A stretch of 64,000 nucleotides of DNA from the NCBI GenBank assembly GCA_026395295.1, contig JAPLYZ010000012.1:1299-65298 (forward strand), in the 5' to 3' direction. A program made the position numbers and the translations under genes. The notes below the pieces were generated by a model. It did not search any database. It was not told where the DNA came from and saw only the letters and a list, made by a program, of their open reading frames with translations. Positions 1 to 64,000 of this stretch are shown in pieces. Positions within the stretch are counted from its first letter, which is position 1, and the number at the start of each line of letters is the position of its first letter. The stretch comes from Candidatus Staskawiczbacteria bacterium (GTDB lineage Bacteria > Patescibacteriota > Minisyncoccia > Minisyncoccales > Staskawiczbacteraceae).

Positions 1-84
1 TGCGATCAAAAACAAAATTGTGCTAAGCGCCACCAAGCTTATCAATATAGTCCAAACAATTTTGAATAATTTTTTCTTTTTCAT
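1..84 (-). CDS. partial CDS (5' end only) of an unidentified signal/TM-anchored protein running off the window
   Basis: Reverse complement starts with ATG (82-84) and reads MKKKKLFKIVWTILISLVALSTILFLIA with no stop before the window edge. Confidence 0.35.
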   Translation of the reverse strand, partial: MKKKKLFKIVWTILISLVALSTILFLIA

Positions 85-90
85 ATTTTG

Positions 91-507
91 ATGGTAACAA
101 ATTTTAACAAAAAAGCCAATAGGGAGTTTTTTAACAAAGAACTTTTGTTCAAAACAGTAGGGGTTTTATTTTTGATTATAATCGTTGCCTTAGCTTTTTC
201 TGATTGCAAAATTTATCAGCATAAAAAAAATCTCGTTTTACAAGTTAATGCTTATCAGAAAAAAATTGATGATTTAAAAAAAAGCAGTCAGACTTTGAAA
301 GACGAAATTGCCAATTCAGATAACACAGATTATTTAGAAAAACTTGCTTACGAGCAGTTGGGCCAGCAAAGACCGGGCGAAAGGCAAGTGATATTTATAT
401 CTCCTTCGCAGGAAAATCCAAAAGAAGCTCCGAAACCCAAAAATTTCTGGGAATTATGGACAGGTTGGTTGGGGCAGTCGTGGAGCTGGCTAAAAAGTAA
501 AATTTAA
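91..507 (+). CDS. septum formation initiator family protein (FtsB/DivIC-like)
   Basis: Single N-terminal TM helix, then a coiled coil (KKIDDLKKSSQTLKDEIAN) and a DYLEKLAYEQLG..PGE motif typical of FtsB/DivIC. ATG at 91; the ORF track starts at TTG 88. Confidence 0.6.
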   Translation: MVTNFNKKANREFFNKELLFKTVGVLFLIIIVALAFSDCKIYQHKKNLVLQVNAYQKKIDDLKKSSQTLKDEIANSDNTDYLEKLAYEQLGQQRPGERQVIFISPSQENPKEAPKPKNFWELWTGWLGQSWSWLKSKI

Positions 508-524
508 GGTAAGATATTTTTATT

Positions 525-595
525 GCGAGTGTGGTTCAGTGGTAGAATGGTTCCTTCCCAAGGAACAGATGGGGGTTCGATTCCCCTCACTCGCT
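525..595 (+). tRNA. tRNA-Gly (anticodon CCC)
   Basis: Hand-folded cloverleaf: acceptor gcgagtg/cactcgc, anticodon stem gttcc/ggaac, loop ttCCCaa, T-arm ggggg-ttcgatt-cccct. 71 nt, no encoded CCA. Confidence 0.9.
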
Positions 596-722
596 ATTGA
601 CATGGTAGTTAGTATGTGATAAAATTATTGCATAGAGTTCATTGACAATAATAGCCGTAGTTCCTTACGCCGAGGCGTTAGGACGGCTGTCTGCAATGAA
701 TTTTGTTTGAGAGGATTTTCTT

Positions 723-1196
723 ATGAAAAGGATCGTTAGTATTTTTATTGTAGCGGTTGTCTTCGTCGGATTGGCTGGTTGTGGAAACAAAAATAATGAA
801 TCCAAACCACCGATCATCGAAACGAAATCATTTGTGTATATCTCTACCACGGATAGCTACAAGGGCGTTGTGGACGACATCTATCTGCTGAATCAGTGGC
901 TTCAAAACAACCCCGGCAAGAAGGTAGTTTGCTTTTCGGGGGTCCTCGCTTATCGTGAGGGTGTCAGTGGCTATATCGTGTATTTTGTTTCGGGAGATAA
1001 CTCAAAGCAGAAGTTTGAACGAATCAGACGAAACGACAATCCATTGCAAAAACCTGCCGAGTTGGCTGTACACGGGATCCGTTCTCTCCAGGAATGGAAG
1101 AATATTCACATGGACGCTCGGATTATTGGTATCGCCTCCATCCCTGCTTATAGCGGAGGCGTCAGGGAGTTCACGATTTGCTACGAACAACCATGA
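723..1196 (+). CDS. hypothetical lipoprotein (higher-GC islet gene)
   Basis: Signal peptide with lipobox (VGLAGC), SD-like gagagga upstream, visibly higher GC than flanks, own terminator. No family recognised. Confidence 0.6.
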   Translation: MKRIVSIFIVAVVFVGLAGCGNKNNESKPPIIETKSFVYISTTDSYKGVVDDIYLLNQWLQNNPGKKVVCFSGVLAYREGVSGYIVYFVSGDNSKQKFERIRRNDNPLQKPAELAVHGIRSLQEWKNIHMDARIIGIASIPAYSGGVREFTICYEQP

Positions 1197-1211
1197 TACG
1201 TCGCAAGTCGT

Positions 1212-1253
1212 AGACCAGTTTATTGCCGAAAGGTGTGGCTGGTCTCTTTTTTT
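1212..1253 (+). terminator. intrinsic terminator after the lipoprotein gene
   Basis: Stem agaccag/ctggtct followed by a T-tract (ctttttttg). Confidence 0.55.
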
Positions 1254-1302
1254 GTTTTTTAAATCTGTTATAATAATTTAATAATTAAACTAACCTAAAA
1301 TT

Positions 1303-1692
1303 ATGGAAAAATTTAAAACCGCGAAAGAGGCAATTTTATACGAAGACGAAATTTTGTTCGCTTTTTTGGCGAAACATTCCATTGCAGAAGGGCACACTAT
1401 CGTCGCATTGAAAAAAGAAGTTTCTGATTTGAGCAAACTGCAAGACAGAGATTATGATTACCTGATGGATACAGTTTTTGCTGTGAGAAATGCCCTGATG
1501 CTGTCGTTGAAGGTTAAAAAAGTTTATTTAGTTTATATGGACGAGACAAAACAGGTGCACTGGCATTTGATTCCGAGGTACGAGGAAAAAGGTTTTGATG
1601 CTTTTAAGAAAGAACAACAAATTGTAGAAGATTTTTCTCTTGCGGAGAAAATAAAAAAGAACATCAAATTTATCAAAGACCCAAGATTTTAA
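1303..1692 (+). CDS. HIT (histidine triad) family protein
   Basis: About 129 aa with a histidine-triad-like motif VHWHLIPRY near the C-terminal third. Confidence 0.7.
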   Translation: MEKFKTAKEAILYEDEILFAFLAKHSIAEGHTIVALKKEVSDLSKLQDRDYDYLMDTVFAVRNALMLSLKVKKVYLVYMDETKQVHWHLIPRYEEKGFDAFKKEQQIVEDFSLAEKIKKNIKFIKDPRF

Positions 1693-1704
1693 TTTTTTCC
1701 TACT

Positions 1705-1775
1705 GCCGCTTTAGCTTAGTGGTAAAGCAACGGTTTCGTAAACCGTAGACGCAAGTCCGATTCTTGCAAGCGGCT
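1705..1775 (+). tRNA. tRNA-Thr (anticodon CGT)
   Basis: Acceptor gccgctt/aagcggc, D-stem gctt/aagc, anticodon stem acggt/accgt with loop ttCGTaa, T-stem gcaag/cttgc. Confidence 0.9.
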
Positions 1776-1840
1776 CAAGTAAAAGGGTTAAATAATTTTC
1801 GGCTCTTTTTTTTATTCAAAAAATGTGATAAATTTAGATA

Positions 1841-2918
1841 ATGGAAAAGGAATCTGAAAAAATAAAAGAATTGGAAAGCAGGCTCCATCATTTGGTGGAG
1901 TGTCTTTGACGTTGAGGAAAAAGAAAAAAAATTAAAAGAGCTGGAAAAAGAATCGTCAAAACCCGAATTTTGGGATGATTCGGAAAACGCGGGCAAGGTT
2001 CAGCAGGAAATTTCCGAAATAAAAAACGAAATAGAAAGCTTAGAAGAGATTAAAAAAGAACTGGAGGAGCTCAAAATTTTAGAGGATGAAAGTTTAATAA
2101 AATCAATTCAGGAAAAATTAGAGAAGCAGGAGTTCAAAACATTTTTGTCAGGCAAGTATGATAAAAGTAACGCCATAATGGAAATTTTTTCCGGAGCCGG
2201 CGGACAGGATTCGCAAGATTGGGCAACAATGCTTTTAAGAATGTATGAAAGATATTGCGCCAATAAAGGATTCAAAGCAGTAGTTTTGCATCAACAATTC
2301 GGACAAGGTGGCGGACCGGAAGGAAGAATTGGAATTAAATCAGTCACAATGGAAATAACCGGAAGTTATGCTTATGGTTTCTTGAAAAAAGAATCCGGGG
2401 TGCACAGACTTGTCAGGATTTCGCCGTTTAACGCGCAGAAACTTAGGCACACCTCTTTTGCCCTGGTAAATGTTTTACCGGAAGTCAAAGCTAACGAGGC
2501 AGAGTTGGAGATAAGTCCAAGCGATTTGAAAGTGGACACGTTTAAGTCTTCTGGGCCAGGCGGGCAGTATGTTAATAAAACAGAGTCGGCAGTAAGAATA
2601 ACTCATATTCCAACAGGCATTGTTGTAGCTTCGCAAACAGAAAGGTTGCAGGGCAGAAACAAGGAAAACGCGATGAAAATTTTAATTTCAAAATTATACC
2701 AATTGCGCGAGGAGCAACACGTCAAAGAAATAAAAGAAATAAAAGGAGAAAACATCTCAGCCCGGTTTGGAAATCAAATAAGATCTTATGTTTTGCATCC
2801 GTATAAAATGGTAAAAGATTTGCGAACTCAATATGAAACATCAGACGCCGAAGGAGTTCTAAACGGCGATTTAGAAAAATTTATCGAAGCCGAAATGAAA
2901 TTAAATGATAAAGTTTAA
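1841..2918 (+). CDS. prfB: peptide chain release factor 2, requires programmed +1 frameshift at 1904-1910
   Basis: Frame-2 ORF ATG 1841 reads MEKESEKIKELESRLHHLVECL and hits TGA at 1907. Frame 0 from 1908 continues DVEEKEKKLKELEKESSKPEFWDD and joins the tracked ORF 2145-2918, which carries the SPF (RISPFNA) and GGQ (SGPGGQ) motifs. Confidence 0.9.
1895..1910 (+). promoter_or_regulatory. RF2 autoregulatory +1 frameshift site (internal SD-like GGTGGAG, 3-nt spacer, CTT TGA C)
   Basis: Sequence gtggag tgt ctt tga c has the same architecture as E. coli prfB AGGGGG TAT CTT TGA C. Confidence 0.85.
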
Positions 2919-3585
2919 TAATGTAACAAAAATTTATTCGCCGGGGACAATTGTTTTGCAAAACATTTCTTTAGAAATAAAAGAAGGGGAGTTTGTTTCC
3001 TTTGTGGGAAAATCGGGCGCCGGCAAGACAACTTTGGTGCGTTTGATTATGGGTTTAGAGGCTCCCAATTATGGAGAAGTTTATTTTGAAGACATAAATT
3101 TGAACGACGCGAGTTTATCTAAAATTCAGAAAATAAGAAGAAGAATGGGGGCTGTTCATCAGGATTACAAATTGTTGCCCAAAAAAACTGTTTACGAAAA
3201 TGTTGCCTATATTATGCAGGTGGAAGGCAAAGACGACGAAGAAATAGCAAGAGAAGTGTCGAAAGTTTTAGAAGTTATTGGGCTGAAAAATAAAGTTGAT
3301 AATTTCCCGGATGAACTTTCCGGCGGAGAACAGCAAAGGCTGGCGATTGCCAGAGCCCTTGTGAATCAGCCCGATGTTATTATTGCCGACGAGCCGACGG
3401 GGAACCTTGATCCATATAACTCTTACGAAGTAATCTCGCTGTTGCAGAAAATGAATCAAGCGGGGAAAACAGTTATTTTAGCCACTCATGACAGGGAGAT
3501 AATAAATAAATTAGGAAAAAGAGTTATAACCATAGAAGACGGAAAAATAGTCCGCGACGAAGCAGAAGGGCGGTTCATAATATAG
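2905..3585 (+). CDS. ftsE: cell division ATP-binding protein FtsE
   Basis: ABC ATPase with Walker A GKSGAGKTT, signature LSGGEQQR and Walker B VIIADEPT. Directly followed by ftsX. Confidence 0.9.
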   Translation: MIKFNNVTKIYSPGTIVLQNISLEIKEGEFVSFVGKSGAGKTTLVRLIMGLEAPNYGEVYFEDINLNDASLSKIQKIRRRMGAVHQDYKLLPKKTVYENVAYIMQVEGKDDEEIAREVSKVLEVIGLKNKVDNFPDELSGGEQQRLAIARALVNQPDVIIADEPTGNLDPYNSYEVISLLQKMNQAGKTVILATHDREIINKLGKRVITIEDGKIVRDEAEGRFII

Positions 3586-3652
3586 TGTCATTCCCGCGAA
3601 AGCGTGAATCCAGAATTCAAAACCTGGATTCCCAATCAAGTTGGGAATGACA
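3586..3652. repeat. composite GC-rich palindromic element, family 1 (gtcattccc...gggaatcc / ggattccc...gggaatgac)
   Basis: tgtcattcccgcgaaagcgtgaatccag-aattcaaaac-ctggattcccaatcaagttgggaatgaca. Related copies at 15323, 17913, 20809 and 51791. Confidence 0.85.
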
Positions 3653-4573
3653 AATTACATGTTCACAAATTTCAAAAGAGTTTTCACTTTCGCGATGAAT
3701 GATTTCGGCAGAAACAAAGGCATATCAATTGCCGCGATTTTTGTTTTGACAATAACAATTATGCTTATGACAAGCCTATTTTTTTTCCAGGGAATGGCCG
3801 GTTATTTGACCTCTCAAATTCAGGACAAAATAGACGTGACGGCTTACTTTAAAGACGGAACGCAGGAAAAAGACATTCTAAGCGTTAAAGACCAAATTAT
3901 AAAAATGTCGCCAAGCATAAAAAATGTTGAGTATGTCTCTAAAGATCAGGCGCTGGCTATTTTTAACGAAAAACACAAGGACAACCCAATTTTAGCTAAG
4001 GCGTTGCAAGAGGTTGGGGAGAATCCGTTTCTGCCGTCTTTGAACATTACAACCAATGGAGATCTGGCTCAATATGCATCTGTTGCAAATATCCTTCAAA
4101 CGTCAGATTTCAGCAAACTGGTTGACAAGGTTGATTTTTCGCAAAAAAAAGATACCATTGAGAAAGTTTATTCAATTACTTCGAGCATAGATACATTCGG
4201 AATTTTGCTTGGAATTATTTTAATAATTGTTGCCATACTGGTTGTTTTTAACACCATAAAACTTGCCATAGAAAACTCAAAAGAGGAAATTGGAACAATG
4301 AGAACAGTTGGCGCTTCTGATTGGTTTATCCGCGGTCCATTTGTAATTCAGGGAATAATTTATGGAGTTGTTTCATTTTTAATTTGCATTTCAATTTCCG
4401 CAATTTCCGCTTATTTTTTGTCGTCTCGAGTGTCAGCTGTTTTGCCGGGCTTTGATATATTCAATTACTTCTTGACTAATTGGTTAATTTTTGTTTTAAT
4501 ACAACTATGTTTTGGAATTGGCGTGGGAGCAATTTCCGCCTTCCTTGTCGTTAAAAAGCATTTAGAATTGTAG
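3647..4573 (+). CDS. ftsX: cell division permease FtsX
   Basis: N-terminal TM, large extracytoplasmic domain and three C-terminal TMs, downstream of ftsE. ATG 3647 or 3659 is more likely than the tracked TTG 3641, which lies inside the repeat. Confidence 0.85.
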   Translation: MTNYMFTNFKRVFTFAMNDFGRNKGISIAAIFVLTITIMLMTSLFFFQGMAGYLTSQIQDKIDVTAYFKDGTQEKDILSVKDQIIKMSPSIKNVEYVSKDQALAIFNEKHKDNPILAKALQEVGENPFLPSLNITTNGDLAQYASVANILQTSDFSKLVDKVDFSQKKDTIEKVYSITSSIDTFGILLGIILIIVAILVVFNTIKLAIENSKEEIGTMRTVGASDWFIRGPFVIQGIIYGVVSFLICISISAISAYFLSSRVSAVLPGFDIFNYFLTNWLIFVLIQLCFGIGVGAISAFLVVKKHLEL

Positions 4574-4584
4574 ACAATAAATTT

Positions 4585-4655
4585 TGCGGGATCGTCTAAT
4601 GGTAGGACACATCCCTCTGGAGGATGGTATCTTGGTTCGAGTCCAAGTCCCGCAG
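4585..4655 (+). tRNA. tRNA-Gln (anticodon CTG)
   Basis: Acceptor tgcggga/tcccgca (U1-A72 as usual for Gln), anticodon stem catcc/ggatg with loop ctCTGga, T-stem cttgg/ccaag. Confidence 0.9.
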
Positions 4656-4854
4656 CACGAGGTCTAAAAGGTCGTGGGCAAAATTTAAAATTAAAAATTT
4701 ACACGAATATGGCAAGTTGGGCAGATAAAAAAAGGTTAGGCAGGAAAATAAAAAGAAGGAACAGGACCAAGCTTAACAAAAGAACGAAGTAGAATTTATA
4801 AGTGAAAAATCGCCACGCTTTTGTGTTGTAGGCGATTTTTTGTTAAAATAAGGT

Positions 4855-5574
4855 ATGGAATATGAAGAGATTATTAAGAAATTAGAATCGCTGAAAAACC
4901 CGAGAAATGTTGAGGGTATGGCGCATTTTGGCATACGGCCGAAAATAACAGCATTGGGGGCGCCAACTCCAGAATTAAGAAAACTGGCGAGGCAAATAAA
5001 AAAAGATCACGACATTGCGTTAAAATTATGGGATAAAAAAATTCACGAATCGAGAGTTTTGGCGAGCATGGTTGACGAACCGGACAAAGTAACCGAAAAA
5101 CAAATGGAGAAGTGGGCTGAAGATTTTGATTCGTGGGGCGTCTGCGACCAGGCGTGTATGAATCTTTTTTGCAGAACAAAATTTGCTCACAAGAAAGTTT
5201 TCGATTTTGCAAAAAGAGAAGAGGAATTTGTTAGAAGGACTGCTTTTGCTTTAATTGCCACTTTGGCAGTGCATGACAAAAAAGCGACCGACAAAGAATT
5301 TATAAAATTTTTCCCATTAATAAAGAAAGCATCAACCGATGAAAGGAATTTTGTAAAAAAAGCAGTAAACTGGGCTTTGCGCCAAATCGGAAAAAGAAAC
5401 AAGAAACTAAATAAAGAAGCCATAAAATTGGCGAAAGAAATTCACCCGGTCATCCGACCGGGTGCCCCGTTGGATAACGGGGCAAAATCAGCTAAATGGA
5501 TTGCCAGTGACGCTTTGCGAGAGCTTACAAGCGAAGCAGTGCAAAAAAGATTAAATGAAAAATATCTTCAATAA
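4855..5574 (+). CDS. DNA alkylation repair enzyme family protein (AlkD-like HEAT repeats)
   Basis: Resembles the PF08713-type pattern (ESRVLA...WGVCDQAC...FVRRTAFALIA...ERNFVKKAVNWALRQIGKRN). Carries an in-frame palindromic insert near the C-terminus. Confidence 0.7.
   Translation: MEYEEIIKKLESLKNPRNVEGMAHFGIRPKITALGAPTPELRKLARQIKKDHDIALKLWDKKIHESRVLASMVDEPDKVTEKQMEKWAEDFDSWGVCDQACMNLFCRTKFAHKKVFDFAKREEEFVRRTAFALIATLAVHDKKATDKEFIKFFPLIKKASTDERNFVKKAVNWALRQIGKRNKKLNKEAIKLAKEIHPVIRPGAPLDNGAKSAKWIASDALRELTSEAVQKRLNEKYLQ
5443..5482. repeat. two adjacent GC-rich hairpins inside the AlkD-like CDS (in frame)
   Basis: cacccggtc-atcc-gaccgggtg and ccccgtt-ggat-aacgggg, translated IHPVIRPGAPLDNGAKS. 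Confidence 0.75.
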
Positions 5575-6052
5575 AAAATTAATAGATAGGGCGTTTGAAC
5601 TCGGGATTTTAATAAAATCTTTTTTTGGGATATTTGAAATTTTGGCCGGGATCATTTTGGCAATTTCCGGCAGGTTGATGGTGAACAATTTTATTATTGC
5701 CCTAACTCAGCAGGAAATATCCGAGGACCCGAATGATTTTTTTGCCAACTATTTAATAAACGGCGTGAATAATTTTTCCGCCGGCAGTAATATTTTCGCC
5801 GTAGCTTATCTTGTTTTTCATGGATTGGTTAACATATCCCTGGCTATAGCTTTGTTGAAAAACAAAATTTGGGCTTATCCGTGGGCGCTTTTCGGATTTA
5901 GCGCCTTTTTAATTTATCAGACATACAGATATGTCCACAATCACTCTGTGTTGCTTTTGTTCTTAACCCTGGCAGATGCTCTTATTCTGTTTATTGTGTT
6001 GTTGGAGTATAAAAAAAAGAGGCGTAAGGCATTGTTCGGTTATAAAATATGA
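5555..6052 (+). CDS. DUF2127-like membrane protein
   Basis: Four predicted TM helices. Sequence pattern recalled as DUF2127; not verifiable here. Confidence 0.5.
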   Translation: MKNIFNKKLIDRAFELGILIKSFFGIFEILAGIILAISGRLMVNNFIIALTQQEISEDPNDFFANYLINGVNNFSAGSNIFAVAYLVFHGLVNISLAIALLKNKIWAYPWALFGFSAFLIYQTYRYVHNHSVLLLFLTLADALILFIVLLEYKKKRRKALFGYKI

Positions 6053-6525
6053 AGATGATATTAGAAATATTTTTAGTAATAATTGTTGTTATTTTATTGA
6101 TTTGTTCATTTTTTTATTATGCGGAGACCTTGATAGCACCGGCTCCCAATCAGAATCAATTGGGTTCTGTTTGTTTTAATGATAATTGTTTTCAGGTTGA
6201 GTTGGCAAAAACAAAAGCCGAGCGGGACAGGGGATTGATGTATAGAAAAGAGCTGGGCAAAGACAAAGGAATGCTTTTTGTTTTTGACAAAAGCGGAATT
6301 TATCCGTTTTGGATGAAAGACACCTTAATTCCCTTGGATATGATATGGATAGACAGCAATAGTAAGGTTGTTTTTATCGCTCATAATGTTCAGCCTTGCA
6401 AAAGTTTGATTTGTCCCTCTGTTTTTCCCGCTGCCAGAGCAAAGTATGTTTTAGAGGTAAACTCCGGCATTTGCCAAGACCTCGGACTGAAGTTGGGTGA
6501 TGTATTAAAAATTTCCCTTGACTAA
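6049..6525 (+). CDS. DUF192 domain protein
   Basis: N-terminal TM anchor plus RDRGLMYR...GMLFVF...FWMKDTLIPLDMIWID motif block typical of DUF192 (COG1430). Confidence 0.7.
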   Translation: MKMILEIFLVIIVVILLICSFFYYAETLIAPAPNQNQLGSVCFNDNCFQVELAKTKAERDRGLMYRKELGKDKGMLFVFDKSGIYPFWMKDTLIPLDMIWIDSNSKVVFIAHNVQPCKSLICPSVFPAARAKYVLEVNSGICQDLGLKLGDVLKISLD

Positions 6526-6570
6526 CTTTTTTGTGTTATAATTGAACAATATAATTAAAAAAGAAAAAAT

Positions 6571-7278
6571 ATGGATAATCAAATACAAAAGTATATTGAG
6601 CAGGCTAGAGCGTCGGGCCAAAAAGATGAGCAGATAAAACAAACTCTTTTGCAAAGCGGGTGGAATCAAGCTCAAATCAACGAAGCTTTTGGAATTCCCA
6701 ATCCTCCGAGTAATGTTGTGTCTCCTCCGCCACCGCCGCCCACTCGTGGTCAAAGTTTTAACCCGGAATCTTTAACTAAAGATCCAAAACTTATTACCAC
6801 GGTAAAGACTTTCGCAATTTACGCCCCCGTACTATCAGTTGTCAGTTTCGTTGTCGGAGTTGTTACTTCGGGATTTAGATACAGTTTTTATTTGGGAATG
6901 TTTTCTGTTCCGGCTCTGATAATGGCAATAATTTCAGGCGTTATCGGCGGCGCCATTGGTGGGATTATTTTCTTTTTCATTTACGACCCGGTTCATAGCT
7001 GGGTAAAACGCACGCCGTTTTTAGCCAAGTATATCCATAATATGTTTGAATTATTTTGGATTCCTTCGCTGGTTTTTTCAATTATCGGCGGAGCATTCGG
7101 CCTTCTTGGCTTGCTGTCTTTGGGCGCTGTAAGCGTTGGCATAATGGGCGGTTACGGAGCAGTTAGCGTTGGAGGAGCTTTTATAGGTGTAATTATAAGT
7201 TTAGCCGCAAACTTAGTGGTTTATTATTTCTACGCCAAAATGATTTCCGCAAAACTTGAATCAATGTATCCTTGGTAA
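6571..7278 (+). CDS. hypothetical membrane protein with Pro-rich linker
   Basis: Soluble N-terminal segment, PPSNVVSPPPPPP linker, then four or more Gly-rich TM helices. No family recognised. Confidence 0.5.
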   Translation: MDNQIQKYIEQARASGQKDEQIKQTLLQSGWNQAQINEAFGIPNPPSNVVSPPPPPPTRGQSFNPESLTKDPKLITTVKTFAIYAPVLSVVSFVVGVVTSGFRYSFYLGMFSVPALIMAIISGVIGGAIGGIIFFFIYDPVHSWVKRTPFLAKYIHNMFELFWIPSLVFSIIGGAFGLLGLLSLGAVSVGIMGGYGAVSVGGAFIGVIISLAANLVVYYFYAKMISAKLESMYPW

Positions 7279-7311
7279 TGATATAAACAATAGACAAACT
7301 TATAAAAGACT

Positions 7312-7944
7312 ATGCAAAACAAAAATTATACGAAAGGGTTTTCGGTCGTCGCTATAATCGCAATCATTGCCGGTGTTTTAGTTATCGGCGGAGGAGCGTA
7401 TTATTATTTTAGCAGTCATAATGCTCCTGTTGCCAATTCGGGTATTCCTAATCAAGAAACAAATTCTAATCCGCCGGCGGTAAATACAAATACAAATCCA
7501 GCTAACAAAACATTATCGGGAAATGCTTGTGATTATTTTACCTTGGATATTGCTCAAGCAAATTTTAATAATCCCGTTTTTGATCGCAAATTAAGCGCAA
7601 CAGGAGTTAATGGTATATGTGATTACTCGAATAACGGGCTAGGAAACTATTATCCAAAACCCGGAGCTTACAATGTCGCGTTTATCATTGTTACAAAAAA
7701 TTACTCGCCATCAGATTCTACATACGATTATGATGGTAGTAAAACAGACTCAACATGGCAGGATTTGCAAGGAATTGGGGATAAAGCTTACTGGTATTAC
7801 CATACTGAAAAAGGATCTTTCACGATAAATTTTGTTAAAGCAGGGATGCTTGCCTCAGTCATGTTAAATAATGATGGTACAATTCAAGAAAAGGAAATAA
7901 AGGCAGAAAACATCGCAAAAGCTATAATTAAAAAACTACCTTAA
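7312..7944 (+). CDS. hypothetical secreted/anchored protein
   Basis: N-terminal hydrophobic anchor (FSVVAIIAIIAGVLVIGGGAYYYF), Asn/Pro-rich linker and a globular domain. No family recognised. Confidence 0.5.
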   Translation: MQNKNYTKGFSVVAIIAIIAGVLVIGGGAYYYFSSHNAPVANSGIPNQETNSNPPAVNTNTNPANKTLSGNACDYFTLDIAQANFNNPVFDRKLSATGVNGICDYSNNGLGNYYPKPGAYNVAFIIVTKNYSPSDSTYDYDGSKTDSTWQDLQGIGDKAYWYYHTEKGSFTINFVKAGMLASVMLNNDGTIQEKEIKAENIAKAIIKKLP

Positions 7945-7956
7945 TTTTTATAAAAC

Positions 7957-7981
7957 AAAAAACCGCGTTAAGCGGTTTTTT
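7957..7981. terminator. bidirectional intrinsic terminator between convergent genes
   Basis: aaaaaccgc-gttaa-gcggttttt, with an A-tract on one side and a T-tract on the other. Confidence 0.6.
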
Positions 7982-7997
7982 GGTTGATTAGCAAAAA

Positions 7998-8177
7998 TTA
8001 TCTGCTGAATCTTGGAGGTCTCTTTTTTGACCAGCATTCTCTGCAATAGATTGGTCTGTCTGGAGCTGGCTCAAAAGGAAGCTCTGTAATTTCTACTCCG
8101 CACTCGGAGCATTTCCAGTTTCCTTTAACCGGCTCTCTGCGGACGAAACCTCCGCTGTTGTTGTTTCTTTCGAACAT
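7998..8177 (-). CDS. small CxxC-x18-CxxC zinc-ribbon protein (59 aa, below the ORF-track cutoff)
   Basis: Reverse-strand ORF hand-translated as MFERNNNSGGFVRREPVKGNWKCSECGVEITELPFEPAPDRPIYCRECWSKKRPPRFSR. Resembles the CxxC-x17-CxxC domain family. Own promoter and terminator. Confidence 0.7.
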   Translation of the reverse strand: MFERNNNSGGFVRREPVKGNWKCSECGVEITELPFEPAPDRPIYCRECWSKKRPPRFSR

Positions 8178-8254
8178 TTTTGTTTTCTTTTTTTATTTGT
8201 AAAACGACCTTTGCCTCAAAGTCGTTTTATTGATCGACTTATTAGCTTATTTTC

Positions 8255-8282
8255 ATTATACTCCTAATTTAGTATGTGTCAA
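8255..8282 (-). promoter_or_regulatory. candidate sigma-70-type promoter for the CxxC gene
   Basis: On the minus strand: TTGACA c-atactaaattaggag TATAAT (16-nt spacer). The resulting ~75-nt leader contains the hairpin aaaacgac/gtcgtttt. Confidence 0.45.
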
Positions 8283-8345
8283 GGGTTTAACTATTTTAGC
8301 TTAGGATGTATGATTGACTTATAATAATATTAAAAATATAAAATT

Positions 8346-8795
8346 ATGATAAACACAAAACAAGGGGCTTGGCTTTTAGCAATTTTAGGATTAATAATGG
8401 TTATTTTATTGGGAATTTTATTTTTTGTACCAGCAAAATTTCCTGAAGAAAAATCCGTAACCGGTGTGCAAGGTTTAACTATTTTTTCTCTTAGACCGAA
8501 TCAGGAAATATCTTCACCTCTAAAAATTACTGGCGCAGTTAATGGAAACGGCTGGGCAGGGTTTGAAGGTCAGGTTGGGACGGTCGCGCTTTTGGATAAT
8601 AGCGGAAAGTCTATAGCGTCGGCGCCGTTAACGGCTACTACTGATTGGATGAAGTTTCCCGCAAGCTTTGAGGCAAATTTAGATTTTAAATCTGATGTAC
8701 CGCAATCAGGGACATTGGTTTTTCATAACGAAAACCCCAGCGATATGAGAGACAAAGATAGAACATTTGTTTTACCTGTGATTTTACAACCATAG
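8346..8795 (+). CDS. secreted Ig-like (Gmad2-like) domain protein
   Basis: N-terminal TM/signal, then ISSPLKITGAVNGNGWAGFEGQVGTVALLDNSGK...TDWMKF, recalled as a Gmad2/GerMN-type fold. Confidence 0.5.
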   Translation: MINTKQGAWLLAILGLIMVILLGILFFVPAKFPEEKSVTGVQGLTIFSLRPNQEISSPLKITGAVNGNGWAGFEGQVGTVALLDNSGKSIASAPLTATTDWMKFPASFEANLDFKSDVPQSGTLVFHNENPSDMRDKDRTFVLPVILQP

Positions 8796-8798
8796 TCA

Positions 8799-10001
8799 AT
8801 GAATTTTAAGATATTAAAAAAATCAAAAATCAGCAGGGCCAGGTTGGGTTTTTTGGAAACAGAGCACGGAGTTGTTGAAACCCCGTGTTTAGTTCCTGTG
8901 GCGACTCAGGCAGTTGTAAAAACATTAGACAGCAAAGAGGTTGAGGAAACTAAATCCCAAATTTTAATTTCCAACACTTTTTGGTTGCATTTGAGGCCAG
9001 GGGAGAAAGTCGTGGAGAAGGCAGGCAAGTTGCATAAGTTTATGAATTGGAAGAAACCGCTGATGACTGACTCGGGCGGTTACCAGGTTTTTTCTTTGGG
9101 CTTTGGCAGAGATTTTGGCTTAGGAAGTAAATTGGCGCTCGGCAACGAAATTTTTTCTCGCCTCGACCCGTCTGCTGACGGTGCCCACTCGTCTCGAAAA
9201 AACTTGTTGCCTCGCGCCATGGAGATAAAAGCGGGAGCGCAGCCGCAAAATTTAATAATTAATAGCGATGGCGTGGTCTTTCGTTCGCCCATAAATGGCG
9301 ATGAATTATTCTTGGGCCCCAAGGAATCAATAAAAATACAGGAAAAACTGGGAGCAGATATTATTTTTGCTTTTGATGAATGTACGCCCCCTATGGCTGA
9401 TTTTGATTATGTTAAAAAATCGTTAGAAAAAACTCATAATTGGGCAAAAATTTGTTTGAAAGCAAAAAAAACGAAGCAAGCGCTTTATGGAATTGTTCAA
9501 GGTTCAAGGTTTAAGGATTTAAGGGTTGAAAGCGCAAAATTTATCGGTGGATTAAATTTTGATGGTTTTGGGATTGGTGGAGAGTTTGGCAACAGTAAGA
9601 AAGAAATGAGCCAAATGTTGCAATGGGTTGCAGACGAACTGCCGGAAAAGAAGCCTCGACACCTCTTAGGGGTCGGTTATTTAGAAGACATGGAAGCAAT
9701 AATAAAATCCGGCGTTGACACTTTTGACTGCACCGTTCCAACTCACTATGCAAGGCGCGGGATTGCTTTTACCTCTGAGGGGAAACTGAATTTAAAACAG
9801 ACAAAATTTTTGAAAAAAATAGAGCCATTAGATAAAAATTGCGTTTGCAATGTGTGTTTAAATTACAAAAAAGATTATATATGCCATTTGCTGAAAGCGG
9901 GGGAGATAACCGGCATGAAACTTTTAACTTTTCATAATCTTTGGTATTTTAATACATTTGTTGAAGAGATAAGAAATAAAATAAAAAAAGGGGAGATATA
10001 A
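8799..10001 (+). CDS. tgt: queuine tRNA-ribosyltransferase (tRNA-guanine transglycosylase)
   Basis: TDSGGYQVFSL active-site block, FDECTPP, GIGGEFG, and a zinc site CVCNVC...H. Contains an in-frame repeat insertion at 9136-9216. Confidence 0.9.
   Translation: MNFKILKKSKISRARLGFLETEHGVVETPCLVPVATQAVVKTLDSKEVEETKSQILISNTFWLHLRPGEKVVEKAGKLHKFMNWKKPLMTDSGGYQVFSLGFGRDFGLGSKLALGNEIFSRLDPSADGAHSSRKNLLPRAMEIKAGAQPQNLIINSDGVVFRSPINGDELFLGPKESIKIQEKLGADIIFAFDECTPPMADFDYVKKSLEKTHNWAKICLKAKKTKQALYGIVQGSRFKDLRVESAKFIGGLNFDGFGIGGEFGNSKKEMSQMLQWVADELPEKKPRHLLGVGYLEDMEAIIKSGVDTFDCTVPTHYARRGIAFTSEGKLNLKQTKFLKKIEPLDKNCVCNVCLNYKKDYICHLLKAGEITGMKLLTFHNLWYFNTFVEEIRNKIKKGEI
9136..9216. repeat. CGCTCGG...CCTCGC palindromic element (family 2) inserted in frame in tgt
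   Basis: cgctcggcaacgaaattttttctcgc...aaaaaacttgttgcctcgcg is colinear with the intergenic element at 60289-60373. It is 81 nt (27 codons) and encodes ALGNEIFSRLDPSADGAHSSRKNLLPR. Confidence 0.75.
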
Positions 10002-10034
10002 ACCCCGTCATCCCGTCATTCGACGGGGCAAGAG

Positions 10035-10081
10035 TTATCCACAAGCGTGCTATTGACACGCTTTTTTATTAGTAATAAAAT
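10035..10081 (+). promoter_or_regulatory. candidate promoter of the fur-family gene with upstream TTATCCACA (DnaA-box consensus) motif
   Basis: TTATCCACA at 10035-10043, TTGACA at 10053-10058, 17-nt spacer, TAAAAT at 10076-10081. The near-palindrome aataattatcatt (10091-10103) just downstream resembles a Fur/PerR box. Confidence 0.45.
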
Positions 10082-10110
10082 GTATTAAGGAATAATTATC
10101 ATTAAGAAAC

Positions 10111-10158
10111 GCGCTGGCAGACGAAAGTTTTAGGGACAAACAAATCGTCTGCCAGCGC
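10111..10158. repeat. 14-bp perfect GC-rich hairpin in the fur leader
   Basis: gcgctggcagacga (10111-10124) pairs with tcgtctgccagcgc (10145-10158) around a 20-nt loop, 8 nt upstream of the start codon. Confidence 0.8.
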
Positions 10159-10166
10159 GTAAAAAA

Positions 10167-10571
10167 ATGTCTAAAGCAATTAAAGAAAGAATGACGGCGC
10201 AAAAGAGTTTTATATTTGGCTATTTAAAAAGCGTTAAAACCCACCCGTCAGCGGAAACTGTTTATAATGAGGTCAAGAAAAGACTACCCAACATCAGCCA
10301 GGGCACAGTTTATAGAGTTCTGAATAATTTTAAAGAAAAGGGGAGTATCCAGGCAATTGATACAAAAGATACAGTTCACTTTGACGCTGACATATCAGAC
10401 CACGCGCATTTTATATGTGAAACCTGCGGGAGTGTTTTTGACGTAATAGAAGAATGCTCCAAATGCGGAGTTCTAAAAAACAAAAAAACAAAGGTCGGCT
10501 CAATTAATAAGTATCAAATAAAATTTTATGGAATTTGCAAAAAATGCAGAAAACAAGTTTGTTCACACTGA
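10167..10571 (+). CDS. Fur family transcriptional regulator (Fur/PerR/Zur-like)
   Basis: wHTH (PSAETVYNEVKKRLPNISQGTVYRVLN), HFICETCG and a C-terminal CxxC pair. Confidence 0.85.
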   Translation: MSKAIKERMTAQKSFIFGYLKSVKTHPSAETVYNEVKKRLPNISQGTVYRVLNNFKEKGSIQAIDTKDTVHFDADISDHAHFICETCGSVFDVIEECSKCGVLKNKKTKVGSINKYQIKFYGICKKCRKQVCSH

Positions 10572-10848
10572 GCAGGAGTCGAAGTGCTACGATTGCAAGA
10601 AAGAAATTTTGATTAATGGAGAATCTATTGAAAATGGGGTATATCTTAGCTATGACAATGCGGGCAAGAAAATAAACATTTTTAAGTGTAATGATTGCTA
10701 TGAGAAGAATCCGGCGCTTACAAATTTTCAGGAGTGCGAAGTTTATTCCAGAGTTGTAGGCTACATAAGGCCGGTGCAACAATGGCATAAAGGGAAAAAA
10801 CAAGAATATGGAGAGCGAGAAGAGTTTAAAATAAAATTAGAAAGTTAA
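10528..10848 (+). CDS. stand-alone NrdD C-terminal-like protein (Zn ribbon plus glycyl-radical motif)
   Basis: CYDC...x28...CNDC followed by SRVVGYIRPVQQWHKGKKQEYGEREEF. This matches the class III RNR C-terminus (RxxGY...WNxGKxxE). It is the only in-frame start and overlaps the fur-family stop by 44 nt. Confidence 0.55.
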   Translation: MEFAKNAENKFVHTEQESKCYDCKKEILINGESIENGVYLSYDNAGKKINIFKCNDCYEKNPALTNFQECEVYSRVVGYIRPVQQWHKGKKQEYGEREEFKIKLES

Positions 10849-10869
10849 AATTAATGTCCCTAATAAAAA

Positions 10870-11040
10870 ATGAAATACGCAACACAAAAAATTAAAACAG
10901 AAAGCGGGCAGTGCAGTATTTGCTCAGCCAAATTTGAAGTCTGGTTGGACAATTCAAAGCTGGACGATGAAAGGAAAGAAAAAATAGGAGAGAAATTATT
11001 GAGTTATTGTCCTGTTTGTTCAAGATCCAGCGAGAAATAA
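10870..11040 (+). CDS. small zinc-ribbon protein (56 aa, below the ORF-track cutoff)
   Basis: Hand-translated MKYATQKIKTESGQCSICSAKFEVWLDNSKLDDERKEKIGEKLLSYCPVCSRSSEK, with CxxC...CxxC. Fills the gap between the NrdD-like gene and sod. Confidence 0.45.
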   Translation: MKYATQKIKTESGQCSICSAKFEVWLDNSKLDDERKEKIGEKLLSYCPVCSRSSEK

Positions 11041-11053
11041 TAAATAAAAATTT

Positions 11054-11659
11054 ATGGAAAAATACAAATTACCAAGTTTGCCATACGGGTATAAAGACTT
11101 AGAGCCCTATATGTCGGAAGAAGTTTTGACTCTGCACCACGACAAGCACCATGCAGCCTATGTTAATGCTGCTAACGCTTTGCTGGAAAAAATTCAGGAC
11201 GCCAGGCAAAATGACACAGGGTTAGATTACAAGTCGGTTTTGAAATCACTGTCTTTTAATGTGGCAGGTCATATCTTGCATGAAACATTTTGGCAGGTAA
11301 TGGCCCCGTCATCCGACGGGGCTGGCGCCCCCGAGAAAAAGGGAAAATTGTTGAAAGAAATAGAAAAAGAGTTTGGCAGTTTTGAGAGGTTTAAGACAGA
11401 ATTTTCCGAAACAGCAAAATCAGTTGAGGGTTCAGGCTGGGCGATTTTAGCGCATCACAAAGAGCACGGTGCTCTGGCAATAATGCAAGTGGAGAAACAC
11501 AATGTAAATTTTTATCCCGAGCAGAAAATTTTGTTATGTTTAGACGTTTGGGAACACGCATATTATTTAGATTACAAAAACGACCGGGCAAAATTCATAG
11601 AAAATTGGTGGAACATCGTCAACTGGAAAGAAGTGGAGAAGCGATTTATGGGCGAGTAA
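11054..11659 (+). CDS. Fe/Mn superoxide dismutase
   Basis: LPYGYKDLEPYMS, HHDKHH, and the DVWEHAYYLDYKN metal-ligand block. Carries an in-frame hairpin insert at 11303-11322. Confidence 0.9.
   Translation: MEKYKLPSLPYGYKDLEPYMSEEVLTLHHDKHHAAYVNAANALLEKIQDARQNDTGLDYKSVLKSLSFNVAGHILHETFWQVMAPSSDGAGAPEKKGKLLKEIEKEFGSFERFKTEFSETAKSVEGSGWAILAHHKEHGALAIMQVEKHNVNFYPEQKILLCLDVWEHAYYLDYKNDRAKFIENWWNIVNWKEVEKRFMGE
11303..11322. repeat. GC-rich hairpin (ccccgtc...gacgggg type) in frame in sod
   Basis: gccccgtc-atcc-gacggggc, encoding APSSDGAG. The same stem occurs at 10003-10028. Confidence 0.75.
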
Positions 11660-11764
11660 TCGGTAATTGGCAAAAGCGGTCCCCTGGACCGCTTTTAAGT
11701 TTGCTTTTTGGGGCGGTAAAGTGTTAAAATAATTTAATAGCTTAAAATTAAAAATTTGTAGTTT

Positions 11765-12427
11765 ATGATAACGCTAAACGATGTTAAAAATAGTCCGCAG
11801 GTTGTAAATTTTATAAATCAGACCGAGCGAGCCATGACTGCTTTGCATTATACCAACCATGGACTTCGGCACACTAATTTGGTTGCCGAGAGAGCAAGCC
11901 AAATTGCAAAGGGGATTGGCTTGTCCCAAAGAGAAGCCGAACTGGCTTCAATCGCCGGATTTTGTCATGACATGGGAAATTTTATGACAAGAACATTTCA
12001 CCATTATTATGCCGCTCTGCTTTTTCACCAGATATTTCAACACGAGTTTGAGCCGGAAGAAATTTCTACAGTGATGCAAGCAATTGCTAACCATGACAAA
12101 GAGGAGATGAATTTTTCCCACTCGGTTTCATCTGTGCTTGTTTTAGCTGACAAATCGGACGTGAACAGGACAAGAGTAACTGAAAAAGATATAAACAAAA
12201 TAAAATTAGACATCCATGACAAAGTAAATTACGCTACAACAGAAAGCAATTTGAAAATTGATAAAACTAAAAAAAGAATAACGTTGACTTTAAAAATTGA
12301 TACGAATTTCTGTCCCATAATGGAGTATTTCGAAATTTTTACAGAAAGAATGGTTTTTTGCAGAAAAGCGGCTGAATTTTTGGGATATGAGTTTGGTTTA
12401 GTAATTAACAAATTTAGGTTGTTATGA
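11765..12427 (+). CDS. HD domain phosphohydrolase
   Basis: HGLRHT...AGFCHDMGN (H...HD signature). Confidence 0.7.
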   Translation: MITLNDVKNSPQVVNFINQTERAMTALHYTNHGLRHTNLVAERASQIAKGIGLSQREAELASIAGFCHDMGNFMTRTFHHYYAALLFHQIFQHEFEPEEISTVMQAIANHDKEEMNFSHSVSSVLVLADKSDVNRTRVTEKDINKIKLDIHDKVNYATTESNLKIDKTKKRITLTLKIDTNFCPIMEYFEIFTERMVFCRKAAEFLGYEFGLVINKFRLL

Positions 12428-12894
12428 TAGGCAGAGAGTTTTATGTTATTTGCGATAATATAAGAAGCCTAGAGAATATAGGGTCAATTTTCAGGACATC
12501 GGACGCGCTTGGGGTTGATAAAATATATCTGTGCGGAATATCAGGGCGTCCACCACATCACAAAATTTCTAAAACCGCGCTAGGAGCAGAAGAAACAGTC
12601 CAATTTGAATATCACAGACAAATAGGGCGGTTGATTGATAAATTAAAAAAAGATAAAATTATAATTGTGGCATTGGAGCAGGGCAAAAGAGCGATTGATT
12701 ACAGAGAATTTAAACCAAAGTTTCCACTGGCCTTAATAATTGGCAACGAGGTTAAAGGAATTTCTAAAAAAATTCTACAAAAATGCGACAAAATAATTTT
12801 TTTGCCTATGTCTGGCGCAAAAGAATCATTAAACGTATCTGTGGCCTTCGGCATCGCAGGCTACCACATAATTAATATCGCTCGCCCCGCTTAG
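12424..12894 (+). CDS. SpoU/TrmH family RNA 2'-O-methyltransferase
   Basis: NIGSIFRTSDALG, LIIGNEVKGIS and SLNVSVAFGIA motif blocks. The last codons and stop lie in a palindrome. Confidence 0.85.
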   Translation: MIGREFYVICDNIRSLENIGSIFRTSDALGVDKIYLCGISGRPPHHKISKTALGAEETVQFEYHRQIGRLIDKLKKDKIIIVALEQGKRAIDYREFKPKFPLALIIGNEVKGISKKILQKCDKIIFLPMSGAKESLNVSVAFGIAGYHIINIARPA

Positions 12895-12911
12895 CGGGGC
12901 TCGCAAAAAAA

Positions 12912-13145
12912 ATGACACAAAAAGAAATAGAGCTTGTACAATTCGCGCATTTATTCAATAATCCTTGGTTTGCTGTTTTGTTCGCGGTTTTAGCGGTGTG
13001 GGTGCTTGTCTGGAAGGGGATTGCCCTTTGGAAAGCGGCCAGAAACAATCACACTGCCTGGTTTGTTATTCTTCTGATTGCGAATACATTCGGAATTTTA
13101 GAGATCGTTTATATTTTCTTTTTCAGCAAAAAAGAGAAGAAATAA
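12912..13145 (+). CDS. small two-TM membrane protein (DUF5652-like)
   Basis: 77 aa with two hydrophobic helices (WKGIALWKAARNNHTAWFV). Family name is from memory only. Confidence 0.5.
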   Translation: MTQKEIELVQFAHLFNNPWFAVLFAVLAVWVLVWKGIALWKAARNNHTAWFVILLIANTFGILEIVYIFFFSKKEKK

Positions 13146-13167
13146 ATAATTATAAAAACAAGGCAAT

Positions 13168-14103
13168 ATGGATATATTCCAAATTTTGGTTGTAGTATTT
13201 GGCTTGTGTCTTTTTGAGGTTATTTCCAGCGTTGATAACGCAATTATAAATGCGCATGTTTTGAAAACCTTGCCGGAAAAATACAGGAAGATTTTTCTGA
13301 CTTTCGGACTTTTAGTGGCAGTTGTTTTTGTCAGGGGGTTGTTGCCGTTTTTGATTGTTTGGCTGGCTAATCCAAGTTTTTCCCTTTCTCAGGTGGTAGG
13401 TTTTGTTTTTCATCCAACAGCCGAAATTAACGCCTACATAGAAAAGTCTCAGGCACTCTTGCTTCTGGCCGGCGGAGTTTATTTGTTTTTTGTTTTTTTA
13501 AGCTGGCTTTTTATGGAAGAGAAAAAATATGCTTTTTTGGTGGAAGAGTTCATACACAGGCAATCTGTCTGGTTCTATGCTTTTGCCTCTTTGTTTTTTA
13601 CAGCTGTAATTTATTTTTCCATAAAAGTAAATCCAATTTTAGCATTGTCAGCTGCCATTGGTTCTATGGCTTTTTTTATTACTGACGGTTTTAAAAGAAA
13701 TGCGGAGGAAAAAGAAAAAGAAATTTTGGGCAGCCATATATCGGCGTGGAGCAAAATTTTATATTTAGAAGTCTTAGATGCTACCTTTTCAATAGACGGA
13801 GTTATCGGAGCATTTGCTTTTACAATGTCAGTTCCTCTGATATTTTTGGGAAATGGCTTGGGAGCCTACATAGTCAGGGAATTCACGGTTAAAGGAACAA
13901 ATGTAATCGCAAAATTTGCTTATTTAAAAAACGGAGCAATGTATTCCATTGGATTTTTGGGGGCTATTATGGTTTTGGAAGCTTTCGGCAAAAATTTCCC
14001 GTTTTGGTTAGCCCCCCTAAACACAACCTTGCTTTTGGTTATCTTTATGGGGCTTTCTCTCAGAGAACTGCGCGACGCAAATCGGAAAAGGGAAGTTCGT
14101 TGA
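13168..14103 (+). CDS. DUF475/TerC-related integral membrane protein
   Basis: Multi-TM protein with the N-terminal EVISSVDNAIINA motif typical of the DUF475 (TerC superfamily). Confidence 0.65.
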   Translation: MDIFQILVVVFGLCLFEVISSVDNAIINAHVLKTLPEKYRKIFLTFGLLVAVVFVRGLLPFLIVWLANPSFSLSQVVGFVFHPTAEINAYIEKSQALLLLAGGVYLFFVFLSWLFMEEKKYAFLVEEFIHRQSVWFYAFASLFFTAVIYFSIKVNPILALSAAIGSMAFFITDGFKRNAEEKEKEILGSHISAWSKILYLEVLDATFSIDGVIGAFAFTMSVPLIFLGNGLGAYIVREFTVKGTNVIAKFAYLKNGAMYSIGFLGAIMVLEAFGKNFPFWLAPLNTTLLLVIFMGLSLRELRDANRKREVR

Positions 14104-14207
14104 CAGATTATGCTTCACTGTGGTAATATCTAATTATAAAATCGGCACCTTAAAAAATAAGTTAAGGAATTCTACCGAGCGAGAGAACAGTCAAAGAAAA
14201 TAAACTT

Positions 14208-14471
14208 ATGGGAGCTTTATCAGTCGCGCGTCTGGGTGATGGTTATGTCGCCAGAGGAATCATCACGGATCCATCTGAATTAAGTAAGGTAGTACAACTG
14301 CTTCAGGAGGTTCCTCCTGGCAGTTTCGAAATTGATTTGACGATAACCAAGCAGGGTGCGCCAGCTTTTCCGGATATCCGAGAGGAACCAAAGGCTAGCG
14401 TTCTGCACGATTTTGGCTGCCAGCCAAGGCGAACTTCTTTCGATCTGCGGGGTGTTGACGAGGGCATCTGA
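14208..14471 (+). CDS. hypothetical protein (higher-GC islet gene)
   Basis: 87-aa ORF in a short GC-elevated patch, followed by a good terminator. An antisense ORF (14303-14500) is the alternative reading. No family recognised. Confidence 0.4.
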   Translation: MGALSVARLGDGYVARGIITDPSELSKVVQLLQEVPPGSFEIDLTITKQGAPAFPDIREEPKASVLHDFGCQPRRTSFDLRGVDEGI

Positions 14472-14489
14472 TGTGAATGCGAGTAGTTA

Positions 14490-14519
14490 AGGGTTACCAC
14501 AAGGTAGCCTTCTTTTTTT
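14490..14519 (+). terminator. intrinsic terminator
   Basis: agggttacc-acaa-ggtagcctt stem followed by ctttttttg. Confidence 0.65.
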
Positions 14520-14531
14520 GTATTACGCCTC

Positions 14532-14563
14532 GGTAAAAACTACGCCATGGCGTAGTTTTTACC
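14532..14563. repeat. perfect 32-nt palindrome upstream of the isc promoter
   Basis: ggtaaaaactacgcc|atggcgtagtttttacc, perfectly self-complementary around a central ccatgg. Confidence 0.85.
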
Positions 14564-14570
14564 ACGGGTG

Positions 14571-14599
14571 TTGACAACGGTTGTTATTTTTAATATACT
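14571..14599 (+). promoter_or_regulatory. candidate promoter of the Rrf2-iscS-iscU operon
   Basis: TTGACA (14571-14576), 17-nt spacer, TATACT (14594-14599). Confidence 0.45.
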
Positions 14600-14675
14600 G
14601 GAGGAACACAGACTAAATTTGTCGGTTATGCGATACAGGAACTTGAAAAAATAAGATTATAAGGATTTAAAAAAT

Positions 14676-15062
14676 ATGAAAATTTCAAAGAAAGCTGAAT
14701 ATGGTTTGACCGCAATGATTCATTTGGCAAAGAATAAAAATAAAAAAGCAGTTTCAATAAGAGAAATCTCCAACATTGAAGCTGTGCCTTTTGAATTTTT
14801 GAGCAAGATTTTCTCAGTGTTGGAAAAAGCAAAATTGGTCACAGCAAAACACGGCGCGAATGGCGGTTATATTTTGGCAAAAGCTCCACAAAGAATTAGC
14901 GCCAACGATGTTGTTTCTGTTTTGGAAACAAATAAGCAGGGGGCTGACTGCGCTTTGTGCAGCAGAAAAAGAAAATGTCTAACCAAAACTGTCTGGGCAA
15001 AAGTGGAAAAAGCTTTACATAAAACTTTAAGCGAAATAACATTAGCAAATTTGATAAAATGA
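14676..15062 (+). CDS. Rrf2 family transcriptional regulator (IscR-like)
   Basis: MKISKKAEYGLTAMIHLA... wHTH of the Rrf2 family, with Cys residues (CALCSRKRKC). First gene of the Fe-S cluster operon. Confidence 0.85.
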   Translation: MKISKKAEYGLTAMIHLAKNKNKKAVSIREISNIEAVPFEFLSKIFSVLEKAKLVTAKHGANGGYILAKAPQRISANDVVSVLETNKQGADCALCSRKRKCLTKTVWAKVEKALHKTLSEITLANLIK

Positions 15063-16237
15063 AAAGAATATATTTTGATTATGCCGCCACAACACCTGTT
15101 GATAAAAGAGTTTTAAAAGAGATGGAGCCATATTTTTCAGAGAAATTTGGCAATACCATGTCTTTGCACTCTTTTGGACAGGAAGCAAAATTAGCCCTAG
15201 ACCAATCAAGGCAGGTTTTGGCTGATTTAATTAATGCCAAACCAAACGAAATAATTTTTACAAGTTCTGCCACAGAAAGCAATAATCTTGCCTTGAAGGG
15301 CGTGGCATTGGCTACCAGGAAACTGGATTCCCGTTTTCACGGGAATGACAATGCGCACATTGTAATTTCTTCCATAGAACATCCATGTATTATGGAGTCG
15401 GCAAAGTGGCTGGCTAAGAATGGATTTGAAATTACGAAATTACCGGTTGATAAATATGGGCGGGTGAATCCAAAGGATGTTGAGAGGGCAATTACAGAAA
15501 AAACCATTCTGGTTTCTGTTATGCACGCCTCTAACGAAATAGGCACAATTGAGCCAATTGAAGAAATTGGGAAAATTTGCCGGCAGAAAGGGGTTTATTT
15601 TCACACAGACGCCTCGCAATCATTTGGGAAAATTCCAATTGACGTTGAGGAGATGAATATAGATTTGCTGACTGCCAGCTCTCACAAAATGTACGGGCCC
15701 AAAGGAGCAGGTCTTTTGTATGTCCGTAACGGAGTGAAAATTGAGCCGATTTTGCATGGAGGAGGGCAAGAAAATGGAATGAGGAGTTCAACAGTAAATG
15801 TTCCGGCAATTGTCGGTTTTGCCAAAGCCACTGAAATTTGTAAGGCAGAAATGAAGAGGGAAGGGGTGAGATTGGCAAAACTAAGAGACAAATTAATTAA
15901 AGGAGTTTTAAAAATAAAAGGCGCAAAATTAAACGGAGACCCCAGAAATAGATTGCCAAACAATATCAACGTTTCTTTTCCTTCAATAGAAGGGGAGTCG
16001 TTGATTATTCATTTGGACTTATATGGAATTGCCTGTTCAACGGGATCAGCTTGCTCATCGGCAAAATTAGAGCCAAGCTATGTGCTTTTGGCTATTGGGC
16101 TTAAACCAGAGGAGGCTCATGGGTCTTTGCGGATTTCTTTAGGCAGACAAACAACCGAGAAGGAAATAGGGTATTTTTTAAAAGTTTTGCCAAAAATTGT
16201 TGAAAAATTAAAAAAAATGTCCCCGTTTAAATTATGA
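15059..16237 (+). CDS. iscS: cysteine desulfurase (NifS/IscS type)
   Basis: PLP-lysine block SSHKMYGPKG and catalytic-loop GSACSS. Adjacent to the IscU scaffold. In-frame repeat at 15323-15350. Confidence 0.9.
   Translation: MKRIYFDYAATTPVDKRVLKEMEPYFSEKFGNTMSLHSFGQEAKLALDQSRQVLADLINAKPNEIIFTSSATESNNLALKGVALATRKLDSRFHGNDNAHIVISSIEHPCIMESAKWLAKNGFEITKLPVDKYGRVNPKDVERAITEKTILVSVMHASNEIGTIEPIEEIGKICRQKGVYFHTDASQSFGKIPIDVEEMNIDLLTASSHKMYGPKGAGLLYVRNGVKIEPILHGGGQENGMRSSTVNVPAIVGFAKATEICKAEMKREGVRLAKLRDKLIKGVLKIKGAKLNGDPRNRLPNNINVSFPSIEGESLIIHLDLYGIACSTGSACSSAKLEPSYVLLAIGLKPEEAHGSLRISLGRQTTEKEIGYFLKVLPKIVEKLKKMSPFKL
15323..15350. repeat. family-1 half element in frame in iscS
   Basis: ctggattcccgttttcacgggaatgaca, encoding LDSRFHGNDN. 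Confidence 0.8.
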
Positions 16238-16737
16238 AAAAAATAAATAACACTTGTTCAACTTTATATACGCCGAAAGTTATGGCGACTTTTAAGAATC
16301 CTCATAACTACGGAAAAATAAAAAATGCCTCGGGAATAGGCAAGGTGGGCAACATCGTCTGCGGAGACGTAATGTGGCTTTATATTAAAGTTGCTAAAAA
16401 TAAAAAAGGCCAGGATGTGATAAAAGATATAAAATTTGAAACTTTTGGATGTGTGGCGGCAATTTCAACCAGTTCTATTATTACAGACTTGGTGAAGGGA
16501 AAGACAATCAATGAGGCTTTGAAAGTTACAAAAGATAATGTAATTGAATCTTTGGGTGGTTTACCAAAAATAAAATATCACTGTTCTGTTTTGGCAGTGG
16601 ATGCTTTGATTGAAGCAGTTTATGATTACTTTTTGAAGACCGGACAAAAAATTCCCGCTGATTTAGAGAAAAAACATAAAATAATAAAAAAATCAAAAGA
16701 TATAATTGAGGAAAGATATAAAGGTTGGGATAAGTAA
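16234..16737 (+). CDS. iscU: Fe-S cluster assembly scaffold (IscU/NifU N-terminal type)
   Basis: CGDVMWLY, FGCVAAISTSS and LPKIKYHCSVLA three-Cys scaffold motifs. Confidence 0.85.
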   Translation: MKKINNTCSTLYTPKVMATFKNPHNYGKIKNASGIGKVGNIVCGDVMWLYIKVAKNKKGQDVIKDIKFETFGCVAAISTSSIITDLVKGKTINEALKVTKDNVIESLGGLPKIKYHCSVLAVDALIEAVYDYFLKTGQKIPADLEKKHKIIKKSKDIIEERYKGWDK

Positions 16738-16833
16738 AGGCTGGACAAAATAGGAAAATGAACTATGATTAAACGGAGATGCACGTTTTACGTGTAATTT
16801 CTCCGCTCTTTCAAAATTTTAAATTGGAGGCTT

Positions 16834-17406
16834 ATGATAGAAAGATTTAGGCAAGCGAGGGCTATGAGGGAAATGTGGGGGTCCATTACGATTAACACCC
16901 GCCACGACAGATCCTTTGAAGAATTGGTTGCAGCTGGTAACTATGCTCATGTCGACAAAGATATAAGTCCAGAGCATTTTCCTTTCCCAAAAAGCGATAA
17001 CGATGCCGAAGAACAAATCGTCTTTTTCCGGTTTGACCATCGGCGTTTCAGCCAAATTTTTAAGAGGGTTGTAACGTTCAAGGAGATTATTGGAAGAATA
17101 CATAGGGACAAGGCGAGAGGTTACTTGCCAATAGGCATAGAGGAGCTTCTTACTATCGGGGAGAAATTCACAAATCTTAGCCCACTGGTTGCGTTGGCCG
17201 CCGTGTGGAAGTATTCTATCCCCAATGTTATTGTCACCTCCTCGGGAAAGCGAATTAATGCTTTAATAATGGTGGATGCTTTCCCATGCATTTTTGAGGC
17301 CGATGGCGGTCGTTATCTTGGTTTGAGGCGTTTCTTCGCCCCTCCTGAGGCACAGAAATGGGAGACTGATTGGAGGTTTGGCGCGATCGATAATTTAGGT
17401 CGGTGA
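16834..17406 (+). CDS. hypothetical protein (higher-GC islet gene)
   Basis: 190-aa ORF with a strong SD (ttggaggcttATG), elevated GC and its own terminator. No family recognised. Confidence 0.5.
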   Translation: MIERFRQARAMREMWGSITINTRHDRSFEELVAAGNYAHVDKDISPEHFPFPKSDNDAEEQIVFFRFDHRRFSQIFKRVVTFKEIIGRIHRDKARGYLPIGIEELLTIGEKFTNLSPLVALAAVWKYSIPNVIVTSSGKRINALIMVDAFPCIFEADGGRYLGLRRFFAPPEAQKWETDWRFGAIDNLGR

Positions 17407-17427
17407 GATTCTCGCCGGCTTTTTTTT
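17401..17427 (+). terminator. intrinsic terminator overlapping the stop codon of 16834-17406
   Basis: cggtgag-att-ctcgccg (one G-U pair) followed by gcttttttttt. Confidence 0.6.
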
Positions 17428-17454
17428 ATTAAAAAAATATGATAAGATGTCAAC

Positions 17455-18669
17455 ATGCGAAAATTAGATAGAAAAAATATAAGAGTTGTGGTTGCAATGT
17501 CAGGAGGGGTTGATTCAAGCGTGGCGGCTGCCTTATTAAAAAGGCAGGGTTCTTGTGCTGAGCCGGGTCGAAGCATTGACGTGGTTGGAATTTTTATGAA
17601 ATTTTGGTCCGACCAAAGCGCTTCGCGCATTGTGACGGATAAAAAAGATAACACTAATCGATGTTGCAGTTTAGAAAGCGAGAAATTGGCAAGGTTGGTT
17701 GCCAAAAAAATTGGCATTCCATTTTATGTTTTAAACGTGGAGAAAGAATTCAAGAAAAAAGTTGTTGATTATTTTTTGGAAGAATACAAAAAAGGGAATA
17801 CTCCCAACCCCTGTGTAGTTTGCAACAAAGAAATTAAATTTGGATTTTTAATAAAAAAAGCGCTGGAGCTTGGCGCTGATTTTGTTGCCACCGGCCATTA
17901 CACCCGCATTTCTGTCATTCCCAGCTTGACTGGGAATCCAGGAAAAGTAGAAAACACTCTGGATTCCCGCTTTCGCGGGAATGACAAGAGACAATTCAAA
18001 TTATTAAAGGGAAAAGACAAAAATAAAGACCAAAGCTATTTTTTGTGGCAATTAAGTCAGGAACAGTTAAGCCATGTATTGTTTCCGGTTGGAGGATATA
18101 TAAAACCGGAAGTAAGAAAGTTGGCTAGAAAATTTAATTTGCCCACAGCAGAAACTCCGGAATCGCAGGAGGTTTGTTTTGTTTCTGACAGTGTAAACAA
18201 TTTTTTAAAAAAGTATCTCAAACCAAGCCCGGGCGAGATAAAAAACGCGGATGGGGAAATTTTGGGACAGCACAATGGTTTGTGGTTTTATACAATTGGT
18301 CAGAGGAGGGGATTGGAAATTGCTCAAGGGCCGTGGTATGTTGTTGGAAAGGATTTTAAAAAAAATGCGCTGATTATTTCTAAAAATAAAAAAAATTTGC
18401 TAAAAAAAGAACTAATTGTTAAAAACGTAAATTGGGTTTCTGATGAATACGCTGAATTCTGCGGTCGCAGAAAAAAAAGTATCCTTGATGTTGAGGTTAA
18501 AATAAGATACAAAAGCAATTTTGCCAAAGCTAAAATTTTTAGTGTCGGAAAAAATAAAGTAAAAGTTGTTTTTCAAAAACCTCAGCAAGCAATTACCCCA
18601 GGCCAGTCTGCTGTGTTCTATAAAGGCAAAGAATTACTTGGTGGAGGCGTAATTATAGCTGACGATTAA
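17455..18669 (+). CDS. mnmA: tRNA-specific 2-thiouridylase MnmA
   Basis: PP-loop AMSGGVDSS, catalytic CC...NPCVVCN, ATGHY and KDQSYFLW. A 74-nt repeat is inserted in frame between ATGHY and KDQSYFL. Confidence 0.9.
   Translation: MRKLDRKNIRVVVAMSGGVDSSVAAALLKRQGSCAEPGRSIDVVGIFMKFWSDQSASRIVTDKKDNTNRCCSLESEKLARLVAKKIGIPFYVLNVEKEFKKKVVDYFLEEYKKGNTPNPCVVCNKEIKFGFLIKKALELGADFVATGHYTRISVIPSLTGNPGKVENTLDSRFRGNDKRQFKLLKGKDKNKDQSYFLWQLSQEQLSHVLFPVGGYIKPEVRKLARKFNLPTAETPESQEVCFVSDSVNNFLKKYLKPSPGEIKNADGEILGQHNGLWFYTIGQRRGLEIAQGPWYVVGKDFKKNALIISKNKKNLLKKELIVKNVNWVSDEYAEFCGRRKKSILDVEVKIRYKSNFAKAKIFSVGKNKVKVVFQKPQQAITPGQSAVFYKGKELLGGGVIIADD
17913..17986. repeat. composite family-1 element in frame in mnmA
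   Basis: tgtcattcccagcttgactgggaatccagg-aaaagtagaaaacact-ctggattcccgctttcgcgggaatgaca, encoding SVIPSLTGNPGKVENTLDSRFRGNDK. Confidence 0.85.
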
Positions 18670-18684
18670 TATACCCTGTCACTC

Positions 18685-18713
18685 TTGACAGAGTTCAGCA
18701 TAAATGCTAAGAT
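18685..18713 (+). promoter_or_regulatory. candidate promoter of the GC-rich two-gene island
   Basis: TTGACA (18685-18690), 17-nt spacer, TAAGAT (18708-18713). The same -10 hexamer occurs in the csoR and tuf candidate promoters. Confidence 0.45.
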
Positions 18714-18775
18714 TGGAGGATATGAGGCTATGGCTTCATTTGTCCTTTGACAATTGCATATTGTAGCTTTCCGCT

Positions 18776-19051
18776 TTGCGGGAGGCGTATGTTTTTGCGA
18801 TGGGACAAAACCTACACATAGATTGTATGAAAAAATTGATTGCATTGACGGTGGCGGCAGTGTTGCTCGGCGGTATTGCCATTTGGCGTTCGAACAACGC
18901 AGTGAGCCCAGTGGTTCAACCGGCGCCTGTGAAAAACACGGCGGCGACGACCCAGCCGAAACAACTGAAGCCGGGCGTTGACCCGCGGACAGTGGCGGAG
19001 CTCAAAAAAGCCGGATTTTCCGGCGAGTTTCACAGCATTTCGGTGAAGTAA
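18776..19051 (+). CDS. small signal-anchored hypothetical protein (GC-rich island)
   Basis: ATG 18776 has the SD gggagg. The alternative start at 18827 gives MKKLIALTVAAVLLGGIAIW, a signal/anchor. No family recognised. Confidence 0.45.
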   Translation: MREAYVFAMGQNLHIDCMKKLIALTVAAVLLGGIAIWRSNNAVSPVVQPAPVKNTAATTQPKQLKPGVDPRTVAELKKAGFSGEFHSISVK

Positions 19052-19093
19052 ACAACAAAACAAACAAAACAAAAACAACAGGAAGATAGAACT

Positions 19094-20245
19094 ATGAAGT
19101 CAATCAAAAACATCGGCGCCATCACATTGATGGCGATAACCCTCACATTGAACCTTAACGCGGACGTGGCTGCCAAGGCAGGTGGTCCCGTAATCCCACC
19201 AACGGTGACGGACGTCACCCAACTGGTGACGAACTCCGCGGCTTGGAGTGCCGCCTTGCTGGACGCCAAAGCGGATCGCTACGATGGTGTCTTCTACATG
19301 TACAACATGCAAGGAGCCTCTATCGGCTACGGACTGTTTACAATGAAGCCCTTTAACGGGATCTTCATGATTAGCCGATTCAATGTCGGCGAGACCAACG
19401 AGGTCTACATCGATCCGACGAAGCCACTACCTGGCTTCCCAAGCATCGGTGAAGCTTGCCAGCTTCAGATGTATGTCAACGGTTACGCCAAGATGTCCAA
19501 TGGGCAAGATCGCAACACTCGTTATGGTTCGTTCTGGTCTGGAAATTTCCAGCCAGGCGATGCGATTGACATCAGCATTAACCCAAATCAAGTTCAGATG
19601 GTGCTAGCTGTGAATGGGTTGGTGGGAGACCACAACAACATGACACTTCAGGCCAACGGAGGATATGGCTACTACGACCAGTACCTATCAGGCCTCCTCG
19701 GGCAAACAGTGTTCACCGTTTACGTGGATCCAATTCAGGATCCTATCGGCAGTACTGTCAATTGGATAATTACTGACCGCAGTAATGGATCTACGTGGAG
19801 TGGCCAAACCACGGTTAGCCGCGGTTTGGGAGTTACCACTGTGGATGCTAGCACGTCGGGGATGAAATTCTCGAACGCCGGTGGCGTTGAGGAGGTCATT
19901 CTAAAACCCGGCGAGTCTCGCTACTCGTCCGGGACGTACCGTTCGGCTTCTCCATGGCTCGCTTGGACTAATGCGGTTACATACCTTATTGTTCCCGCCG
20001 ACGCCGGAGAGATGGTGAACGTGGAAACCGGCGGATTCGCCGTGTTCACGGTAGAAGGGTTTAACAACGGTGTTTTCACAAACGCCGCTCCTTCCACCGG
20101 TTTCAGGAACGAGGCTTACGGGCTTTCCGGCTATGCTGGTTATAGGATTATCGTGACGTCATTGCTGGTCCCGAGCGAGAAAACCTTCGGCATCTATGTC
20201 TGGAAGAGCGGAACCACAAGCAGCAGCGGCGGCATGGGCAAGTAG
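19094..20245 (+). CDS. secreted hypothetical protein (GC-rich island)
   Basis: Signal peptide MKSIKNIGAITLMAITLTLNLNA, 383 aa, Gly/Thr/Asn-rich and probably all-beta. About 60% GC in the sampled line 19141-19200. No family recognised. Confidence 0.6.
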   Translation: MKSIKNIGAITLMAITLTLNLNADVAAKAGGPVIPPTVTDVTQLVTNSAAWSAALLDAKADRYDGVFYMYNMQGASIGYGLFTMKPFNGIFMISRFNVGETNEVYIDPTKPLPGFPSIGEACQLQMYVNGYAKMSNGQDRNTRYGSFWSGNFQPGDAIDISINPNQVQMVLAVNGLVGDHNNMTLQANGGYGYYDQYLSGLLGQTVFTVYVDPIQDPIGSTVNWIITDRSNGSTWSGQTTVSRGLGVTTVDASTSGMKFSNAGGVEEVILKPGESRYSSGTYRSASPWLAWTNAVTYLIVPADAGEMVNVETGGFAVFTVEGFNNGVFTNAAPSTGFRNEAYGLSGYAGYRIIVTSLLVPSEKTFGIYVWKSGTTSSSGGMGK

Positions 20246-20277
20246 GGATCGATTTCCTCACGGAATTTGATTCGCAA

Positions 20278-20311
20278 GCGCTAACTAGAAATAGTTGGCG
20301 CCCTTTTTTTG
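20278..20311 (+). terminator. intrinsic terminator of the GC-rich island
   Basis: gcgctaacta-gaaa-tagttggcgc followed by cctttttttg. Confidence 0.7.
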
Positions 20312-20346
20312 TTTCGTCTCTAATATGATTTTATCGCTAAAATAAT

Positions 20347-20390
20347 CATCGTTGTAATAACTGTGCGACCGCACAATCATTACAACGATG
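20347..20390. repeat. nested hairpin of unknown function
   Basis: The 12-bp stem catcgttgtaat/attacaacgatg encloses a second stem tgtgcg/cgcaca. There is no T-tract. Confidence 0.6.
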
Positions 20391-20413
20391 TATGGAGAAT
20401 ATAAAAGTATAGG

Positions 20414-20461
20414 TTATTCACAGTGTTTGCTATTGACACAGGATTTTGGTTTTGCTAAGAT
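20414..20461 (+). promoter_or_regulatory. candidate csoR promoter with upstream TTATTCACA (DnaA-box consensus TTATNCACA) motif
   Basis: TTATTCACA at 20414-20422, TTGACA at 20433-20438, 17-nt spacer, TAAGAT at 20456-20461. Confidence 0.45.
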
Positions 20462-20470
20462 GATAATATA

Positions 20471-20487
20471 TACCTATACCATAGGTA
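20471..20487. promoter_or_regulatory. candidate CsoR operator palindrome
   Basis: tacctat-acc-ataggta inverted repeat, immediately downstream of the -10 and upstream of csoR. Confidence 0.4.
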
Positions 20488-20515
20488 GAGGTAGTAAATT
20501 AAATAAAAAAATATT

Positions 20516-20788
20516 ATGATGATTAACAAAAAGAAAACCTTGGTGGGTTTTAAAAAGGCGCATAGTTTGCTGGCTAGAATAATTGATATGACAGAAAAAG
20601 ATGAATATTGCATTGATATTATGCAGCAAAATTTGGCTGTTGTGGGACTTTTGAGGTCGGCTCACGAAATGCTGATGGAAAACCATTTGAACTCTTGTTT
20701 TAAAAATGCTATGGCGTCAAAAAATGAAAGAAAGAAAAAACAAATGACAGAAGAAATTTTGAAAGTGACAAAACTATTCAATAAGTAA
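20516..20788 (+). CDS. csoR: CsoR/RcnR/FrmR family metal-sensing repressor
   Basis: 90-aa all-helical protein with a DUF156 pattern (KKAHSLLARI...DEYCIDIMQQ...H...C). Heads a copper gene cluster. Confidence 0.75.
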   Translation: MMINKKKTLVGFKKAHSLLARIIDMTEKDEYCIDIMQQNLAVVGLLRSAHEMLMENHLNSCFKNAMASKNERKKKQMTEEILKVTKLFNK

Positions 20789-20808
20789 AAAGCTAAATAA
20801 AGAAGTTT

Positions 20809-20876
20809 TGTCATTCCCAACTTGATTGGGAATCCAGAAAAATTTGACCCTGGATTCCCGCTTTCGCGGGAATGAC
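20809..20876. repeat. composite family-1 palindromic element
   Basis: tgtcattcccaacttgattgggaatccag-aaaaatttgacc-ctggattcccgctttcgcgggaatgac. Confidence 0.85.
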
Positions 20877-20886
20877 GATAATTATA

Positions 20887-22278
20887 ATGACCAAAGAACA
20901 CATTTATAAAGTTGAGGGAATGCACTGCGCTTCGTGCGAAATTTTGATTGAGAAAAAACTTTTGGATTTGCCAAACATCAAATCAGTTGATGCCTCAAAC
21001 GGAAGAGGGGAGGTGGTTGTGGAATATGAAGGTGACAGGCCTAATCCGGAAAGATTAAGCATAATTTTCGAAAAAGAAAACTATAAGTTTGCCGACTTCG
21101 CCACGCCGAAGTCCCGCCAAAGCGGGGCGGAGGCGGGCCTGCCTGAAAAGAAGACCAGTCCAACCTTAGTGGCTTTCAATATAGCAATTTTCATAATTAT
21201 TGCTTTCTTGGTTTTAGATAAAATTGGAGTTGCTAATTTTCTTAGCTTGAGTTCAACGTCTTCTTTGTTCACGTTTTTCGGCTTTGGTTTGCTGGCAGGG
21301 GTTTCTTCTTGCGCCGCATTGGTTGGAGGGATTGTTTTATCAATGTCAAAACAATGGGATAGTCTTTACGCCGACGGGCAATCAAATTTAAAGAAGCTAC
21401 AACCGCACATTATGTTTAATGTTGGCAGGGTTATCTCTTACATCGTTCTGGGCGGAGTTTTGGGAATGATAGGAAGCAGGTTGCAAATTTCTCCTCAATT
21501 TACCGGATACTTAGTTGTTGCAATTTCTTTATTAATGATTGCTTTGGGTTTGCAGATGCTTGGAGTAAAAGCATTCAGAAAATTTCAGATTACAGCACCG
21601 AAAACAGCGACCAGATATGTTGCAAACGAGAGTAACTTCCAAGGGAAGTATGCGCCGTTTATTATGGGAGCTTTGACTTTTTTCTTGCCTTGCGGATTCA
21701 CGATTACTGCGCAAAGCTTGGCGCTTTTATCGGGCAATGCATTTGGAGGGGCAATGATTATGGGAGCATTTGCTTTGGGAACAGTTCCGACATTGTTATT
21801 TATCGGGCTTTCCAGTGTTAAGTTTTCTGGCAAACCGCATTTAGCAGAACGGTTTTCCAAAGTTGCCGGATTTCTGGTTTTGTTTTTTGCTTTATTTAAC
21901 ATTTCAAATCAGTTCACGGTTTTAGGAATTAGTTTTAATCAGCCACCCGCTTCTGCGCAGAACTCCGGCGTGGCAAATCAAGACGGATTGGCTCAAGTTG
22001 TTGATGGCAAGCAGGTCATACAAATGACAGCCTCTGGCTCAAACGACTCTCCAAATTATTTTAAGGTGAAAGCCGGGGTTCCTGTAAGATGGGAAATTAC
22101 AGGAACTAACTCGCTTGGATGCAATGGCGCGATTATTTCTAACAATTTATTTGATGGCGCAGTTGACTTAACTCCGGGCCAGCTTTCGGTAAAAGAATTT
22201 ACTCCGCAAACCGCGGGTAAATATGGATTTAGTTGCACCATGGGAATGATTAGGGGAACAATAGAAGTCATCAACTGA
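20887..22278 (+). CDS. HMA domain / TauE-SafE-like permease / C-terminal cupredoxin-like fusion protein
   Basis: N-terminal YKVEGMHCASCE heavy-metal-associated domain, a multi-TM core and a C-terminal beta domain (YFKVKAGVPVRWEITG...GFSCTMGMIRGTIEV). The tracked start 20872 lies inside the repeat; ATG 20887 is preferred. Confidence 0.7.
   Translation: MTKEHIYKVEGMHCASCEILIEKKLLDLPNIKSVDASNGRGEVVVEYEGDRPNPERLSIIFEKENYKFADFATPKSRQSGAEAGLPEKKTSPTLVAFNIAIFIIIAFLVLDKIGVANFLSLSSTSSLFTFFGFGLLAGVSSCAALVGGIVLSMSKQWDSLYADGQSNLKKLQPHIMFNVGRVISYIVLGGVLGMIGSRLQISPQFTGYLVVAISLLMIALGLQMLGVKAFRKFQITAPKTATRYVANESNFQGKYAPFIMGALTFFLPCGFTITAQSLALLSGNAFGGAMIMGAFALGTVPTLLFIGLSSVKFSGKPHLAERFSKVAGFLVLFFALFNISNQFTVLGISFNQPPASAQNSGVANQDGLAQVVDGKQVIQMTASGSNDSPNYFKVKAGVPVRWEITGTNSLGCNGAIISNNLFDGAVDLTPGQLSVKEFTPQTAGKYGFSCTMGMIRGTIEVIN
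21091..21145. repeat. GC-rich hairpin cluster in frame in the HMA-permease CDS
   Basis: gacttcg-ccacgc-cgaagtc and cccgc-caaa-gcggg, encoding FADFATPKSRQSGAEAGLP. It shares gccgaagtcccgcc(a/g)aagc with the intergenic copy at 28074-28113. Confidence 0.75.
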
Positions 22279-22287
22279 GAAACCCTA

Positions 22288-22384
22288 AATCCAAAGTTCA
22301 AATATCAAATCAAATCCAAAGCTCAAATGCGTTTTGAAATTGGGATTTTGAACTTGATTTGAAATTAGAATTTTGAAATTTTAA
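22288..22384. repeat. AT-rich 'tcaaat / atttga' word hairpin
   Basis: The left arm is rich in tcaaat words (22288-22330) and the right arm in their complement atttga/tttgaa (22331-22380). The inverted repeat is imperfect. Confidence 0.65.
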
Positions 22385-22387
22385 ATT

Positions 22388-22594
22388 ATGGTAAAAGCTA
22401 CATCTAAAACAACACTAAACAAAATTATTGGAATGAAAAATGGGGAAAAAATTCTATTGAAGCACAGTGTGCCGTGTTTGTCGTGCCCCATGGCTTCGTT
22501 TGAAATTGATAAATTAAAAATTGGCGAAGTCTGCAAAATGTACGGGTTGAATCTTAAAAAAATATTAAAAGAGTTGAACGAAATAAAAAAATGA
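22388..22594 (+). CDS. DUF1858 domain protein (redox-disulfide-type small protein)
   Basis: 68 aa with VPCLSCPMA...IGEVCKMYG. Family recalled as DUF1858. Stop overlaps the copA start (ATGA). Confidence 0.6.
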   Translation: MVKATSKTTLNKIIGMKNGEKILLKHSVPCLSCPMASFEIDKLKIGEVCKMYGLNLKKILKELNEIKK

Positions 22595-24762
22595 AAAAGA
22601 TAGTTTTAAAAATTGGAGGTATGACCTGCGCTTCTTGCGCTTCGGTTATTGAATATGGATTGAGAAAAGAGAAAGGAATCACTTCTGCCAGCGTTAACAT
22701 TGCTTCGGAAAAAGCCTACCTTGATTTTGACGACCAAAAAATTACAGAAAAAGATATAGAAAAAACAATAAAAGATTTGGGATACAGGGTTGTTAAAGAC
22801 GAGATGGAAAATGGGGCGAGAGGTTTGAGGAATAGATTTTGGTTATCTTTGGTTTTAGGTTTGCCAATTATTTTTACAATGATTCCGGGGTTAATGGGTC
22901 TGCCGAAATATATTCAGGCGATTTTATCTGCTTTGGTTATTTTAGTTTGTTTTGATATTTGGAAATCCGGATTTAAAAAGTTGGTTAAATTGGCGCCGAA
23001 CATGGATTCATTGATCTTTATCGGAACGGCTGTGGCATTTTTTTATAGTTTATCGCAATTGTTTTTGGGACGGGCCAAAGGATACCCCGTTTATTTTGAA
23101 AGCGCAGTTTTCATTTTGATTTTTATCTCGTTGGGAAAGTATTTAGAGGCTGTGACGAAAGGCAAAACATCGGCGGCGATTAAAAGTTTGATGGGGCTTC
23201 AACCGAAAGTGGCAACGATAATAAAAAATGGCAGGGAATTGGAAGTTCTAATATCAGAAGTACAAGTTGGAGATGTTATTTTGGTAAAACCCGGTCAGAA
23301 AATTCCGGTTGACGGAATTGTTGTTGATGGGTATTCTGGCGTTGACGAAAAAGCAATTACAGGAGAATCAATTCCGGTTGAAAAGAAAAAAGGCGATGAG
23401 ATTATTGGAGCCACAATAAATAAAACAGGTGTTTTGAAATTCAAAGCGACAAGAATCGGAAAAGATACAATGCTTTCGCAAATTATCAAAATTGTGGAAG
23501 ATGCCATGGGAAGCAAAGCTCCAATTCAGCTTTTAGCCGATAAAGTTTCTTTTTATTTTGTGCCTGCTGTAATCGTTATAGCCTTAGCGTCGGGACTAGT
23601 TTGGTTTTTAGCAGTTCATCAGCTTGCAATGGCTCTTACTGTCTTTGTCGCTGTATTAATAATTGCTTGTCCATGCGCATTGGGATTGGCGACCCCAACA
23701 GCGGTGATGATGGGAGCCGGTTTAGCGGCAAAAAGCGGAATTTTAATAAAGTCTTCTAAAGCTTTAGAAGTGGCAAAAGATGTGAATATGGTTGTTTTTG
23801 ATAAAACAGGCACGCTGACCAAAGGCGAGCCGATTGTAACAGATGTAATGCCGATAAATTCAAATTTCAAATTTCAAATTTCAAATTTAATTCAGATTGC
23901 GGCGTCGGTGGAGAAAAATTCAGAGCATCCTTTGGCGCAGGCAATTGTGAATAAAGCGAAGGAAAAAAATCTTGCCCCGAGCGAAGTCGAAGGGTTTCAG
24001 GCAATTCCGGGCAAAGGGGTTATTGGAAAAATCCAAATTTCAAATTTCAAATTTCAAAACATTTTACTGGGGACAAGGAAACTTATGAAAGACAATAAAA
24101 TTTCTGTTGACGCTATAGAAGAAAAGATGGCGGCGCTTGAAAACCAGGGGAAAACAGCAATGGTTTTAGCTATCTCGGGAAAAGTTGTGGGAATTATCGC
24201 AGTGGCTGATGTTTTGAAGGAAAATTCCAAACAAGCAGTTGATATGTTGCACAAAATGGGTAAGTCTGTGGCGATTATTACAGGAGATAACAAAAGAGTG
24301 GGTGAGGCAATTGCTAAACAGCTTGGGGTAGACCGGGTGCTGGCGGAAGTCCTTCCACAAGGAAAATCTGATGAAATTAAAAAATTGCAGGCCGAGGGGA
24401 AAATTGTGGCAATGGTGGGTGATGGAATTAATGATGCGCCGGCCTTGGCTCAGGCAAATCTGGGAATTGCTTTGGGATCTGGTACAGATGTGGCAATGGA
24501 AACAGGGGAAATTGTTTTGATAAAAGATGATTTAAGAGATGTTGTAAAAGCAATCGATCTGAGCAGGTATACTTTGAATAAGATAAAACAAAATTTATTT
24601 TGGGCGTTTTTTTACAACATAATTGGAATACCAATCGCTGCAGGAGTTTTCTTTCCACTGACAGGTTGGCTGTTAAGTCCTTCTATTGCCGCCGGGGCTA
24701 TGGCGTTTTCTTCTGTTAGTGTTGTATTGAATTCTTTGAGTATGAAGTTTCACGGTGTTTGA
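22591..24762 (+). CDS. copA: copper-translocating P1B-type ATPase
   Basis: N-terminal GMTCASC HMA domain, TGES, CPC (ACPCALGLATP), DKTGTLT and GDGINDAP. Two in-frame caaattt repeats in the N-domain. Confidence 0.9.
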   Translation: MKKIVLKIGGMTCASCASVIEYGLRKEKGITSASVNIASEKAYLDFDDQKITEKDIEKTIKDLGYRVVKDEMENGARGLRNRFWLSLVLGLPIIFTMIPGLMGLPKYIQAILSALVILVCFDIWKSGFKKLVKLAPNMDSLIFIGTAVAFFYSLSQLFLGRAKGYPVYFESAVFILIFISLGKYLEAVTKGKTSAAIKSLMGLQPKVATIIKNGRELEVLISEVQVGDVILVKPGQKIPVDGIVVDGYSGVDEKAITGESIPVEKKKGDEIIGATINKTGVLKFKATRIGKDTMLSQIIKIVEDAMGSKAPIQLLADKVSFYFVPAVIVIALASGLVWFLAVHQLAMALTVFVAVLIIACPCALGLATPTAVMMGAGLAAKSGILIKSSKALEVAKDVNMVVFDKTGTLTKGEPIVTDVMPINSNFKFQISNLIQIAASVEKNSEHPLAQAIVNKAKEKNLAPSEVEGFQAIPGKGVIGKIQISNFKFQNILLGTRKLMKDNKISVDAIEEKMAALENQGKTAMVLAISGKVVGIIAVADVLKENSKQAVDMLHKMGKSVAIITGDNKRVGEAIAKQLGVDRVLAEVLPQGKSDEIKKLQAEGKIVAMVGDGINDAPALAQANLGIALGSGTDVAMETGEIVLIKDDLRDVVKAIDLSRYTLNKIKQNLFWAFFYNIIGIPIAAGVFFPLTGWLLSPSIAAGAMAFSSVSVVLNSLSMKFHGV
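23857..23890. repeat. heptamer tandem repeat (caaattt x4) inside copA, in frame
   Basis: aatt caaattt caaattt caaattt caaattt aa, encoding NSNFKFQISNL. Confidence 0.85.
24033..24060. repeat. heptamer tandem repeat (caaattt x3) inside copA, in frame
   Basis: c caaattt caaattt caaattt caaaac, encoding QISNFKFQN. Confidence 0.85.
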
Positions 24763-24801
24763 TTATTAAATAAAAATATGATTAAATAGATTTATACAAA
24801 C

Positions 24802-25212
24802 ATGGATAAAGCTGTAATAATTATAATAATCATAATAGTTTTGGTCGGCGTTGGTTTTTGGGCGTGGCAATCGGGAATTTTTAGCAAGGTAACTGTGCAA
24901 CCCACTCCCTTGCCTCCGGGAATAGTTTTGTTTTATGGTGATGGATGTCCTCATTGCAAAGATGTGGAAGATTTTATCAGTCAAAATAAAATTGAAGACA
25001 AAGTAAAAATAACACGTTTAGAAGTTTGGTATAATAAAAGCAACGTGCTATTGCTGGGACAGATTGCGCAAAAGTGCGGGGTAGCAGGAGACTCGGTCGG
25101 CGTTCCATTTTTATACGACCCGCCTAGCGTCGAGGCTGGCGGTAATGGGGCGTGTTATATTGGAGAAATTGACGTGCCAAATTTTTTAAAAAATGCAGCT
25201 GGTATCAAATAA
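24802..25212 (+). CDS. membrane-anchored thioredoxin-fold protein (CPHC)
   Basis: N-terminal TM helix, then LFYGDGCPHCKDVEDFI, a thioredoxin/glutaredoxin-like CxxC. Confidence 0.6.
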   Translation: MDKAVIIIIIIIVLVGVGFWAWQSGIFSKVTVQPTPLPPGIVLFYGDGCPHCKDVEDFISQNKIEDKVKITRLEVWYNKSNVLLLGQIAQKCGVAGDSVGVPFLYDPPSVEAGGNGACYIGEIDVPNFLKNAAGIK

Positions 25213-25723
25213 AAAAATAATTTTCTCGGTACTGATTTTTTCCGGATTTTTTTGGGCGAATATGGCCAAGGCTATTTGCCCGCTTTGCGTTGTGGCGGTT
25301 GGCGCGGGACTTGGGCTTTCAAGATGGCTGGGAGTTGATGACGTTGTTTCATCAATATGGATAGGAGCCTTGCTGGTTTCTTTAAGTGTTTGGACCATAA
25401 TTTGGCTTAAAAAGAAAAATTGGGTTTTCCCTTTTAGCGGGGTGGTTATTTTTTTGGCGTATTATTTGTTAACGCTTGTTCCGCTTTATTACAGCGACAT
25501 AGTGGGGCATCCGTTAAATAAAATTTGGGGAATTGATAAAATAATTTTTGGATCAGCCGTAGGTACCGCGGTTTTCTTGCTGGCTATGTTGCTTCACAAA
25601 TTTTTGAAAAACAAAAACAACGGGAAATCATTTTTCCCATATCAAAAAGTCGTTTTTCCAGTGGCAGCTTTATTATTAACAAGCATAATTTTTTATTTGC
25701 TAATTACATGGAGGATAATTTAA
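25193..25723 (+). CDS. hypothetical integral membrane protein with CPLC motif
   Basis: Five or more TM helices with CPLC at the start of TM2. No family recognised. Confidence 0.5.
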   Translation: MQLVSNKKIIFSVLIFSGFFWANMAKAICPLCVVAVGAGLGLSRWLGVDDVVSSIWIGALLVSLSVWTIIWLKKKNWVFPFSGVVIFLAYYLLTLVPLYYSDIVGHPLNKIWGIDKIIFGSAVGTAVFLLAMLLHKFLKNKNNGKSFFPYQKVVFPVAALLLTSIIFYLLITWRII

Positions 25724-26232
25724 AAATAAATGATTTTATAAAAAAAGTTCAGTCAAGCAAAAAGAGCGAACTGGACTTGTCTTCTGATGAAGATTTATCA
25801 ATTGCCATAATGAATTTAATTTCCATTGAGGAGCATTTTTTCTTTACCGGAGCTAAAACCGGCAAACCCGAGTATTACGATTTGTTGAGCACTGCCAGAG
25901 AGATGAGAAAAGATTTGCTGAAAAGAATTATTAAAGATTACGAAGGCGAGGTTTGGTGCATTTCAAAACATTTGTTGTCGGCTTCAATGAGATTAATGGA
26001 AGTTGGCACAAAAGCTCAAGGCCAAGGTAGAAAACAAGACGCAGAAGAAATGTTTAAAAAAGCTTACGAATTATACTCTTTGTTTTGGGGAATAAACTTA
26101 AAGCTTGTCAACTTAGGCGACGTAAAAAAAATTGATAACAACCAAATAGACAGGAAAGATACAGATAAAAAGGGGATTATGGGAAAGCTTGGTCAGGTGG
26201 TCCAGTATGTGATTAACTGCTGTAAAGAATAA
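25708..26232 (+). CDS. hypothetical protein
   Basis: 174-aa helical ORF ending in CC-K-E. No family recognised. Confidence 0.45.
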   Translation: MEDNLKINDFIKKVQSSKKSELDLSSDEDLSIAIMNLISIEEHFFFTGAKTGKPEYYDLLSTAREMRKDLLKRIIKDYEGEVWCISKHLLSASMRLMEVGTKAQGQGRKQDAEEMFKKAYELYSLFWGINLKLVNLGDVKKIDNNQIDRKDTDKKGIMGKLGQVVQYVINCCKE

Positions 26233-26240
26233 AAATAATG

Positions 26241-26271
26241 AAAAGCCACCTTTTAATTTAGGTGGTTTTTT
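26241..26271 (+). terminator. intrinsic terminator
   Basis: aaaagccacc-ttttaattta-ggtggtttttt. Confidence 0.7.
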
Positions 26272-26303
26272 GTTAAAGTATAATAATAGATAGAGTTTAT
26301 TAG

Positions 26304-26380
26304 TAAAAACCAGTGGGTTCATATTTCACGCGATAGCGTAGTTTCTGAACCGGCTAAGAAAGTTTAATTTTCAAAAATAT
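26304..26380 (+). promoter_or_regulatory. conserved 77-nt leader, copy 1 (candidate cis-regulatory RNA)
   Basis: taaaaaccagtgggttcatatttcacgcgatagcgtagtttctgaaccggctaagaaagtttaattttcaaaaatat. Outer stem ggttca/tgaacc and inner stem acgc/gcgt. Near-identical to 28143-28220. Confidence 0.55.
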
Positions 26381-28042
26381 ATGAATCAAGAAACTAGAAT
26401 TTGTCAGAATTGCAAAAAGGACTTTGTAATTGAGCCCGAAGATTTTGATTTCTACGAAAAGATAAAGGTCCCTGCGCCTAAATCGTGTGCGTGGTGCAGA
26501 CAGCAGCATAGAATGCTTTTCCGTAATTTTAAAACGCTTTACAAGCGCAACTCCGATCTTTCAGGGCAATCTGTAATTTCTATGTATTCTCCCGAGTCTC
26601 CCTATAAAGTATGGACACACGATGAATGGTGGTCTGACAATTGGGATCCAAAGTCATATGCCAAAAAGTTCGATTTTCAAAAACCATTTTTTGAACAATT
26701 TCATGAGTTGCTTCTTGCTGTCCCGCGGTTTGCAATTATGAATACAAAAAGCGAGAACTGTGAATATTCTAACTTCACAAATGGATCAAAAAATTGCTAT
26801 CTTGTTTTTGGTTGCATTGATGACGAAGAGTGCGCTTATGGTCATATTGTTTGGGAGTCTGAAGACTCTTTTGATAATCTTTATCTACATAAGTCAGAAC
26901 TTTGCTATGAGTCAGTTGATTGCCTGGGTTCTTACCGTTTGTTTTATTGCCAGGAATGCGAAAGTTGTTCAGACAGCATTGGGCTTTTTGACTGTAAGAG
27001 CTGCCAAAATTGCATAGGTTGCGTTGGTTTACGACAAAAATTATATCACATTTTTAATGAGCCAGTTGGAAAGGAAGAGTATGAAAAGTTCGTTAAAGAG
27101 CACCCGTTTACCAACCCTGAAACTGTGTCTTTTATTTTGAAGAAGCAGCGCGAGTTAAGGCAAGCACTGCCGCAACGAAGTTTTTTTGGCTCGCACAATA
27201 ACAATGTTTCCGGCAACCACGTTTACAACGGTAAAAATATGCGCGATTGTTTTGATGTGAAAGGTGGGGAAAACTCCAGGTTTATTTTTACTTCCCGACA
27301 AACTGTCGATTCTTATGATGTCAGTTTTTCGCCGAATATTGAGCTTGTTTATAACTCACTGGCTACATTAAAATCCAATCGCGTTTTTTTCTCGCACCTG
27401 GTTAATGAGTCAAGCGATGTGTATTATTCCGATTGTTGCTTTACATCTCACAATCTTTTCGGTTGCGCCGGTTTGCGAAACGCAGAATATTGTATTTTTA
27501 ACCAGCAATACTCTAAAGAAGAATATGAAGAGCTGGTTCCTCAAATTATTGATCACATGAAAAAAACAAGAGAATATGGAGAATTTTTCCCAATTCGTCT
27601 TTCGCCCTTTGCATATAATGAATCGATTGCCCAAGAATACGCGCCGCTTTCAAAAGAAGAGGCAATAGCAGGGGGCTTTAAATGGGTTGATGATTTGCCA
27701 AGCACCGTGGGCAAGGAAACAATTGAACAGGAAAAACTTCCCAAAAACCCGGATGAGTTTGGCGAAGCGCTTCTTTCGCATATTTTAAAATGCGTAAAAT
27801 GCGGAAGAAACTATCGTCTTATACAAAAAGAAATAAACTTTTATAAACGTATGCGGTTTCCCTTGCCACAAGAATGTTTTAATTGCCGGCACGCAAGAAG
27901 AATGGCCATGCGAAACCCAAGGAATCTTTGGTCAGGAATTTGCGCCAACTGCGGAAAACAAATAGAAACTTCGTATCCGCCGGAAAGTCAAAAAGAGTTT
28001 AAAATTTACTGCGAGGCCTGCTATAACAGCGAGGTCGCATAG
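26381..28042 (+). CDS. cysteine-rich repeat protein, paralog A (zinc-ribbon ends, 12-residue repeat core)
   Basis: 553 aa with no signal peptide. N- and C-terminal CxxC...FY.K...P.P..C..CR...R...RN modules and two repeat blocks, each ending GC.GLR...Y.IFN..(Y)..EEYE. Confidence 0.75.
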   Translation: MNQETRICQNCKKDFVIEPEDFDFYEKIKVPAPKSCAWCRQQHRMLFRNFKTLYKRNSDLSGQSVISMYSPESPYKVWTHDEWWSDNWDPKSYAKKFDFQKPFFEQFHELLLAVPRFAIMNTKSENCEYSNFTNGSKNCYLVFGCIDDEECAYGHIVWESEDSFDNLYLHKSELCYESVDCLGSYRLFYCQECESCSDSIGLFDCKSCQNCIGCVGLRQKLYHIFNEPVGKEEYEKFVKEHPFTNPETVSFILKKQRELRQALPQRSFFGSHNNNVSGNHVYNGKNMRDCFDVKGGENSRFIFTSRQTVDSYDVSFSPNIELVYNSLATLKSNRVFFSHLVNESSDVYYSDCCFTSHNLFGCAGLRNAEYCIFNQQYSKEEYEELVPQIIDHMKKTREYGEFFPIRLSPFAYNESIAQEYAPLSKEEAIAGGFKWVDDLPSTVGKETIEQEKLPKNPDEFGEALLSHILKCVKCGRNYRLIQKEINFYKRMRFPLPQECFNCRHARRMAMRNPRNLWSGICANCGKQIETSYPPESQKEFKIYCEACYNSEVA

Positions 28043-28142
28043 CGTAGCGATATAATCAAGAAGTTGCATAAAAGGCCGAAGTCCCGCCGAAGCTTTAGCG
28101 AAGGCGGACGAAAGTTGCTACAACGCAGAAGTCGCATAAAGA

Positions 28143-28220
28143 TAAAAACCAGTAGGTTCATATTTTACGCGATAGCGTAGTTTCTGAACCCACTAAGAAA
28201 GTTTAATTTTCAAAAATATC
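28143..28220 (+). promoter_or_regulatory. conserved 78-nt leader, copy 2
   Basis: taaaaaccagtaggttcatattttacgcgatagcgtagtttctgaacccactaagaaagtttaattttcaaaaatatc. About 6 differences from copy 1. Confidence 0.55.
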
Positions 28221-29939
28221 ATGAACGCCGAAACTAAAGTTTGCCAAAATTGCAAAAAGGACTTTGTAATAGAGCCCGAGGATTTTGATTTCTACGAAAA
28301 GATAAAGGTTCCCGCGCCAACTTTTTGTTTTCAATGCAGAACAGTACGACGCCTGTCTTTCAGAAACGAACTTTCCCTTTATAAAAGAAAATGTTCTGCT
28401 CCCGGACACAACGAAGAGATGATTTCTGCATTTTCTCCAGAAAAAAATATGGTTGTCTATGATAACAAATATTGGTGGAGCGACCAGTGGGACCCCATGG
28501 ATTTTGGCAGGGATTATGATTTTTCAAAAACATTTTTTGAGCAATGGCGAGATTTCCGCAACAAATTCCCTTTTCAAAGCGTTTCTAACTCGCATAACGT
28601 GAACAGCGACTATTGTAATGTAGCCGATTACAGCAAAGATTGCTACTTGGTATCTGGTGGTTTTAAGAATGAGAAAGTCCTTTATTCAAACAGAGCAGAG
28701 GGTGACAAAGATTCCGCAGACTTATATGTGGCCCATGACAGCGAGCTTTGCTACGATAATGTCCTTTGTTCCGATTCTTATCACGTGTTTTACAGCCTCC
28801 GTTGCACCAATTGTACAGATTCTTATTTTCTTTATGATTGCCGAAACTGCTCTAATTGTTTTGGTTGCAGCAATCTAAGAAGTAAAAATTGTTATATCTT
28901 TAATCAGCCTTATACAAAAGAAGAATACTCCCAAAAAATAAAAGAGTTTAATCTTTCCAGCTTCTCGTCAGTCCAAAATTTGAAAAAGGAATTTGAAAAA
29001 ATTTACAAAAAGTCTGTTCACAGATATGCCAATATCTTAAAATCCGACAGGTCAACGGGAGATAATTTAGAAAATACTAAAAATTGCAAGTCGTGTTTTG
29101 ATATAAAAGAGGCTGAAGAAGGAAAATATAACCACTGGGGCGGTTTGCAAACAAAAGATTTCTACGATAGTGGACCGGGCACTGGTGTTGGGGCTGAATT
29201 ACTGTACGAAACTTTTGATACCGGAGTTCAGTGCTCAAGAAATTTTTTCACCAGCGTTGTTTACAGCTCGCGAGACGTCTATTATTCTTTCAATTGCTAT
29301 GATTGCTCTGATCTTTTTGGTTGTATTGGTCTGCGCAGTAAGCAATCTTGTATTTTTAACAAACAATATTCTAAAGAAGAATACAAAGCTCTGAAAGATA
29401 AGATAATTGAACATATGAACAGCATGCCATATGTGGATAAAAAAGGTCTGGTATATAAATTCGGAGAATTTTTTCCCGCAGAACTCTCGCCTTTTGCTTA
29501 CAACGAAACCGTGGCGCAGGATTATTTCCCGCTAAACAGAGACCAGGCTATTAAAGAAGGATATAATTGGCGTGATGCTGAAAATAAGAATTACAAAATT
29601 ACCATAAATGCAGAAGATCTGCCAGACGACATAAAGGATGTTGACGACTCCATCTCAAACGAGATAATTGGATGCGCGCACCATGGTAAATGCAATGATG
29701 TCTGTTCAGCGGCTTTCAGAATAATTTCACAGGAATTTCAGTTTTACAAGAAGTTGGGCATCCCTTTGCCCAGATATTGTTTTGGTTGCCGGCATGCTGC
29801 GCGATTACGTTTGCGCAATCCTATGAAATTATGGGACCGCCAGTGCGCAAAATGCGGGAGGGAAATTAAAACATCGTATGCTCCTGACCGCCCGGAAATT
29901 GTTTACTGCGAAAGCTGCTATAATCAAGAAGTGGCGTAA
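28221..29939 (+). CDS. cysteine-rich repeat protein, paralog B
   Basis: 572 aa with the same architecture as 26381-28042. The first ~33 codons are nearly identical at the DNA level; the rest has diverged. Confidence 0.75.
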   Translation: MNAETKVCQNCKKDFVIEPEDFDFYEKIKVPAPTFCFQCRTVRRLSFRNELSLYKRKCSAPGHNEEMISAFSPEKNMVVYDNKYWWSDQWDPMDFGRDYDFSKTFFEQWRDFRNKFPFQSVSNSHNVNSDYCNVADYSKDCYLVSGGFKNEKVLYSNRAEGDKDSADLYVAHDSELCYDNVLCSDSYHVFYSLRCTNCTDSYFLYDCRNCSNCFGCSNLRSKNCYIFNQPYTKEEYSQKIKEFNLSSFSSVQNLKKEFEKIYKKSVHRYANILKSDRSTGDNLENTKNCKSCFDIKEAEEGKYNHWGGLQTKDFYDSGPGTGVGAELLYETFDTGVQCSRNFFTSVVYSSRDVYYSFNCYDCSDLFGCIGLRSKQSCIFNKQYSKEEYKALKDKIIEHMNSMPYVDKKGLVYKFGEFFPAELSPFAYNETVAQDYFPLNRDQAIKEGYNWRDAENKNYKITINAEDLPDDIKDVDDSISNEIIGCAHHGKCNDVCSAAFRIISQEFQFYKKLGIPLPRYCFGCRHAARLRLRNPMKLWDRQCAKCGREIKTSYAPDRPEIVYCESCYNQEVA

Positions 29940-29940
29940 A

Positions 29941-29981
29941 CCCCGTTAGAAATAGCTCGCACAGTGTGATTTCTAACGGGG
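29941..29981 (+). terminator. 13-bp GC-rich hairpin after paralog B (terminator or palindromic element)
   Basis: ccccgttagaaat...atttctaacgggg with a 15-nt loop and a weak T-tract. Confidence 0.5.
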
Positions 29982-30039
29982 TAAATTTTGGTTGTAAAGA
30001 AAAAATAGGGTATAATGGAATATAAGCTAAATTATTTTA

Positions 30040-30165
30040 ATTATTCTAATTGCTCTAATTATTCTAAATAATATCTAATTTCCAATTTTTAAATTATTTT
30101 AAGCATTAGGCATTTTGGAATTAGCATTTGATTAGGTTAATTAGACTAATTAGGTTAATTAGAAA
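30040..30165. repeat. AT-rich 'ctaatt / aattag' word hairpin upstream of the SDR gene
   Basis: The left arm has ctaatt-type words (30044-30086) and the right arm aattag-type words (30103-30162). Includes the 18-mer taattaggttaattagaa (30147-30164). Confidence 0.65.
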
Positions 30166-30173
30166 TTTCAATT

Positions 30174-30965
30174 ATGTTTGGATTAAATAAAACAACGTCG
30201 AAGTTTTGCGACTTAAAAGGAAAAGTCGCCATTGTAACCGGAGCCGGAAAGGGAATGGGCAGGGCTGACTCGCTAAAGTTAGCCGGCGCCGGAGCTAAAG
30301 TTGTTTTAGCCGATATTTCTTTGCAAGATTGCCAATCGGCTGTTGAAGAAATTAAAAAAGGCAGGGGAGAGGCAATTGCAATAAAGTGCGACGTCAGTAA
30401 AAAATCGGAAATTGATAATGTTGTCGCCGAAACTCTTAAAAAATTCGGCAAGATAGACATTTTGGTAAACAACGCCGGCATTTATCCGTTTGAACCGTTT
30501 TTAACAATGCCCGAGCAAAATTTTGAAAAAGTGATTGATATAAATTTAAAAGGATATTTTTTAATGGCTCAGGCTTGCGCCAAGGAAATGGTAAAACAGA
30601 AGTCGGGCGCCATTGTAAACATTTCTTCAATTGCAATGGGGCAGGTGGGCGTTGGGTTTGCAGGGTTGACTCATTACTGCGCTTCAAAAGGCGGAATTAC
30701 AGCAATGTCGCAGGCAATGGCTTTGGAGCTGGCGCCATTTGGAATTAGGGTAAACTGCATTGCTCCGGGCTCAATTGATACTCCGGGCACACACACTTCA
30801 ACAATGGAACCAAAAGTGCAAGAAGCAATGAATGCCGCCATTCCCATGAAAAGAAGTGGCAAGTCAGAGGAAATTGCCAACGCGGTTTTGTTTTTGGCAT
30901 CTGATGAGTCTTCTTATATGACCGGTTCAACCATGGTTGTTGACGGGGGATGGGTGGCGGGATAG
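30174..30965 (+). CDS. SDR family oxidoreductase (FabG / glucose dehydrogenase-like)
   Basis: TGAGKGMG Rossmann motif, NNAG, the catalytic S...YxxxK (YCASK) and a PG motif. Confidence 0.85.
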   Translation: MFGLNKTTSKFCDLKGKVAIVTGAGKGMGRADSLKLAGAGAKVVLADISLQDCQSAVEEIKKGRGEAIAIKCDVSKKSEIDNVVAETLKKFGKIDILVNNAGIYPFEPFLTMPEQNFEKVIDINLKGYFLMAQACAKEMVKQKSGAIVNISSIAMGQVGVGFAGLTHYCASKGGITAMSQAMALELAPFGIRVNCIAPGSIDTPGTHTSTMEPKVQEAMNAAIPMKRSGKSEEIANAVLFLASDESSYMTGSTMVVDGGWVAG

Positions 30966-30986
30966 AATTAAGTAAAAATAATTTAA

Positions 30987-31101
30987 TCGCTCGGAAAATA
31001 ATTTTCTGCTAACGCTCGTGTCCTTCGGGCTTCGCCCTCAGGAAACTCGCTTCGACAGGCGCTTTGCGTCCTGTAATACGCTGAAAATCATTTTCCTCGC
31101 T
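30987..31101. repeat. family-2 palindromic element (~115 nt, CGCTCGG...CCTCGCT termini)
   Basis: tcgctcggaaaataattttctgctaacgctcgtgtcc...gtaatacgctgaaaatcattttcctcgct. Close copy at 62905-63012. Confidence 0.85.
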
Positions 31102-31108
31102 ACAAAAT

Positions 31109-31270
31109 ATGACAGAAGCTTATTGCGTAAAATGTAAAGCAAAAGGTGAGATGAAAGACCCAAAAGAAGTTGAAATGAACGGCAAGGGCGGAACAAAACG
31201 CTCGGCCATGACCGGCACCTGCGTAAAGTGCGGAACAAAAATGTTCAAGATAATGGGCATGAAAAAATAG
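31109..31270 (+). CDS. small zinc-ribbon protein (53 aa; DUF5679-like)
   Basis: Hand-translated MTEAYCVKCKAKGEMKDPKEVEMNGKGGTKRSAMTGTCVKCGTKMFKIMGMKK. Followed by a strong terminator. Confidence 0.6.
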   Translation: MTEAYCVKCKAKGEMKDPKEVEMNGKGGTKRSAMTGTCVKCGTKMFKIMGMKK

Positions 31271-31277
31271 AGACATC

Positions 31278-31311
31278 AAGAACACCGGCGATGGTCGGTG
31301 TTCTTTTTTTG
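31278..31311 (+). terminator. intrinsic terminator
   Basis: aagaacaccg-gcgatggt-cggtgttctt followed by a T-tract. Confidence 0.75.
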
Positions 31312-31352
31312 TTTGTTTGTTGTATAATAGAACAACATGTATAAAAAGTATA

Positions 31353-31390
31353 ATCTTACAAAACCTCAAACGTTTTAGGTTTTGTAAGAT
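31353..31390. promoter_or_regulatory. 38-nt palindrome (candidate operator) overlapping a TATAAT upstream of 31426
   Basis: atcttacaaaacct-caaacgtttt-aggttttgtaagat, a 14-bp perfect stem. TATAAT at 31349-31354. Confidence 0.5.
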
Positions 31391-31425
31391 GGGTGATATA
31401 ATAGAATAAAAAATAGAATAAAAGC

Positions 31426-31953
31426 ATGAAAATATCTGTTACTGATAAATTTCTCTGGGATGTTTATAGTTTTCTTGAGAGTGCAAATAGCGCGGCAAAT
31501 TTTATGTTTAAGGCGCCGACGATGAGGAATTGGCTGCCTGGAGAAAAAAATCCGGTTTTTGAAAAATATAGGAAGGAGAAAGGTAGGAGAGAATTTAGTA
31601 ACCTTATTTATTATTTGAAAAGGAAAGGATATATAAAAGCAAAAAATTTAGAGGGTAAACAGGGTATGTTGTTAACAAAGCAAGGGATAGACAAAGCATT
31701 CACCACCAGCTTTAAACTGGGGAAGGGGAAAAAGAGAAAAGACGGTAAGTGGGCAATGCTGATTTTTGATATGCCAAAAAGACGAAGAAAAGAGAGGGAC
31801 TTATTAAGAAGCGTTCTATGCAATTTGGGATATAAGATGTTTCAACAAAGCGTTTGGATGACTCCATATGATGTTTCTGACAAAACAGAAAAGTTACTTC
31901 AAAGATATTCATTGGATAAATATGTTAGGATATTTATTATAGAAGAATTATAA
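31426..31953 (+). CDS. putative wHTH regulator (PaaX-like, with a Cas2-like ferredoxin-fold segment)
   Basis: LIYYLKRKGYIKAKNLEGKQGMLLTKQG (wHTH-like), then WAMLIFDMPKRRRKERDLLRSVLCNLGYKMFQQSVWMTP. Assignment from memory, low certainty. Confidence 0.4.
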   Translation: MKISVTDKFLWDVYSFLESANSAANFMFKAPTMRNWLPGEKNPVFEKYRKEKGRREFSNLIYYLKRKGYIKAKNLEGKQGMLLTKQGIDKAFTTSFKLGKGKKRKDGKWAMLIFDMPKRRRKERDLLRSVLCNLGYKMFQQSVWMTPYDVSDKTEKLLQRYSLDKYVRIFIIEEL

Positions 31954-31955
31954 CT

Positions 31956-31993
31956 ATCTTACAAAACCTCAAACGTTTGGTAATTTGTAAGAT
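31956..31993. promoter_or_regulatory. second, degenerate copy of the 38-nt palindrome
   Basis: atcttacaaaacct-caaacgtttg-gtaatttgtaagat, 3 nt after the stop of 31426-31953. Confidence 0.5.
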
Positions 31994-32084
31994 ATGTATA
32001 TAGGTATAAAAGGAGAAAATGGAGGGAAGGGAGAAAGCGGAGGAGATTTGGTTTAGGATATAGAGACGTTTAACTAAAGTACAA

Positions 32085-32987
32085 ATGCAGAAGAAATATA
32101 TTGTCGGGTTTGCATTATTTTTGTTTTTCCTTAACATTCTCTGCTGGCAGGAAGTTTTTGTTTTATCAGGGCCGCGATATTTGCAGGTTGATTTTTTTGA
32201 TGTTGGGCAAGGAGATTCGGCTTTTATTCGAACTCCCGAGGGTCATAACATTCTAATTGATGGCGGTCCGGATCAATCGGTTTTGGCAAGGTTGAACACA
32301 GTCTTGCCTTTTTGGGACAAATCTTTGGACTTGGTAATTCTAACTCATCCGGAAAAAGACCACATGCAAGGACTGTTGGATGTTTTGCAAAGATATCAGG
32401 TGGATTATTTTTTGTGGACCGGCGTTATAAAAAACGACGCGGAAAATAAAAAATTGGCTGACATTTTAAAAAGGCTTGAAAGTTCAACGCAGAATTCTAT
32501 GCTGGCCGCGTTATCTCCGGAAAAAATAAAAGTAATAACAGCAGTTGCAGGACAAGAGATAAAAGCCGGCAATGTGTTGATTGATACATTGTATCCCTTG
32601 GAAGATGTGTCGGGTAAAGAGCTAAAAAATACCTCCAACGACACTTGTGTTGTCTCAAGGTTAATTTACGGCAAAATTTCTTTTCTTTTTACCGGAGACA
32701 TAAGTTCTACGGCGGAAAAAGATCTTGTAAGCGATGGGTTTAACTTGCAGTCAGATGTTTTAAAAGTGGCGCACCACGGTTCGAAGTATTCAACTTCTGA
32801 TATTTTTTTAGCGGCAGTTGAGCCCAAAATGGCTGTTATTTCAGTTGGCGCCAAGAACACATATGGGCATCCTACCCCGGAAACTTTGCAAAGACTGGAA
32901 AAATTTGGTATAAAGATATTCAGAACAGATAAAGACGGAGATGTAAATTTTATCTCCGACGGAAAAAATATAAAAGTAATAAAATAA
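32085..32987 (+). CDS. ComEC/Rec2-related metallo-beta-lactamase domain protein
   Basis: N-terminal TM, DVGQGDS, LTHPEKDHMQG (HxHxDH-like) and VAHHGS. This is the typical ComEC C-terminal MBL module. Confidence 0.75.
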   Translation: MQKKYIVGFALFLFFLNILCWQEVFVLSGPRYLQVDFFDVGQGDSAFIRTPEGHNILIDGGPDQSVLARLNTVLPFWDKSLDLVILTHPEKDHMQGLLDVLQRYQVDYFLWTGVIKNDAENKKLADILKRLESSTQNSMLAALSPEKIKVITAVAGQEIKAGNVLIDTLYPLEDVSGKELKNTSNDTCVVSRLIYGKISFLFTGDISSTAEKDLVSDGFNLQSDVLKVAHHGSKYSTSDIFLAAVEPKMAVISVGAKNTYGHPTPETLQRLEKFGIKIFRTDKDGDVNFISDGKNIKVIK

Positions 32988-32991
32988 ATTT

Positions 32992-34098
32992 ATGAAAAAC
33001 CTTGATTTTCCAGTTTTCAAAACTAAGTCAGATGAGTATAAGAAGTTCGATTTAACTGACGCCAAAAGCAGGCAGGATTATTTTGAATACAAAGCCGGTC
33101 CGGAAATAAAAAAAATGCGCGAGTATTTAAAAAAAAATACTTTTATAGCCTACTTTATGGGCAAAAAGTCTTCGGGTAAGGGCACGTACGCTAAAATGTT
33201 TGCCGAAGTAATAGATAAAGACAGAATTGCTCATTTTTCTATTGGAGACATGATAAGGTCTTTTGACGAAGTTATACAAGATCCGGCAAGAAGAGGAGAA
33301 ATGGTAAAATTTTTGGAAAAAAATTACCGAGGCAGAATGCCCCTAGAAGACATAATGAAGTCATGGGACAACAGGTCAACAAAAACATTGTTGCCAACAG
33401 AATTGATTCTGGCTTTGGCAAAAAGGGAAATTTCAAAGCTTGGCAAAAAGGCAATTTTTTTGGATGGATTCCCAAGAGACATAGACCAGGTTTCTTATTC
33501 TTTATTTTTCCGCGACCTAATTGATTACCGAGATGACCCCGACGTTTTTATTCTAATAGACGTGCCAACAAATGTAATTGACGAAAGGGTGAAATTTAGG
33601 GTTATTTGTCCGCTTTGCCAAACATCAAGAAACGTGAAACTTTTGGCGACAAAAAAAGTGGAGTATGACCCTTCGGCGGGCTCAGGGCAAGCAAAATTCC
33701 ATTTGATTTGCGACAACGCCAACTGCCCCGCCTCCGCCAAGGCTTCGGCGGGCAAGCCCGGAGCAAGGATGACCACAAAAGAGGGCGACGAGCAGGGGAT
33801 TGAGCCAATTAGGGCAAGGTTGGAAAAAGACGAGATGCTTATTAAAGAGGCTTATAATTTAAAAGGAATCCCAAAAGTGCTTTTAAGAAACTCAATTCCG
33901 TCTAAACAGACAAAAGATTTTACAGATGATTACGAAATTACTCCCGAATATGTTTACGAGGTAAAAGACGGCAAAGTTATTACAACTGAAAGACCGTGGG
34001 AGGTTAAAGACGACGAAGGAACTTTATCTAACAGCTTGATGCCGCCTCCGGTTGTGGTTTCTCTTATAAAACAGTTAGTTAAAGTTTTGGGCATTTAG
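32992..34098 (+). CDS. adenylate/nucleoside-monophosphate kinase family protein with zinc LID and N- and C-terminal extensions
   Basis: P-loop GKKSSGKGT, GFPRD, and a LID CPLC...CDNANC. Two GC-rich repeats in frame in the LID. Confidence 0.6.
   Translation: MKNLDFPVFKTKSDEYKKFDLTDAKSRQDYFEYKAGPEIKKMREYLKKNTFIAYFMGKKSSGKGTYAKMFAEVIDKDRIAHFSIGDMIRSFDEVIQDPARRGEMVKFLEKNYRGRMPLEDIMKSWDNRSTKTLLPTELILALAKREISKLGKKAIFLDGFPRDIDQVSYSLFFRDLIDYRDDPDVFILIDVPTNVIDERVKFRVICPLCQTSRNVKLLATKKVEYDPSAGSGQAKFHLICDNANCPASAKASAGKPGARMTTKEGDEQGIEPIRARLEKDEMLIKEAYNLKGIPKVLLRNSIPSKQTKDFTDDYEITPEYVYEVKDGKVITTERPWEVKDDEGTLSNSLMPPPVVVSLIKQLVKVLGI
33667..33761. repeat. two GC-rich repeat units (cttcggcgggc...aagc type) in frame in the kinase LID
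   Basis: gacccttcggcgggctcagggcaagc (DPSAGSGQA) and ccccgcctccgccaaggcttcggcgggcaagcccgg (PASAKASAGKPG). Confidence 0.7.
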
Positions 34099-34101
34099 TG
34101 A

Positions 34102-34141
34102 GCATCAAAAAACGACAACCTTGGTTGTTGTTTTTTGATGC
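34102..34141 (+). terminator. long hairpin (19-bp arms, one mismatch) after the kinase gene
   Basis: gcatcaaaaaacgacaacc-tt-ggttgttgttttttgatgc. Confidence 0.55.
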
Positions 34142-34224
34142 ATGTTAGACTCGCTGTGGATTAGTGCTATTGTTTTCTTTTTTTACTTATTATAAAATTA
34201 AGTAAAATTATTAAAAATAATAAT

Positions 34225-36372
34225 ATGCAAAAAGAACCTCTTGTTCTCAGAATTTGTGATTTTGTCACAAAATATAGCGTTTACGCGTTAGTTTTTTTAA
34301 CACCGCTTTTTTTCCTGCCCCAAACTGCGGAGGTTTTAGATTTTAATAAGCAAGCGTTGCTGGTTTTGCTTGTTTTTATTTCTGTTTTCGCTTTGCTGTT
34401 AAAAACTCTAATCTCGGGAAAATTTGAAATAAATAAAAGTTTTTTCCACGTAATTGCCGGAGTTTTGTTTTTAGCATATCTTCTATCAACAATTTTCTCT
34501 GTATACAGATATGGAAGTTTTTGGGGTCAGCCTCAGCAAATTTCCGAGAGCGCGCTTACAGTAATTTGCCTGTTATTGTTCTATTTTGTGTTCAGCAACT
34601 TTTTTTCCAAAAAAGATATTTTAATATCGGCGATAGTCCTTTCTTTATCGGCTGTAATAGCGGAATTAGTAGGTGTCTTTCAGATTTTTGGCTTGTTTAT
34701 TCTGCCATTTGATTTTGCTAAGTCCTCGGCTTTTAACACGCTGGGTTCTTTCGGCGGTTTGGGGTTCTTTGTCGCCATACTTTTTCCGCTGGCAATGATG
34801 CTTTTGATTATTGTCAAAAAATGGTGGAGGTTTTTCTTTGCCCTGCAAATAGTTCTTTCCGCCTTGCTTTTAATTTTAATAAACTATCCAATAATTTGGT
34901 GGGTTGCTATAATTGGTTCGGCCCTAATTTTGCTGCTGGGTATAATAAAAAACGATCTCTTCGACGGAAGATGGCAGGCGCTTCCGATGTTTTTTTTGGT
35001 GGTGTCTTTGTTTTTTGTGATTTTCAACCCGCAAATAAATTGGCTTCCTCATCCGCAATCAGAAATTCTTCTTTCACAAAAATCTGGTTTAGACATAGCA
35101 ACCCGGGCGCTTAAAGCCAATCCCATTTTGGGCTCGGGCCCCGGGACTTTCGCCTACGACTTCTCAAAATTCAAAAATCCAGACTTTAGTAAGACTTCTT
35201 TATGGAATACGGCTTTTGGCAAATCTTCTTCAAAAGTTTTGAATAGCGCGGCAACAACCGGAGCGCTTGGATTTTTGGCTCTGCTGGCGTTTATGATTTT
35301 CCCAATTTTTTACGGAATTAAATTTTTCATAAGACGGGAAGAAAATAACAACGGTCCCGAGGCTGAAAAATCGCCGAGCCAAATTTATTCTATTTTGTTG
35401 ATTGGTTTGTCGGTTGCGCTGATTCAACAAATTATTGCTTGCTTTGTCTACAATTCAAACATTGTTTTGGATTTTGTTTTCTTTTTTATAATTGCCGCGT
35501 CAATGGGGCTTGTTTCCGAGCGCAAGCAAAAATATGTTTTAAAACAGTCTTCGGCAATTACACTGGGGGTTACTTTTGTTTTTACATTATTTTTTATCTT
35601 TGGAATTGGGCTTTTATTTTTAGGCGGGCAAAGATATGTTGCTGAAGCAAGTTATTACAAGGGGCTGGTTGCTTATCAGGCAGGTAAAAATGCCGACGGT
35701 TTGAAAAAATTAGAAACCGCTGTAAGTTTAAACTCAAAATCGGACTTATATTTTAGGCAGTTGTCGCAGGCGTATCTTATAAACTTACAGCAAGAATTGC
35801 AAAATGCAGGGTCTGCTTCAATCAGCGACCAGCAAAAAACAAAAATTCAAACTCTTGTGTCAAACTCCATTAATGCCGCTAAAATTGCAACAGACATAAA
35901 TCCAAACGACGTTAATAACTGGTCTTCGCGAGGATATGTTTACCAAAGTTTGTCTAATTTGCTAAGCGATGCCGAAACATGGGCAATAAGTTCTTACGAC
36001 TCGGCGTTAAAATTAGACCCAAGCAATCCTTATTTATTTTTCCAGGAGGGGAGCGTTTACCTGGCAGGCGTAAGCGCGCAAGGAATTTCGGCTGACCAAA
36101 AAAGTCAACTGCTGTTGAAGGCTCAAAAACAACTGGAAAAAGCTGTTGCGTTAACCCCAAGCTATTCCAATGCCCTGTATTCTCTGGGCATTGTTTACGA
36201 TTTGCTGGGGCAGAACGGCAAGGCCATAGATGCTTTTACAAAATTACAACAGTTAAATCCTGCAAACACAGACATTCCTAAAATTTTGGCTAATTTGAAA
36301 GCCGGCAAGTCAATTTTTCAAACCGCCACTCCTCCGGCGGAAACTCCCAGCGGCGCAGTCAATAAAAAGTAA
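34225..36372 (+). CDS. O-antigen ligase-like polytopic membrane protein with C-terminal TPR repeats
   Basis: More than 10 TM helices with a Wzy_C-like loop, then TPR-like repeats (YYKGLVAYQAGK..., ALKLDPSNPY..., AVALTPSYSNALYSLGIVY). Confidence 0.65.
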   Translation: MQKEPLVLRICDFVTKYSVYALVFLTPLFFLPQTAEVLDFNKQALLVLLVFISVFALLLKTLISGKFEINKSFFHVIAGVLFLAYLLSTIFSVYRYGSFWGQPQQISESALTVICLLLFYFVFSNFFSKKDILISAIVLSLSAVIAELVGVFQIFGLFILPFDFAKSSAFNTLGSFGGLGFFVAILFPLAMMLLIIVKKWWRFFFALQIVLSALLLILINYPIIWWVAIIGSALILLLGIIKNDLFDGRWQALPMFFLVVSLFFVIFNPQINWLPHPQSEILLSQKSGLDIATRALKANPILGSGPGTFAYDFSKFKNPDFSKTSLWNTAFGKSSSKVLNSAATTGALGFLALLAFMIFPIFYGIKFFIRREENNNGPEAEKSPSQIYSILLIGLSVALIQQIIACFVYNSNIVLDFVFFFIIAASMGLVSERKQKYVLKQSSAITLGVTFVFTLFFIFGIGLLFLGGQRYVAEASYYKGLVAYQAGKNADGLKKLETAVSLNSKSDLYFRQLSQAYLINLQQELQNAGSASISDQQKTKIQTLVSNSINAAKIATDINPNDVNNWSSRGYVYQSLSNLLSDAETWAISSYDSALKLDPSNPYLFFQEGSVYLAGVSAQGISADQKSQLLLKAQKQLEKAVALTPSYSNALYSLGIVYDLLGQNGKAIDAFTKLQQLNPANTDIPKILANLKAGKSIFQTATPPAETPSGAVNKK

Positions 36373-36553
36373 GCGAGCTACTTTATAATTCCCAATATCT
36401 AATATCCAATTACTAATAAAATGCCTAATTCTCAAATTCCAAAAAGCGTGGAGAGAAGCCAACGAACTACTCCAAAACGCACAATAACAAAGAAAAAGAT
36501 TTAGACATCATCTATATTCCTTTACAATCCTTTATATTCCTCTAACGTTACCC

Positions 36554-37393
36554 ATGGATACCAAAACTTTTTTACAGAACTTTGCTTTTGAAAATCCAAA
36601 TTGGCAAAACCTGCCTGACGACTGGCCAAATCCAAACACAACAAAATTGAGCTCTTCAGAAATCGGAAAACTACAAGCCGTTAAAACTTTATGGGAAAAT
36701 TTGAAACCGGAAAAAACAGAGCAAGTATCAAGGGTTTGGACAGACCCGGAAGGTTATAAATTTTTGGTCCAGTGGAGCAATGCAGTTTTGTTGAGATATT
36801 TGATAAGAAAAATTACCGATACTTTGCCAATTTTAAGTTATAGAGGAAATTACAGGAATATAAAGGACGCTAATAAATGTCCTCTAAATTCCTCTAATCC
36901 TCCTTTATCGCCATCCTCCAGTCGTCCGTCTGAACATCGGCGCAAGGCTCAGCTAGACGACGCGGCAAGAAGCGTTGTCAGAAATATTGAAGAAGGATAC
37001 AAAAGAGCAACCACAAAACAATATCTTGATTTTTTAAGCTATACCCAGGCTAGCTTGGAAGAAGTGAAGGGCGATGTTGTGGAATTGGCGCAAGATGGTT
37101 TTTTGAAATCGCGAGCAGGTTCTTTATTGTGCGACATAGAGATTGATTTGGCAGATTTTCACAACAGTCTAAAACAAATCAAAGGATTTTACAGGAATTT
37201 AGAGGATGTTTATCCTGTTTTAGCAAAAATTAAAGGCAGTGATTTAACGGTTGAGCAATTTATAGAGTTGATAAATAAAACAGATTTCCTTTTAAGAAAG
37301 TTAGTTGAGTCGTTAGAGAAAAAACAAGGTCAAAATTTAAAATTTTATCAGGTTGAACGGGCCAGGATTCAAGACGCAATCAAAAAACGATAA
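36554..37393 (+). CDS. four-helix-bundle (23S rRNA IVS-type) protein with N-terminal extension
   Basis: The core RKAQLDDAARSVVRNIEEGYKR.TTKQYLDFLSYTQASLEEV matches the TIGR02436-type pattern (RRA..S...NIaEG....s..e...fl..a.gSl.E). tccttta-word repeats lie inside and around the gene. Confidence 0.6.
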   Translation: MDTKTFLQNFAFENPNWQNLPDDWPNPNTTKLSSSEIGKLQAVKTLWENLKPEKTEQVSRVWTDPEGYKFLVQWSNAVLLRYLIRKITDTLPILSYRGNYRNIKDANKCPLNSSNPPLSPSSSRPSEHRRKAQLDDAARSVVRNIEEGYKRATTKQYLDFLSYTQASLEEVKGDVVELAQDGFLKSRAGSLLCDIEIDLADFHNSLKQIKGFYRNLEDVYPVLAKIKGSDLTVEQFIELINKTDFLLRKLVESLEKKQGQNLKFYQVERARIQDAIKKR

Positions 37394-37480
37394 AGGAACG
37401 TAAAGGATTTTAAAGGACAATAAAGGAAGAAAATTTAAATTCCTTTAACTTCCCTCTAGATTCCTTTATAATCCTTTAGC
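37394..37480. repeat. AT-rich 'taaagga / tccttta' word hairpin
   Basis: taaaggaacgtaaaggattttaaaggacaataaaggaag...ttcctttaacttccctctagattcctttataatccttta. Four words per arm in inverted orientation. Confidence 0.7.
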
Positions 37481-37526
37481 CAAACCAAGTAGATGAGTTT
37501 TTTGGACGTTGATACGCCCAAGAAAC

Positions 37527-37568
37527 TTATCCACAGTGTTGACACGTATTTTTCATGCTATAATAAAT
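37527..37568 (+). promoter_or_regulatory. candidate promoter of the surface locus with TTATCCACA motif
   Basis: TTATCCACA at 37527-37535 and TTGACA at 37539-37544. The -10 is either TATAAT at 37559 (14-nt spacer, short) or ATAAAT at 37563 (18-nt spacer). Confidence 0.35.
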
Positions 37569-37576
37569 AAAAATAT

Positions 37577-37759
37577 ATGTTTGTGATAAAATGCGATTTT
37601 TGCAAAAAGGAAGTTAAAGGAGATACTGTAATTGCAGGCAGGGGAGTTTTCGCGGCGCTAAAAGTAGAATTATGCGAGGAGTGTGGCGAGCCAATTTTGA
37701 AATTTTTACAGAGGAATAAAATTATTGATAAGAACAATAAAGAAATAAAAAAATTATAA
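37577..37759 (+). CDS. small zinc-ribbon protein
   Basis: 60 aa with CDFC...x26...CEEC. Confidence 0.5.
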   Translation: MFVIKCDFCKKEVKGDTVIAGRGVFAALKVELCEECGEPILKFLQRNKIIDKNNKEIKKL

Positions 37760-37764
37760 AAAGC

Positions 37765-37977
37765 ATGGAAAACAATAAAAAAATTACAATTGAAGAACTA
37801 GCGAAAATGATAAAAGCAGGTTTTGACGGCGTTGATAAAAAACTTGAGCAAGTTGCAACAAAAGATCAGTTTGATAATTTAGAGAGGAGGATGATTGTGG
37901 TTGAAGGAAAATTAACCTCAATCGATGAAAGATTAGAGAGAGTCGAAACAGTCTTAACTGACGCGCACGTTTTGTAA
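37765..37977 (+). CDS. small coiled-coil protein
   Basis: 70 aa with heptad-like LERRMIVVEGKLTSIDERLERVETVL. Confidence 0.45.
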   Translation: MENNKKITIEELAKMIKAGFDGVDKKLEQVATKDQFDNLERRMIVVEGKLTSIDERLERVETVLTDAHVL

Positions 37978-38018
37978 AAATTAGAATAATTAGGTTAATT
38001 AGAAAAATTTAATTTATA

Positions 38019-39860
38019 ATGGCAGAGAGAATCCCAATTAGAATTATTAAACAAAACCCAAAACGCAGAAGGCCTGCGATAAGTTTGTTTGCATCAATTT
38101 TGTCAGGCTTGGTTGTTGGCGGATTGTTTTCTGCCACCCTTTACGCTTTTGCCACTTATGGAGTTGACGCGCCATACCCGCTTGGAAACACTTTGAATCC
38201 TGACTGTGTGCCAGGAACAGCCAACTGCACCGTGGTTTCGCCGGCATATTTTTCTTATGGCTCAAATAATTTCTCGGGAGCAGGAGATTTCACCACCACA
38301 GGAACAGTCATGGCTGGAGGATTGACGATAACTGGCGCTGTTTCTCTACCGAACAACTCCATCACCAACGCGATGACTAACGCCACGAACGCCAACACCG
38401 CTTCCGCCATTGTCGCCCGAGACGCTTCCGGCAATTTCTCGGCTGGAACAATCACCGCCTCGCTCACCGGACATTCTTCGTTAGATTTGCCGCTTACCGG
38501 TGGAACTCTCACCGGCGTCTTGACCGCCACAAGTCCGGTTTTCACCACTCCAGCTCTTGGCACTCCGTCTGCTCTGGTCTTAACCAACGCTACGGGTCTT
38601 CCAGCTGCAAGTATTTTGGCCGGCAGTTTTGGCACTGGAGCTTATGTGATGGATACGTCGCTTTTAGTGCCTGCAATAAATGGCAGTTCATCGGCGAATG
38701 GTGTCTTGACTTTGCAAGGAACAACAAATGCGACGCGAACCACGAGTTATCTTAACTTGCAACCAAACGGAGGCAATGTAGGGATTGGGACGGCGACGCC
38801 AAGTGAGAAATTGCATATAGATTCTAATACCGCAAATACTGCTGTGGTAGAATATATACGTAATCTAAGCAATACTTCGGGAAGTAATGCTGCTTTATGG
38901 CTTCAAACGGCTGGTACGAGTGGAGGCGACCCGCGTATTGTTTATACGGTTGTAAATGCGACAGATTGGTGGTCGGGAGTGAATAATGCAAGCAGTCAGA
39001 AATATCAGATTTCTAACGGAAATTGGGCAACCGCTTCAAATGTGAAGTTGTCAATTTCGACAGACGGCTCTGTCGGCATTGGAATCACCGCGCCGACTTC
39101 TCTCTTGCACACAGTAAGTTCAGCCGCAAAGACCACTGCTTACACAGGCATACTTCACAGCGTGACAGATACTTCAAGCACCGCTTCCATCAACAAGATA
39201 GGCATGGACATTGAAAGCACAGGAACATGGAATGGAACTTCCGCCGTAAACACCGGACTGGTAGTCAACGCCACAGGTGGCACAACCAACTACGCGGCGA
39301 CATTCAGCGGAGGGAATGTGGGGATTGGGACGGCGACGCCAGGACAGAAACTTGATGTACAAGGAGCAATCGCGACTACACCAACATTGAGAGTTATGGG
39401 GAACGACACTGCTTCTTATGGATTATTCCAAGCTGGAACTAGTGTTGGTGATGCTGGGAGCGTAGGGGCAAGAATGGTTTTAGGTGATGTTGGAACAGGG
39501 GGAAAACGATGGGATATTGGAAGCGGTGAACGAGTCGCAGGAGCATTAAGTTTTTACAACGCTACTGATAATAGGGATGTGGTCACAATGCTAAGCAATG
39601 GCGCCGTCGGTATCGGCACCACAGCCCCTCTCAAGACTCTCGATGTCGCAGGAGGCGGAAGGTTCACAGGAAAAACTTCTTCCACTTTGACAGGCACAGC
39701 CGACCCTACAGCCAGCGTAACGCTTGTGGGCTCGGGAACATTGTTTACAACAGAATTAGTAGTTGGAGACAGAATCACTATCAACGCTGAAACAAGAACT
39801 GTTACCGCTATCGCTTCCGACACAAGCTTAACCGTGGATACCGCTTTCACGTCGGTATGA
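38019..39860 (+). CDS. membrane-anchored tail-fibre-like surface protein, part 1
   Basis: N-terminal basic stretch plus TM (RRRPAISLFASILSGLVVGGLFSATLYAF), a fibre-type segment SAIVARDASGNFSAGTITASLTG, and four G(N/S/A)VGIG(T/I)xxP modules. About 53% GC in a sampled line. Confidence 0.7.
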   Translation: MAERIPIRIIKQNPKRRRPAISLFASILSGLVVGGLFSATLYAFATYGVDAPYPLGNTLNPDCVPGTANCTVVSPAYFSYGSNNFSGAGDFTTTGTVMAGGLTITGAVSLPNNSITNAMTNATNANTASAIVARDASGNFSAGTITASLTGHSSLDLPLTGGTLTGVLTATSPVFTTPALGTPSALVLTNATGLPAASILAGSFGTGAYVMDTSLLVPAINGSSSANGVLTLQGTTNATRTTSYLNLQPNGGNVGIGTATPSEKLHIDSNTANTAVVEYIRNLSNTSGSNAALWLQTAGTSGGDPRIVYTVVNATDWWSGVNNASSQKYQISNGNWATASNVKLSISTDGSVGIGITAPTSLLHTVSSAAKTTAYTGILHSVTDTSSTASINKIGMDIESTGTWNGTSAVNTGLVVNATGGTTNYAATFSGGNVGIGTATPGQKLDVQGAIATTPTLRVMGNDTASYGLFQAGTSVGDAGSVGARMVLGDVGTGGKRWDIGSGERVAGALSFYNATDNRDVVTMLSNGAVGIGTTAPLKTLDVAGGGRFTGKTSSTLTGTADPTASVTLVGSGTLFTTELVVGDRITINAETRTVTAIASDTSLTVDTAFTSV

Positions 39861-41821
39861 CTGTGAATGATTTGGGGAATGTGGGGATTGGGACAGCGGC
39901 GCCGACAGGAAAATTCAACATTGTTTCTGATGACGCTATAGATTCTGATCCTATAAGTTATATTGATAGGTATGCGGGAGCTAATGTGGCAGCTATTTCG
40001 TCAATGGTCTACCGTAAAGCGAGAGGAACGAAGTCGACACCAACAGCTTTACAATCAGGTGATAGTATTGGAGGTCTAGCCTTTAGAGGTTATGGGGCGA
40101 CTGGTTTTCCAAGTGCTTCCACTGCCTTAATTAGCAGTGTAGCTGAACAGACTTTTACAGACTCAGCGATGGGCACAGCGTTAGCTTTCAAAACCACTCC
40201 TCTAAATTCAATCACATCGACAGAGGTAATGAGAATAAATAACGCTGGCTTTGTCGGCATCGGGACAGCTTCGCCGACAAATATCCTTTCTCTCGGCGGG
40301 CAGTCGGCTCAGACTTTCTGGATGGAACGGGAAACAACCGCCGCCACTGCCGGAAACAATCTGACCATCACAGCTGGCGGAGCGAAATCTGGCGGGACTG
40401 ATCTAGCGGGAGGTAATCTGATTTTAACTTCGGGCGTGGCGACTGGAGCGGGAACTTCGCAAATCACTTTCAACACATATCCCGCCGGTTCCACAGGAAC
40501 AGCCGACGCGACAGTCACAACAGCTTTGCAGATCATGGGTGATGGCACGGTGAAGGCAAGCAATTCAAAATGGTTCGCTTCGGTGGACAATGCCGGCACA
40601 GGCGTTATAAATATGTTCCGCGATAACGCTTCCGACCAGATAGAGCTGGGAGCTACGCTCGTAAGCGGGCCAATCGAAGCTGTCGCGGACGCCGGAAATG
40701 TTTCCATATTTGATGAACCATTAACCTTGGCTACAGGGAATGGAACTGCTGTATCAGCATCTCTGCGTTTGGCAGAAACAAACATCTTATCTATTTCTGG
40801 CATCTCTGATGGCAATGGAGGAATCACAAGCCCTTATGTCGGCATCGGCACGACTACTCCAGGAGCAATGTTGGATATTGGTTTGGCAGGAACAACTTTG
40901 GGCACAATGCGACTTGAAGGAAACACTTCCGGCTATGTTCAACTGCAATCAGCCGCCGCGGCCGGAAGCTGGACAATGACTTTGCCTGCGGCTGTCGGAG
41001 GCGGAGCCGGATATTTACTTACTGACGTTGCAGGCAATGGCATAACTTCTTGGACTGCTCCCGCATCTTCGCGCGACTTAAAAGATATTGCGGGAACCGT
41101 AACCGACCCGACCGAAGCCTTGACTCAAATTTTAGGAACGCCAATTTATCGCTTCCACTACAAACCGGGCATGGGCACAGGCGACACAGCAACAGAATAC
41201 GTGGGCGTAATGGCCGACGAAGCTCCATGGGCAATGCACTACAATGGCGCAATAATCAACCCGGTCAACACCTTGGGCTATATGGTTTTGGGAGTGCAAG
41301 CTTTGTCAAAGGAAATCGCCGACTTGAAAACCCAAATTAACTCCGGCGCAGGAACAGTTGGAGATGGCACAATTAACGGGTTAGACCTTAGCAGTCCGTT
41401 TGTTAAAGAAATTAAGAATATCTTAGCTTTGTTGGGAATAAAGACCAACAAAGGCTCGGTGGAAAAAATACAAATGGTTGACCAGGCAACCGGAGATATT
41501 TACTGCACGTGGATTGCCAATGGCGACTGGCAGAAACAAAAAGGAGCCTGTGACGAAATTTCAAATTCCCAATTACCAATTTCCAATGAAAGCGGGGGGA
41601 CGTCCGACATCCCCCCAACTGAGAGCGCCCCAACGCCTGACGTTGTAGAAACTCCGCCAATTACAGTAATCGAAACACCAGCTGAAACAACACCAGCTCC
41701 GGAAATAGTTCCGCCATCGCCCGAAATTACCGTTCCTCCTGCCGATGTTGTTGCGCCTCCACCTGCTGAAACACCAGTGCCTGCGTCCGACGCAACGCCT
41801 CCTGGCGCAGATTCCCAGTAG
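39857..41821 (+). CDS. tail-fibre-like surface protein, part 2, with S74-type intramolecular chaperone domain and Pro-rich tail
   Basis: ATGA overlap with part 1. Three more GxVGIGTxxP modules, then SSRDLKDI...IYRFHYK...YVGVMADEAP...LSKEIADLKTQI (Peptidase_S74 pattern), then ~160 aa including a PT/PE/PV-rich tail. Confidence 0.7.
   Translation: MTVNDLGNVGIGTAAPTGKFNIVSDDAIDSDPISYIDRYAGANVAAISSMVYRKARGTKSTPTALQSGDSIGGLAFRGYGATGFPSASTALISSVAEQTFTDSAMGTALAFKTTPLNSITSTEVMRINNAGFVGIGTASPTNILSLGGQSAQTFWMERETTAATAGNNLTITAGGAKSGGTDLAGGNLILTSGVATGAGTSQITFNTYPAGSTGTADATVTTALQIMGDGTVKASNSKWFASVDNAGTGVINMFRDNASDQIELGATLVSGPIEAVADAGNVSIFDEPLTLATGNGTAVSASLRLAETNILSISGISDGNGGITSPYVGIGTTTPGAMLDIGLAGTTLGTMRLEGNTSGYVQLQSAAAAGSWTMTLPAAVGGGAGYLLTDVAGNGITSWTAPASSRDLKDIAGTVTDPTEALTQILGTPIYRFHYKPGMGTGDTATEYVGVMADEAPWAMHYNGAIINPVNTLGYMVLGVQALSKEIADLKTQINSGAGTVGDGTINGLDLSSPFVKEIKNILALLGIKTNKGSVEKIQMVDQATGDIYCTWIANGDWQKQKGACDEISNSQLPISNESGGTSDIPPTESAPTPDVVETPPITVIETPAETTPAPEIVPPSPEITVPPADVVAPPPAETPVPASDATPPGADSQ
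41066..41340 (+). other. Peptidase_S74-like intramolecular chaperone / autoproteolysis domain (internal)
   Basis: The Ser-x-x-x-Lys start SSRDLK (codons 404-409 of the ORF) through LKTQI. Motif order as in endosialidase and tail-spike C-terminal chaperone domains. Confidence 0.6.
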
Positions 41822-41831
41822 TAGGCATTAT

Positions 41832-42476
41832 ATGAAAAACAAAAATATGAACAAACGTTTTGCTTTTATAGATGTTCAAAATACAGAAACAACCACTCGT
41901 CGTATGCTTGGTTTTTCAGTTGACTGGATGAAGCTTTTTCAATTTTTAAAAAATGATTGGAAATGTGAAAAAGTTTTTTTCTATTCAGGCATAGATGCAG
42001 GGGATTCGGAAATGGAAAAAGAATTCAAAATTCTCTCGGACGAGGGATGCATCGTCAGGTCAAAACTTGTTTTTGCGTATAAAAACAAGAATAAAACCGT
42101 GGATGTCAAATGTCACAAGTGTGGAAGCGAGTTTGAGGAGGTTGTGGATATGGGATACAACCGAAAATCAAATTGTGATGTCGACCTGACGGTTGACGCT
42201 ATGGAGTGCGCCGGACTAAGCACAGAATTTTATTTATTCACTGGCGATGGTGATTTCGAGTATCTAATTAAAAAAGTCGTTGAGAAGGGAACATTTGTTC
42301 ATATTGTATCGAGCGCAAAAAAGGCGCAAAGCGGTCCCAGATATTCTGTGTCGAGGTTCTCCACAAAATTAAGAAAATTAATTAAAGAAAAAGGAAAGTC
42401 AATAAATTTTTTAAACATTGACAATCTAAAGTTCCGTATAAAAAAGGAAAAGGCCGCGAAGCGCGACCTTTTCTAA
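41832..42476 (+). CDS. NYN domain (LabA/limkain-type) putative ribonuclease with inserted zinc ribbon
   Basis: FAFIDVQN, CDVDLTVDAM and LFTGDGDFEYLIKK acidic motifs, with a CHKCG insertion. ATG 41832 is preferred over the tracked 41745, which reads through the fibre gene's 3' end. Confidence 0.65.
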   Translation: MKNKNMNKRFAFIDVQNTETTTRRMLGFSVDWMKLFQFLKNDWKCEKVFFYSGIDAGDSEMEKEFKILSDEGCIVRSKLVFAYKNKNKTVDVKCHKCGSEFEEVVDMGYNRKSNCDVDLTVDAMECAGLSTEFYLFTGDGDFEYLIKKVVEKGTFVHIVSSAKKAQSGPRYSVSRFSTKLRKLIKEKGKSINFLNIDNLKFRIKKEKAAKRDLF

Positions 42477-42543
42477 GGATATTGTAATGTTATCAAATAT
42501 AAAACGAATGTCAAGTCTAATTATTCACAGCTCTGTTTCTCAA

Positions 42544-44418
42544 ATGAAAAAAATTTTATTTATCACAATTCTAACTTTGCTTTTAGCCCCTTCTGTCTTT
42601 TGCCATGCCGCGCAGATAGGGAACTTGGAAAAGGGTTTGGTGGGGCATTGGGCATTGGACAATATCACCAAGGCGAGAGACCTGTCGCCGTACGGCAATA
42701 ACGGCACAGGCGCGGGTGGCATAACCATAGGCGGAGCCACCGACCAGCACGGGCAAGCCAATAAGGCGACGACATTCACAGCGGCGAGTAGTCAGTATGT
42801 GGATGTTGGAGCTGGTTCAAAGTTTAATTTTGAAAGAACTAATCCATTTAGTATCGGTTTTTGGGCGAAAACAAGCACAGCTGCTATCCAGCGTCCTGTA
42901 AGCAAATTTGATACTTCGGGAAATTATTTCAGAGGATATGGAATCCAACTTGCTAGCACAATTACACAATTTCAGATTGTTAACACTTGGAGTACCAATG
43001 TTCTTGATGTCTATACATCGGATTCTATTACGAATGGGAATTGGCATTATGTTGCGGTAACTTATGACGGTAGTTCAACTGCGGCAGGAGCAAAAATATA
43101 TATTGACGGAACTTCTCGTTCATTGGCCACAGCGCATGATACTTTATCTGCAACTATACAAAATAGTATTTCATTACAAATGGGAGGTTCTTCTCCTACC
43201 AACAGGCAATACTTCAATGGCTCCCTCTCCGACGTCCGCATCTACAACCGCGCTTTGTCATCGGCGGAAGTTACCCAGCTCTATAATTCCTACCGTCCAC
43301 AAGTCCAAGTATCAAAAAATCTTGTGACTAATGGGAGTTTTACAAGTAGCACAACCGGCTGGACGGCGAGCAGTGCGAGTTTAGCGAGTGTGGCTGGTGG
43401 ACAATCAGGAAACGCTTTACAGATTACAAATACAACAGCTAATTCAGGATATGCTTATCAAACATTTTCAGGAGTAGCAGGGCAGATTTATCAAATAAGT
43501 TTTGGTGAGAAAAAGGGCACAGGAGCTTCTGGATGGATTTCTGTTGGAACTCTTCCAGGAGCTTATGATATTGTCGGGAATCAAGGATCTTTTGGTAATA
43601 CTAATTGGAATTTAAGAACTTTTACTTTTAAAGCGCCTACAACAAGAAGTTATTATCTTAATTTGTGGGTCAATACCATTGTTCAAAATGATACTTATCT
43701 CTTTGACGAAATCACCGTTACCGCTCCGAAAATCTCCACTGGCTCTCTACAGAAAGGTTTGGTCGGCTGGTGGAAATTGGACAATATCACAGGAGCGAGA
43801 GACAAGTCGGCGTATGGCAACAATGGCACAGGCGCAGGAGGCATAACCATAGGTGGAGCGACCGACCAGCACGGGCAAGCAGGCAAAGCGACGACATTTA
43901 ATGGGACGAGCCAGTATATTACTACCGCATCATCACCCGTTACTTCTACTAATTCCGCCTTTTCAGTATCAACTTGGGTAAATGCAACAACATTTTTGTC
44001 AATTAGTGGCGCTAATCGTAGGATATTGTCTGATGACATTAATGCAAATACGGCATTTCAATTAACTTTGAATACTGCTACTCTTGGTTATCAAAATGTA
44101 TTTACTTTTGTTGTTTATAAAAATGGAACGGAATATACAAAATTTACCACACCAGTTTGGAATACAAATACTTGGTATCATGTTGTCGCAGTATGGGACG
44201 GCAATGCTCATGTAATTTATGTCAATGGAGTTTCTCAAGCATTGACTTCTGATTCAGGTCTTTCAAAAGGAACCGCTGATAGTAAATTGCATATAGGAAG
44301 TCGCAATGGTAGTCCTAATACAGGATTTTTCTCCGGCTCCCTCGCCGACGTTCGCATCTACAACCGCGCTTTGTCAGCGGCGGAAGTCCTCTTGCTTTAT
44401 CAGGGGTATGGGAACTGA
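42544..44418 (+). CDS. secreted protein with two LamG (Laminin_G_3 / concanavalin-like lectin) domains flanking a CBM-like middle domain
   Basis: Signal peptide MKKILFITILTLLLAPSVFCHA. Two copies of GLVG.W.LDNIT.ARD.S.YGNNGTGAGGITIGGATDQHGQ...KATTF, each domain ending GSL(S/A)DVRIYNRALS(S/A)AEV. Confidence 0.75.
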   Translation: MKKILFITILTLLLAPSVFCHAAQIGNLEKGLVGHWALDNITKARDLSPYGNNGTGAGGITIGGATDQHGQANKATTFTAASSQYVDVGAGSKFNFERTNPFSIGFWAKTSTAAIQRPVSKFDTSGNYFRGYGIQLASTITQFQIVNTWSTNVLDVYTSDSITNGNWHYVAVTYDGSSTAAGAKIYIDGTSRSLATAHDTLSATIQNSISLQMGGSSPTNRQYFNGSLSDVRIYNRALSSAEVTQLYNSYRPQVQVSKNLVTNGSFTSSTTGWTASSASLASVAGGQSGNALQITNTTANSGYAYQTFSGVAGQIYQISFGEKKGTGASGWISVGTLPGAYDIVGNQGSFGNTNWNLRTFTFKAPTTRSYYLNLWVNTIVQNDTYLFDEITVTAPKISTGSLQKGLVGWWKLDNITGARDKSAYGNNGTGAGGITIGGATDQHGQAGKATTFNGTSQYITTASSPVTSTNSAFSVSTWVNATTFLSISGANRRILSDDINANTAFQLTLNTATLGYQNVFTFVVYKNGTEYTKFTTPVWNTNTWYHVVAVWDGNAHVIYVNGVSQALTSDSGLSKGTADSKLHIGSRNGSPNTGFFSGSLADVRIYNRALSAAEVLLLYQGYGN

Positions 44419-44467
44419 GTGCGCGTATGTTTGTATATTGTATTTAGTATATTGTATATTGGGTTAA

Positions 44468-44842
44468 ATGATTGAGGAAAATAAACAAAAAATTAAATCT
44501 TTTACAGATCTAAACGCGTGGAAAGAAGGACACTGTTTAGTTTTATTGATTTATAAGTTAATTAGCAGTTTTCCCCAAGAGGAAAAATTTGCTCTTGCAG
44601 ATCAAATGAGACGATGTGTGACTTCTGTAACTTCAAATATAGCAGAGGGATTTTCAAGACAGTCCAAAAAAGAGAAATTACAATTTTATTCGATATCAAA
44701 AGGGTCTCTAACCGAACTTCAAAATCAGTTAATAATTGCAAGAGATGTAAGATATATTTCAGAGGTAACTTTCGGAGAGACAATAGAAAAAATAACGGCA
44801 GTCGGTCGCCTTTTAACGGGACTTATTCAATACTTGCGTTAA
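44468..44842 (+). CDS. four-helix-bundle protein (23S rRNA intervening-sequence-type)
   Basis: SFTDLNAWKEGHCLVLLIYKL...FPQEEKFALADQMRRCVTSVTSNIAEGFSRQSKKEKLQFYSISKGSLTELQNQL, the canonical TIGR02436-type pattern. Confidence 0.8.
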   Translation: MIEENKQKIKSFTDLNAWKEGHCLVLLIYKLISSFPQEEKFALADQMRRCVTSVTSNIAEGFSRQSKKEKLQFYSISKGSLTELQNQLIIARDVRYISEVTFGETIEKITAVGRLLTGLIQYLR

Positions 44843-44905
44843 TCTATGCAAACATACAAAATACAACATACAAAATACGATATACGACATACGATATACA
44901 TAGTA

Positions 44906-47215
44906 ATGTTGTTTTTGCTAACAATGCCGGTTTTTGCGTTTGCTTCGGCAACACATGGAACAATTGATGACGTTTATAAATATGCATGGGCTGATAAAGC
45001 AGGCTGGATTAATTTTGGCGCAACGCACGGTGGAGTTGCTGTAACCGACGACGGTTTGTTGGGTTATGCATGGAGTGAAAATTTTGGATGGATAAATTTA
45101 AGCCTAGCAGGCAATGGCGTAAAAAATAATGGAGAGGGCGTTCTTTCAGGCTACGCCTGGGGAGACAACACCGGCTGGATAAATTTTTCCGGAGTTGTAA
45201 TTGATGATTTAGGAAAGTTTTCCGGAACAGCTTCGGGAGACATTACCGGAACTGTTAATTTTAATTCTGCCGAATGTCCAAATTGCCATGTTGCCACTGA
45301 CTGGAGGCCAAAACGGGTTAGGGGAGGAGCGTTACCTCCAAGCGTCTTATCTTTGCCCAGCACTCCAGCTTCCGGTTTTAGTATTTTAATAAACAACGGA
45401 CAAACATACACAAACAATCCTCTGGTAATGCTTCAGTTAAATGCCGGCGCTGACGTAAAAACAATGGTAATATCCGAGTCGCCAAATTTTGAAAACGCGG
45501 GGCAGGAAAATTATCAAGTGGCAAAAAATTACACTTTGAGCCAGGGAGACGGACAAAAAACTATTTACGTTAAATTTTACACGCAATATGGACAGCCGTC
45601 GCAGGTTGTGCAAAGCAGTATTATTTTAAAAACCCAGCCTCCGGAAATAAAAATAACCTCTGTTAAAAATTTATACAACGCCGACGAAGAGGTTGTTTTA
45701 AGCGGAATAACCAGCGCTAATGCCGAGGTTTCTTTCTATTTAGACCAAAGATATGGTTCTTTCCAGGCTGATGCCAGCGGAAGTTGGCTGATAACTTTGG
45801 GAAAAATGAGCTCGGGCGCGCACAAACTGGAAATGACTGCCCACGACCTTGCCGGAAACAACAGCCAGCCATTGGCAGTTGAATTTTCCGTGGGGGCAAC
45901 AACCGTGGCACAAACTCCATTGCCTTTGCTGGGTCGGGCGTTAGAACCAATTTTAAGGCAATTAGAAAATGGCGTGGCTCCTTTTGTGGCGCAGTTTTTT
46001 CCTCGTAAACAAGTTCCGGTTGCAGTAGTAACAGTTCCTAAAATTCCGCCAATGGCTTTAAGTTCAAAGTGGAATATTTTTCCAACAAAACCGGTTCAGT
46101 TGTTTGTTTTGGCTCCTTTGCCGGCGGAAATAAATGTTTTAGCGGAAAAATTTCCGAGCGTTCAGAAGACTTTCAGCGAAGTGGGAATTTCAAAAATTAC
46201 TGACATTGAAAAATTAAAAAATACAAAATTAAATTTACCGGGGCTAAGTCAGTTTATTGGATTGGAACCAACAGAAGTTGCGCCGGGAAAATTCGCTCCT
46301 TTGGCAGGTATTAAAATTGCCGATTTGCCCGCTGAGTTAAAACAGCAAATTCCTTCCGACATTGCTTTTACGCGAGTTGGCGGGGGCCTGATTGATGTCA
46401 GTACAGGGTTGTCTGTAAACAACCAGGGAAGTCCCAGCCAAACAATTGAGACCACCTCGGGAGCCTCGCTTGAGTTTATAGTGAAGGTGGACGCGCCGGC
46501 AAATAAGGTCACAGGATATATTGTTTTTACTTCAAGGAAGCCACAAACGTTGTCCAAAAATATTCCCATGAATTATTTGACGGCTTCTTTATCTTTTGCC
46601 CCGCCAAATTTTGCTAAGGCTCAAACTAAGCCGGTTGAGGTTGAAGAAAAAATGGTCTTATCTAAATTTGAATATCACAATACCGGCAACGGAGTTTACA
46701 CTGCCATGGTTCAGGCGCCAACAGTTTCAGGGCAGTACGAAATAATTACAGTGGTTGATTATAAAGACATAAAGGTGGGGTCAAAAGAATTAAGGCTGGT
46801 CACTGTTGTTGACCCGGAAGGCTATGTTTATGAAAAAAAAGGCGACAAAGAAACAAGAATTGGCGGAGCGGTAGCGTCGCTTTATTGGTTAAATCCAAGC
46901 ACTAAAAAATATGAACTTTGGCCTGCAAAAACTTTTCAGCAAGATAATCCGCAGGTTACCGATGTAAGCGGGACATATTCGTTTTTAGTGCCCGAGGGCT
47001 ACTATTATCTAAAGGTCGATGCCCCGGGCTATTTGAGTTATGAGGGAGAGCCAATTCAGGTAAAATCGGGAAGCGGCGTGCACGTTAATGTTGAATTGAA
47101 AACCAAGTATTGGTTTTTACAACTGATAGATTGGAAAACCATTCTGTTGATAGCAGTTGTGCTTTTACTATTATACAATTTTTATCAGGATAAAAGACGC
47201 CAGATAGCTCAATAA
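44906..47215 (+). CDS. large surface protein (GWINF repeats, Ig-like region, carboxypeptidase-regulatory-like domain, C-terminal TM anchor)
   Basis: Signal MLFLLTMPVFAFASA. Three YAW...GWIN(F/L) repeats and DPEGYVYE...TDVSGTYSFLVPEGYYYLKVDAPGY (CarboxypepD_reg-like). C-terminal TM WKTILLIAVVLLLLYNF. The tracked start 44846 lies in the atac-word repeat. Confidence 0.7.
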   Translation: MLFLLTMPVFAFASATHGTIDDVYKYAWADKAGWINFGATHGGVAVTDDGLLGYAWSENFGWINLSLAGNGVKNNGEGVLSGYAWGDNTGWINFSGVVIDDLGKFSGTASGDITGTVNFNSAECPNCHVATDWRPKRVRGGALPPSVLSLPSTPASGFSILINNGQTYTNNPLVMLQLNAGADVKTMVISESPNFENAGQENYQVAKNYTLSQGDGQKTIYVKFYTQYGQPSQVVQSSIILKTQPPEIKITSVKNLYNADEEVVLSGITSANAEVSFYLDQRYGSFQADASGSWLITLGKMSSGAHKLEMTAHDLAGNNSQPLAVEFSVGATTVAQTPLPLLGRALEPILRQLENGVAPFVAQFFPRKQVPVAVVTVPKIPPMALSSKWNIFPTKPVQLFVLAPLPAEINVLAEKFPSVQKTFSEVGISKITDIEKLKNTKLNLPGLSQFIGLEPTEVAPGKFAPLAGIKIADLPAELKQQIPSDIAFTRVGGGLIDVSTGLSVNNQGSPSQTIETTSGASLEFIVKVDAPANKVTGYIVFTSRKPQTLSKNIPMNYLTASLSFAPPNFAKAQTKPVEVEEKMVLSKFEYHNTGNGVYTAMVQAPTVSGQYEIITVVDYKDIKVGSKELRLVTVVDPEGYVYEKKGDKETRIGGAVASLYWLNPSTKKYELWPAKTFQQDNPQVTDVSGTYSFLVPEGYYYLKVDAPGYLSYEGEPIQVKSGSGVHVNVELKTKYWFLQLIDWKTILLIAVVLLLLYNFYQDKRRQIAQ

Positions 47216-47235
47216 TAACGTAACACAATAAAAAA

Positions 47236-47598
47236 ATGATAACCAAAAAGACAATTTTAACAGCAGTGATAGGAATTTTAGTCGCCGGTAATATATTGCT
47301 TGGCGTGGAGTTTTTTATTTCTCAGCAAGAATTAAAAATAGCTGAAAAAAGTGTTAGCGCCCAGCAAAATAGCGCCAAGGTTCTGCAATTTACAAACCTT
47401 TTTATAGAAAAAGTTTTGAAAGCGCAGGCAGAAATTTCTTTTGAGGATAGGTTGAAGTTAGAGAATTCCGTCAGAGATTTGAAAGATCCGGAAATTCTCG
47501 CCCAGTGGCAGAAATTTACCGCAAGCCAAACACAACAAGATGCTCAGCAGGAAGTTAAGAATTTGCTTGAACTTTTAGTCAAAAAAATTCCATTATAA
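47236..47598 (+). CDS. small membrane-anchored hypothetical protein
   Basis: N-terminal TM helix plus a helical ectodomain. No family recognised. Confidence 0.45.
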   Translation: MITKKTILTAVIGILVAGNILLGVEFFISQQELKIAEKSVSAQQNSAKVLQFTNLFIEKVLKAQAEISFEDRLKLENSVRDLKDPEILAQWQKFTASQTQQDAQQEVKNLLELLVKKIPL

Positions 47599-47660
47599 AA
47601 AAACTCCGCAGATTTTAGTTGCTTTTAGCTGGCAATTAAAACCCGCGGAGTTTTTTTAAT

Positions 47661-47731
47661 TCGGGGAAGGGAGAATCGAACTCCCACCGCACGCACCCCA
47701 TGCGTGAATCCTGCCGTTGGACCATTCCCCG
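47661..47731 (-). tRNA. tRNA-Pro (anticodon GGG)
   Basis: The reverse complement folds with acceptor cggggaa/ttccccg, anticodon stem cacgc/gcgtg with loop atGGGgt (G37), and T-arm gggag-ttcgatt-ctccc. Confidence 0.9.
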
Positions 47732-47744
47732 AGGCAGGGAAGAG

Positions 47745-47930
47745 TTATATTTTAGCGGTGCGTTTAATACACTTAGCGCATGCGAGCACTCTTTTGCCGG
47801 AAGGTAATTTAACCCATTGAAGATTTGGGTATTTTCTTACTCTTGAGGTTGGGTTATATTTTCCTCTTAGTTTTACGAGGGTTACGCCCATTGCTGAATG
47901 TTTCCCGCAAATTGTACAAATTTTTTCCAT
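47745..47930 (-). CDS. rpmB: 50S ribosomal protein L28 (zinc-binding form)
   Basis: MEKICTICGKHSAMGVTLVKLRGKYNPTSRVRKYPNLQWVKL...CAKC. Internal ATG at 47930 is preferred over the tracked start at 48023. Confidence 0.85.
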   Translation of the reverse strand: MEKICTICGKHSAMGVTLVKLRGKYNPTSRVRKYPNLQWVKLPSGKRVLACAKCIKRTAKI

Positions 47931-48025
47931 GTTTAGAATAATTAGGTTAATTAGAATAATTTTTATAATGTATCTTACCACCTTCTTTTCTTTTTTGCAA
48001 TATGTGATAATATAGAGAAACAAAT

Positions 48026-48664
48026 ATGTTTGATATTATTTTAATTTTTCAGTTAATTGTTTTAGTGTTCTCGGTTATGATACACGAAATTGCTCATGGA
48101 AGCGTTGCTTTTTCTTTGGGCGACCCCACAGCAAAAAATGAAGGCAGGTTAACTTTAAATCCCTTAAAGCACATTGATATATTTGGTTCTATTATTTTGC
48201 CGTTGCTGTTACTTTTAAGTTCTGTTTTTTCCGGAGGTCCGGGAATTATTTTTGGCTGGGCAAAACCTGTGCCAATAAACCCCTATAATTTTAAAGACCA
48301 AAAGTGGGGAAGTCTTAAAGTTGCAGTTGCCGGGCCTGCGACAAATTTCGCAGTAGCAATTTTTTTCGGTTTGTTGATAAGATTTTTAAACATTCCTGTA
48401 CAGGATAATTTTTTTCAATTTTTAAGCATAATAGTAATTTACAATTTTTCTCTTGCTTTATTTAATTTGGTTCCAATACCCCCACTTGACGGCTCGCACA
48501 TACTTTTAGGAATCTTCCCAATTTTTTCCAGAAAGGCTATGATTTTTTTGCAACAGTATGGGCTTATTATTTTAGTGTTTGTTCTTTTTTCCGGAGGATT
48601 TTATTTTCTAAATGGCATTATTGTATGGTTATTTCAGCTGACAACAGGCGTAAACCTGTTTTAA
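48026..48664 (+). CDS. site-2 protease family (peptidase M50) membrane metalloprotease
   Basis: HEIAHG (HExxH) in TM1 and NLVPIPPLDGSH (NxxPxxxLDG). Confidence 0.8.
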   Translation: MFDIILIFQLIVLVFSVMIHEIAHGSVAFSLGDPTAKNEGRLTLNPLKHIDIFGSIILPLLLLLSSVFSGGPGIIFGWAKPVPINPYNFKDQKWGSLKVAVAGPATNFAVAIFFGLLIRFLNIPVQDNFFQFLSIIVIYNFSLALFNLVPIPPLDGSHILLGIFPIFSRKAMIFLQQYGLIILVFVLFSGGFYFLNGIIVWLFQLTTGVNLF

Positions 48665-48703
48665 TATTGACTTTATTTTTTAATTTTGCTAACATATCTA
48701 ATT

Positions 48704-49117
48704 ATGCCAACAATACATCAACTAATTAAGAAAAACAGAAAACCTGTAAAAGCGCGCAGAAAAACAGTCGCCTTAGATTTTGGTTTTAATGTTTTAAGAA
48801 ACAGGCCGTCAAACTATCATTCTCCTTTTAAAAGAGGAGTTTGCATAAAAGTTTTTACCCAAACGCCCAAAAAACCAAACTCAGCTTTGAGAAAAGTTGC
48901 CAGAGTCAAATTATCAAACGGAATGGAAGTTACAGCCTATATTCCTGGCGAAGGGCACAATTTACAAGAGCACTCAATTGTTTTGATAAGAGGCGGAAGA
49001 GTTAAAGACTTGCCGGGAGTAAGATATCACATTGTTAGAGGAGTTTTGGACACAGCCGGAGTTGAGAACAGAAAACAAGAGAGATCAAAATATGGAACTA
49101 AAAAAGTAAAAGCATAA
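48704..49117 (+). CDS. rpsL: 30S ribosomal protein S12
   Basis: [14 protein letters not shown]...[14 protein letters not shown]...[15 protein letters not shown]. Confidence 0.95.
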
Positions 49118-49121
49118 ACCC

Positions 49122-49586
49122 ATGAGAAGAGCTTACAAAAAACATAAAGTGGCGCCAGACGGAACCTACAACGACGTGTCTGTGGCGCAATTCATAAACA
49201 AGGTAATGAAAGGAGGCAAAAAAACAATTGCTCAAAAAATTGTTTATGGAGCTTTTAATATAATAAAAGAAAAAACCAAAAAAGAACCTTTGGAGATTTT
49301 TAGATTGGCAATTGAAAACGCTTCGCCCCTTTTAGAAGTAAAACCAAAAAGAATTGGAGGAGCAACTTATCAGGTTCCTATGGAAGTGCGAGGTGAGAGG
49401 AAATTAGCTTTGGCAACAAAATGGATTTTAGATGGAGCCAGAAGCAAGAAAGGAAAACCAATGGCAGAAAAATTAGCTCAAGAATTGATTGACGCTTCAA
49501 CCAACCAGGGCGGCGCAATAAAAAAGAAAGCAGACACTCACCGTATGGCCGAAGCCAACAAAGCCTTTGCCCACTTCGCCCGCTAA
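49122..49586 (+). CDS. rpsG: 30S ribosomal protein S7
   Basis: [14 protein letters not shown]...[12 protein letters not shown]...NKAFAHF. str operon position. Confidence 0.95.
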
Positions 49587-49704
49587 TTTATGCTCGTAAC
49601 AAAAAGATGTCACTTGTTATCGCTATCGCGAATACAACTGCATTCTAGTTTATATCAATCATTTCAAATTGATTTTAATTTTCAAATTTTAAATTCTAAA
49701 TTTT

Positions 49705-51780
49705 ATGTCTAGAGTTCATCCTTTAGAAACTTTAAGAAACATTGGTATTATTGCTCACATTGACGCAGGAAAAACTACTTTTTCCGAGCGACTTTTATTT
49801 TATACGGGGACTAGCCACAAAATTGGAGAGGTTCACGAGGGCGACACTGTTATGGATTGGATGGTGCAGGAAAGAGAGCGCGGAATTACAATTACTGCAG
49901 CCGCTACCACAATGTATTGGAAAAATCATCAGATAAACCTAATTGACACCCCTGGGCATATAGACTTTACTGCCGAGGTTCAAAGAAGCTTGCGCGTGCT
50001 TGACGGCGCAGTTGTTGTTTTTGACGGAGTTGCCGGAGTTGAGCCACAGTCGGAAACAGTTTGGAGGCAGGCAGACAAATATAATGTGCCGAGGGTTTGC
50101 TTTGTAAATAAATTAGACAGAATGGGAGCAAGCTTTGAAAAAAGTTTTCAGTCAATTTTGAATAAATTGACTCCCAACGCCATTGCCGTAAGCTTGCCCA
50201 TGGGTTTAGAAGAAAAATTGTCTGGAGTTATTGATTTGATAAAAATGAAGGCCTTGTATTTTGAAGGAGACAAAGGAATTCAGATTATTGAAAAAGAAAT
50301 CCCCGAAGAGTGGAAAGCAGAAGCCGAAGCCTGGCACAAGAAAATGGTAGAGAAAATCGCCGGAGAAGATAACACCTTAACAGAAAAGTTTTTGGAAGGA
50401 AAAGAAATCTCAGTTCAAGAGTTAAAAAATGTTTTGAGAAAATCAGTTTTGAATTATAAAATAGTGCCGGTTTTTTGCGGAAGCGCTTTGAAAAACAAGG
50501 GAGTGCAGACAATTTTAGACGCAGTTGTTGATTATTTGCCCTCGCCCTTGGATTTGCCCGCGCAAAAAGGAATTGACCCTAAAACCGGAGCCACCATTGA
50601 GAAAAAAGCATCAGACGACGAGCCGTTTGCAGCTTTGGTTTTTAAAATTGCCACAGACCCGTTTGTGGGAACTTTGACTTATTTTAGAATTTATTCGGGA
50701 GTTTTGAAAAAAGGCTCTTATGTGTTGAATGCCAACAACGGAGAACAGGAAAGAATTTCCCGAATTTTAAGAATGCACGCTGATGAAAGGCAGGAGTTGG
50801 ATTTATTGTGCGCCGGAGAAATTGGAGCTACAGTTGGATTGAAAGCCACCAGCACGGGAAACACATTGTGCGACAAAGACCACCCGGTTATTTTAGAAAA
50901 AATTGTCTTTCCGGAACCGGTTATTGGAATTAGGGTGGAGCCAAAAACAAAAGTTGATCAGGAAAAACTTATTATGTCTATCCGCAAGCTTACTGAAGAA
51001 GACCCAACTTTTAGAATTAAAGAAGATATTGAAACCGGAGAAACAATTATTTCCGGCATGGGAGAATTGCACTTAGATATTATTGCCGACAGGTTGAAGA
51101 GAGAGTTTCACGTTGAGGCAAACTATGGCAGACCTCAGGTAGCTTACAAAGAAACAATAACAGCCGAAGCCGAGGGCGAGGAAAAATATGTCAGGCAGTC
51201 CGGAGGAAAAGGACAATATGGACACGTTTTACTGAGAGTTAAGCCAAAGGAAAGGGGCGCCGGATTTGAATTTGTTGATGAAATCAAAGGAGGGTCAATT
51301 CCAAAAGAGTTTATTAAGCCGGTTGAAAAAGGAATTGTGGAAGCAATGGACAAAGGAGTTGTTGCCGGCTACCCAATGGTTGATGTTGAGGTTACTTTGT
51401 ACGACGGAAGCTTCCACGAAGTTGACTCTTCGGAATTTGCTTTCAAGATTGCCGGCTCTATGGCCTTCCAGCAGGCGGCTAAAAAAGCAAGGCCGGTTAT
51501 TTTGGAGCCGGTTATGAAAATGGAAGTTGTTACTCCGGAAGATTTTTTTGGACAAGTTATTTCTGACTTAAGTTCAAGAAGAGGGCAGATTAAAGAAACA
51601 TCGGAAAGAGTTGGAATGAAAGTTATTGATGCCGTGGTTCCGCTGTCGGAAACATTTGGATATGCCACGTCAATCCGTTCGTTAACAGAAGGAAGAGCAA
51701 GTTTTACAATGGAATTTAACAGTTATGAAAACGTACCTTCAAATATAGCCCAGGAAATTGTGGAAGGAAAAAGAAAGTAA
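49705..51780 (+). CDS. fusA: elongation factor G
   Basis: [23 protein letters not shown] and NKLDR GTPase motifs. 691 aa. Confidence 0.95.
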
Positions 51781-51790
51781 CAATAGCAAT

Positions 51791-51856
51791 TGTTATCCCC
51801 GCGGAGGCGGGGATCCAGGTTTTAAATCTGGATTCCCAATCAAGTTGGGAATGACA
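51791..51856. repeat. composite family-1 palindromic element
   Basis: tgttatccccgcggaggcggggatccagg-ttttaaat-ctggattcccaatcaagttgggaatgaca. Confidence 0.85.
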
Positions 51857-51908
51857 AGTTTAATAATTTTATAAAAAAAGAGCCCGGCGAAAATCGCAAG
51901 GCTATAGG

Positions 51909-52100
51909 TTAATCTGGACGCTTTTCAATGTGTGGCGCGGGTTCCTGTTCGGTAATTTCTTTCTTGAATATGAAATAGGTGTTGTGCTCTGTATCTTTCA
52001 ATGCCACACAAAGTTCCCATCCCTCGTCTCCGAATCCATTAAGTCTGTTTTCGGTTATCACTCCCTCCTGCATGAGTATCTGGTATTTCCATTTTTTCAT
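51909..52100 (-). CDS. DUF4177-like small protein, antisense between fusA and tuf
   Basis: MKKWKYQILMQEGVITENRLNGFGDEGWELCVALKDTEHNTYFIFKKE fits the DUF4177 pattern. Start taken at the internal Met (52100). Confidence 0.5.
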   Translation of the reverse strand: MKKWKYQILMQEGVITENRLNGFGDEGWELCVALKDTEHNTYFIFKKEITEQEPAPHIEKRPD

Positions 52101-52186
52101 AACATTCCATTGGTTAAAGTTGTAAACGAACTGCAATTATAGTATAATCAAAATGTTGGCATAGTCAAGTTTTTCACGGGAAGCAC

Positions 52187-52215
52187 TTGACTTAGACAAA
52201 ATAATATAATAAGAT
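52187..52215 (+). promoter_or_regulatory. candidate tuf promoter
   Basis: TTGACT (52187-52192), 17-nt spacer, TAAGAT (52210-52215). The leader is then made of atttcaaat-type repeats. Confidence 0.45.
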
Positions 52216-52230
52216 AAGCAAACATTAAAA

Positions 52231-52303
52231 ATTTCAAATTTCTAATTTCAAATTTCTAATCAATTTCAAATTGATTTCAAATTTCAAATTTCTAATTTCA
52301 AAT
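52231..52303. repeat. AT-rich caaattt-type repeat leader of tuf (23-mer direct repeat)
   Basis: atttcaaatttctaatttcaaat occurs exactly at 52231-52253 and 52281-52303, flanking tcaatttcaaattga. Confidence 0.8.
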
Positions 52304-52310
52304 TATCGCT

Positions 52311-53507
52311 ATGGCTACAGAAAAATTTGAGAGGTCAAAACCTCACGTTAACGTTGGTACTATCGGCCACGTTGACCACGGAAAAACAACATTGTCAGCC
52401 GCAATTATGAAAGTTTCAAAATTGCGCGGTTTTAGGTCTTCTGACAAAGACGTTGACCAAATTGATGCTTCGCCTGAAGAAAAAGCCAGAGGCGTGACAA
52501 TTTCCATTACTCACTTGGAATTTGAGACAGCAAAAAGGCATTATGCTTTAATTGACTGCCCCGGACACGCTGACTACATTAAGAACATGATTACGGGAGC
52601 CGCTCAAATGGACGGCGGAATACTTTTGGTTTCTGCTCCAGACGGCCCAATGCCTCAAACTAAAGAGCACATTCTTTTGGCTCGCCAGGTAGGCTTGCCA
52701 TCTTTGGTTGTGTTTATGAATAAATGCGATATGGTTGACGACCCTGAAATTTTGGATTTGGTTGAATCGGAAGTTCGAGAGCTGTTGAAGAAAAATGGCT
52801 TCCCGGGAGACGAAACACCGGTTATCAGAGGTTCTGCCACAAAAGCATTGGAAGCAACTTCAGTTGAAGATGCGGCAGTGAAACCAATTATTGAATTATT
52901 AGACGCAGTTGACAACTATATTCCCGAGCCAAAAAGAGAATTAGATAAACCATTTGCTATGGCTGTTGAAGACGTATTTTCAATTGAAGGAAGGGGAACA
53001 GTGGCAACAGGAAGAATTGAAAGAGGAGTTGTTCATCCAAACGATGAAGTTGAAATAATTGGTATCAGACCAACCCAAAAAACAGTCGTTGTTTCGGTTG
53101 AAATGTTCCAAAAGTCTTTGGACGAAGGAAGAGCAGGAGACAACGTCGGAATTTTGTTAAGAGGTTTGAAAAAAGAAGACATAGAGAGAGGACAAGTTAT
53201 CTGCAAACCGGGTTCCATTACTCCTCACACTGAATTCGTTGGCGAAGTCTATGTTTTGTCAAAAGATGAAGGAGGAAGACACACTCCGTTTTTCTCAGGA
53301 TACAAACCTCAGCTCTACATTCGAACATCTGATATTACAGGCGACGTAACCTTGCCCGAAGGCACAGAAATGGTAATGCCAGGAGACACAGCCAACTTAA
53401 ATGTTAAACTGATCGTACCGGTTGCTTTGGAAGAAAAAGGCAGATTTGCAATTAGAGAAGGCGGAAAAACAGTCGGAGCAGGAGTTGTAACAAAAATTAC
53501 CAAGTAA
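52311..53507 (+). CDS. tuf: elongation factor Tu
   Basis: [17 protein letters not shown] and NKCD motifs. 398 aa. Confidence 0.95.
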
Positions 53508-53516
53508 TTTCCAATC

Positions 53517-53897
53517 ATGCCAGCATTAAAAGAAAAGAAAGTTGTAACTAAAAAGAAAGCGGCAAAAAAGGATGAGGTTAAAGTTCCGGAAGCGGGGCTG
53601 AAGCTTCGCATAAAGCTGAAAGCATACGACCACAAAATAATTGATAATTCCGCTAAGCAGATAATTGATATTGCCAGCAGATATGGAGCCGAAGTTTTGG
53701 GTCCTGTGCCACTGCCAACAGAAATTTTGAAATATACTGTAAACCGATCAAGCTTTGTGCACAAGAACGCCAGAGAGCAATTTGAGATGAGGGTTCACAA
53801 AAGAATTATTGATATTATAAACCCTAATCAGGAAATTATAGAATCGCTAAGAGACCTGAATTTGCCTTCCGGTGTTGACATTACCATCAAGATATAA
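53517..53897 (+). CDS. rpsJ: 30S ribosomal protein S10 (with Lys-rich N-terminal extension)
   Basis: [22 protein letters not shown]...GPVPLPT...HKRIIDI. Confidence 0.9.
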
Positions 53898-54017
53898 TAA
53901 GATACTTAATTAGATAAAATCTAATCAAAAGCGCGATAGTTAAATTACCTCGCAAGGGCGGGGGTAACAACATTGCTATATGCGCTGGGCAATCCGCCCA
54001 GCTTTTAGTTAAAAAAT

Positions 54018-54626
54018 ATGAAGTATATACTCGGTAAAAAACTTGGAATGTCGCAGATGTTTGATAAAAAAGGCAAATTGACGCCGGTGACTTTGATTGT
54101 AGCGGGACCTTGTTATGTTTTGCAGAAAAAAAATAAAGAAAAAGAAGGATACGATGCGTTGCAGATTGGTTTTAAAAAAATAGAGAAAAAAAGCAAGATA
54201 GGGAAGTCAATGAAAGGCAAGGAGTATAAAAATATAAAAGAGTACAGAGAAAAATTAGTGAAGTCCGACTTAACCAAATCTAATGTGGGAGATGAGATAA
54301 ATGTTTCTGCCTTTCAGGAAGGAGATATTGTAAAAGTTTCCGGTTTATCAAAGGGAAAAGGATTTCAGGGCGGAGTAAAGAGACACGGCATGCATGGAAG
54401 AAACGCCACTCATGGAGTGAAGCACGAGCATAGAACAATAGGTTCAACCGGAACCAGGTTTCCTCAACACGTTATGAAAGGAAGAAGAATGCCGGGCCGC
54501 ATGGGGTTTGAGAATGTTACAGTCAAAAATTTGAAAATAATGAAAGTTGATAAAGAAAATAATTTATTGGTTATTAAAGGAGCAGTGCCCGGAAACGAAA
54601 GCACATTATTGGAAATCCGCGGATAA
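54018..54626 (+). CDS. rplC: 50S ribosomal protein L3
   Basis: ILGKKLGMSQMFD...GKGFQGGVKRHG..., S10 operon order. Confidence 0.9.
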   Translation: MKYILGKKLGMSQMFDKKGKLTPVTLIVAGPCYVLQKKNKEKEGYDALQIGFKKIEKKSKIGKSMKGKEYKNIKEYREKLVKSDLTKSNVGDEINVSAFQEGDIVKVSGLSKGKGFQGGVKRHGMHGRNATHGVKHEHRTIGSTGTRFPQHVMKGRRMPGRMGFENVTVKNLKIMKVDKENNLLVIKGAVPGNESTLLEIRG

Positions 54627-54644
54627 TTTAAAGTCAAAATTAAT

Positions 54645-55274
54645 ATGAAATATGCAGTTTACAATCAAGAAGGAGCAGAACTGGAAAAGATAACCTTGCC
54701 CAAGGAAATTTTTGATGTAAAGTTCAATGCTGATTTAGTCCACCAGATTTCAGTCTCTTTGTCGGCCAACAAACGCCAAATTTCAGCCCACACCAAAAAC
54801 CGGGGCGAGGTTGCCGGCGGAGGCAAAAAACCGTGGAGGCAGAAAGGAACAGGCAGATCGAGGCATGGGTCAATTCGCTCTCCATTATGGAAGGGCGGGG
54901 GAATTACTCACGGTCCAAGAGCGGAAAGAATTTTTGAAAAAGAGGTTCCTAAAAAAATGAGAAGAAAAGCCTTGTTTATGGTGTTGAGCCAGAAAGCAAA
55001 GGATAACCAATTGGTGGTTCTGGATAAAATACAGCTTGAAAAAGGAAAAACAAAAGAAATGGCAGGTTCCCTTGCCAAATTACCATGCAAACAGAACAGC
55101 ACATTAATTGCATTGCCAAATTACGATAAGAAGATATTTTTAGCTTCAAGAAATATAAAAAAGACATTCATTGAAGATGCAAGAAATTTAAATGTTTTAG
55201 ATTTATTGAATACAAAATATTTATTACTGACAAAAGAGAGCATTATGACTTTAAAAAATACTTTTTTAAAGTAA
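54645..55274 (+). CDS. rplD: 50S ribosomal protein L4
   Basis: GGGKKPWRQKGTGRSRHGSIRSPLWKGGG. Confidence 0.9.
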   Translation: MKYAVYNQEGAELEKITLPKEIFDVKFNADLVHQISVSLSANKRQISAHTKNRGEVAGGGKKPWRQKGTGRSRHGSIRSPLWKGGGITHGPRAERIFEKEVPKKMRRKALFMVLSQKAKDNQLVVLDKIQLEKGKTKEMAGSLAKLPCKQNSTLIALPNYDKKIFLASRNIKKTFIEDARNLNVLDLLNTKYLLLTKESIMTLKNTFLK

Positions 55275-55310
55275 TTTCAAATTAAAAATTTCAAATTTCA
55301 AATTTATAGT

Positions 55311-55778
55311 ATGGCATTATTAGATTTTTTAAAAAATAAAAAACAGGCTGAGAAAGCAAAAAAACCCGCCTCCGCAAAAAGCTATGGAGAGGCAAAGCCG
55401 GCTAAAAAAGCTGAGAAGGTTTCAAATGTAAAGAAACCCGCCCAAAAGGCAAAACCTATTGAGGCGGGCCCGCAACAATCTCGCCAGAAGGCGAGTTTGG
55501 GCAGGTTTTCATACGAGGCCATAAAACAGCCGCATATATCGGAAAAGGCCAGTTATCTAGCAGAAAAAGATCAATACATATTTGACGTTCTGCCAAATTA
55601 TAACAAAAACGAAATTAAAAATTCAGTAGAAGGAATTTACGGAGTAGATGTTTTGTCAGTTAACATAATAAAAATTCCGGCAAAAAAGAGAAGATTAGGC
55701 AGGACAGAAGGATTTAGAAAAGCTTACAAAAAGGCAATTGTTAAAATTAAAAATGGTCAAAAAATAGAAATACTTTAA
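55311..55778 (+). CDS. rplW: 50S ribosomal protein L23 (with ~60-aa Lys/Ala-rich N-terminal extension)
   Basis: The C-terminal half IKQPHISEKA...YIFDV...NKNEIKNSVEGIYGVDVLSVN is L23-like. Confidence 0.85.
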   Translation: MALLDFLKNKKQAEKAKKPASAKSYGEAKPAKKAEKVSNVKKPAQKAKPIEAGPQQSRQKASLGRFSYEAIKQPHISEKASYLAEKDQYIFDVLPNYNKNEIKNSVEGIYGVDVLSVNIIKIPAKKRRLGRTEGFRKAYKKAIVKIKNGQKIEIL

Positions 55779-56602
55779 TGAAAACGTATAAGCCAACAAC
55801 ACCAGCGAGAAGGGGCATGACGGGAATAGATTTCTCACAACTCACAAAAAAGGGTCCGGAGAAAAGTCTTTTGAAATATGTGAGAAGAAGTGTTGGCAGG
55901 GGGAGTTCGGGCAGAATAACAGTAAGGCACAGAGGAGGAGGAGTTAAAAGACTGTACAGGGTTATTGAATTTTCGCAAACAAAGATGAACGCTCCGGCAA
56001 AAATTATTGCTTTAGAATATGACCCAAATAGAACAGCCTTTATTGCTTTGGCGGAATATGCAGATAAAACAAAACAGTACATAATAGCTCCGCAAGATTT
56101 GAAGGTTGGGCAAGAAATTATTTTTTCAGAAACAGCCCCGTTAATTTCCGGAAACAGAACAAAGTTAAAGAATGTACCGGTTGGTACAGCAGTTTATAAT
56201 ATTGAATTAGAGCCCGGGAAAGGCGGTAAAACCGTAAGGTCAGCAGGATCTTCGGCTCAAATATTGGCGCACGATGGAGATCACGTAAACCTGAAAATGC
56301 CATCTACAGAAATTAGAAGATTTTTAGGCGAATGCTTTGCTTCAATTGGAATGGTCTCAAATCCGGAAAACAGGTTTTACAGAATAGGTAAGGCTGGAAA
56401 ATCAAGACATAAGGGCAGAAGACCGCATGTTAGAGGCTCGGCCATGAACCCGGTAGATCATCCACACGGAGGAGGCGAGGGCAGACAGCCAATTGGTTTG
56501 AAGCATCCGAAAACTCCATGGGGCAGACCGGCCCTGGGAGTGAAGACAAGAAATAAAAAGAAATGGTCAAGCAAATTAATTATTAGCAGGCGTAAAAAAT
56601 AG
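55778..56602 (+). CDS. rplB: 50S ribosomal protein L2
   Basis: [11 protein letters not shown]...[17 protein letters not shown]. Confidence 0.95.
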
Positions 56603-56604
56603 AC

Positions 56605-56946
56605 ATGTCAAGAAGCTTAAAAAAGGGACCATATATTGACGAAAGATTATTAGAGAAGGTTTTGAGTTTGAGAAAAGACGAAAAGAAAATTATCAAAACC
56701 TGGGCAAGACATTCTACGATTTCTCCGGAAATGGTTGGACACACGTTTGGCGTGCATAATGGGAAAGAGTTTGTGGCCGTATATGTTTCGGAGGATATGG
56801 TGGGGCACAAATTAGGAGAATTTTCACCAACAACAAAATTTTCAAGACATGGAGGCAGAATGCAAAGAGAAATAGAAGCCGGGGCAGATCAGAAAGAAGC
56901 GGCAAAAGCAGCGGCAGAAGTTAAAGCGCCAGCTGCTAAAAAATAA
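56605..56946 (+). CDS. rpsS: 30S ribosomal protein S19 (with Ala/Lys-rich C-terminal extension)
   Basis: [11 protein letters not shown]...[10 protein letters not shown]...[10 protein letters not shown]. Confidence 0.9.
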
Positions 56947-56948
56947 AC

Positions 56949-57323
56949 ATGGAAATCAAAGCAAAATTAAGCAATTTAAGAACATCGCCAAGAAAAGTGA
57001 GACAGGTGATTGACTTGGTGAGAGGAAAGAAGGTGCCCCAGGCTCAGTCCATACTTTTGTTTACGGTGAATAAATCAGCCAGAAACATTTTGAAGCTTTT
57101 GAATTCGGCAGTGGCTTCAGCAAAACACGATTTTCAATTAGATGAACAAAATTTATTTATTTCTAAAATTACCGTTGACGAAGGTCCAAAATTGAAAAGG
57201 TGGCATCCAATGTCAAGAGGAAGAGCATATCCTATTATAAAAAGGAGTTCGCATATTGCCTTGATATTATCAGAAAATAAACCAGTTGTTAAAGATAAAA
57301 AAAATAAATCAGATAAAAAATAG
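56949..57323 (+). CDS. rplV: 50S ribosomal protein L22
   Basis: LRTSPRKVRQVIDLVRGK...VDEGP.LKRW.P.SRGRA. Confidence 0.9.
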   Translation: MEIKAKLSNLRTSPRKVRQVIDLVRGKKVPQAQSILLFTVNKSARNILKLLNSAVASAKHDFQLDEQNLFISKITVDEGPKLKRWHPMSRGRAYPIIKRSSHIALILSENKPVVKDKKNKSDKK

Positions 57324-57325
57324 CC

Positions 57326-57994
57326 ATGGCACACAAGGTTCACCCAAAATCATTCAGAATAAAAGGAACAGAAGATTGGAATATCCGCGGTTTTTATGGT
57401 AGAAAAATGCCTCAATTCTTAGAGGAGGACTTTTTGGTGAAAGATTTTTTAAGGAAGAAATTTGTGGAAGCATCGGTGGCCAACATACAAATAGAACACT
57501 CTGCTAATAAATTTAATATTATAATTGAAACAGCAAGACCTGGTTTGATTATCGGCAGGGGCGGAGGCGGAATAGACACTTTGAAAAAAGAAATAGAAGA
57601 TAAAATTAGGAGAAAAATAAAGAATAGGCCCGTTGTCAAAGGGTCCCCGCGAGAGATAAAGATAGAAATTAGAGAGGTAAAAAATCCATGGATTTCAGCT
57701 GCGCTGGTCGCCCAGATGGCTGCTCAACAGATTGAAAAACGTATGCCTTTTAGGCAAGTTTTGAAAAAAACAATTGAAAGAGTTATGACAAACAGAGAAG
57801 CAAAAGGTATAAGAATGGAGGTGGCGGGGCGTCTTAATGGGATAGAAATCGCCAGACGCGAGTGGCTGGGTCAAGGCAGGTTGCCAAGGAATACAATAAG
57901 GGCAGACATTGATTACGCGCAAGATGAGGCCCAATGCACATACGGTAAAATAGGAATAAAGGTTTGGATATATAAAGGAGATAAATTTGAATAA
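57326..57994 (+). CDS. rpsC: 30S ribosomal protein S3
   Basis: MAHKVHPKSFRI...KH domain...GRLNGIEIAR.EW...G.LP..T..A.IDY. Confidence 0.9.
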   Translation: MAHKVHPKSFRIKGTEDWNIRGFYGRKMPQFLEEDFLVKDFLRKKFVEASVANIQIEHSANKFNIIIETARPGLIIGRGGGGIDTLKKEIEDKIRRKIKNRPVVKGSPREIKIEIREVKNPWISAALVAQMAAQQIEKRMPFRQVLKKTIERVMTNREAKGIRMEVAGRLNGIEIARREWLGQGRLPRNTIRADIDYAQDEAQCTYGKIGIKVWIYKGDKFE

Positions 57995-58000
57995 AAAAAC

Positions 58001-58420
58001 ATGAGCATACTAATGCCGAAAAAAGTTAAACACAGGAAATGGCACAAAGGCGTTTCCAAGGGAGTTGAAAACAGAGCAACTGAAATTAATTTCGGCAGTT
58101 TTGCATTGAAATCGTTAGACACAAAATGGATTACAGCAAGGCAGCTAGAAGCAGCCAGGCGTTATATAATAAGATATTTGAAAAAAGGCGGAAAGCTCTG
58201 GGTAAGAGTTTTTCCTGACAAGCCGGTTACTTTCAAGGGGGCTGAAGTTGGAATGGGGGGTGGAAAAGGAGGAGTTGACCATTATGTTTACGCTGTGAGA
58301 CCGGGAAGAATAATCTTTGAATTGGATGGGTTGAAAGAAGACGTATCTAAAGAAGCCCTGGAAGGAGCAGGGAATAAGTTGCCAATTAAGACAAAATTTG
58401 TTAAAAAAGACAATATATAG
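58001..58420 (+). CDS. rplP: 50S ribosomal protein L16
   Basis: MPKKVKHRKWHKG...ITARQLEAARR...KLWVRVFPDKP.T.K..E..MG.GKG. Confidence 0.9.
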   Translation: MSILMPKKVKHRKWHKGVSKGVENRATEINFGSFALKSLDTKWITARQLEAARRYIIRYLKKGGKLWVRVFPDKPVTFKGAEVGMGGGKGGVDHYVYAVRPGRIIFELDGLKEDVSKEALEGAGNKLPIKTKFVKKDNI

Positions 58421-58423
58421 ACC

Positions 58424-58609
58424 ATGAAAACCGTAGAGCTTCGAAAAAAAGACAAAAAGGAATTGGAAAAACTGGCGCATGAGTTAAGAAAAAAACTAAG
58501 CGATCTTAGGTTTAAATTTTCGTCCGGTAAATTGAAGAATGTTAAAGAGATTAACAGTTCAAAAAAAGAGTTGGCAAGAATATTAACTATCATCAAAGAG
58601 CATGTCTAA
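58424..58609 (+). CDS. rpmC: 50S ribosomal protein L29
   Basis: 61-aa helical protein LRKKDKKELEKLAHELRKKLSDLRF, in the correct operon position. Confidence 0.85.
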   Translation: MKTVELRKKDKKELEKLAHELRKKLSDLRFKFSSGKLKNVKEINSSKKELARILTIIKEHV

Positions 58610-58835
58610 AAAAACATTACAAGGAATTGTAGTTTCAGATAAGATGCAGAAAACTGTTGTTGTTGAGGTTGAAAGAATGAAAGAACATCCGAAATATAAA
58701 AGAAGATACAAAGTCCACAAAAGATATAAAGCCCATGATCAAAACCAAGAATATCACACGGGCGACAAAGTTGTGATAGAAGAACACTCCCCGATAAGCA
58801 AGGATAAGAATTGGGTGGTATTGCGAAAAATATAA
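58602..58835 (+). CDS. rpsQ: 30S ribosomal protein S17
   Basis: LQGIVVSDKMQKTVVVEVER...HPKYKR...K..AHD..N....GD.V.I.E..P.SK.K.W. Confidence 0.9.
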   Translation: MSKKTLQGIVVSDKMQKTVVVEVERMKEHPKYKRRYKVHKRYKAHDQNQEYHTGDKVVIEEHSPISKDKNWVVLRKI

Positions 58836-58853
58836 AAATTTAAATATTTAAAA

Positions 58854-59222
58854 ATGATTCAACCAAGATCAATGTTAAAAGTCGCAGATAATACCGGAGC
58901 CAAAATTATCCAGGTTATCAATGTGCCGGGCGGAACGAGAAAGCATTATGCTCAATTGGGAGAGATTGTTGTTTGCGCTGTAAAAAAAGCAGAGCCAAGG
59001 AAAATCGTTAAAAAACACGAAAAAGTAAAAGCTGTAATTATAAGACAAAGAAAAGAATTTAAGAGAGCAGACGGCTCCTATATAAGATTTGATGATAACG
59101 CGGCTGTGATTTTGGGAGACGGCAAAGAACCCAAAGGAAGCAGAATTTTAGGACCAACAGCCAAAGAATTAAAAGAAAAAGGTTTTGGAACAATAGCCAT
59201 GATGGCGTCAGAACTTTTGTAA
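58854..59222 (+). CDS. rplN: 50S ribosomal protein L14
   Basis: MIQPRSMLKVADNTGAK...IRFDDNA. Confidence 0.95.
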   Translation: MIQPRSMLKVADNTGAKIIQVINVPGGTRKHYAQLGEIVVCAVKKAEPRKIVKKHEKVKAVIIRQRKEFKRADGSYIRFDDNAAVILGDGKEPKGSRILGPTAKELKEKGFGTIAMMASELL

Positions 59223-59226
59223 AATT

Positions 59227-59532
59227 ATGAAAGTAAAAAAAGGCGACAATATATTGATAATTGCAGGAAAGGATAAGGGCAGGACAGGAAAAATAATAAA
59301 AGCTATGCCGAAAGAGCTGAAGGTTTTAGTTGAGGGAATCAATTTGAAGAAAAAACACGTAAGACCGAAAAGAGAAGGGGAAAAGGGTCAAGTTGTTGAA
59401 ATCCCGGCGGCAATGGATGTTTCCAATATAAAAATAGTCTGTCCTAAATGCGGAAAGGCAACAAGAGTGGGATACTCAGTTGAAAACAAAGAAAAATATA
59501 GGATTTGTAAAAAGTGCAAGCAAAAAATTTAA
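59227..59532 (+). CDS. rplX: 50S ribosomal protein L24 (KOW domain plus C-terminal CxxC-x16-CxxC)
   Basis: VKKGDNILIIAGKDKGRTGKI (KOW), then CPKCGKATRVGYSVENKEKYRICKKC. Confidence 0.85.
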   Translation: MKVKKGDNILIIAGKDKGRTGKIIKAMPKELKVLVEGINLKKKHVRPKREGEKGQVVEIPAAMDVSNIKIVCPKCGKATRVGYSVENKEKYRICKKCKQKI

Positions 59533-59537
59533 GGTTT

Positions 59538-60095
59538 ATGGAAAAATTAAAAGTAAAATATAATAAAGAAGTAATACCTGCAATGATGGCAAAGTTTGGA
59601 TATAAGAACCCTATGGCAGTTCCTTCAATAAGGAAAGTGGTTTTGAACAGTTCTTTTGGCAAAGAGGTTGTGGGCAAGTCCGCTTCGGAAAGAGAAAAAA
59701 TACAAAAACTTATAATGCAAGATTTATCTTTGATTGCCGGACAGAAAACAAATTTGGTAAAAGCTAAAAAGTCAATCGCCGGATTCAAATTAAGGGAAGG
59801 ACTGGAAATCGCTACGTTTGTTACCCTGAGAAAAGATAAAATGTGGGATTTCTTGGAAAGATTAATTTATCTTTCTTTGCCCAGGTCCAGAGATTTTAAA
59901 GGCATTGAACCAAAGTCAATTGACAAAAATGGGAATCTTTCAATAGGGTTTAAAGAGCACATTTTCTTTCCTGAAATTTTTACAGAAAAAGAGAAAACAA
60001 TTTTTGGGTTTCAGGTAACAGTTGCAACAAACGCAAAAAGCAAAGAAGAAGGGTTGGAACTGTTAAAATTATTAGGATTTCCGATGAAAGATTAA
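59538..60095 (+). CDS. rplE: 50S ribosomal protein L5
   Basis: [29 protein letters not shown]...DFKG. Internal ATG 59538 is preferred over the tracked 59514. Confidence 0.9.
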
Positions 60096-60100
60096 AAAAT

Positions 60101-60286
60101 ATGGCAAAAACATCACAAGAAGCAAAAGCAAAAGAAAAACCGAAATTTCCTAGCAGAAAGCAAAGACGCTGTTTTAAGTGCGGAAGAAGGCACGGCTTTA
60201 TGCGGGCTTTCGGACTTTGCAGGATATGCTTTAGAGAACTGGCAAATAAAGGAGAAATTCCGGGAATAAAGAAATCATCGTGGTAA
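60101..60286 (+). CDS. rpsN: 30S ribosomal protein S14 type Z (zinc)
   Basis: 61 aa with [23 protein letters not shown]. Confidence 0.9.
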
Positions 60287-60288
60287 TT

Positions 60289-60373
60289 TCGCTCGGCAAC
60301 TAAGTTTTTCTCGCGGGACATCCTCTCTTACAGGGGAGCCAACGTCCCGCTCCAAAAACTTAATTGCCTCGCT
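60289..60373. repeat. family-2 palindromic element between rpsN and rpsH
   Basis: tcgctcggcaactaagtttttctcgcgggac...gtcccgctccaaaaacttaattgcctcgct. The arms caactaagttttt/aaaaacttaattg and gcgggac/gtcccgc pair. Confidence 0.8.
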
Positions 60374-60389
60374 TCAAACTAAAAAAAGT

Positions 60390-60779
60390 ATGACAGATCC
60401 AATTACAGACATGTTAAATCAAATAAAGAATGCAGAAGCTGTTGGAAAAACAGAGGTTTTGGTTCCTCTGTCAAAAATAAAAAACGAGATTGCTATGATT
60501 TTATCACAGCAAGGCTTTGTGGGGGAGGTGAAGAAAGCCGCTAAAGGAAAGGAAAAGCTTTTAAAAATTTCCCTGAAATATGATAACGAAGTGCCGGCAA
60601 TTGCAGGATTCAAAAGAGTTTCAAAACCCGGGCAAAGAATTTATGAGCCTGTTTCCGGAATCAAAAAAGTGCGCGGAGGGTATGGAATATCAATAATTTC
60701 AACATCGAAAGGCTTAATGACCAATAAAGACGCCAGATACAAAAAAATGGGAGGAGAAATTATATGTCAGGTTTGGTAA
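60390..60779 (+). CDS. rpsH: 30S ribosomal protein S8
   Basis: MTDPITDMLNQIKNA...GGEIICQVW. Confidence 0.9.
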   Translation: MTDPITDMLNQIKNAEAVGKTEVLVPLSKIKNEIAMILSQQGFVGEVKKAAKGKEKLLKISLKYDNEVPAIAGFKRVSKPGQRIYEPVSGIKKVRGGYGISIISTSKGLMTNKDARYKKMGGEIICQVW

Positions 60780-60805
60780 TATTTAATATTTAGAAATTTA
60801 ATTTT

Positions 60806-61354
60806 ATGTCACGCATAGGAAAAAAATTAATTGAAGTGCCACAAGGGGTAAAAATAGAAATCTCGGAAAAAGAGATAAAAGTTTCAGGTCCCAAAGGAGA
60901 ACTGAAGCAAGTCATACACCCGGAAATAAAAGTTGAATTAAAAGACAGCAAGATTTTTGTTTCTCCAAAGACAGAGCTTTCAAAAAGGGGCAGAGGATTG
61001 TGGGGTTTGTATAGAGCTTTGATTTCAAACATGGTTACAGGTGTCTCTAAGGGCTTCGAGAAAAAATTAGAAATTGAGGGAGTTGGTTTTAAAGCAAATG
61101 TTGACGGAGATAATTTGGTTTTGAACCTTGGGTTTACAAATCCTGTCAAAATTGTGAAAATACCCGGAGTTAATTTTTTGGTGGAAAAAAACGTTATTAC
61201 AGTTTCCGGACCCGATAAAGAAAGAGTCGGTCATATTGCGGCGTTGATCAGGAAACAGAAGAAAGCAGAACCATATAAGGGTAAAGGAATTAAATATCAA
61301 GGAGAAAAAATTAGAAGGAAAGAAGGTAAAAAAGTTGTAGCATCTTCTAAATAA
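60806..61354 (+). CDS. rplF: 50S ribosomal protein L6
   Basis: MSRIGKKLIEVPQGVK...GPKGEL...GVGFKA. Confidence 0.9.
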   Translation: MSRIGKKLIEVPQGVKIEISEKEIKVSGPKGELKQVIHPEIKVELKDSKIFVSPKTELSKRGRGLWGLYRALISNMVTGVSKGFEKKLEIEGVGFKANVDGDNLVLNLGFTNPVKIVKIPGVNFLVEKNVITVSGPDKERVGHIAALIRKQKKAEPYKGKGIKYQGEKIRRKEGKKVVASSK

Positions 61355-61362
61355 AAATATAT

Positions 61363-61713
61363 ATGAGCATAAAAAACGACAAAAGAATAAGAAGGCATAA
61401 AAAAATAAGGATGAATATGCATGGCACCAAGGATAGGCCAAGGCTTTTCGTTTTTAGATCAAATCAGCATATTTATGCTCAGTTGATTGACGACGATAAA
61501 GACAAAGTCTTAATGAGTTTTTCCGACAAGAGTTTAAAACTAAAAAAAGGAGAAAAAAAATCTGAAGCCGCAAAACAGGTAGGAAAACTGATGGCCGAAA
61601 AAGCTATGGGCAGTAAGATAGAGAAAGTCATTTTTGACAGAGGTGGAGTTCTTTTTCATGGTCGCATAAAAGCATTGGCTGACGGAGCAAGAGAAGGAGG
61701 ACTGAAGTTTTAA
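61363..61713 (+). CDS. rplR: 50S ribosomal protein L18
   Basis: RRHKKIR....G...RPRL.VFRSN.HIYAQLIDD...FDRGG..FHGR.KALAD.ARE.GL.F. Confidence 0.9.
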   Translation: MSIKNDKRIRRHKKIRMNMHGTKDRPRLFVFRSNQHIYAQLIDDDKDKVLMSFSDKSLKLKKGEKKSEAAKQVGKLMAEKAMGSKIEKVIFDRGGVLFHGRIKALADGAREGGLKF

Positions 61714-61764
61714 TTAAAATTAAAACTTCAATATTTCAACATTTAAATATTTAAATATCAAAAA

Positions 61765-62412
61765 ATGGCAGACGAAATAAAAAAAGAAGAACCAAAAACA
61801 GAAGTGGCAAAAGCTGTAAATGATGGCTTCAAGCCAATTTCTACCGGTGATCAGCCGGCTCCGCAAAGAGCAGGCGGGCAAAGAGGTGGAGGCTTTGGGC
61901 CTGCCTCGCGTCAAGGCGGGCAAAATAGAAGGCCTGGTTTTGGTAGAGCCGGATTTGGAAAAGATAGGCCAAAAGACGACTTTCAGACAAAACTTTTGGA
62001 TTTAGCCAGAGTTACAAGAGTTACGGGCGGAGGCAAAAGAATGAGTTTCCGAGCTGTTGTGGTTGCCGGAGATAAGAAGGGTAAGGTTGGAATTGGAATT
62101 GATAAAGGAAAAGACGTTTCTCAGGCAATCGAAAAAGCCACCAGGCGCGCCAAAAGAGATTTAGTAAATGTTATTATAGTAGAAGGAACAATTCCTCACG
62201 AAGTTGAGGCAAAGTCCGGACCGGCGGTGATTTTGTTAAAGCCTCAGAAAAAAGGAAGAGGGTTGGTGGCGGGAGGGGCTGTCAGGATGATTTGCGATTT
62301 AGCTGGAATTAAAAATATTTCTTCGAAAATTCTTTCAGGTTCAAAAAATAAATTGAACAACGCCAGAGCCACAATGGAAGCTCTGAAAAAATTAAAAGCG
62401 AAAAGTTCATAA
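61765..62412 (+). CDS. rpsE: 30S ribosomal protein S5 (with ~70-aa Gly/Arg-rich N-terminal extension)
   Basis: The core LLDLARVTRVTGGGKRMSFRAVVVAGD.KG.VG.G..K is preceded by QRAGGQRGGGFGPASRQGGQNRRPGFGRAGFGKDRP. Confidence 0.9.
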   Translation: MADEIKKEEPKTEVAKAVNDGFKPISTGDQPAPQRAGGQRGGGFGPASRQGGQNRRPGFGRAGFGKDRPKDDFQTKLLDLARVTRVTGGGKRMSFRAVVVAGDKKGKVGIGIDKGKDVSQAIEKATRRAKRDLVNVIIVEGTIPHEVEAKSGPAVILLKPQKKGRGLVAGGAVRMICDLAGIKNISSKILSGSKNKLNNARATMEALKKLKAKSS

Positions 62413-62470
62413 AGTTCGTCAAGTCGGACTTTAAAACTCGATAAACTTTAAAATTTGATAAACTACAGCT

Positions 62471-62902
62471 ATGCAAATTCACGAACTAAAACCAAAACAT
62501 AAGAATAGGGGTAAAAAAAGAGTTGGCAGGGGAGGAAAGCACGGAACTTACTCCGGTAAAGGAATAAAGGGTCAGAAATCCAGAGCCGGCAGGAAGATGG
62601 TGCCAATAATCAGGGAATTAATTAAAAGATATCCGAAATTGAAAGGATATAGAAGTTTTGCTATAGAAAATTATTTTGCCCTAGTTAGTCTTGAATCTTT
62701 AGAAAAAAATACAAAAGACGGAGAAATTATAAATCCGGAAAATTTGATTAAAAAAGGACTTGTGAGTAAAGTAAAAGGAAAGGTGCCGAAAGTGAAGATA
62801 TTGGGTGATGGTAAGCTGACAAAAAAACTGGTTATAGAAAATTGTAAGTTTTCTAAAACCGCTAAAACAGCCATTGAGAAGGCAGGAGGAACAATCAAGT
62901 AA
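62471..62902 (+). CDS. rplO: 50S ribosomal protein L15
   Basis: LKPKHKNRGKKRVGRGGKHGTYSGKGIKGQKSR. It follows rpsE directly, with no L30 gene between them. Confidence 0.9.
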   Translation: MQIHELKPKHKNRGKKRVGRGGKHGTYSGKGIKGQKSRAGRKMVPIIRELIKRYPKLKGYRSFAIENYFALVSLESLEKNTKDGEIINPENLIKKGLVSKVKGKVPKVKILGDGKLTKKLVIENCKFSKTAKTAIEKAGGTIK

Positions 62903-62904
62903 TA

Positions 62905-63012
62905 TCGCTCGGAAAATGATTTTCTGCTAACGCTCGTGTCCCGCTTCGCGGGAAACTCGCTTCGACAGGCACTACGTGTCCCGTAATACGCTGAAAATCA
63001 TTTTTCCTCGCT
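62905..63012. repeat. family-2 palindromic element between rplO and secY
   Basis: tcgctcggaaaatgattttctgctaacgctcgtgtcccgcttcgcgggaaactcgcttcgacagg...gtaatacgctgaaaatcatttttcctcgct. Close copy of 30987-31101. Confidence 0.85.
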
Positions 63013-63018
63013 TAAACT

Positions 63019-64000
63019 ATGTGGGCAGACAAGATATTATTTTTATTTAAAAATAAAGAACTCAGAAACAAATTTTTATTTGTTCTTTTTCTTTTTGTTG
63101 TTTTCAGGTTGGCTGCCAACATTCCAATACCGGGGATTGGGGCTGAAAGTTTAAAAAAATTATTTGACCAAAACCAGGTTTTTGGTCTTTTGAATTTGTT
63201 TACAGGAGGAGCTTTGAGTAATTTTTCAATTGTTTTGCTGGGATTAGGACCCTATATTACAGCCACGATTATTTTACAGCTTTTGACGATGATTTTTCCT
63301 GCTCTAGAGAAGCTTTATAAAGAAGAGGGGCAAGCAGGCAGGCAAAAATTCAATCAATATTCCAGGTTGTTGACAATTCCACTGGCCGCTTTTGAAGGTT
63401 ATGGAATGCTTATGTATTTTGCTAAAGCTGGGACTATTTCCGGATTTTCTTTACCGATTATGCTTTCGGCTATTCTTACAATAGTAGCCGGAGCAATGTT
63501 TTTAATGTGGATTGGTGAAATAATTTCTGAGCAAGGAATGGGTAACGGTATTTCTTTATTAATTTTTGCCGGAATAGTAGCAAGGGTCCCAATGAACATT
63601 TTTCAGACAATTATTACGCCCGGCGCTCCAGGCGAATCAAAAATTATTTCTTACTTGGCCTTTGCGGTAATTTCCGTAATTATAATTGCCGGAACAGTTT
63701 TAGTTACTGAAGCCCGCAGAAATATCCCGGTTTCTTATGCAAAAAGAGTTAGGGGTATGAAAATGTATGGAGGCACTTCAACTTATCTGCCATTAAGCGT
63801 TAATCCGGCCGGAGTTATGCCGATTATCTTTGCCATATCTATAATGATGATTCCGGGGATGATAGCCGGTTATTTTTCAACTCACTCCGGCATTATTGGA
63901 AATGTGGCTACTTCTGTGGGGTTGTTTTTTGCTCCTAATACCTGGAGCTATGGCGCTTTCTACTTTGTTTTAGTTATTCTTTTCACTTATTTTTACACCG
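63019..64000 (+). CDS. secY: preprotein translocase subunit SecY (partial, 3' end beyond window)
   Basis: Hand-translated MWADKILFLFKNKELRNKFLFVLFLFVVFRLAANIPIPGI...LGLGPYITATIILQLL...GEIISEQGMGNGISLLIFAGI. Open to the window edge, so absent from the ORF track. Confidence 0.9.
   Translation, partial: MWADKILFLFKNKELRNKFLFVLFLFVVFRLAANIPIPGIGAESLKKLFDQNQVFGLLNLFTGGALSNFSIVLLGLGPYITATIILQLLTMIFPALEKLYKEEGQAGRQKFNQYSRLLTIPLAAFEGYGMLMYFAKAGTISGFSLPIMLSAILTIVAGAMFLMWIGEIISEQGMGNGISLLIFAGIVARVPMNIFQTIITPGAPGESKIISYLAFAVISVIIIAGTVLVTEARRNIPVSYAKRVRGMKMYGGTSTYLPLSVNPAGVMPIIFAISIMMIPGMIAGYFSTHSGIIGNVATSVGLFFAPNTWSYGAFYFVLVILFTYFYT

Follow-up and report, generated by a model that had tools for sequence, protein, structure and literature searches.

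A chromosomal phage-tail-fibre-like gene beside three envelope genes in Candidatus Staskawiczbacteria: a candidate locus for gripping partner cells

We consider it somewhat probable that the locus described here is centred on a single surface fibre gene, phage-tail-fibre-like and of the MAT superfamily, with three envelope genes as its platform and most of the remaining genes as cargo. The fibre gene stays close to these three genes across several Paceibacteria-type CPR genomes, through rearrangements. Since a chromosomal fibre akin to those of phages and Bdellovibrio lies beside three conserved envelope genes, the locus is a testable candidate for how tiny, probably host-dependent cells grip their partners.

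The DNA analysed (the window) is a 64-kb stretch of contig JAPLYZ010000012.1 of Candidatus Staskawiczbacteria bacterium (GCA_026395295.1). A sequence-only reading had reported nine genes in the range 37527-47598 as one surface apparatus. All nine ORFs were present at the starts claimed, the NYN gene indeed begins 10 nt past the fibre stop, and the domain calls were borne out by profile matches for NYN, two LamG, PF05635 and CarboxypepD_reg, and for S74 at family level.

The fibre gene and its modules

The following features were assigned to the fibre:
38019..41821, + strand: fibre gene, one gene of 1,289 aa when intact, with 67 nt missing between 39850 and 39851
38019..38420, + strand: N-terminal module (N-module) with a charged n-region, a hydrophobic helix (residues 19-45) and then a domain of ~60-100 aa; two invariant Cys
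39977..40315, + strand: beta-helix module, homologous to solved Bdellovibrio MAT modules and ending in a VGIGTxxPxxxL motif
40832..41326, + strand: tip and predicted S74 intramolecular chaperone / self-cleaving protease domain (homologue alignment, PF13884)
41444..41818, + strand: C-terminal module (MVDxATGxIYCTWIxNGxWxKxKGxC), then a Pro/Thr-rich tail

The fibre had been described as two parts joined by an ATGA overlap. The overlap was found at 39857-39860, and the apparent parts comprise 613 aa and 654 aa here, split by the 67-nt gap. In L067, an independent assembly with 100% identity over the flanking 4,938 and 8,427 nt, 67 extra nt at this junction restore a single ORF of 1,289 aa; the two parts are therefore one gene, with a 67-bp deletion or assembly variant in the window. 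Both are also colinear with the single ORFs of the L035 fibre and P0012. The gene is disrupted in the present assembly; the same population also contains an intact allele.

The hydrophobic helix of the N-module was seen in a hydropathy scan. The module was found in 121 cluster representatives, nearly always at the N-terminus of proteins of 700-1,900 aa, with G19, F21, A29, P45, C47 and C54 invariant (numbering of P0362, first row of alignment A6). The C-terminal content of these proteins varies: among 46, S74 occurs in 12, Big_4 in 9, YadA_head in 2, and LamG, F5/8C and Mtd_N in single proteins. Several paralogues per genome are possible (L006, L009 and L012 stem from one MAG).

Seven VGIGTxxPxxxL motifs were counted, and about seven beta-helix modules end in such loops. 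One module is sequence-homologous to solved MAT modules: phmmer against the PDB matched it to Bd2439 (8OL4/8ONF, E = 8e-12) and Bd1334 (8ON4, 8OML, E about 1.5e-6). These structures are Bdellovibrio MAT proteins, and MAT fibres are prey-recognition fibres which bind prey glycans (PMC10769870). This direct homology makes the surface-adhesin role proposed earlier plausible. Likeness to phage tail fibres was also confirmed. The fibre matches the tail fibre family PHROG 9942 (E = 1e-13), and bona fide metagenomic tailed-phage contigs (head, portal, terminase and tape-measure genes; GC 51-58%) encode a tip/S74 module 50-60% identical to that of the fibre; they carry no other gene of the locus.

For this protein alone the S74 match is weak (E = 0.0024, 18.6 bits against a cut-off of 22). 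At family level the assignment is solid, with PF13884 matches in 15 of 24 homologues (best E = 1.5e-17) and a Ser-x4-Lys pair (Ser404/Lys409) invariant across 24 sequences. The predicted catalytic Ser is encoded at 41066-41068 and the Lys at 41081-41083 (S-S-R-D-L-K). Tip and S74 are 62-82% identical to nine close homologues, in which Ser, Arg and Lys are invariant. The monomer model of this region is poor (pLDDT 60), and no structure matches to it were found. The C-terminal module is conserved in P0012, other homologues and the family consensus; in L070 it stands alone as a 417-aa anchored protein.

For the fibre we infer membrane anchoring, trimerisation and host binding, and for the cell host attachment by means of it. 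The protein would be exported by Sec and tethered at the membrane via its conserved N-terminal helix and module. The S74 domain would drive trimerisation from the C-terminus and then cut itself off at Ser1039 (window 41066), whereby C-terminal module and tail would be released with it. Cleavage would expose the binding tip, which may recognise a glycan or protein at the surface of a partner cell. The three envelope proteins may form a docking or assembly platform for N-module proteins.

Conserved core, cargo and chromosomal setting

The neighbouring features are:
34225..36372, + strand: polytopic TPR membrane protein, ~11-12 TM segments (residues 13-470), C-terminal TPR (Pfam, hydropathy); outside the range reported earlier
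36554..37393, + strand: 279-aa protein, partial PF05635 four-helix bundle (E = 2e-9); variable cargo candidate
37577..37977, + strand: gene pair encoding a Zn-ribbon protein (60 aa; CxxC...CxxC in the translation) and a coiled-coil protein (70 aa)
37981..38010, + strand: 30-nt direct repeat, copy 1, 8 nt upstream of the fibre ATG
41832..42476, + strand: NYN-domain ribonuclease-like protein (PF01936, E = 1e-13), cytoplasmic, no TM segment; variable cargo candidate
42544..44418, + strand: secreted protein (signal peptide) with two LamG domains (Laminin_G_3, E = 1e-46) and a central beta-sandwich
44468..44842, + strand: PF05635 / bAvd-like four-helix-bundle protein (PF05635, E = 6e-36; TIGR02436, E = 4e-34), directly upstream of the GWINF gene
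44906..47215, + strand: GWINF-repeat / Ig-like / CarboxypepD_reg-like surface protein, 770 aa, signal peptide, C-terminal TM anchor (residues 735-759)
47236..47598, + strand: small anchored protein, N-terminal TM segment (residues 4-30), helical ectodomain
47596..47658, no strand: hairpin with 27-nt arms flanked by A/T runs (inverted repeat I2, 89% complementary)
47660-47732, minus strand: tRNA-Pro, convergent with the + strand unit
47933-47962: 30-nt direct repeat, copy 2, between rpmB and the M50 peptidase gene

Synteny delimits a conserved core of four genes, namely those of the fibre or another N-module protein, the GWINF/Ig protein, the small anchored protein and the TPR membrane protein. 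The GWINF protein (Big_6; CarboxypepD_reg at E = 2e-6, just below the Pfam cut-off) belongs to a family with >450 homologues which are 45-61% identical over their full length and well conserved in CPR. Its AlphaFold model (pLDDT 76) consists of beta-sandwich domains, and the fold matches only generic Ig-adhesins. A homologue of the small anchored protein is encoded directly 3' of the GWINF gene in L026, L035, L065, L066, L070, L071 and L072; it is the obligate downstream partner of that gene. In the few and partly related genomes from which neighbourhoods were counted, an N-module protein gene lay <10 kb away in 8/8 GWINF loci examined and a TPR protein gene was present in 5/8 (6/9 counting the window). 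In 16 loci a homologue of the TPR protein is encoded <10 kb from a fibre gene, often as its immediate neighbour, and homologues adjoin the GWINF-anchor pair in L070, L071 and L072. The membrane domain of this protein matched only Wzy_C, weakly (E = 0.002-0.004) and in 2 of 10-12 members, and nothing in the PDB by sequence. The order of the core genes is shuffled, and the flanks are different in L026 and L035. Shared ancestry of the gene order near the str operon could account for part of the linkage between fibre and core.

The nine genes thus do not hold together as one apparatus: only fibre, GWINF and small anchor recur together, joined by the TPR gene outside the reported range. The synteny comparison in relatives proposed by the sequence-only reading upheld this core of four; no recurrence with the fibre was seen for the NYN, Zn-ribbon and coiled-coil genes, and one or two weak co-occurrences for LamG. 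The NYN gene was never seen beside fibre or GWINF genes in the other species examined. The 279-aa gene has no homologue in related loci and is absent from the syntenic L070 and L071; phased AAAGGA arrays flank it, and 9 of 10 window-wide AAAGGA-N4-AAAGGA matches lie within 36518-37621. The Zn-ribbon/coiled-coil pair is absent beside the other fibres compared. It recurs in L070 (18617-18917), where its neighbours are EF-G and EF-Tu and the fibre of that locus lies far off; the two genes form a unit of their own which is not linked to fibres. Homologues of the LamG protein are widespread in CPR and other phyla; the gene was found near core genes only in L013 and L072, which suggests a loose association. 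All of these are probably unrelated, variable cargo. The status of the 44468 gene is less clear, since one relative, L071, has it at the same place, upstream of the GWINF gene.

The region is a variable chromosomal stretch beside the str operon, flanked by MBL/ADK genes and by rpmB/M50/str operon. That the nine genes are co-directional is true; it is uninformative, since every real gene of the window except rpmB and tRNA-Pro lies on the + strand and co-direction is the chance expectation. The higher GC was likewise verified (48-51% over 38-42 kb vs ~38% elsewhere) and fails as a sign of separate or foreign origin. The excess lies mostly at codon position 2 (0.57/0.54 in the fibre vs about 0.34), because 43% of fibre residues are Gly, Ala, Thr or Pro, whereas GC3 of the fibre is inside the background range (0.44 vs about 0.36); the LamG gene has a GC3 of 0.35. 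The hairpin is likely a bidirectional terminator, ending the + strand unit ahead of the convergent tRNA-Pro. The two copies of the direct repeat are 29/30 identical, where none would be expected by chance, and among the 69 loci searched (L001-L069) the repeat occurs only in contigs of this strain.

Alternative explanations

The neighbourhood could be due to chance, the fibre lying in a variable hotspot of unrelated secreted-protein genes and small selfish genes without a functional tie to GWINF, anchor or TPR protein. Content between the conserved flanks does differ per genome, with an IS200 transposase in L071 and the NYN, LamG and 279-aa genes only here; genes of the window are co-directional anyway, and L065 and L066 have their N-module gene at a distance of 3-9 kb. 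The GWINF family is also far better conserved than the fibre, so that a general envelope role fits it as well as that of a dedicated dock. We nevertheless consider chance unlikely, because of the 8/8 GWINF loci with an N-module gene <10 kb away, the cluster of GWINF, anchor, small gene and fibre (and TPR) which is also found in another context in L026 and L035 (LeuRS...MurJ), and the TPR genes directly adjoining fibre genes in several lineages. A real surface fibre might also serve self-aggregation or biofilm formation, particle attachment or as a structural coat, or absorb phages as a decoy. The same tip is found in homologues from free-living phyla (Methylocella, Bryobacterales, Terriglobia), which would suit such roles. 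The closest characterised relatives, however, bind prey glycans (PMC10769870), most of the recovered loci with the full tip and S74 version belong to CPR MAGs and two to Omnitrophota MAGs (L021, L023), the cells of either phylum being ultra-small, and mosaic tips and several paralogues per genome suit varied targets. A function other than host attachment is therefore improbable in our view.

Tail-fibre homology, tRNA-Pro at the right edge, the 30-nt repeat bracketing ~10 kb, the higher GC and the phage-like Avd match could indicate a decayed prophage, a tailocin remnant or a tRNA-linked genomic island integrated beside tRNA-Pro. This is largely refuted and very improbable. Profile searches for phage structural, terminase and integrase genes gave no match in the locus, and no capsid, portal, terminase, tube, sheath, baseplate or integrase genes were found here or beside homologues; an element bounded by the repeat would take in rpmB and even the tRNA; GC3 is close to that of the background. 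CPR fibre homologues lie amid housekeeping genes, the locus is syntenic between chromosomes, and L070 and L071 carry the same gene set, bounded by the same housekeeping genes. The phage contigs share only the tip/S74 module, yet phage genes occur in no CPR locus examined, so the earlier statement that this is not a prophage stands. It is even less probable that the locus is the remnant of a diversity-generating retroelement whose Avd-like gene marks LamG or GWINF as a hypermutated target, as bAvd-like matches, the position of this gene between two secreted-protein genes and the internal DNA repeats of LamG might suggest. There is no reverse transcriptase in the window, where all ORFs >=300 aa are accounted for, and a TR/VR pair is lacking too; the repeats in LamG stem from a domain duplication, and their mismatches are not adenine-specific. 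The 44468 gene reaches 40.9 bits with the DGR Avd model, half its cut-off of 80, whereas generic TIGR02436 fits well.

Comparison with known fibres and adhesins

The preferred reading, a membrane-tethered fibre with an envelope platform, has its closest parallel in the MAT fibres of B. bacteriovorus, such as Bd3182 (S74 type), Bd2439, Bd1334 and Bd2133 (Caulton et al. 2024, PMC10769870). Both are chromosomal rather than phage-borne, ~1,000-1,300 aa long, and have an N-terminal export signal and an N-terminal module conserved across the family. Beta-helix modules are capped by GxVGIGT-type loops, some members carry a C-terminal S74 chaperone/protease and the remainder other binding domains, and several paralogues occur per genome, in each case in a small organism thought to live on other bacteria. 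As differences, the fibre here has a CPR-specific N-module (hydrophobic helix and two invariant Cys), which may be distinct from the ~130-aa MAT N-domain; its S74 motif is S-S-R-D-L-K instead of S-D-x-x-x-K, and past S74 it continues into a further conserved C-terminal module and a Pro-rich tail. The envelope is presumably monoderm, and the GWINF, anchor and TPR neighbours are without a described MAT counterpart.

With phage tail fibres and tailspikes (K1F endosialidase, T5 L-shaped tail fibre pb1), in which a C-terminal Peptidase_S74 chaperone domain with a Ser/Lys dyad folds the trimer and then removes itself by cleavage, the fibre shares the PHROG 9942 homology and the tip/S74 module. It differs in lacking a virion, in its membrane/export N-terminus in place of a baseplate-attachment domain, and in its syntenic position amid housekeeping genes. 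YadA, SiiE and the ice-binding adhesin are likewise long, repetitive and surface-exposed; YadA_head recurs in the two N-module proteins mentioned, and the Ig-like domains of the GWINF protein match SiiE-type and GhpA-type folds. Unlike trimeric autotransporters and giant Ig-repeat adhesins, the proteins here lack both an autotransporter beta-barrel and a type 1 secretion signal, and the matches to these adhesins reflect generic beta-sandwich similarity only.

The fibre gene and its domains

The fibre is encoded by one gene, whereas the sequence-only reading had counted two (parts 1 and 2, of 613 and 654 aa in the window). The genes concerned are, in window positions:

34225-36372, + strand, TPR membrane protein
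37577-37977, + strand, Zn-ribbon and coiled-coil protein pair (Zn60, cc70)
38019-41821, + strand, fibre (1,289 aa when intact)
44468-44842, + strand, PF05635 four-helix-bundle protein
44906-47215, + strand, GWINF surface protein
47236-47598, + strand, anchor protein (120 aa)

Single CPR ORFs (P0012 and the 1,425-aa fibre of the related locus L035) align colinearly with the C-terminal end of part 1 and the whole of part 2. An independent Logan assembly (L067, SRR20698638), which is 100% identical to the window over the 4,938 and 8,427 nt flanking the gap, carries 67 additional nt between window positions 39850 and 39851, giving one ORF of 1,289 aa; the 22 residues it adds (DTAPASITKLSAIFLARLSNSA) agree with those found at this place in P0012. 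No repeats were found flanking the 67-nt site, so that its absence from the window may equally be a real deletion or an assembly fault. Since part 2 is without an export signal in the window, the fibre allele present there would be non-functional as it stands. For annotation, this is a warning that a fibre gene which appears split in a MAG may reflect a strain or assembly variant. Other samples (ERR15302178, SRR20698651 and several more) yielded independent assemblies that are 99.95-100% identical to the window and all break at exactly position 40289 inside the fibre gene, where L068 and L069 start; this suggests that strains differ, or that repeats occur, in the stalk upstream of that point. 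Looked up as exact sequences, neither the 654-aa fibre part nor P0001 was on record.

The intact fibre was compared with PDB sequences using phmmer and matched two mosaic adhesive trimer (MAT) fibres of Bdellovibrio, Bd2439 (8OL4/8ONF, E = 8e-12) and Bd1334 (8ON4/8OML, E about 1.5e-6). These alignments run through a GNVGIGT loop, in which they end. In a PHROGs search the fibre fell into tail-fibre family 9942 (E = 1e-13), which bears out the original description as phage-tail-fibre-like. The C-terminal region is 62-82% identical to nine close homologues. With the Peptidase_S74 (S74) profile PF13884, the window protein scored 18.6-20.6 bits against a gathering cut-off of 22; the profile was matched by 15 of 24 homologues (33-63% identical over the region), with a best E of 1.5e-17. 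Residues S404-S-R-D-L-K409 of part 2 align to profile position 1, with the Lys five residues after the Ser. This pair, Ser1039/Lys1044 in the intact protein, is invariant in 24 sequences, and Arg406 (part 2 numbering) in the 10 closest.

As the full-length alignment (A1) was too diverse for a genome scan, an alignment of the tip/S74 region (A2), comprising the S74 domain and the region before it, was used instead. The tip/S74 profile gave nothing significant against PDB sequences, although the full-length fibre did match the MAT proteins. MAT fibres are intertwined homotrimers; an AlphaFold model of the tip/S74 region as a monomer had a pLDDT of 60.5 and no Foldseek match in the PDB with E < 1. 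Beyond the S74 domain follow a conserved two-Cys segment (C-module) and a Pro-rich tail. In locus L070, a C-module (…MVDxATGxIWCTWVENGDWxKxxGxC) with Pro-rich tail occurs as a separate anchored protein of 417 aa with its own hydrophobic N-terminus (6244-7497), its gene lying directly 3' of one for a non-S74 fibre that has the N-terminal module described next.

At the fibre N-terminus, a basic n-region (KRRR) precedes a hydrophobic stretch at residues 19-45, so that the fibre has a predicted signal peptide, as MAT fibres do. Invariant G, F and A residues in the alignment of this stretch suggest that it is retained as an anchor rather than cleaved. The whole N-terminal module (N-module; ~110 residues comprising basic stretch, conserved hydrophobic helix and two invariant Cys) heads 121 cluster representatives, mostly 700-1,900 aa long. 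Among 46 N-module proteins, S74 was found in 12, Big_4 in 9, YadA_head in 2, and LamG, F5/8 type C, Mtd_N and beta-propellers in one each. The fibre homologue P0002 (805 aa) begins with an intein splicing domain (PF14890), and a second N-module protein also contains one. To our knowledge, inteins are unusual in surface-fibre genes.

Gene neighbourhood and partner proteins

Synteny was determined by tblastn and clustering over 72 related loci (L0xx).

Gene order in the window and in related loci; (-) marks genes on the - strand
Window, upstream part: tRNA genes, TGT, MnmA, copper ATPase
Window: MBL - ADK - TPR - (279-aa PF05635, Zn60, cc70) - fibre - (NYN, LamG) - PF05635 - GWINF - anchor - tRNA-Pro(-) - rpmB(-) - M50 - S12 ...
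Window, downstream part: S12-S7-EF-G-EF-Tu-S10 cluster
L070: MBL - ADK - N-module protein - C-module protein - TPR - GWINF - anchor - rpmB(-) - M50 - S12
L071: MBL - ADK - IS200 transposase - 1,900-aa S74 fibre - PF05635 - GWINF - anchor - TPR - ... - rpmB(-) - M50 - S12
L072: N-module protein ... LamG ... GWINF - anchor - TPR
L026, L035: GWINF (C-terminal half) - anchor - small gene - fibre (- TPR in L035); between LeuRS and MurJ
L065, L066: GWINF - anchor; N-module proteins 3-9 kb downstream

An N-module gene lies within 10 kb in all eight other GWINF loci, and in 16 loci the gene for the TPR membrane protein is no more than 10 kb from a fibre gene, often directly adjacent. LamG recurs with these genes only loosely; no related locus pairs the fibre with NYN, the 279-aa protein, Zn60 or cc70. 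The recurring neighbours therefore define a conserved core of fibre or N-module protein, GWINF, anchor and TPR, with variable cargo in between. Synteny supports a four-gene core that extends by one gene beyond the range originally reported, in place of the nine-gene apparatus proposed before. All nine ORFs are present at the starts given in that reading; their common direction is uninformative, as the + strand carries all real genes of the window except rpmB and tRNA-Pro. Pfam and NCBIfam agreed with the domain calls for NYN, two LamG domains, the four-helix bundle (PF05635/TIGR02436) and the Ig and CarboxypepD_reg-like domains of GWINF; the S74 call, for which the window protein stays below the gathering score, is firm at the level of the family, through the Ser/Lys pair and the homologues. 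Locus proteins of this Candidatus Staskawiczbacteria MAG include NT155_03285 and NT155_03305. A promoter and terminator scan gave no more matches than the shuffled expectation.

GWINF belongs to a large family, 45-61% identical over full length. Its model (pLDDT 76) comprises a beta-rich GWINF-repeat region, Ig-like domains, a helical region, transthyretin-like sandwiches and a C-terminal TM helix, and matches in the PDB were limited to generic adhesin Ig folds. The anchor protein has an N-terminal TM helix. For the TPR protein, ~11-12 TM segments were predicted; a profile of its membrane domain found no match in the PDB and weak Wzy_C similarity in two of ten members, a lead towards a possible glycan ligase. 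From their gene neighbourhood, GWINF, anchor and TPR may be docking or assembly proteins.

Several observations concern the other genes. The Zn60-cc70 pair is also found in L070 (18617-18917, 39-42% identity) between EF-G and EF-Tu and is therefore an independent unit. The PF05635 gene stands immediately 5' of GWINF in both the window and L071 (9533-9913), and PF05635 is fused in frame to the N-terminus of two LamG homologues (P0282, P0348), ahead of a TM segment; such genes are abundant in CPR, and a literature search on PF05635 function retrieved no relevant paper. At DNA level the ends of the two LamG domains are 80-86% identical (42631-42788 / 43753-43910 and 43219-43284 / 44335-44400) but the middles have diverged, which indicates recent internal duplication or gene conversion. 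PADLOC gave a weak generic match for NYN, nothing else, and no known defence system.

The 279-aa gene is absent from the syntenic loci. On both sides of it, inverted, and inside it lie arrays of the heptamer TAAAGGA/TCCTTTA with 10-nt phasing (36508-37621), a region holding nine of the ten window-wide matches to the array motif; in appearance the arrays resemble iterons or operators. A 30-nt direct repeat, TTAGAATAATTAGGTTAATTAGAA[A/T]AATTT, is present at 37981-38010 and 47933-47962 (29/30 identical, chance expectation none), and both copies run on into TTATAATG after a small indel. One copy is located 8 nt upstream of the fibre start codon, the other between the divergent rpmB and M50 genes. 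Among the 69 loci searched (L001-L069), the repeat occurs only in contigs of this strain; it may have arisen by duplication of a promoter or operator, or mark a past recombination. On the other side of the same housekeeping landmark, between M50 and rpsL, L051 carries a fibre-like gene with conserved tip and no S74, together with a GWINF-repeat protein (7323-16564), which suggests a recurrent site for surface-protein genes.

Origin of the locus

The window is an ordinary CPR chromosome segment. Capsid, portal, terminase and tube, sheath or baseplate genes were absent from the locus, from the scanned window ORFs and from the surroundings of the CPR homologues. The latter are flanked by genes such as those for tRNA synthetases, enolase, FtsH and MurJ; phage genes are absent beside them. 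On these grounds a prophage, as already in the sequence-only reading, and a phage-tail-like particle were rejected. Phages do carry related tips: no match was obtained when viral contigs were scanned with a single protein, and INPHARED tblastn returned one weak cyanophage match only, but a later alignment-based scan of IMG/VR detected a related tip/S74 module in 78 viral contigs, the best being 50-60% identical over 110-160 residues. Six inspected contigs are genuine tailed phages (head, portal, terminase and tape-measure genes), and the 14 best-matching contigs have a GC of 51-58%, with one exception at 39%. The module is therefore common to phages and cells. Neither the N-module nor any other locus gene occurs in any of the 78. 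The locus itself is cellular.

The fibre genes are indeed GC-richer (48-51% versus ~38% elsewhere), but the excess is compositional and does not carry the meaning of foreign origin. It is located at codon position 2 (0.57/0.54 versus ~0.34) because 43% of the fibre residues are Gly, Ala, Thr or Pro. With a GC3 of 0.44 for the fibre, just within the native range at its high end, and a native value of 0.35 for LamG, composition is no argument for a foreign block; in annotation, high GC of such fibre genes should be read as an amino-acid effect. A tRNA-linked island was rejected: no integrase was found, the 30-nt repeat is not tRNA sequence and encloses rpmB, GC3 is near background, and the core genes stand between the same flanks in L070 and L071. 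A diversity-generating retroelement was likewise discarded, as no reverse transcriptase was found among window ORFs of 300 aa or more, the Avd model scored below its cut-off and no template/variable repeat pair was detected, the sole repeats being the LamG domain duplication with mismatches that are not A-specific.

Elsewhere in the window, a 383-aa secreted protein (19094-20245; GC 0.53, GC3 0.64; no Pfam, NCBIfam or PADLOC match) is encoded by the only gene with clearly foreign third-position composition. Two paralogous neighbours of ~560 aa each (26381-28042 and 28221-29939) match solely a C-terminal treble-clef zinc-finger family. A 175-aa protein (31426-31953) has a PaaX/Cas2-like domain; a CRISPR array and cas genes were not noticed.

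Possible surface display and likeness to predator fibres

How ultra-small CPR/Patescibacteria find and hold their hosts is largely unknown. The only factors tested are the type IV pili of Saccharibacteria (PMC11623550). Full-text literature searches retrieved no paper that connects Patescibacteria with S74 or tail-fibre-like proteins. For the Paceibacteria, which make up a much larger side of the radiation, the locus offers candidates that are concrete and defined by sequence: a family of MAT-like fibres whose tips are exchangeable, with direct homology to experimentally characterised prey-recognition fibres and with close phage relatives of the tip, accompanied by three named conserved partner genes which can be tested for docking.

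Tentatively, and with rather more doubt than confidence, we propose that Paceibacteria-type CPR possess a dedicated surface-display system, in which mosaic phage-fibre-derived adhesins are presented on a three-protein platform. The interchangeable adhesins would share one N-module, with its helix and two Cys, and their docking or assembly would fall to the GWINF/Ig protein, the small anchored protein that accompanies it and the polytopic TPR membrane protein. Such a system could serve these uncultivated episymbionts as host-recognition apparatus, with host range set by tip swapping with phages. A cleaved S74 domain plus C-module might act as a separate product, the latter being a stand-alone gene in L070.

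The reading of the fibre itself as a chromosomal, phage-fibre-related, MAT-like adhesin is well supported, and it is filed as a CPR member of the MAT / S74 tail-fibre-like adhesins. By analogy, host attachment is the best guess at its function: MAT fibres, which contain beta-helix modules, decorate the surface of the Bdellovibrio predator and attach to glycans of its prey (PMC10769870). Seven VGIGTxxPxxxL motifs are present in the CPR fibre; they resemble the MAT capping-loop consensus V-G-G/N-small-x-x-P-x-x-x-L and are one residue longer. All MAT members share a conserved beta-rich N-terminal domain of ~130 aa, and the CPR fibres have a conserved N-module; the Bdellovibrio PDB entries cover C-terminal parts only. 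MAT proteins have variable C-terminal tips, with S74 in some, and the CPR N-module family follows the same mosaic logic.

Follow-up and report, generated by a model that had tools for sequence, protein, structure and literature searches.

An internal S74-type chaperone domain and a 67-nt deletion in a putative surface-fibre gene of Candidatus Staskawiczbacteria

The S74, or intramolecular chaperone autocleavage (ICA), domain has been described in two very different settings. MyRF and MrfA are eukaryotic membrane-bound transcription factors in which the domain is internal; sequence downstream of the ICA domain is documented for MyRF (PMC3742443, PMC8326128), where a lumenal domain and a membrane-spanning helix make up this downstream part and the product freed by cleavage is a DNA-binding trimer. 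In phage endoNF (K1F; PDB 3gw6) and in the L-shaped tail fibre of T5, by contrast, the PF13884 domain forms the extreme C-terminus, and the virion part is made in the cytoplasm. The Ser587/Lys592 dyad of MyRF and the Ser911/Lys916 dyad of endoNF share a +5 spacing (PMC8326128). A further group comprises cellular PF13884 proteins that NCBI names "tail fiber domain-containing protein" or "beta strand repeat-containing protein" (exactly these names are borne by P0062, P0085, P0109 and P0121), and these resemble the protein studied here in joining mosaic VGIGT bodies to an S74 domain.

The locus analysed here, from a bacterium of the Candidate Phyla Radiation (CPR), shares features with each of these systems. 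Like MyRF and MrfA, it has an internal S74/ICA domain followed by more sequence, a Ser-Lys pair (Ser404/Lys409) at the same +5 spacing, and a C-terminal helix that drives trimerisation in those proteins and is predicted here; the MyRF domain is also the best structural match to our model. It differs in what surrounds the domain, since the upstream part is a long extracellular-type fibre and downstream lie a helix with a two-Cys β-module and then a Pro-rich tail; the only hydrophobic segment of the protein is the N-terminal one. With the phage proteins it shares PF13884 family membership, a body that matches PHROG tail-fibre families and a predicted role in folding of the trimer, after which the protein would cut itself at the conserved Ser, whereas its gene is chromosomal and its product has a predicted export signal and 160 residues past the domain. 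What sets the CPR subgroup apart from other cellular PF13884 proteins is a distinctive and strongly conserved S74 subtype (YVGVMADEAPWAMHY...NPVNTLGY), together with a conserved module after the ICA domain; this module is missing from most non-CPR matches with a terminal domain. We consider it very probable that the locus is a single modular CPR fibre gene, 1289 aa when intact, with an S74/ICA domain and split by a deletion. The case is mostly an ordinary one, since the split is a deletion and an internal domain of this predicted self-cleaving type is normal for this protein family.

The ORF boundary and the 67-nt gap

As deposited, the locus consists of two ORFs (the window, here and below, is the whole stretch of 64,000 nt that was analysed):

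38019..39860, + strand: ORF1, 613 aa; residues 1-611 of the intact fibre, then two frameshifted codons (S, V) and TGA
39857..41821, + strand: ORF2, 654 aa, corresponding to intact-protein residues 636-1289; the codon of internal Met636 serves as the ATG
39729..39851, + strand: conserved 'GSGTLFTTELVVGDRITINAETRTVTAIASDTSLTVDTAFT' module, its 3' end truncated by the deletion
39850..39851, no strand: deletion breakpoint; 67 nt absent relative to L029 5345-5411 (TGACACAGCTCCGGCAAGTATAACTAAACTCTCTGCTATCTTCTTGGCTCGATTGTCTAATAGTGCT), no microhomology at the borders

The initial annotation had read these as two translationally coupled ORFs, and every sequence feature that it listed is present, including the overlap of stop and start codons (ATGA, 39857-39860; ORF2 lies in the -1 frame relative to ORF1). 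A genuine operon, in which ORF1 and ORF2 encode separate fibre subunits coupled by termination and reinitiation at the ATGA, would fit this clean overlap, the conserved protein sequence that reaches the ORF1 stop and resumes right from the ORF2 ATG, and the intactness of both ORFs, which NCBI annotates as two proteins (ORF1 is MCX6724162.1). Multi-subunit fibres are also known from phages such as T4 (PMC5537660). This explanation is nonetheless hardly credible, because it is largely refuted by L029, a public contig (Logan, SRR20698638) that we used as the comparison allele. L029 is 100% identical to the window over 5344 nt upstream and 7971 nt downstream of the gap, and the sole difference between the two assemblies across these 13.3 kb is an additional 67 nt in L029, with which ORF1 and ORF2 merge into one 1289-aa ORF. 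The encoded protein (P0242) equals ORF1(1-611) + DTAPASITKLSAIFLARLSNSAVG + ORF2, and the 90% cluster of ORF2 also contains ORF1 and P0242. An orthologue with one uninterrupted frame is what the initial annotation had itself named as evidence against its reading, and L029 supplies such a frame.

The deletion takes out 22 codons and one base. The 67-nt segment has a homologue at the corresponding place in P0012, and the 'GSGTLFTTELVVGDRITINAETRTVTAIASDTSLTVDTAFT' module carries on as DTA..ITKL.AIFLAR... in P0012, in L029 and in nine metagenome loci. All nine keep a single frame across the junction module and conserve within it the 22 codons that are missing here, which also argues against two genes. 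Past the deletion, whose breakpoint (39850|39851) lies 1-7 nt from the ORF1/ORF2 boundary, the shifted ORF1 frame runs for two codons and ends at a TGA that overlaps the codon of internal Met636. The apparent ATGA coupling is thus a by-product of a frameshifted ORF1 stopping on an internal Met codon; one indel suffices to mimic translational coupling in annotation.

Seven single-ORF relatives (P0049, P0167, P0211, L012, L014, L016 and L028) join C-terminal domains of the ORF2 type, that is, the S74 domain or the two-Cys module, to a signal or anchor at the N-terminus. The N-terminus is ORF1-like in six of the seven, with L014 and L016 counted by their hydrophobic N-terminus only. ORF2, unlike these relatives, has no export signal, a further point against an operon, and no conserved two-gene arrangement was found in relatives or in other copies of the locus. 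Two apparently signal-less proteins (P0017 and P0012) proved uninformative, since both are cut by or start at contig ends. Programmed -1 frameshifting was also discarded: the stop is not preceded by a slippery heptamer, and the mechanism became superfluous once the 67-nt indel was found. Taken together, the comparisons indicate that ORF1 and ORF2 are one 1289-codon surface-fibre gene that is cut by a 67-nt deletion in this assembly and that MCX6724162.1 and MCX6724163.1, deposited as "hypothetical proteins," are its two halves.

Architecture of the intact fibre protein

The intact product is a modular fibre protein of Candidatus Staskawiczbacteria. An NCBIfam scan of the whole protein returned no family, and the following elements were delineated, all on the same strand:

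38073..38156, + strand: hydrophobic segment, residues ~19-46, after a KRRR stretch and ending AFA
38157..38243, + strand: conserved N-terminal motif Y-x-[PL]-G-x-T-L-[ND]-P-x-C...C (Cys63, Cys70)
38772..40864, + strand: seven G-x-VGIGT-x-x-P module starts (38772, 39066, 39312, 39600, 39875, 40247, 40832)
41051..41338, + strand: S74/ICA domain, ORF2 residues ~399-494, ending in a long helix
41066-41068, + strand: Ser404, at whose codon the S74-like stretch of the initial annotation begins exactly
41081-41083, + strand: Lys409, five residues after Ser404
41369..41557, + strand: post-ICA module, a helix and a three-stranded β-unit with two invariant Cys (ORF2 Cys550, Cys565; Cys1185, Cys1200 in the intact protein)
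41561..41818, + strand: low-complexity tail of 86 aa, rich in Pro, Thr, Ser, Ala, Glu and Val (26% Pro)

Its hydrophobicity, the KRRR stretch before it and its terminal AFA mark the N-terminal segment as a predicted Sec signal peptide or signal anchor. The top Kyte-Doolittle windows fall at residues 19-27, no other segment of the protein is hydrophobic, and this N-terminus is shared by two single-ORF relatives, P0167 and P0211 (64% identity), and by P0049, L012 and L028.

Our count of the VGIG motif (seven copies, four in ORF1 and three in ORF2) agrees with that made earlier, and a six-frame translation of the 64-kb window held only one further match to [VI]GIG[TI]. Copies 1, 3 and 5 (38772, 39312 and 39875), which had been singled out as near-identical in DNA, are identical at 26-29 of 33 nt. 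Even the codon is identical at 5-8 of the 9-10 residues that they share, compared with 0-4 of 6-9 for other module pairs, and their likeness in DNA exceeds what the protein motif needs.

The S74 domain lies close to the Pfam cut-off of 22 bits for PF13884: full-length ORF2 scored 18.6 bits, below it, and the domain scanned alone scored 22.4 bits, with a match in 32 of 40 close relatives. Since a search of the S74 subtype profile against PDB sequences returned nothing at E<=1, fold and profile-profile comparisons were used. With hhalign, the subtype alignment matched 71 canonical S74 domains at 97.2% probability (E 3.3e-11, 106 columns), and jackhmmer started from a canonical S74 domain reached four members of the subtype. 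The AlphaFold2 monomer model was mediocre overall (pLDDT 63), with a pLDDT of 70-87 in the domain, and it placed a helix at ORF2 residues 472-499. Its best match in the PDB by Foldseek was the MyRF ICA domain 7dc3 (probability 0.96), and the best three matches were all MyRF ICA chains, although these matches are weak (7dc3, E 0.03 and TM 0.38; all three, E 0.03-0.07 and TM 0.35-0.38); endoNF (3gw6) ranked only 20th, at a probability of 0.08. Ser404 and Lys409 (SSRDLK; Ser1039 and Lys1044 of the intact protein) are invariant across 40 sequences at the canonical +5 spacing. Together, the profile matches and the dyad that the initial annotation had proposed to check identify an S74/ICA domain in ORF2.

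The domain is internal, as first described, and is followed by 160 residues that hold the two-Cys unit and the Pro-rich tail, in line with the roughly 160 that had been estimated. The further suggestion that this placement is anomalous did not hold, since at least 137 residues lie C-terminal of the S74 domain in 24 of 26 related genome loci and the MyRF domain is likewise internal; in this protein family, internal placement is the rule rather than the exception. Relatives carry similar tails, and the helix with the two-Cys β-module is found again in about 2000 protein clusters, some of whose members are giant proteins (up to 7453 aa). A fold search with the two-Cys module found no match in the PDB (best E 0.22), and this uncharacterised module is the only mildly novel element of the protein.

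Genomic setting and proposed role

That the gene is a phage or prophage tail-fibre gene within a bacterial chromosome is suggested by its S74 domain, by its PHROG matches (phrog_9942 "tail fiber protein," E 7e-15; phrog_18345, E 1.3e-7) and by a GC content of 0.50 against 0.39 for the window. We regard this as very unlikely. The neighbours of the gene on its Candidatus Staskawiczbacteria chromosome are cellular (genes for an O-antigen-ligase-like TPR protein, NYN, LamG and Big proteins, EF-G, EF-Tu and a P-type ATPase), and no capsid, terminase, portal, tail or integrase gene was found in this neighbourhood. Virion proteins, which are assembled in the cytoplasm, do not have an N-terminal signal or anchor of the kind predicted here. 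The high GC content fits a protein whose commonest residues are Thr, Gly and Ala (38% together), and relatives are spread over CPR chromosomes, the contigs that carry them reaching 450 kb. The protein is tail-fibre-like, as the initial annotation had it, but its framing as a phage protein did not stand. No template/variable repeat pair and no reverse transcriptase indicative of a diversity-generating retroelement were found around an Avd-like gene within 30-52 kb.

The single cellular fibre gene that we favour would encode, in order, a Sec signal or anchor, the two-Cys motif, seven VGIGT-initiated modules, the S74/ICA domain, the helix with the two-Cys β-module and the Pro-rich tail. Its product is predicted to be either secreted or surface-anchored and is probably trimeric. 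After export, three ICA domains would trimerise via their C-terminal helices and template the folding of the fibre, and the Ser-Lys dyad would then cleave the Ala1038/Ser1039 bond, freeing a predicted C-terminal fragment of 251 aa (close to the ~250 aa first proposed). Trimerisation, export and cleavage are all inferred steps.

Attachment to other cells is the way of life of CPR bacteria, and to our knowledge few of their surface structures have been characterised. Judged by sequence, the present analysis suggests that CPR bacteria have a large family of fibres, exported and probably trimeric, that combine a predicted self-cleaving chaperone of the phage/MyRF type with a conserved, unstudied C-terminal module, and these fibres are reasonable candidates for attachment structures.

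Origin and effect of the deletion allele

The deletion allele is either a real population variant or an assembly or consensus error. That it arose purely as an artefact in the deposited metagenome-assembled genome (MAG) and that the organism has only the intact gene is possible, though we would not favour it. It would fit the 67 nt being all that separates the two assemblies, the frequent position of repetitive, mosaic fibre genes at contig ends, where they break assemblies, and the frameshifts in two further related MAG loci (at a G10 tract in L007, MFVE01000005.1, L007 5370-5385, and of 1 nt in L008, PFRK01000050.1, L008 ~360). The breakpoint, however, has neither a repeat nor microhomology (0 nt); a graph assembler would require junction-containing reads. 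Neither a hairpin at the borders nor an unusual DNA structure in the segment was seen (z 0.34). The 30-nt GNVGIGT repeats, raised in the initial annotation as sites of shuffling between the ORFs, were rejected as the cause of the split, be it through recombination or through misassembly: the closest exact 20-nt repeat begins 25 nt downstream of the breakpoint, and each repeat is in frame within its own ORF. An exact search of JGI metagenomes with the sequence just 3' of the junction returned no match.

With the deletion, the ORF1 product would be without the chaperone domain and the ORF2 product without the export signal, and the allele is therefore probably a null allele.

Two broader readings are, in our view, improbable. 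The first holds that the post-S74 region (coiled coil, helix with two-Cys β-module and Pro-rich tail) has a function of its own as a unit, possibly as an envelope tether; were it such a tether, ICA self-cleavage would act as a MyRF-like release or maturation switch of CPR surface fibres. The second holds that on/off variation of fibre genes is real and frequent within CPR populations. It draws on three cases, namely the 67-nt deletion and the frameshifts in L007 and L008, and such variation could answer phage or host pressure.

ORF2 has stayed open for 654 codons, as expected if the deletion is recent; residual function is also compatible with this observation.

A 67-nt deletion in the fibre gene

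The initial annotation had read this tail-fibre-like protein as two translationally coupled genes. The frames and the module concerned are:

38019-39860, + strand: ORF1, 613 aa (NCBI MCX6724162.1)
39857-41821, + strand: ORF2, 654 aa, 100% identical to NCBI MCX6724163.1 from a Candidatus Staskawiczbacteria MAG (CPR)
41369-41557, + strand: helix + two-Cys β-module after the S74 domain (relatives, database proteins P0243-P0387)

The annotated overlap is present, as ATGA is shared by the end of ORF1 and the start of ORF2, which lies in the -1 frame. The 90%-identity cluster of ORF2, however, also holds ORF1 together with a 1289-aa protein, P0242 (Logan assembly, run SRR20698638), which corresponds to ORF1(1-611) + DTAPASITKLSAIFLARLSNSAVG + ORF2(1-654). 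The contig encoding P0242, L029, agrees with the window in gene order, and its positions 1-5344 and 5412-13382 match window positions 34507-39850 and 39851-47821, respectively, at 100% identity. Given these perfect matches on either side, precisely 67 nt are missing from the window between positions 39850 and 39851. The loss takes out 22 codons and one further base, past which the ORF1 frame reads AC/G TCG GTA TGA (slash, breakpoint) and stops; its TGA overlaps the ATG of Met636 (intact numbering), the first start codon in the ORF2 frame past an upstream stop. The deletion produced the ATGA "coupling" as a side effect and explains the split in this assembly.

Related sequences carry the same uninterrupted arrangement. 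The additional 67-nt stretch has an alignable counterpart in P0012, a single-ORF Zambryskibacteria protein (TDTANDTAVDKLAAVFIARDANSIP), and nine related metagenome loci read in one frame through ...SLTVDTAFTDTA..ITKLPAIFLAR...GNVGIGT. Among more distant relatives, the 980-aa protein P0049 aligns collinearly across the ORF1/ORF2 junction. In both P0167 and P0211, a single polypeptide has an N-terminus 64% identical to that of ORF1 together with the two-Cys module of ORF2. Complete single ORFs of 989-1958 aa, each starting with a hydrophobic N-terminal segment and carrying an S74 domain plus C-terminal extension, are found in loci L012, L014, L016 and L028, with an ORF1-like N-terminus in L012 and L028. 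Because L029/P0242 and these relatives are the uninterrupted-frame orthologs that the initial annotation had named as evidence against coupled genes, that reading falls, and sequence comparison indicates that the intact single-frame form is ancestral.

Neither microhomology nor unusual DNA structure was found at the 39850/39851 breakpoint. Since supporting reads are normally needed for a junction whose two sides share no k-mer, we lean slightly toward a real minority or alternative allele over a deletion that exists only in the assembly. In the deletion version, the chaperone domain is absent from ORF1 and the export signal from ORF2; the split form is therefore most likely non-functional (a null phenotype), whether the deletion is real or an artefact.

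The annotated module numbers were reproduced, with four occurrences of G-x-VGIGT-x-x-P in ORF1 and three in ORF2, and a six-frame translation of the 64-kb window gave only one further [VI]GIG[TI] match. The copies at 38772, 39312 and 39875 are near-identical in DNA, as claimed (26-29/33 nt in common). Their codons also agree at 5-8 of 9-10 identical residues, versus 0-4 of 6-9 for the remaining module pairs, and the three copies are therefore related via more recent duplication or gene conversion. The GNVGIGT repeats did not cause the split, because the breakpoint lies 25 nt upstream of the nearest copy. The body of the protein is mosaic, in that some blocks (ORF1 344-453, for example) share 60-78% identity with proteins from many bacteria and adjoining blocks do not, which is consistent with module exchange in general.

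Disrupted S74 fibre genes were seen at 3/27 loci (the window, L007 and L008). In L007 (MFVE01000005.1, Candidatus Nomurabacteria RIFCSPLOWO2_01_FULL_42_17), ten consecutive G at 5370-5385 lie between the N-terminus, with its signal peptide and collagen-like part (ORF 5071-5385), and the remainder of the gene (5225-7840). Nine G would restore a single frame, and the tract reflects either a sequencing error in the homopolymer or phase variation. L008 (PFRK01000050.1, Candidatus Nomurabacteria) has a 1-nt frameshift at ~356-362, right before a GNVGIGT module (TVDLNK / GNVGIGT), in a stretch that is continuous in the related protein P0017 (TVDLNNGNVGIGT).

The probably exported fibre and its S74/ICA domain

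The sole hydrophobic segment of the intact protein, residues ~19-46, follows KRRR and ends in AFA, and we therefore take it to be a Sec signal peptide or signal anchor that would direct export. Next comes a conserved motif, Y-x-[PL]-G-x-T-L-[ND]-P-x-C...C, which relatives also have. The intact protein matched PHROG tail-fibre families (E 7e-15) and no NCBIfam family.

Ser404, with its codon at 41066, is the first residue of the S74-like stretch. PF13884, the ICA domain (for intramolecular chaperone autocleavage), passed its cut-off of 22 on the domain alone (22.4 bits) but not on full-length ORF2 (18.6 bits), and it matched 32/40 close relatives. Profile-profile comparison against 71 canonical S74 domains gave 97.2% probability (E 3e-11). 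The AF2 model (pLDDT 63 overall, 70-87 in the S74/ICA domain) has a long terminal helix, and its best PDB matches were three MyRF ICA chains (probability 0.91-0.97, E 0.03-0.07, TM 0.35-0.38). The catalytic dyad is in place: Ser404 and Lys409 are invariant in a 40-sequence alignment, with the same +5 spacing as in MyRF and endoNF, where S587/K592 correspond to S911/K916 (PMC8326128). Homology to the S74/ICA domain is thus well supported. MyRF is cleaved between P586 and S587 (PMC8326128); by analogy, the intact protein would be cleaved between Ala1038 and Ser1039, releasing 251 residues, and would presumably trimerise. For this mechanism we rely on the cited papers; the ORFs, repeats, indel, homologies and domain statistics were computed in this analysis.

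The annotated C-terminal extension was confirmed, as 160 residues follow the S74-like stretch, comprising a two-Cys unit and an 86-aa tail (26% Pro). The internal position of the domain is the family norm rather than the anomaly initially proposed: at least 137 residues follow it in 24/26 loci from species-representative genomes (mostly Nomurabacteria, Paceibacterota, Moraniibacteriota and Saccharibacteria), and an internal ICA domain has been published for MyRF (PMC3742443, PMC3742440). Among 67 database proteins of this S74 subtype, the domain ends within 31 residues of the terminus in 43 and is followed by 59-577 residues in 24. The extensions at the genome loci share a plan of coiled coil, amphipathic helix, two-Cys unit (…TG.xYC…NG……G.C or ELC….C..xQL..LL in relatives), sometimes an Ig-like domain, and a Pro/Glu/Thr-rich tail. 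One relative, the JGI protein P0003 (690 aa), has two tandem S74 subtype domains (residues 144-239 and 271-360). The product is a CPR fibre with an ICA domain, presumably exported, and belongs to an already known type; our literature search found no paper tying CPR bacteria to the S74/ICA domain.

The helix and two-Cys module

The post-ICA module is widespread yet uncharacterised and is the only part of the fibre gene worth follow-up. Its profile matched 2015 cluster representatives (770 at E<=1e-10). The proteins concerned reach 7453 aa, with giants of 2000-7453 aa among them, and the module usually lies 70-300 residues from the C-terminus. A recognisable S74 domain lies directly upstream in 60/145 best hits (median gap, 8 residues), and one of the 145 has a weak, sub-threshold match to Peptidase_G2, a further family whose name refers to an intramolecular-chaperone cleavage domain. 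The AF2 model of the module shows a helix and three-stranded sheet (pLDDT 87-92), and no solved structure resembling the module was found.

Genomic setting

All large ORFs of the window are on the + strand, and the fibre gene has cellular neighbours:

window, + strand: P-type ATPase, short-chain dehydrogenase, EF-G, EF-Tu
window, + strand: O-antigen-ligase-like TPR protein, NYN protein
window, + strand: two-LamG protein, Big-domain protein

With these neighbours, and no capsid, terminase, portal or tail genes in a PHROG scan of ten neighbours, the initial phage framing is wrong. The fibre gene (38019-41821) has a GC content of 0.50 versus 0.39 for the window; Thr, Gly and Ala, its top three residues (together 38%), are probably the source of much of the difference.

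Upstream of the fibre gene, 36554-37393 (+) encodes a protein of 279 aa that has a 23S_rRNA_IVP (Avd-fold) domain. A 124-aa Avd-like protein (44468-44842, +; PHROG "Avd protein of DGR," E 1.6e-12; Pfam bAvd) is encoded between the two-LamG and Big-domain protein genes. A diversity-generating retroelement (DGR) is not established there, because neither a reverse transcriptase nor a template/variable repeat pair turned up within 30-52 kb. The two-LamG gene (42487-44418, +; 643 aa, two LamG/ConA-like domains) is internally duplicated in its DNA, at 42631-42788 versus 43753-43910 (80%) and at 43219-43284 versus 44335-44400 (86%).
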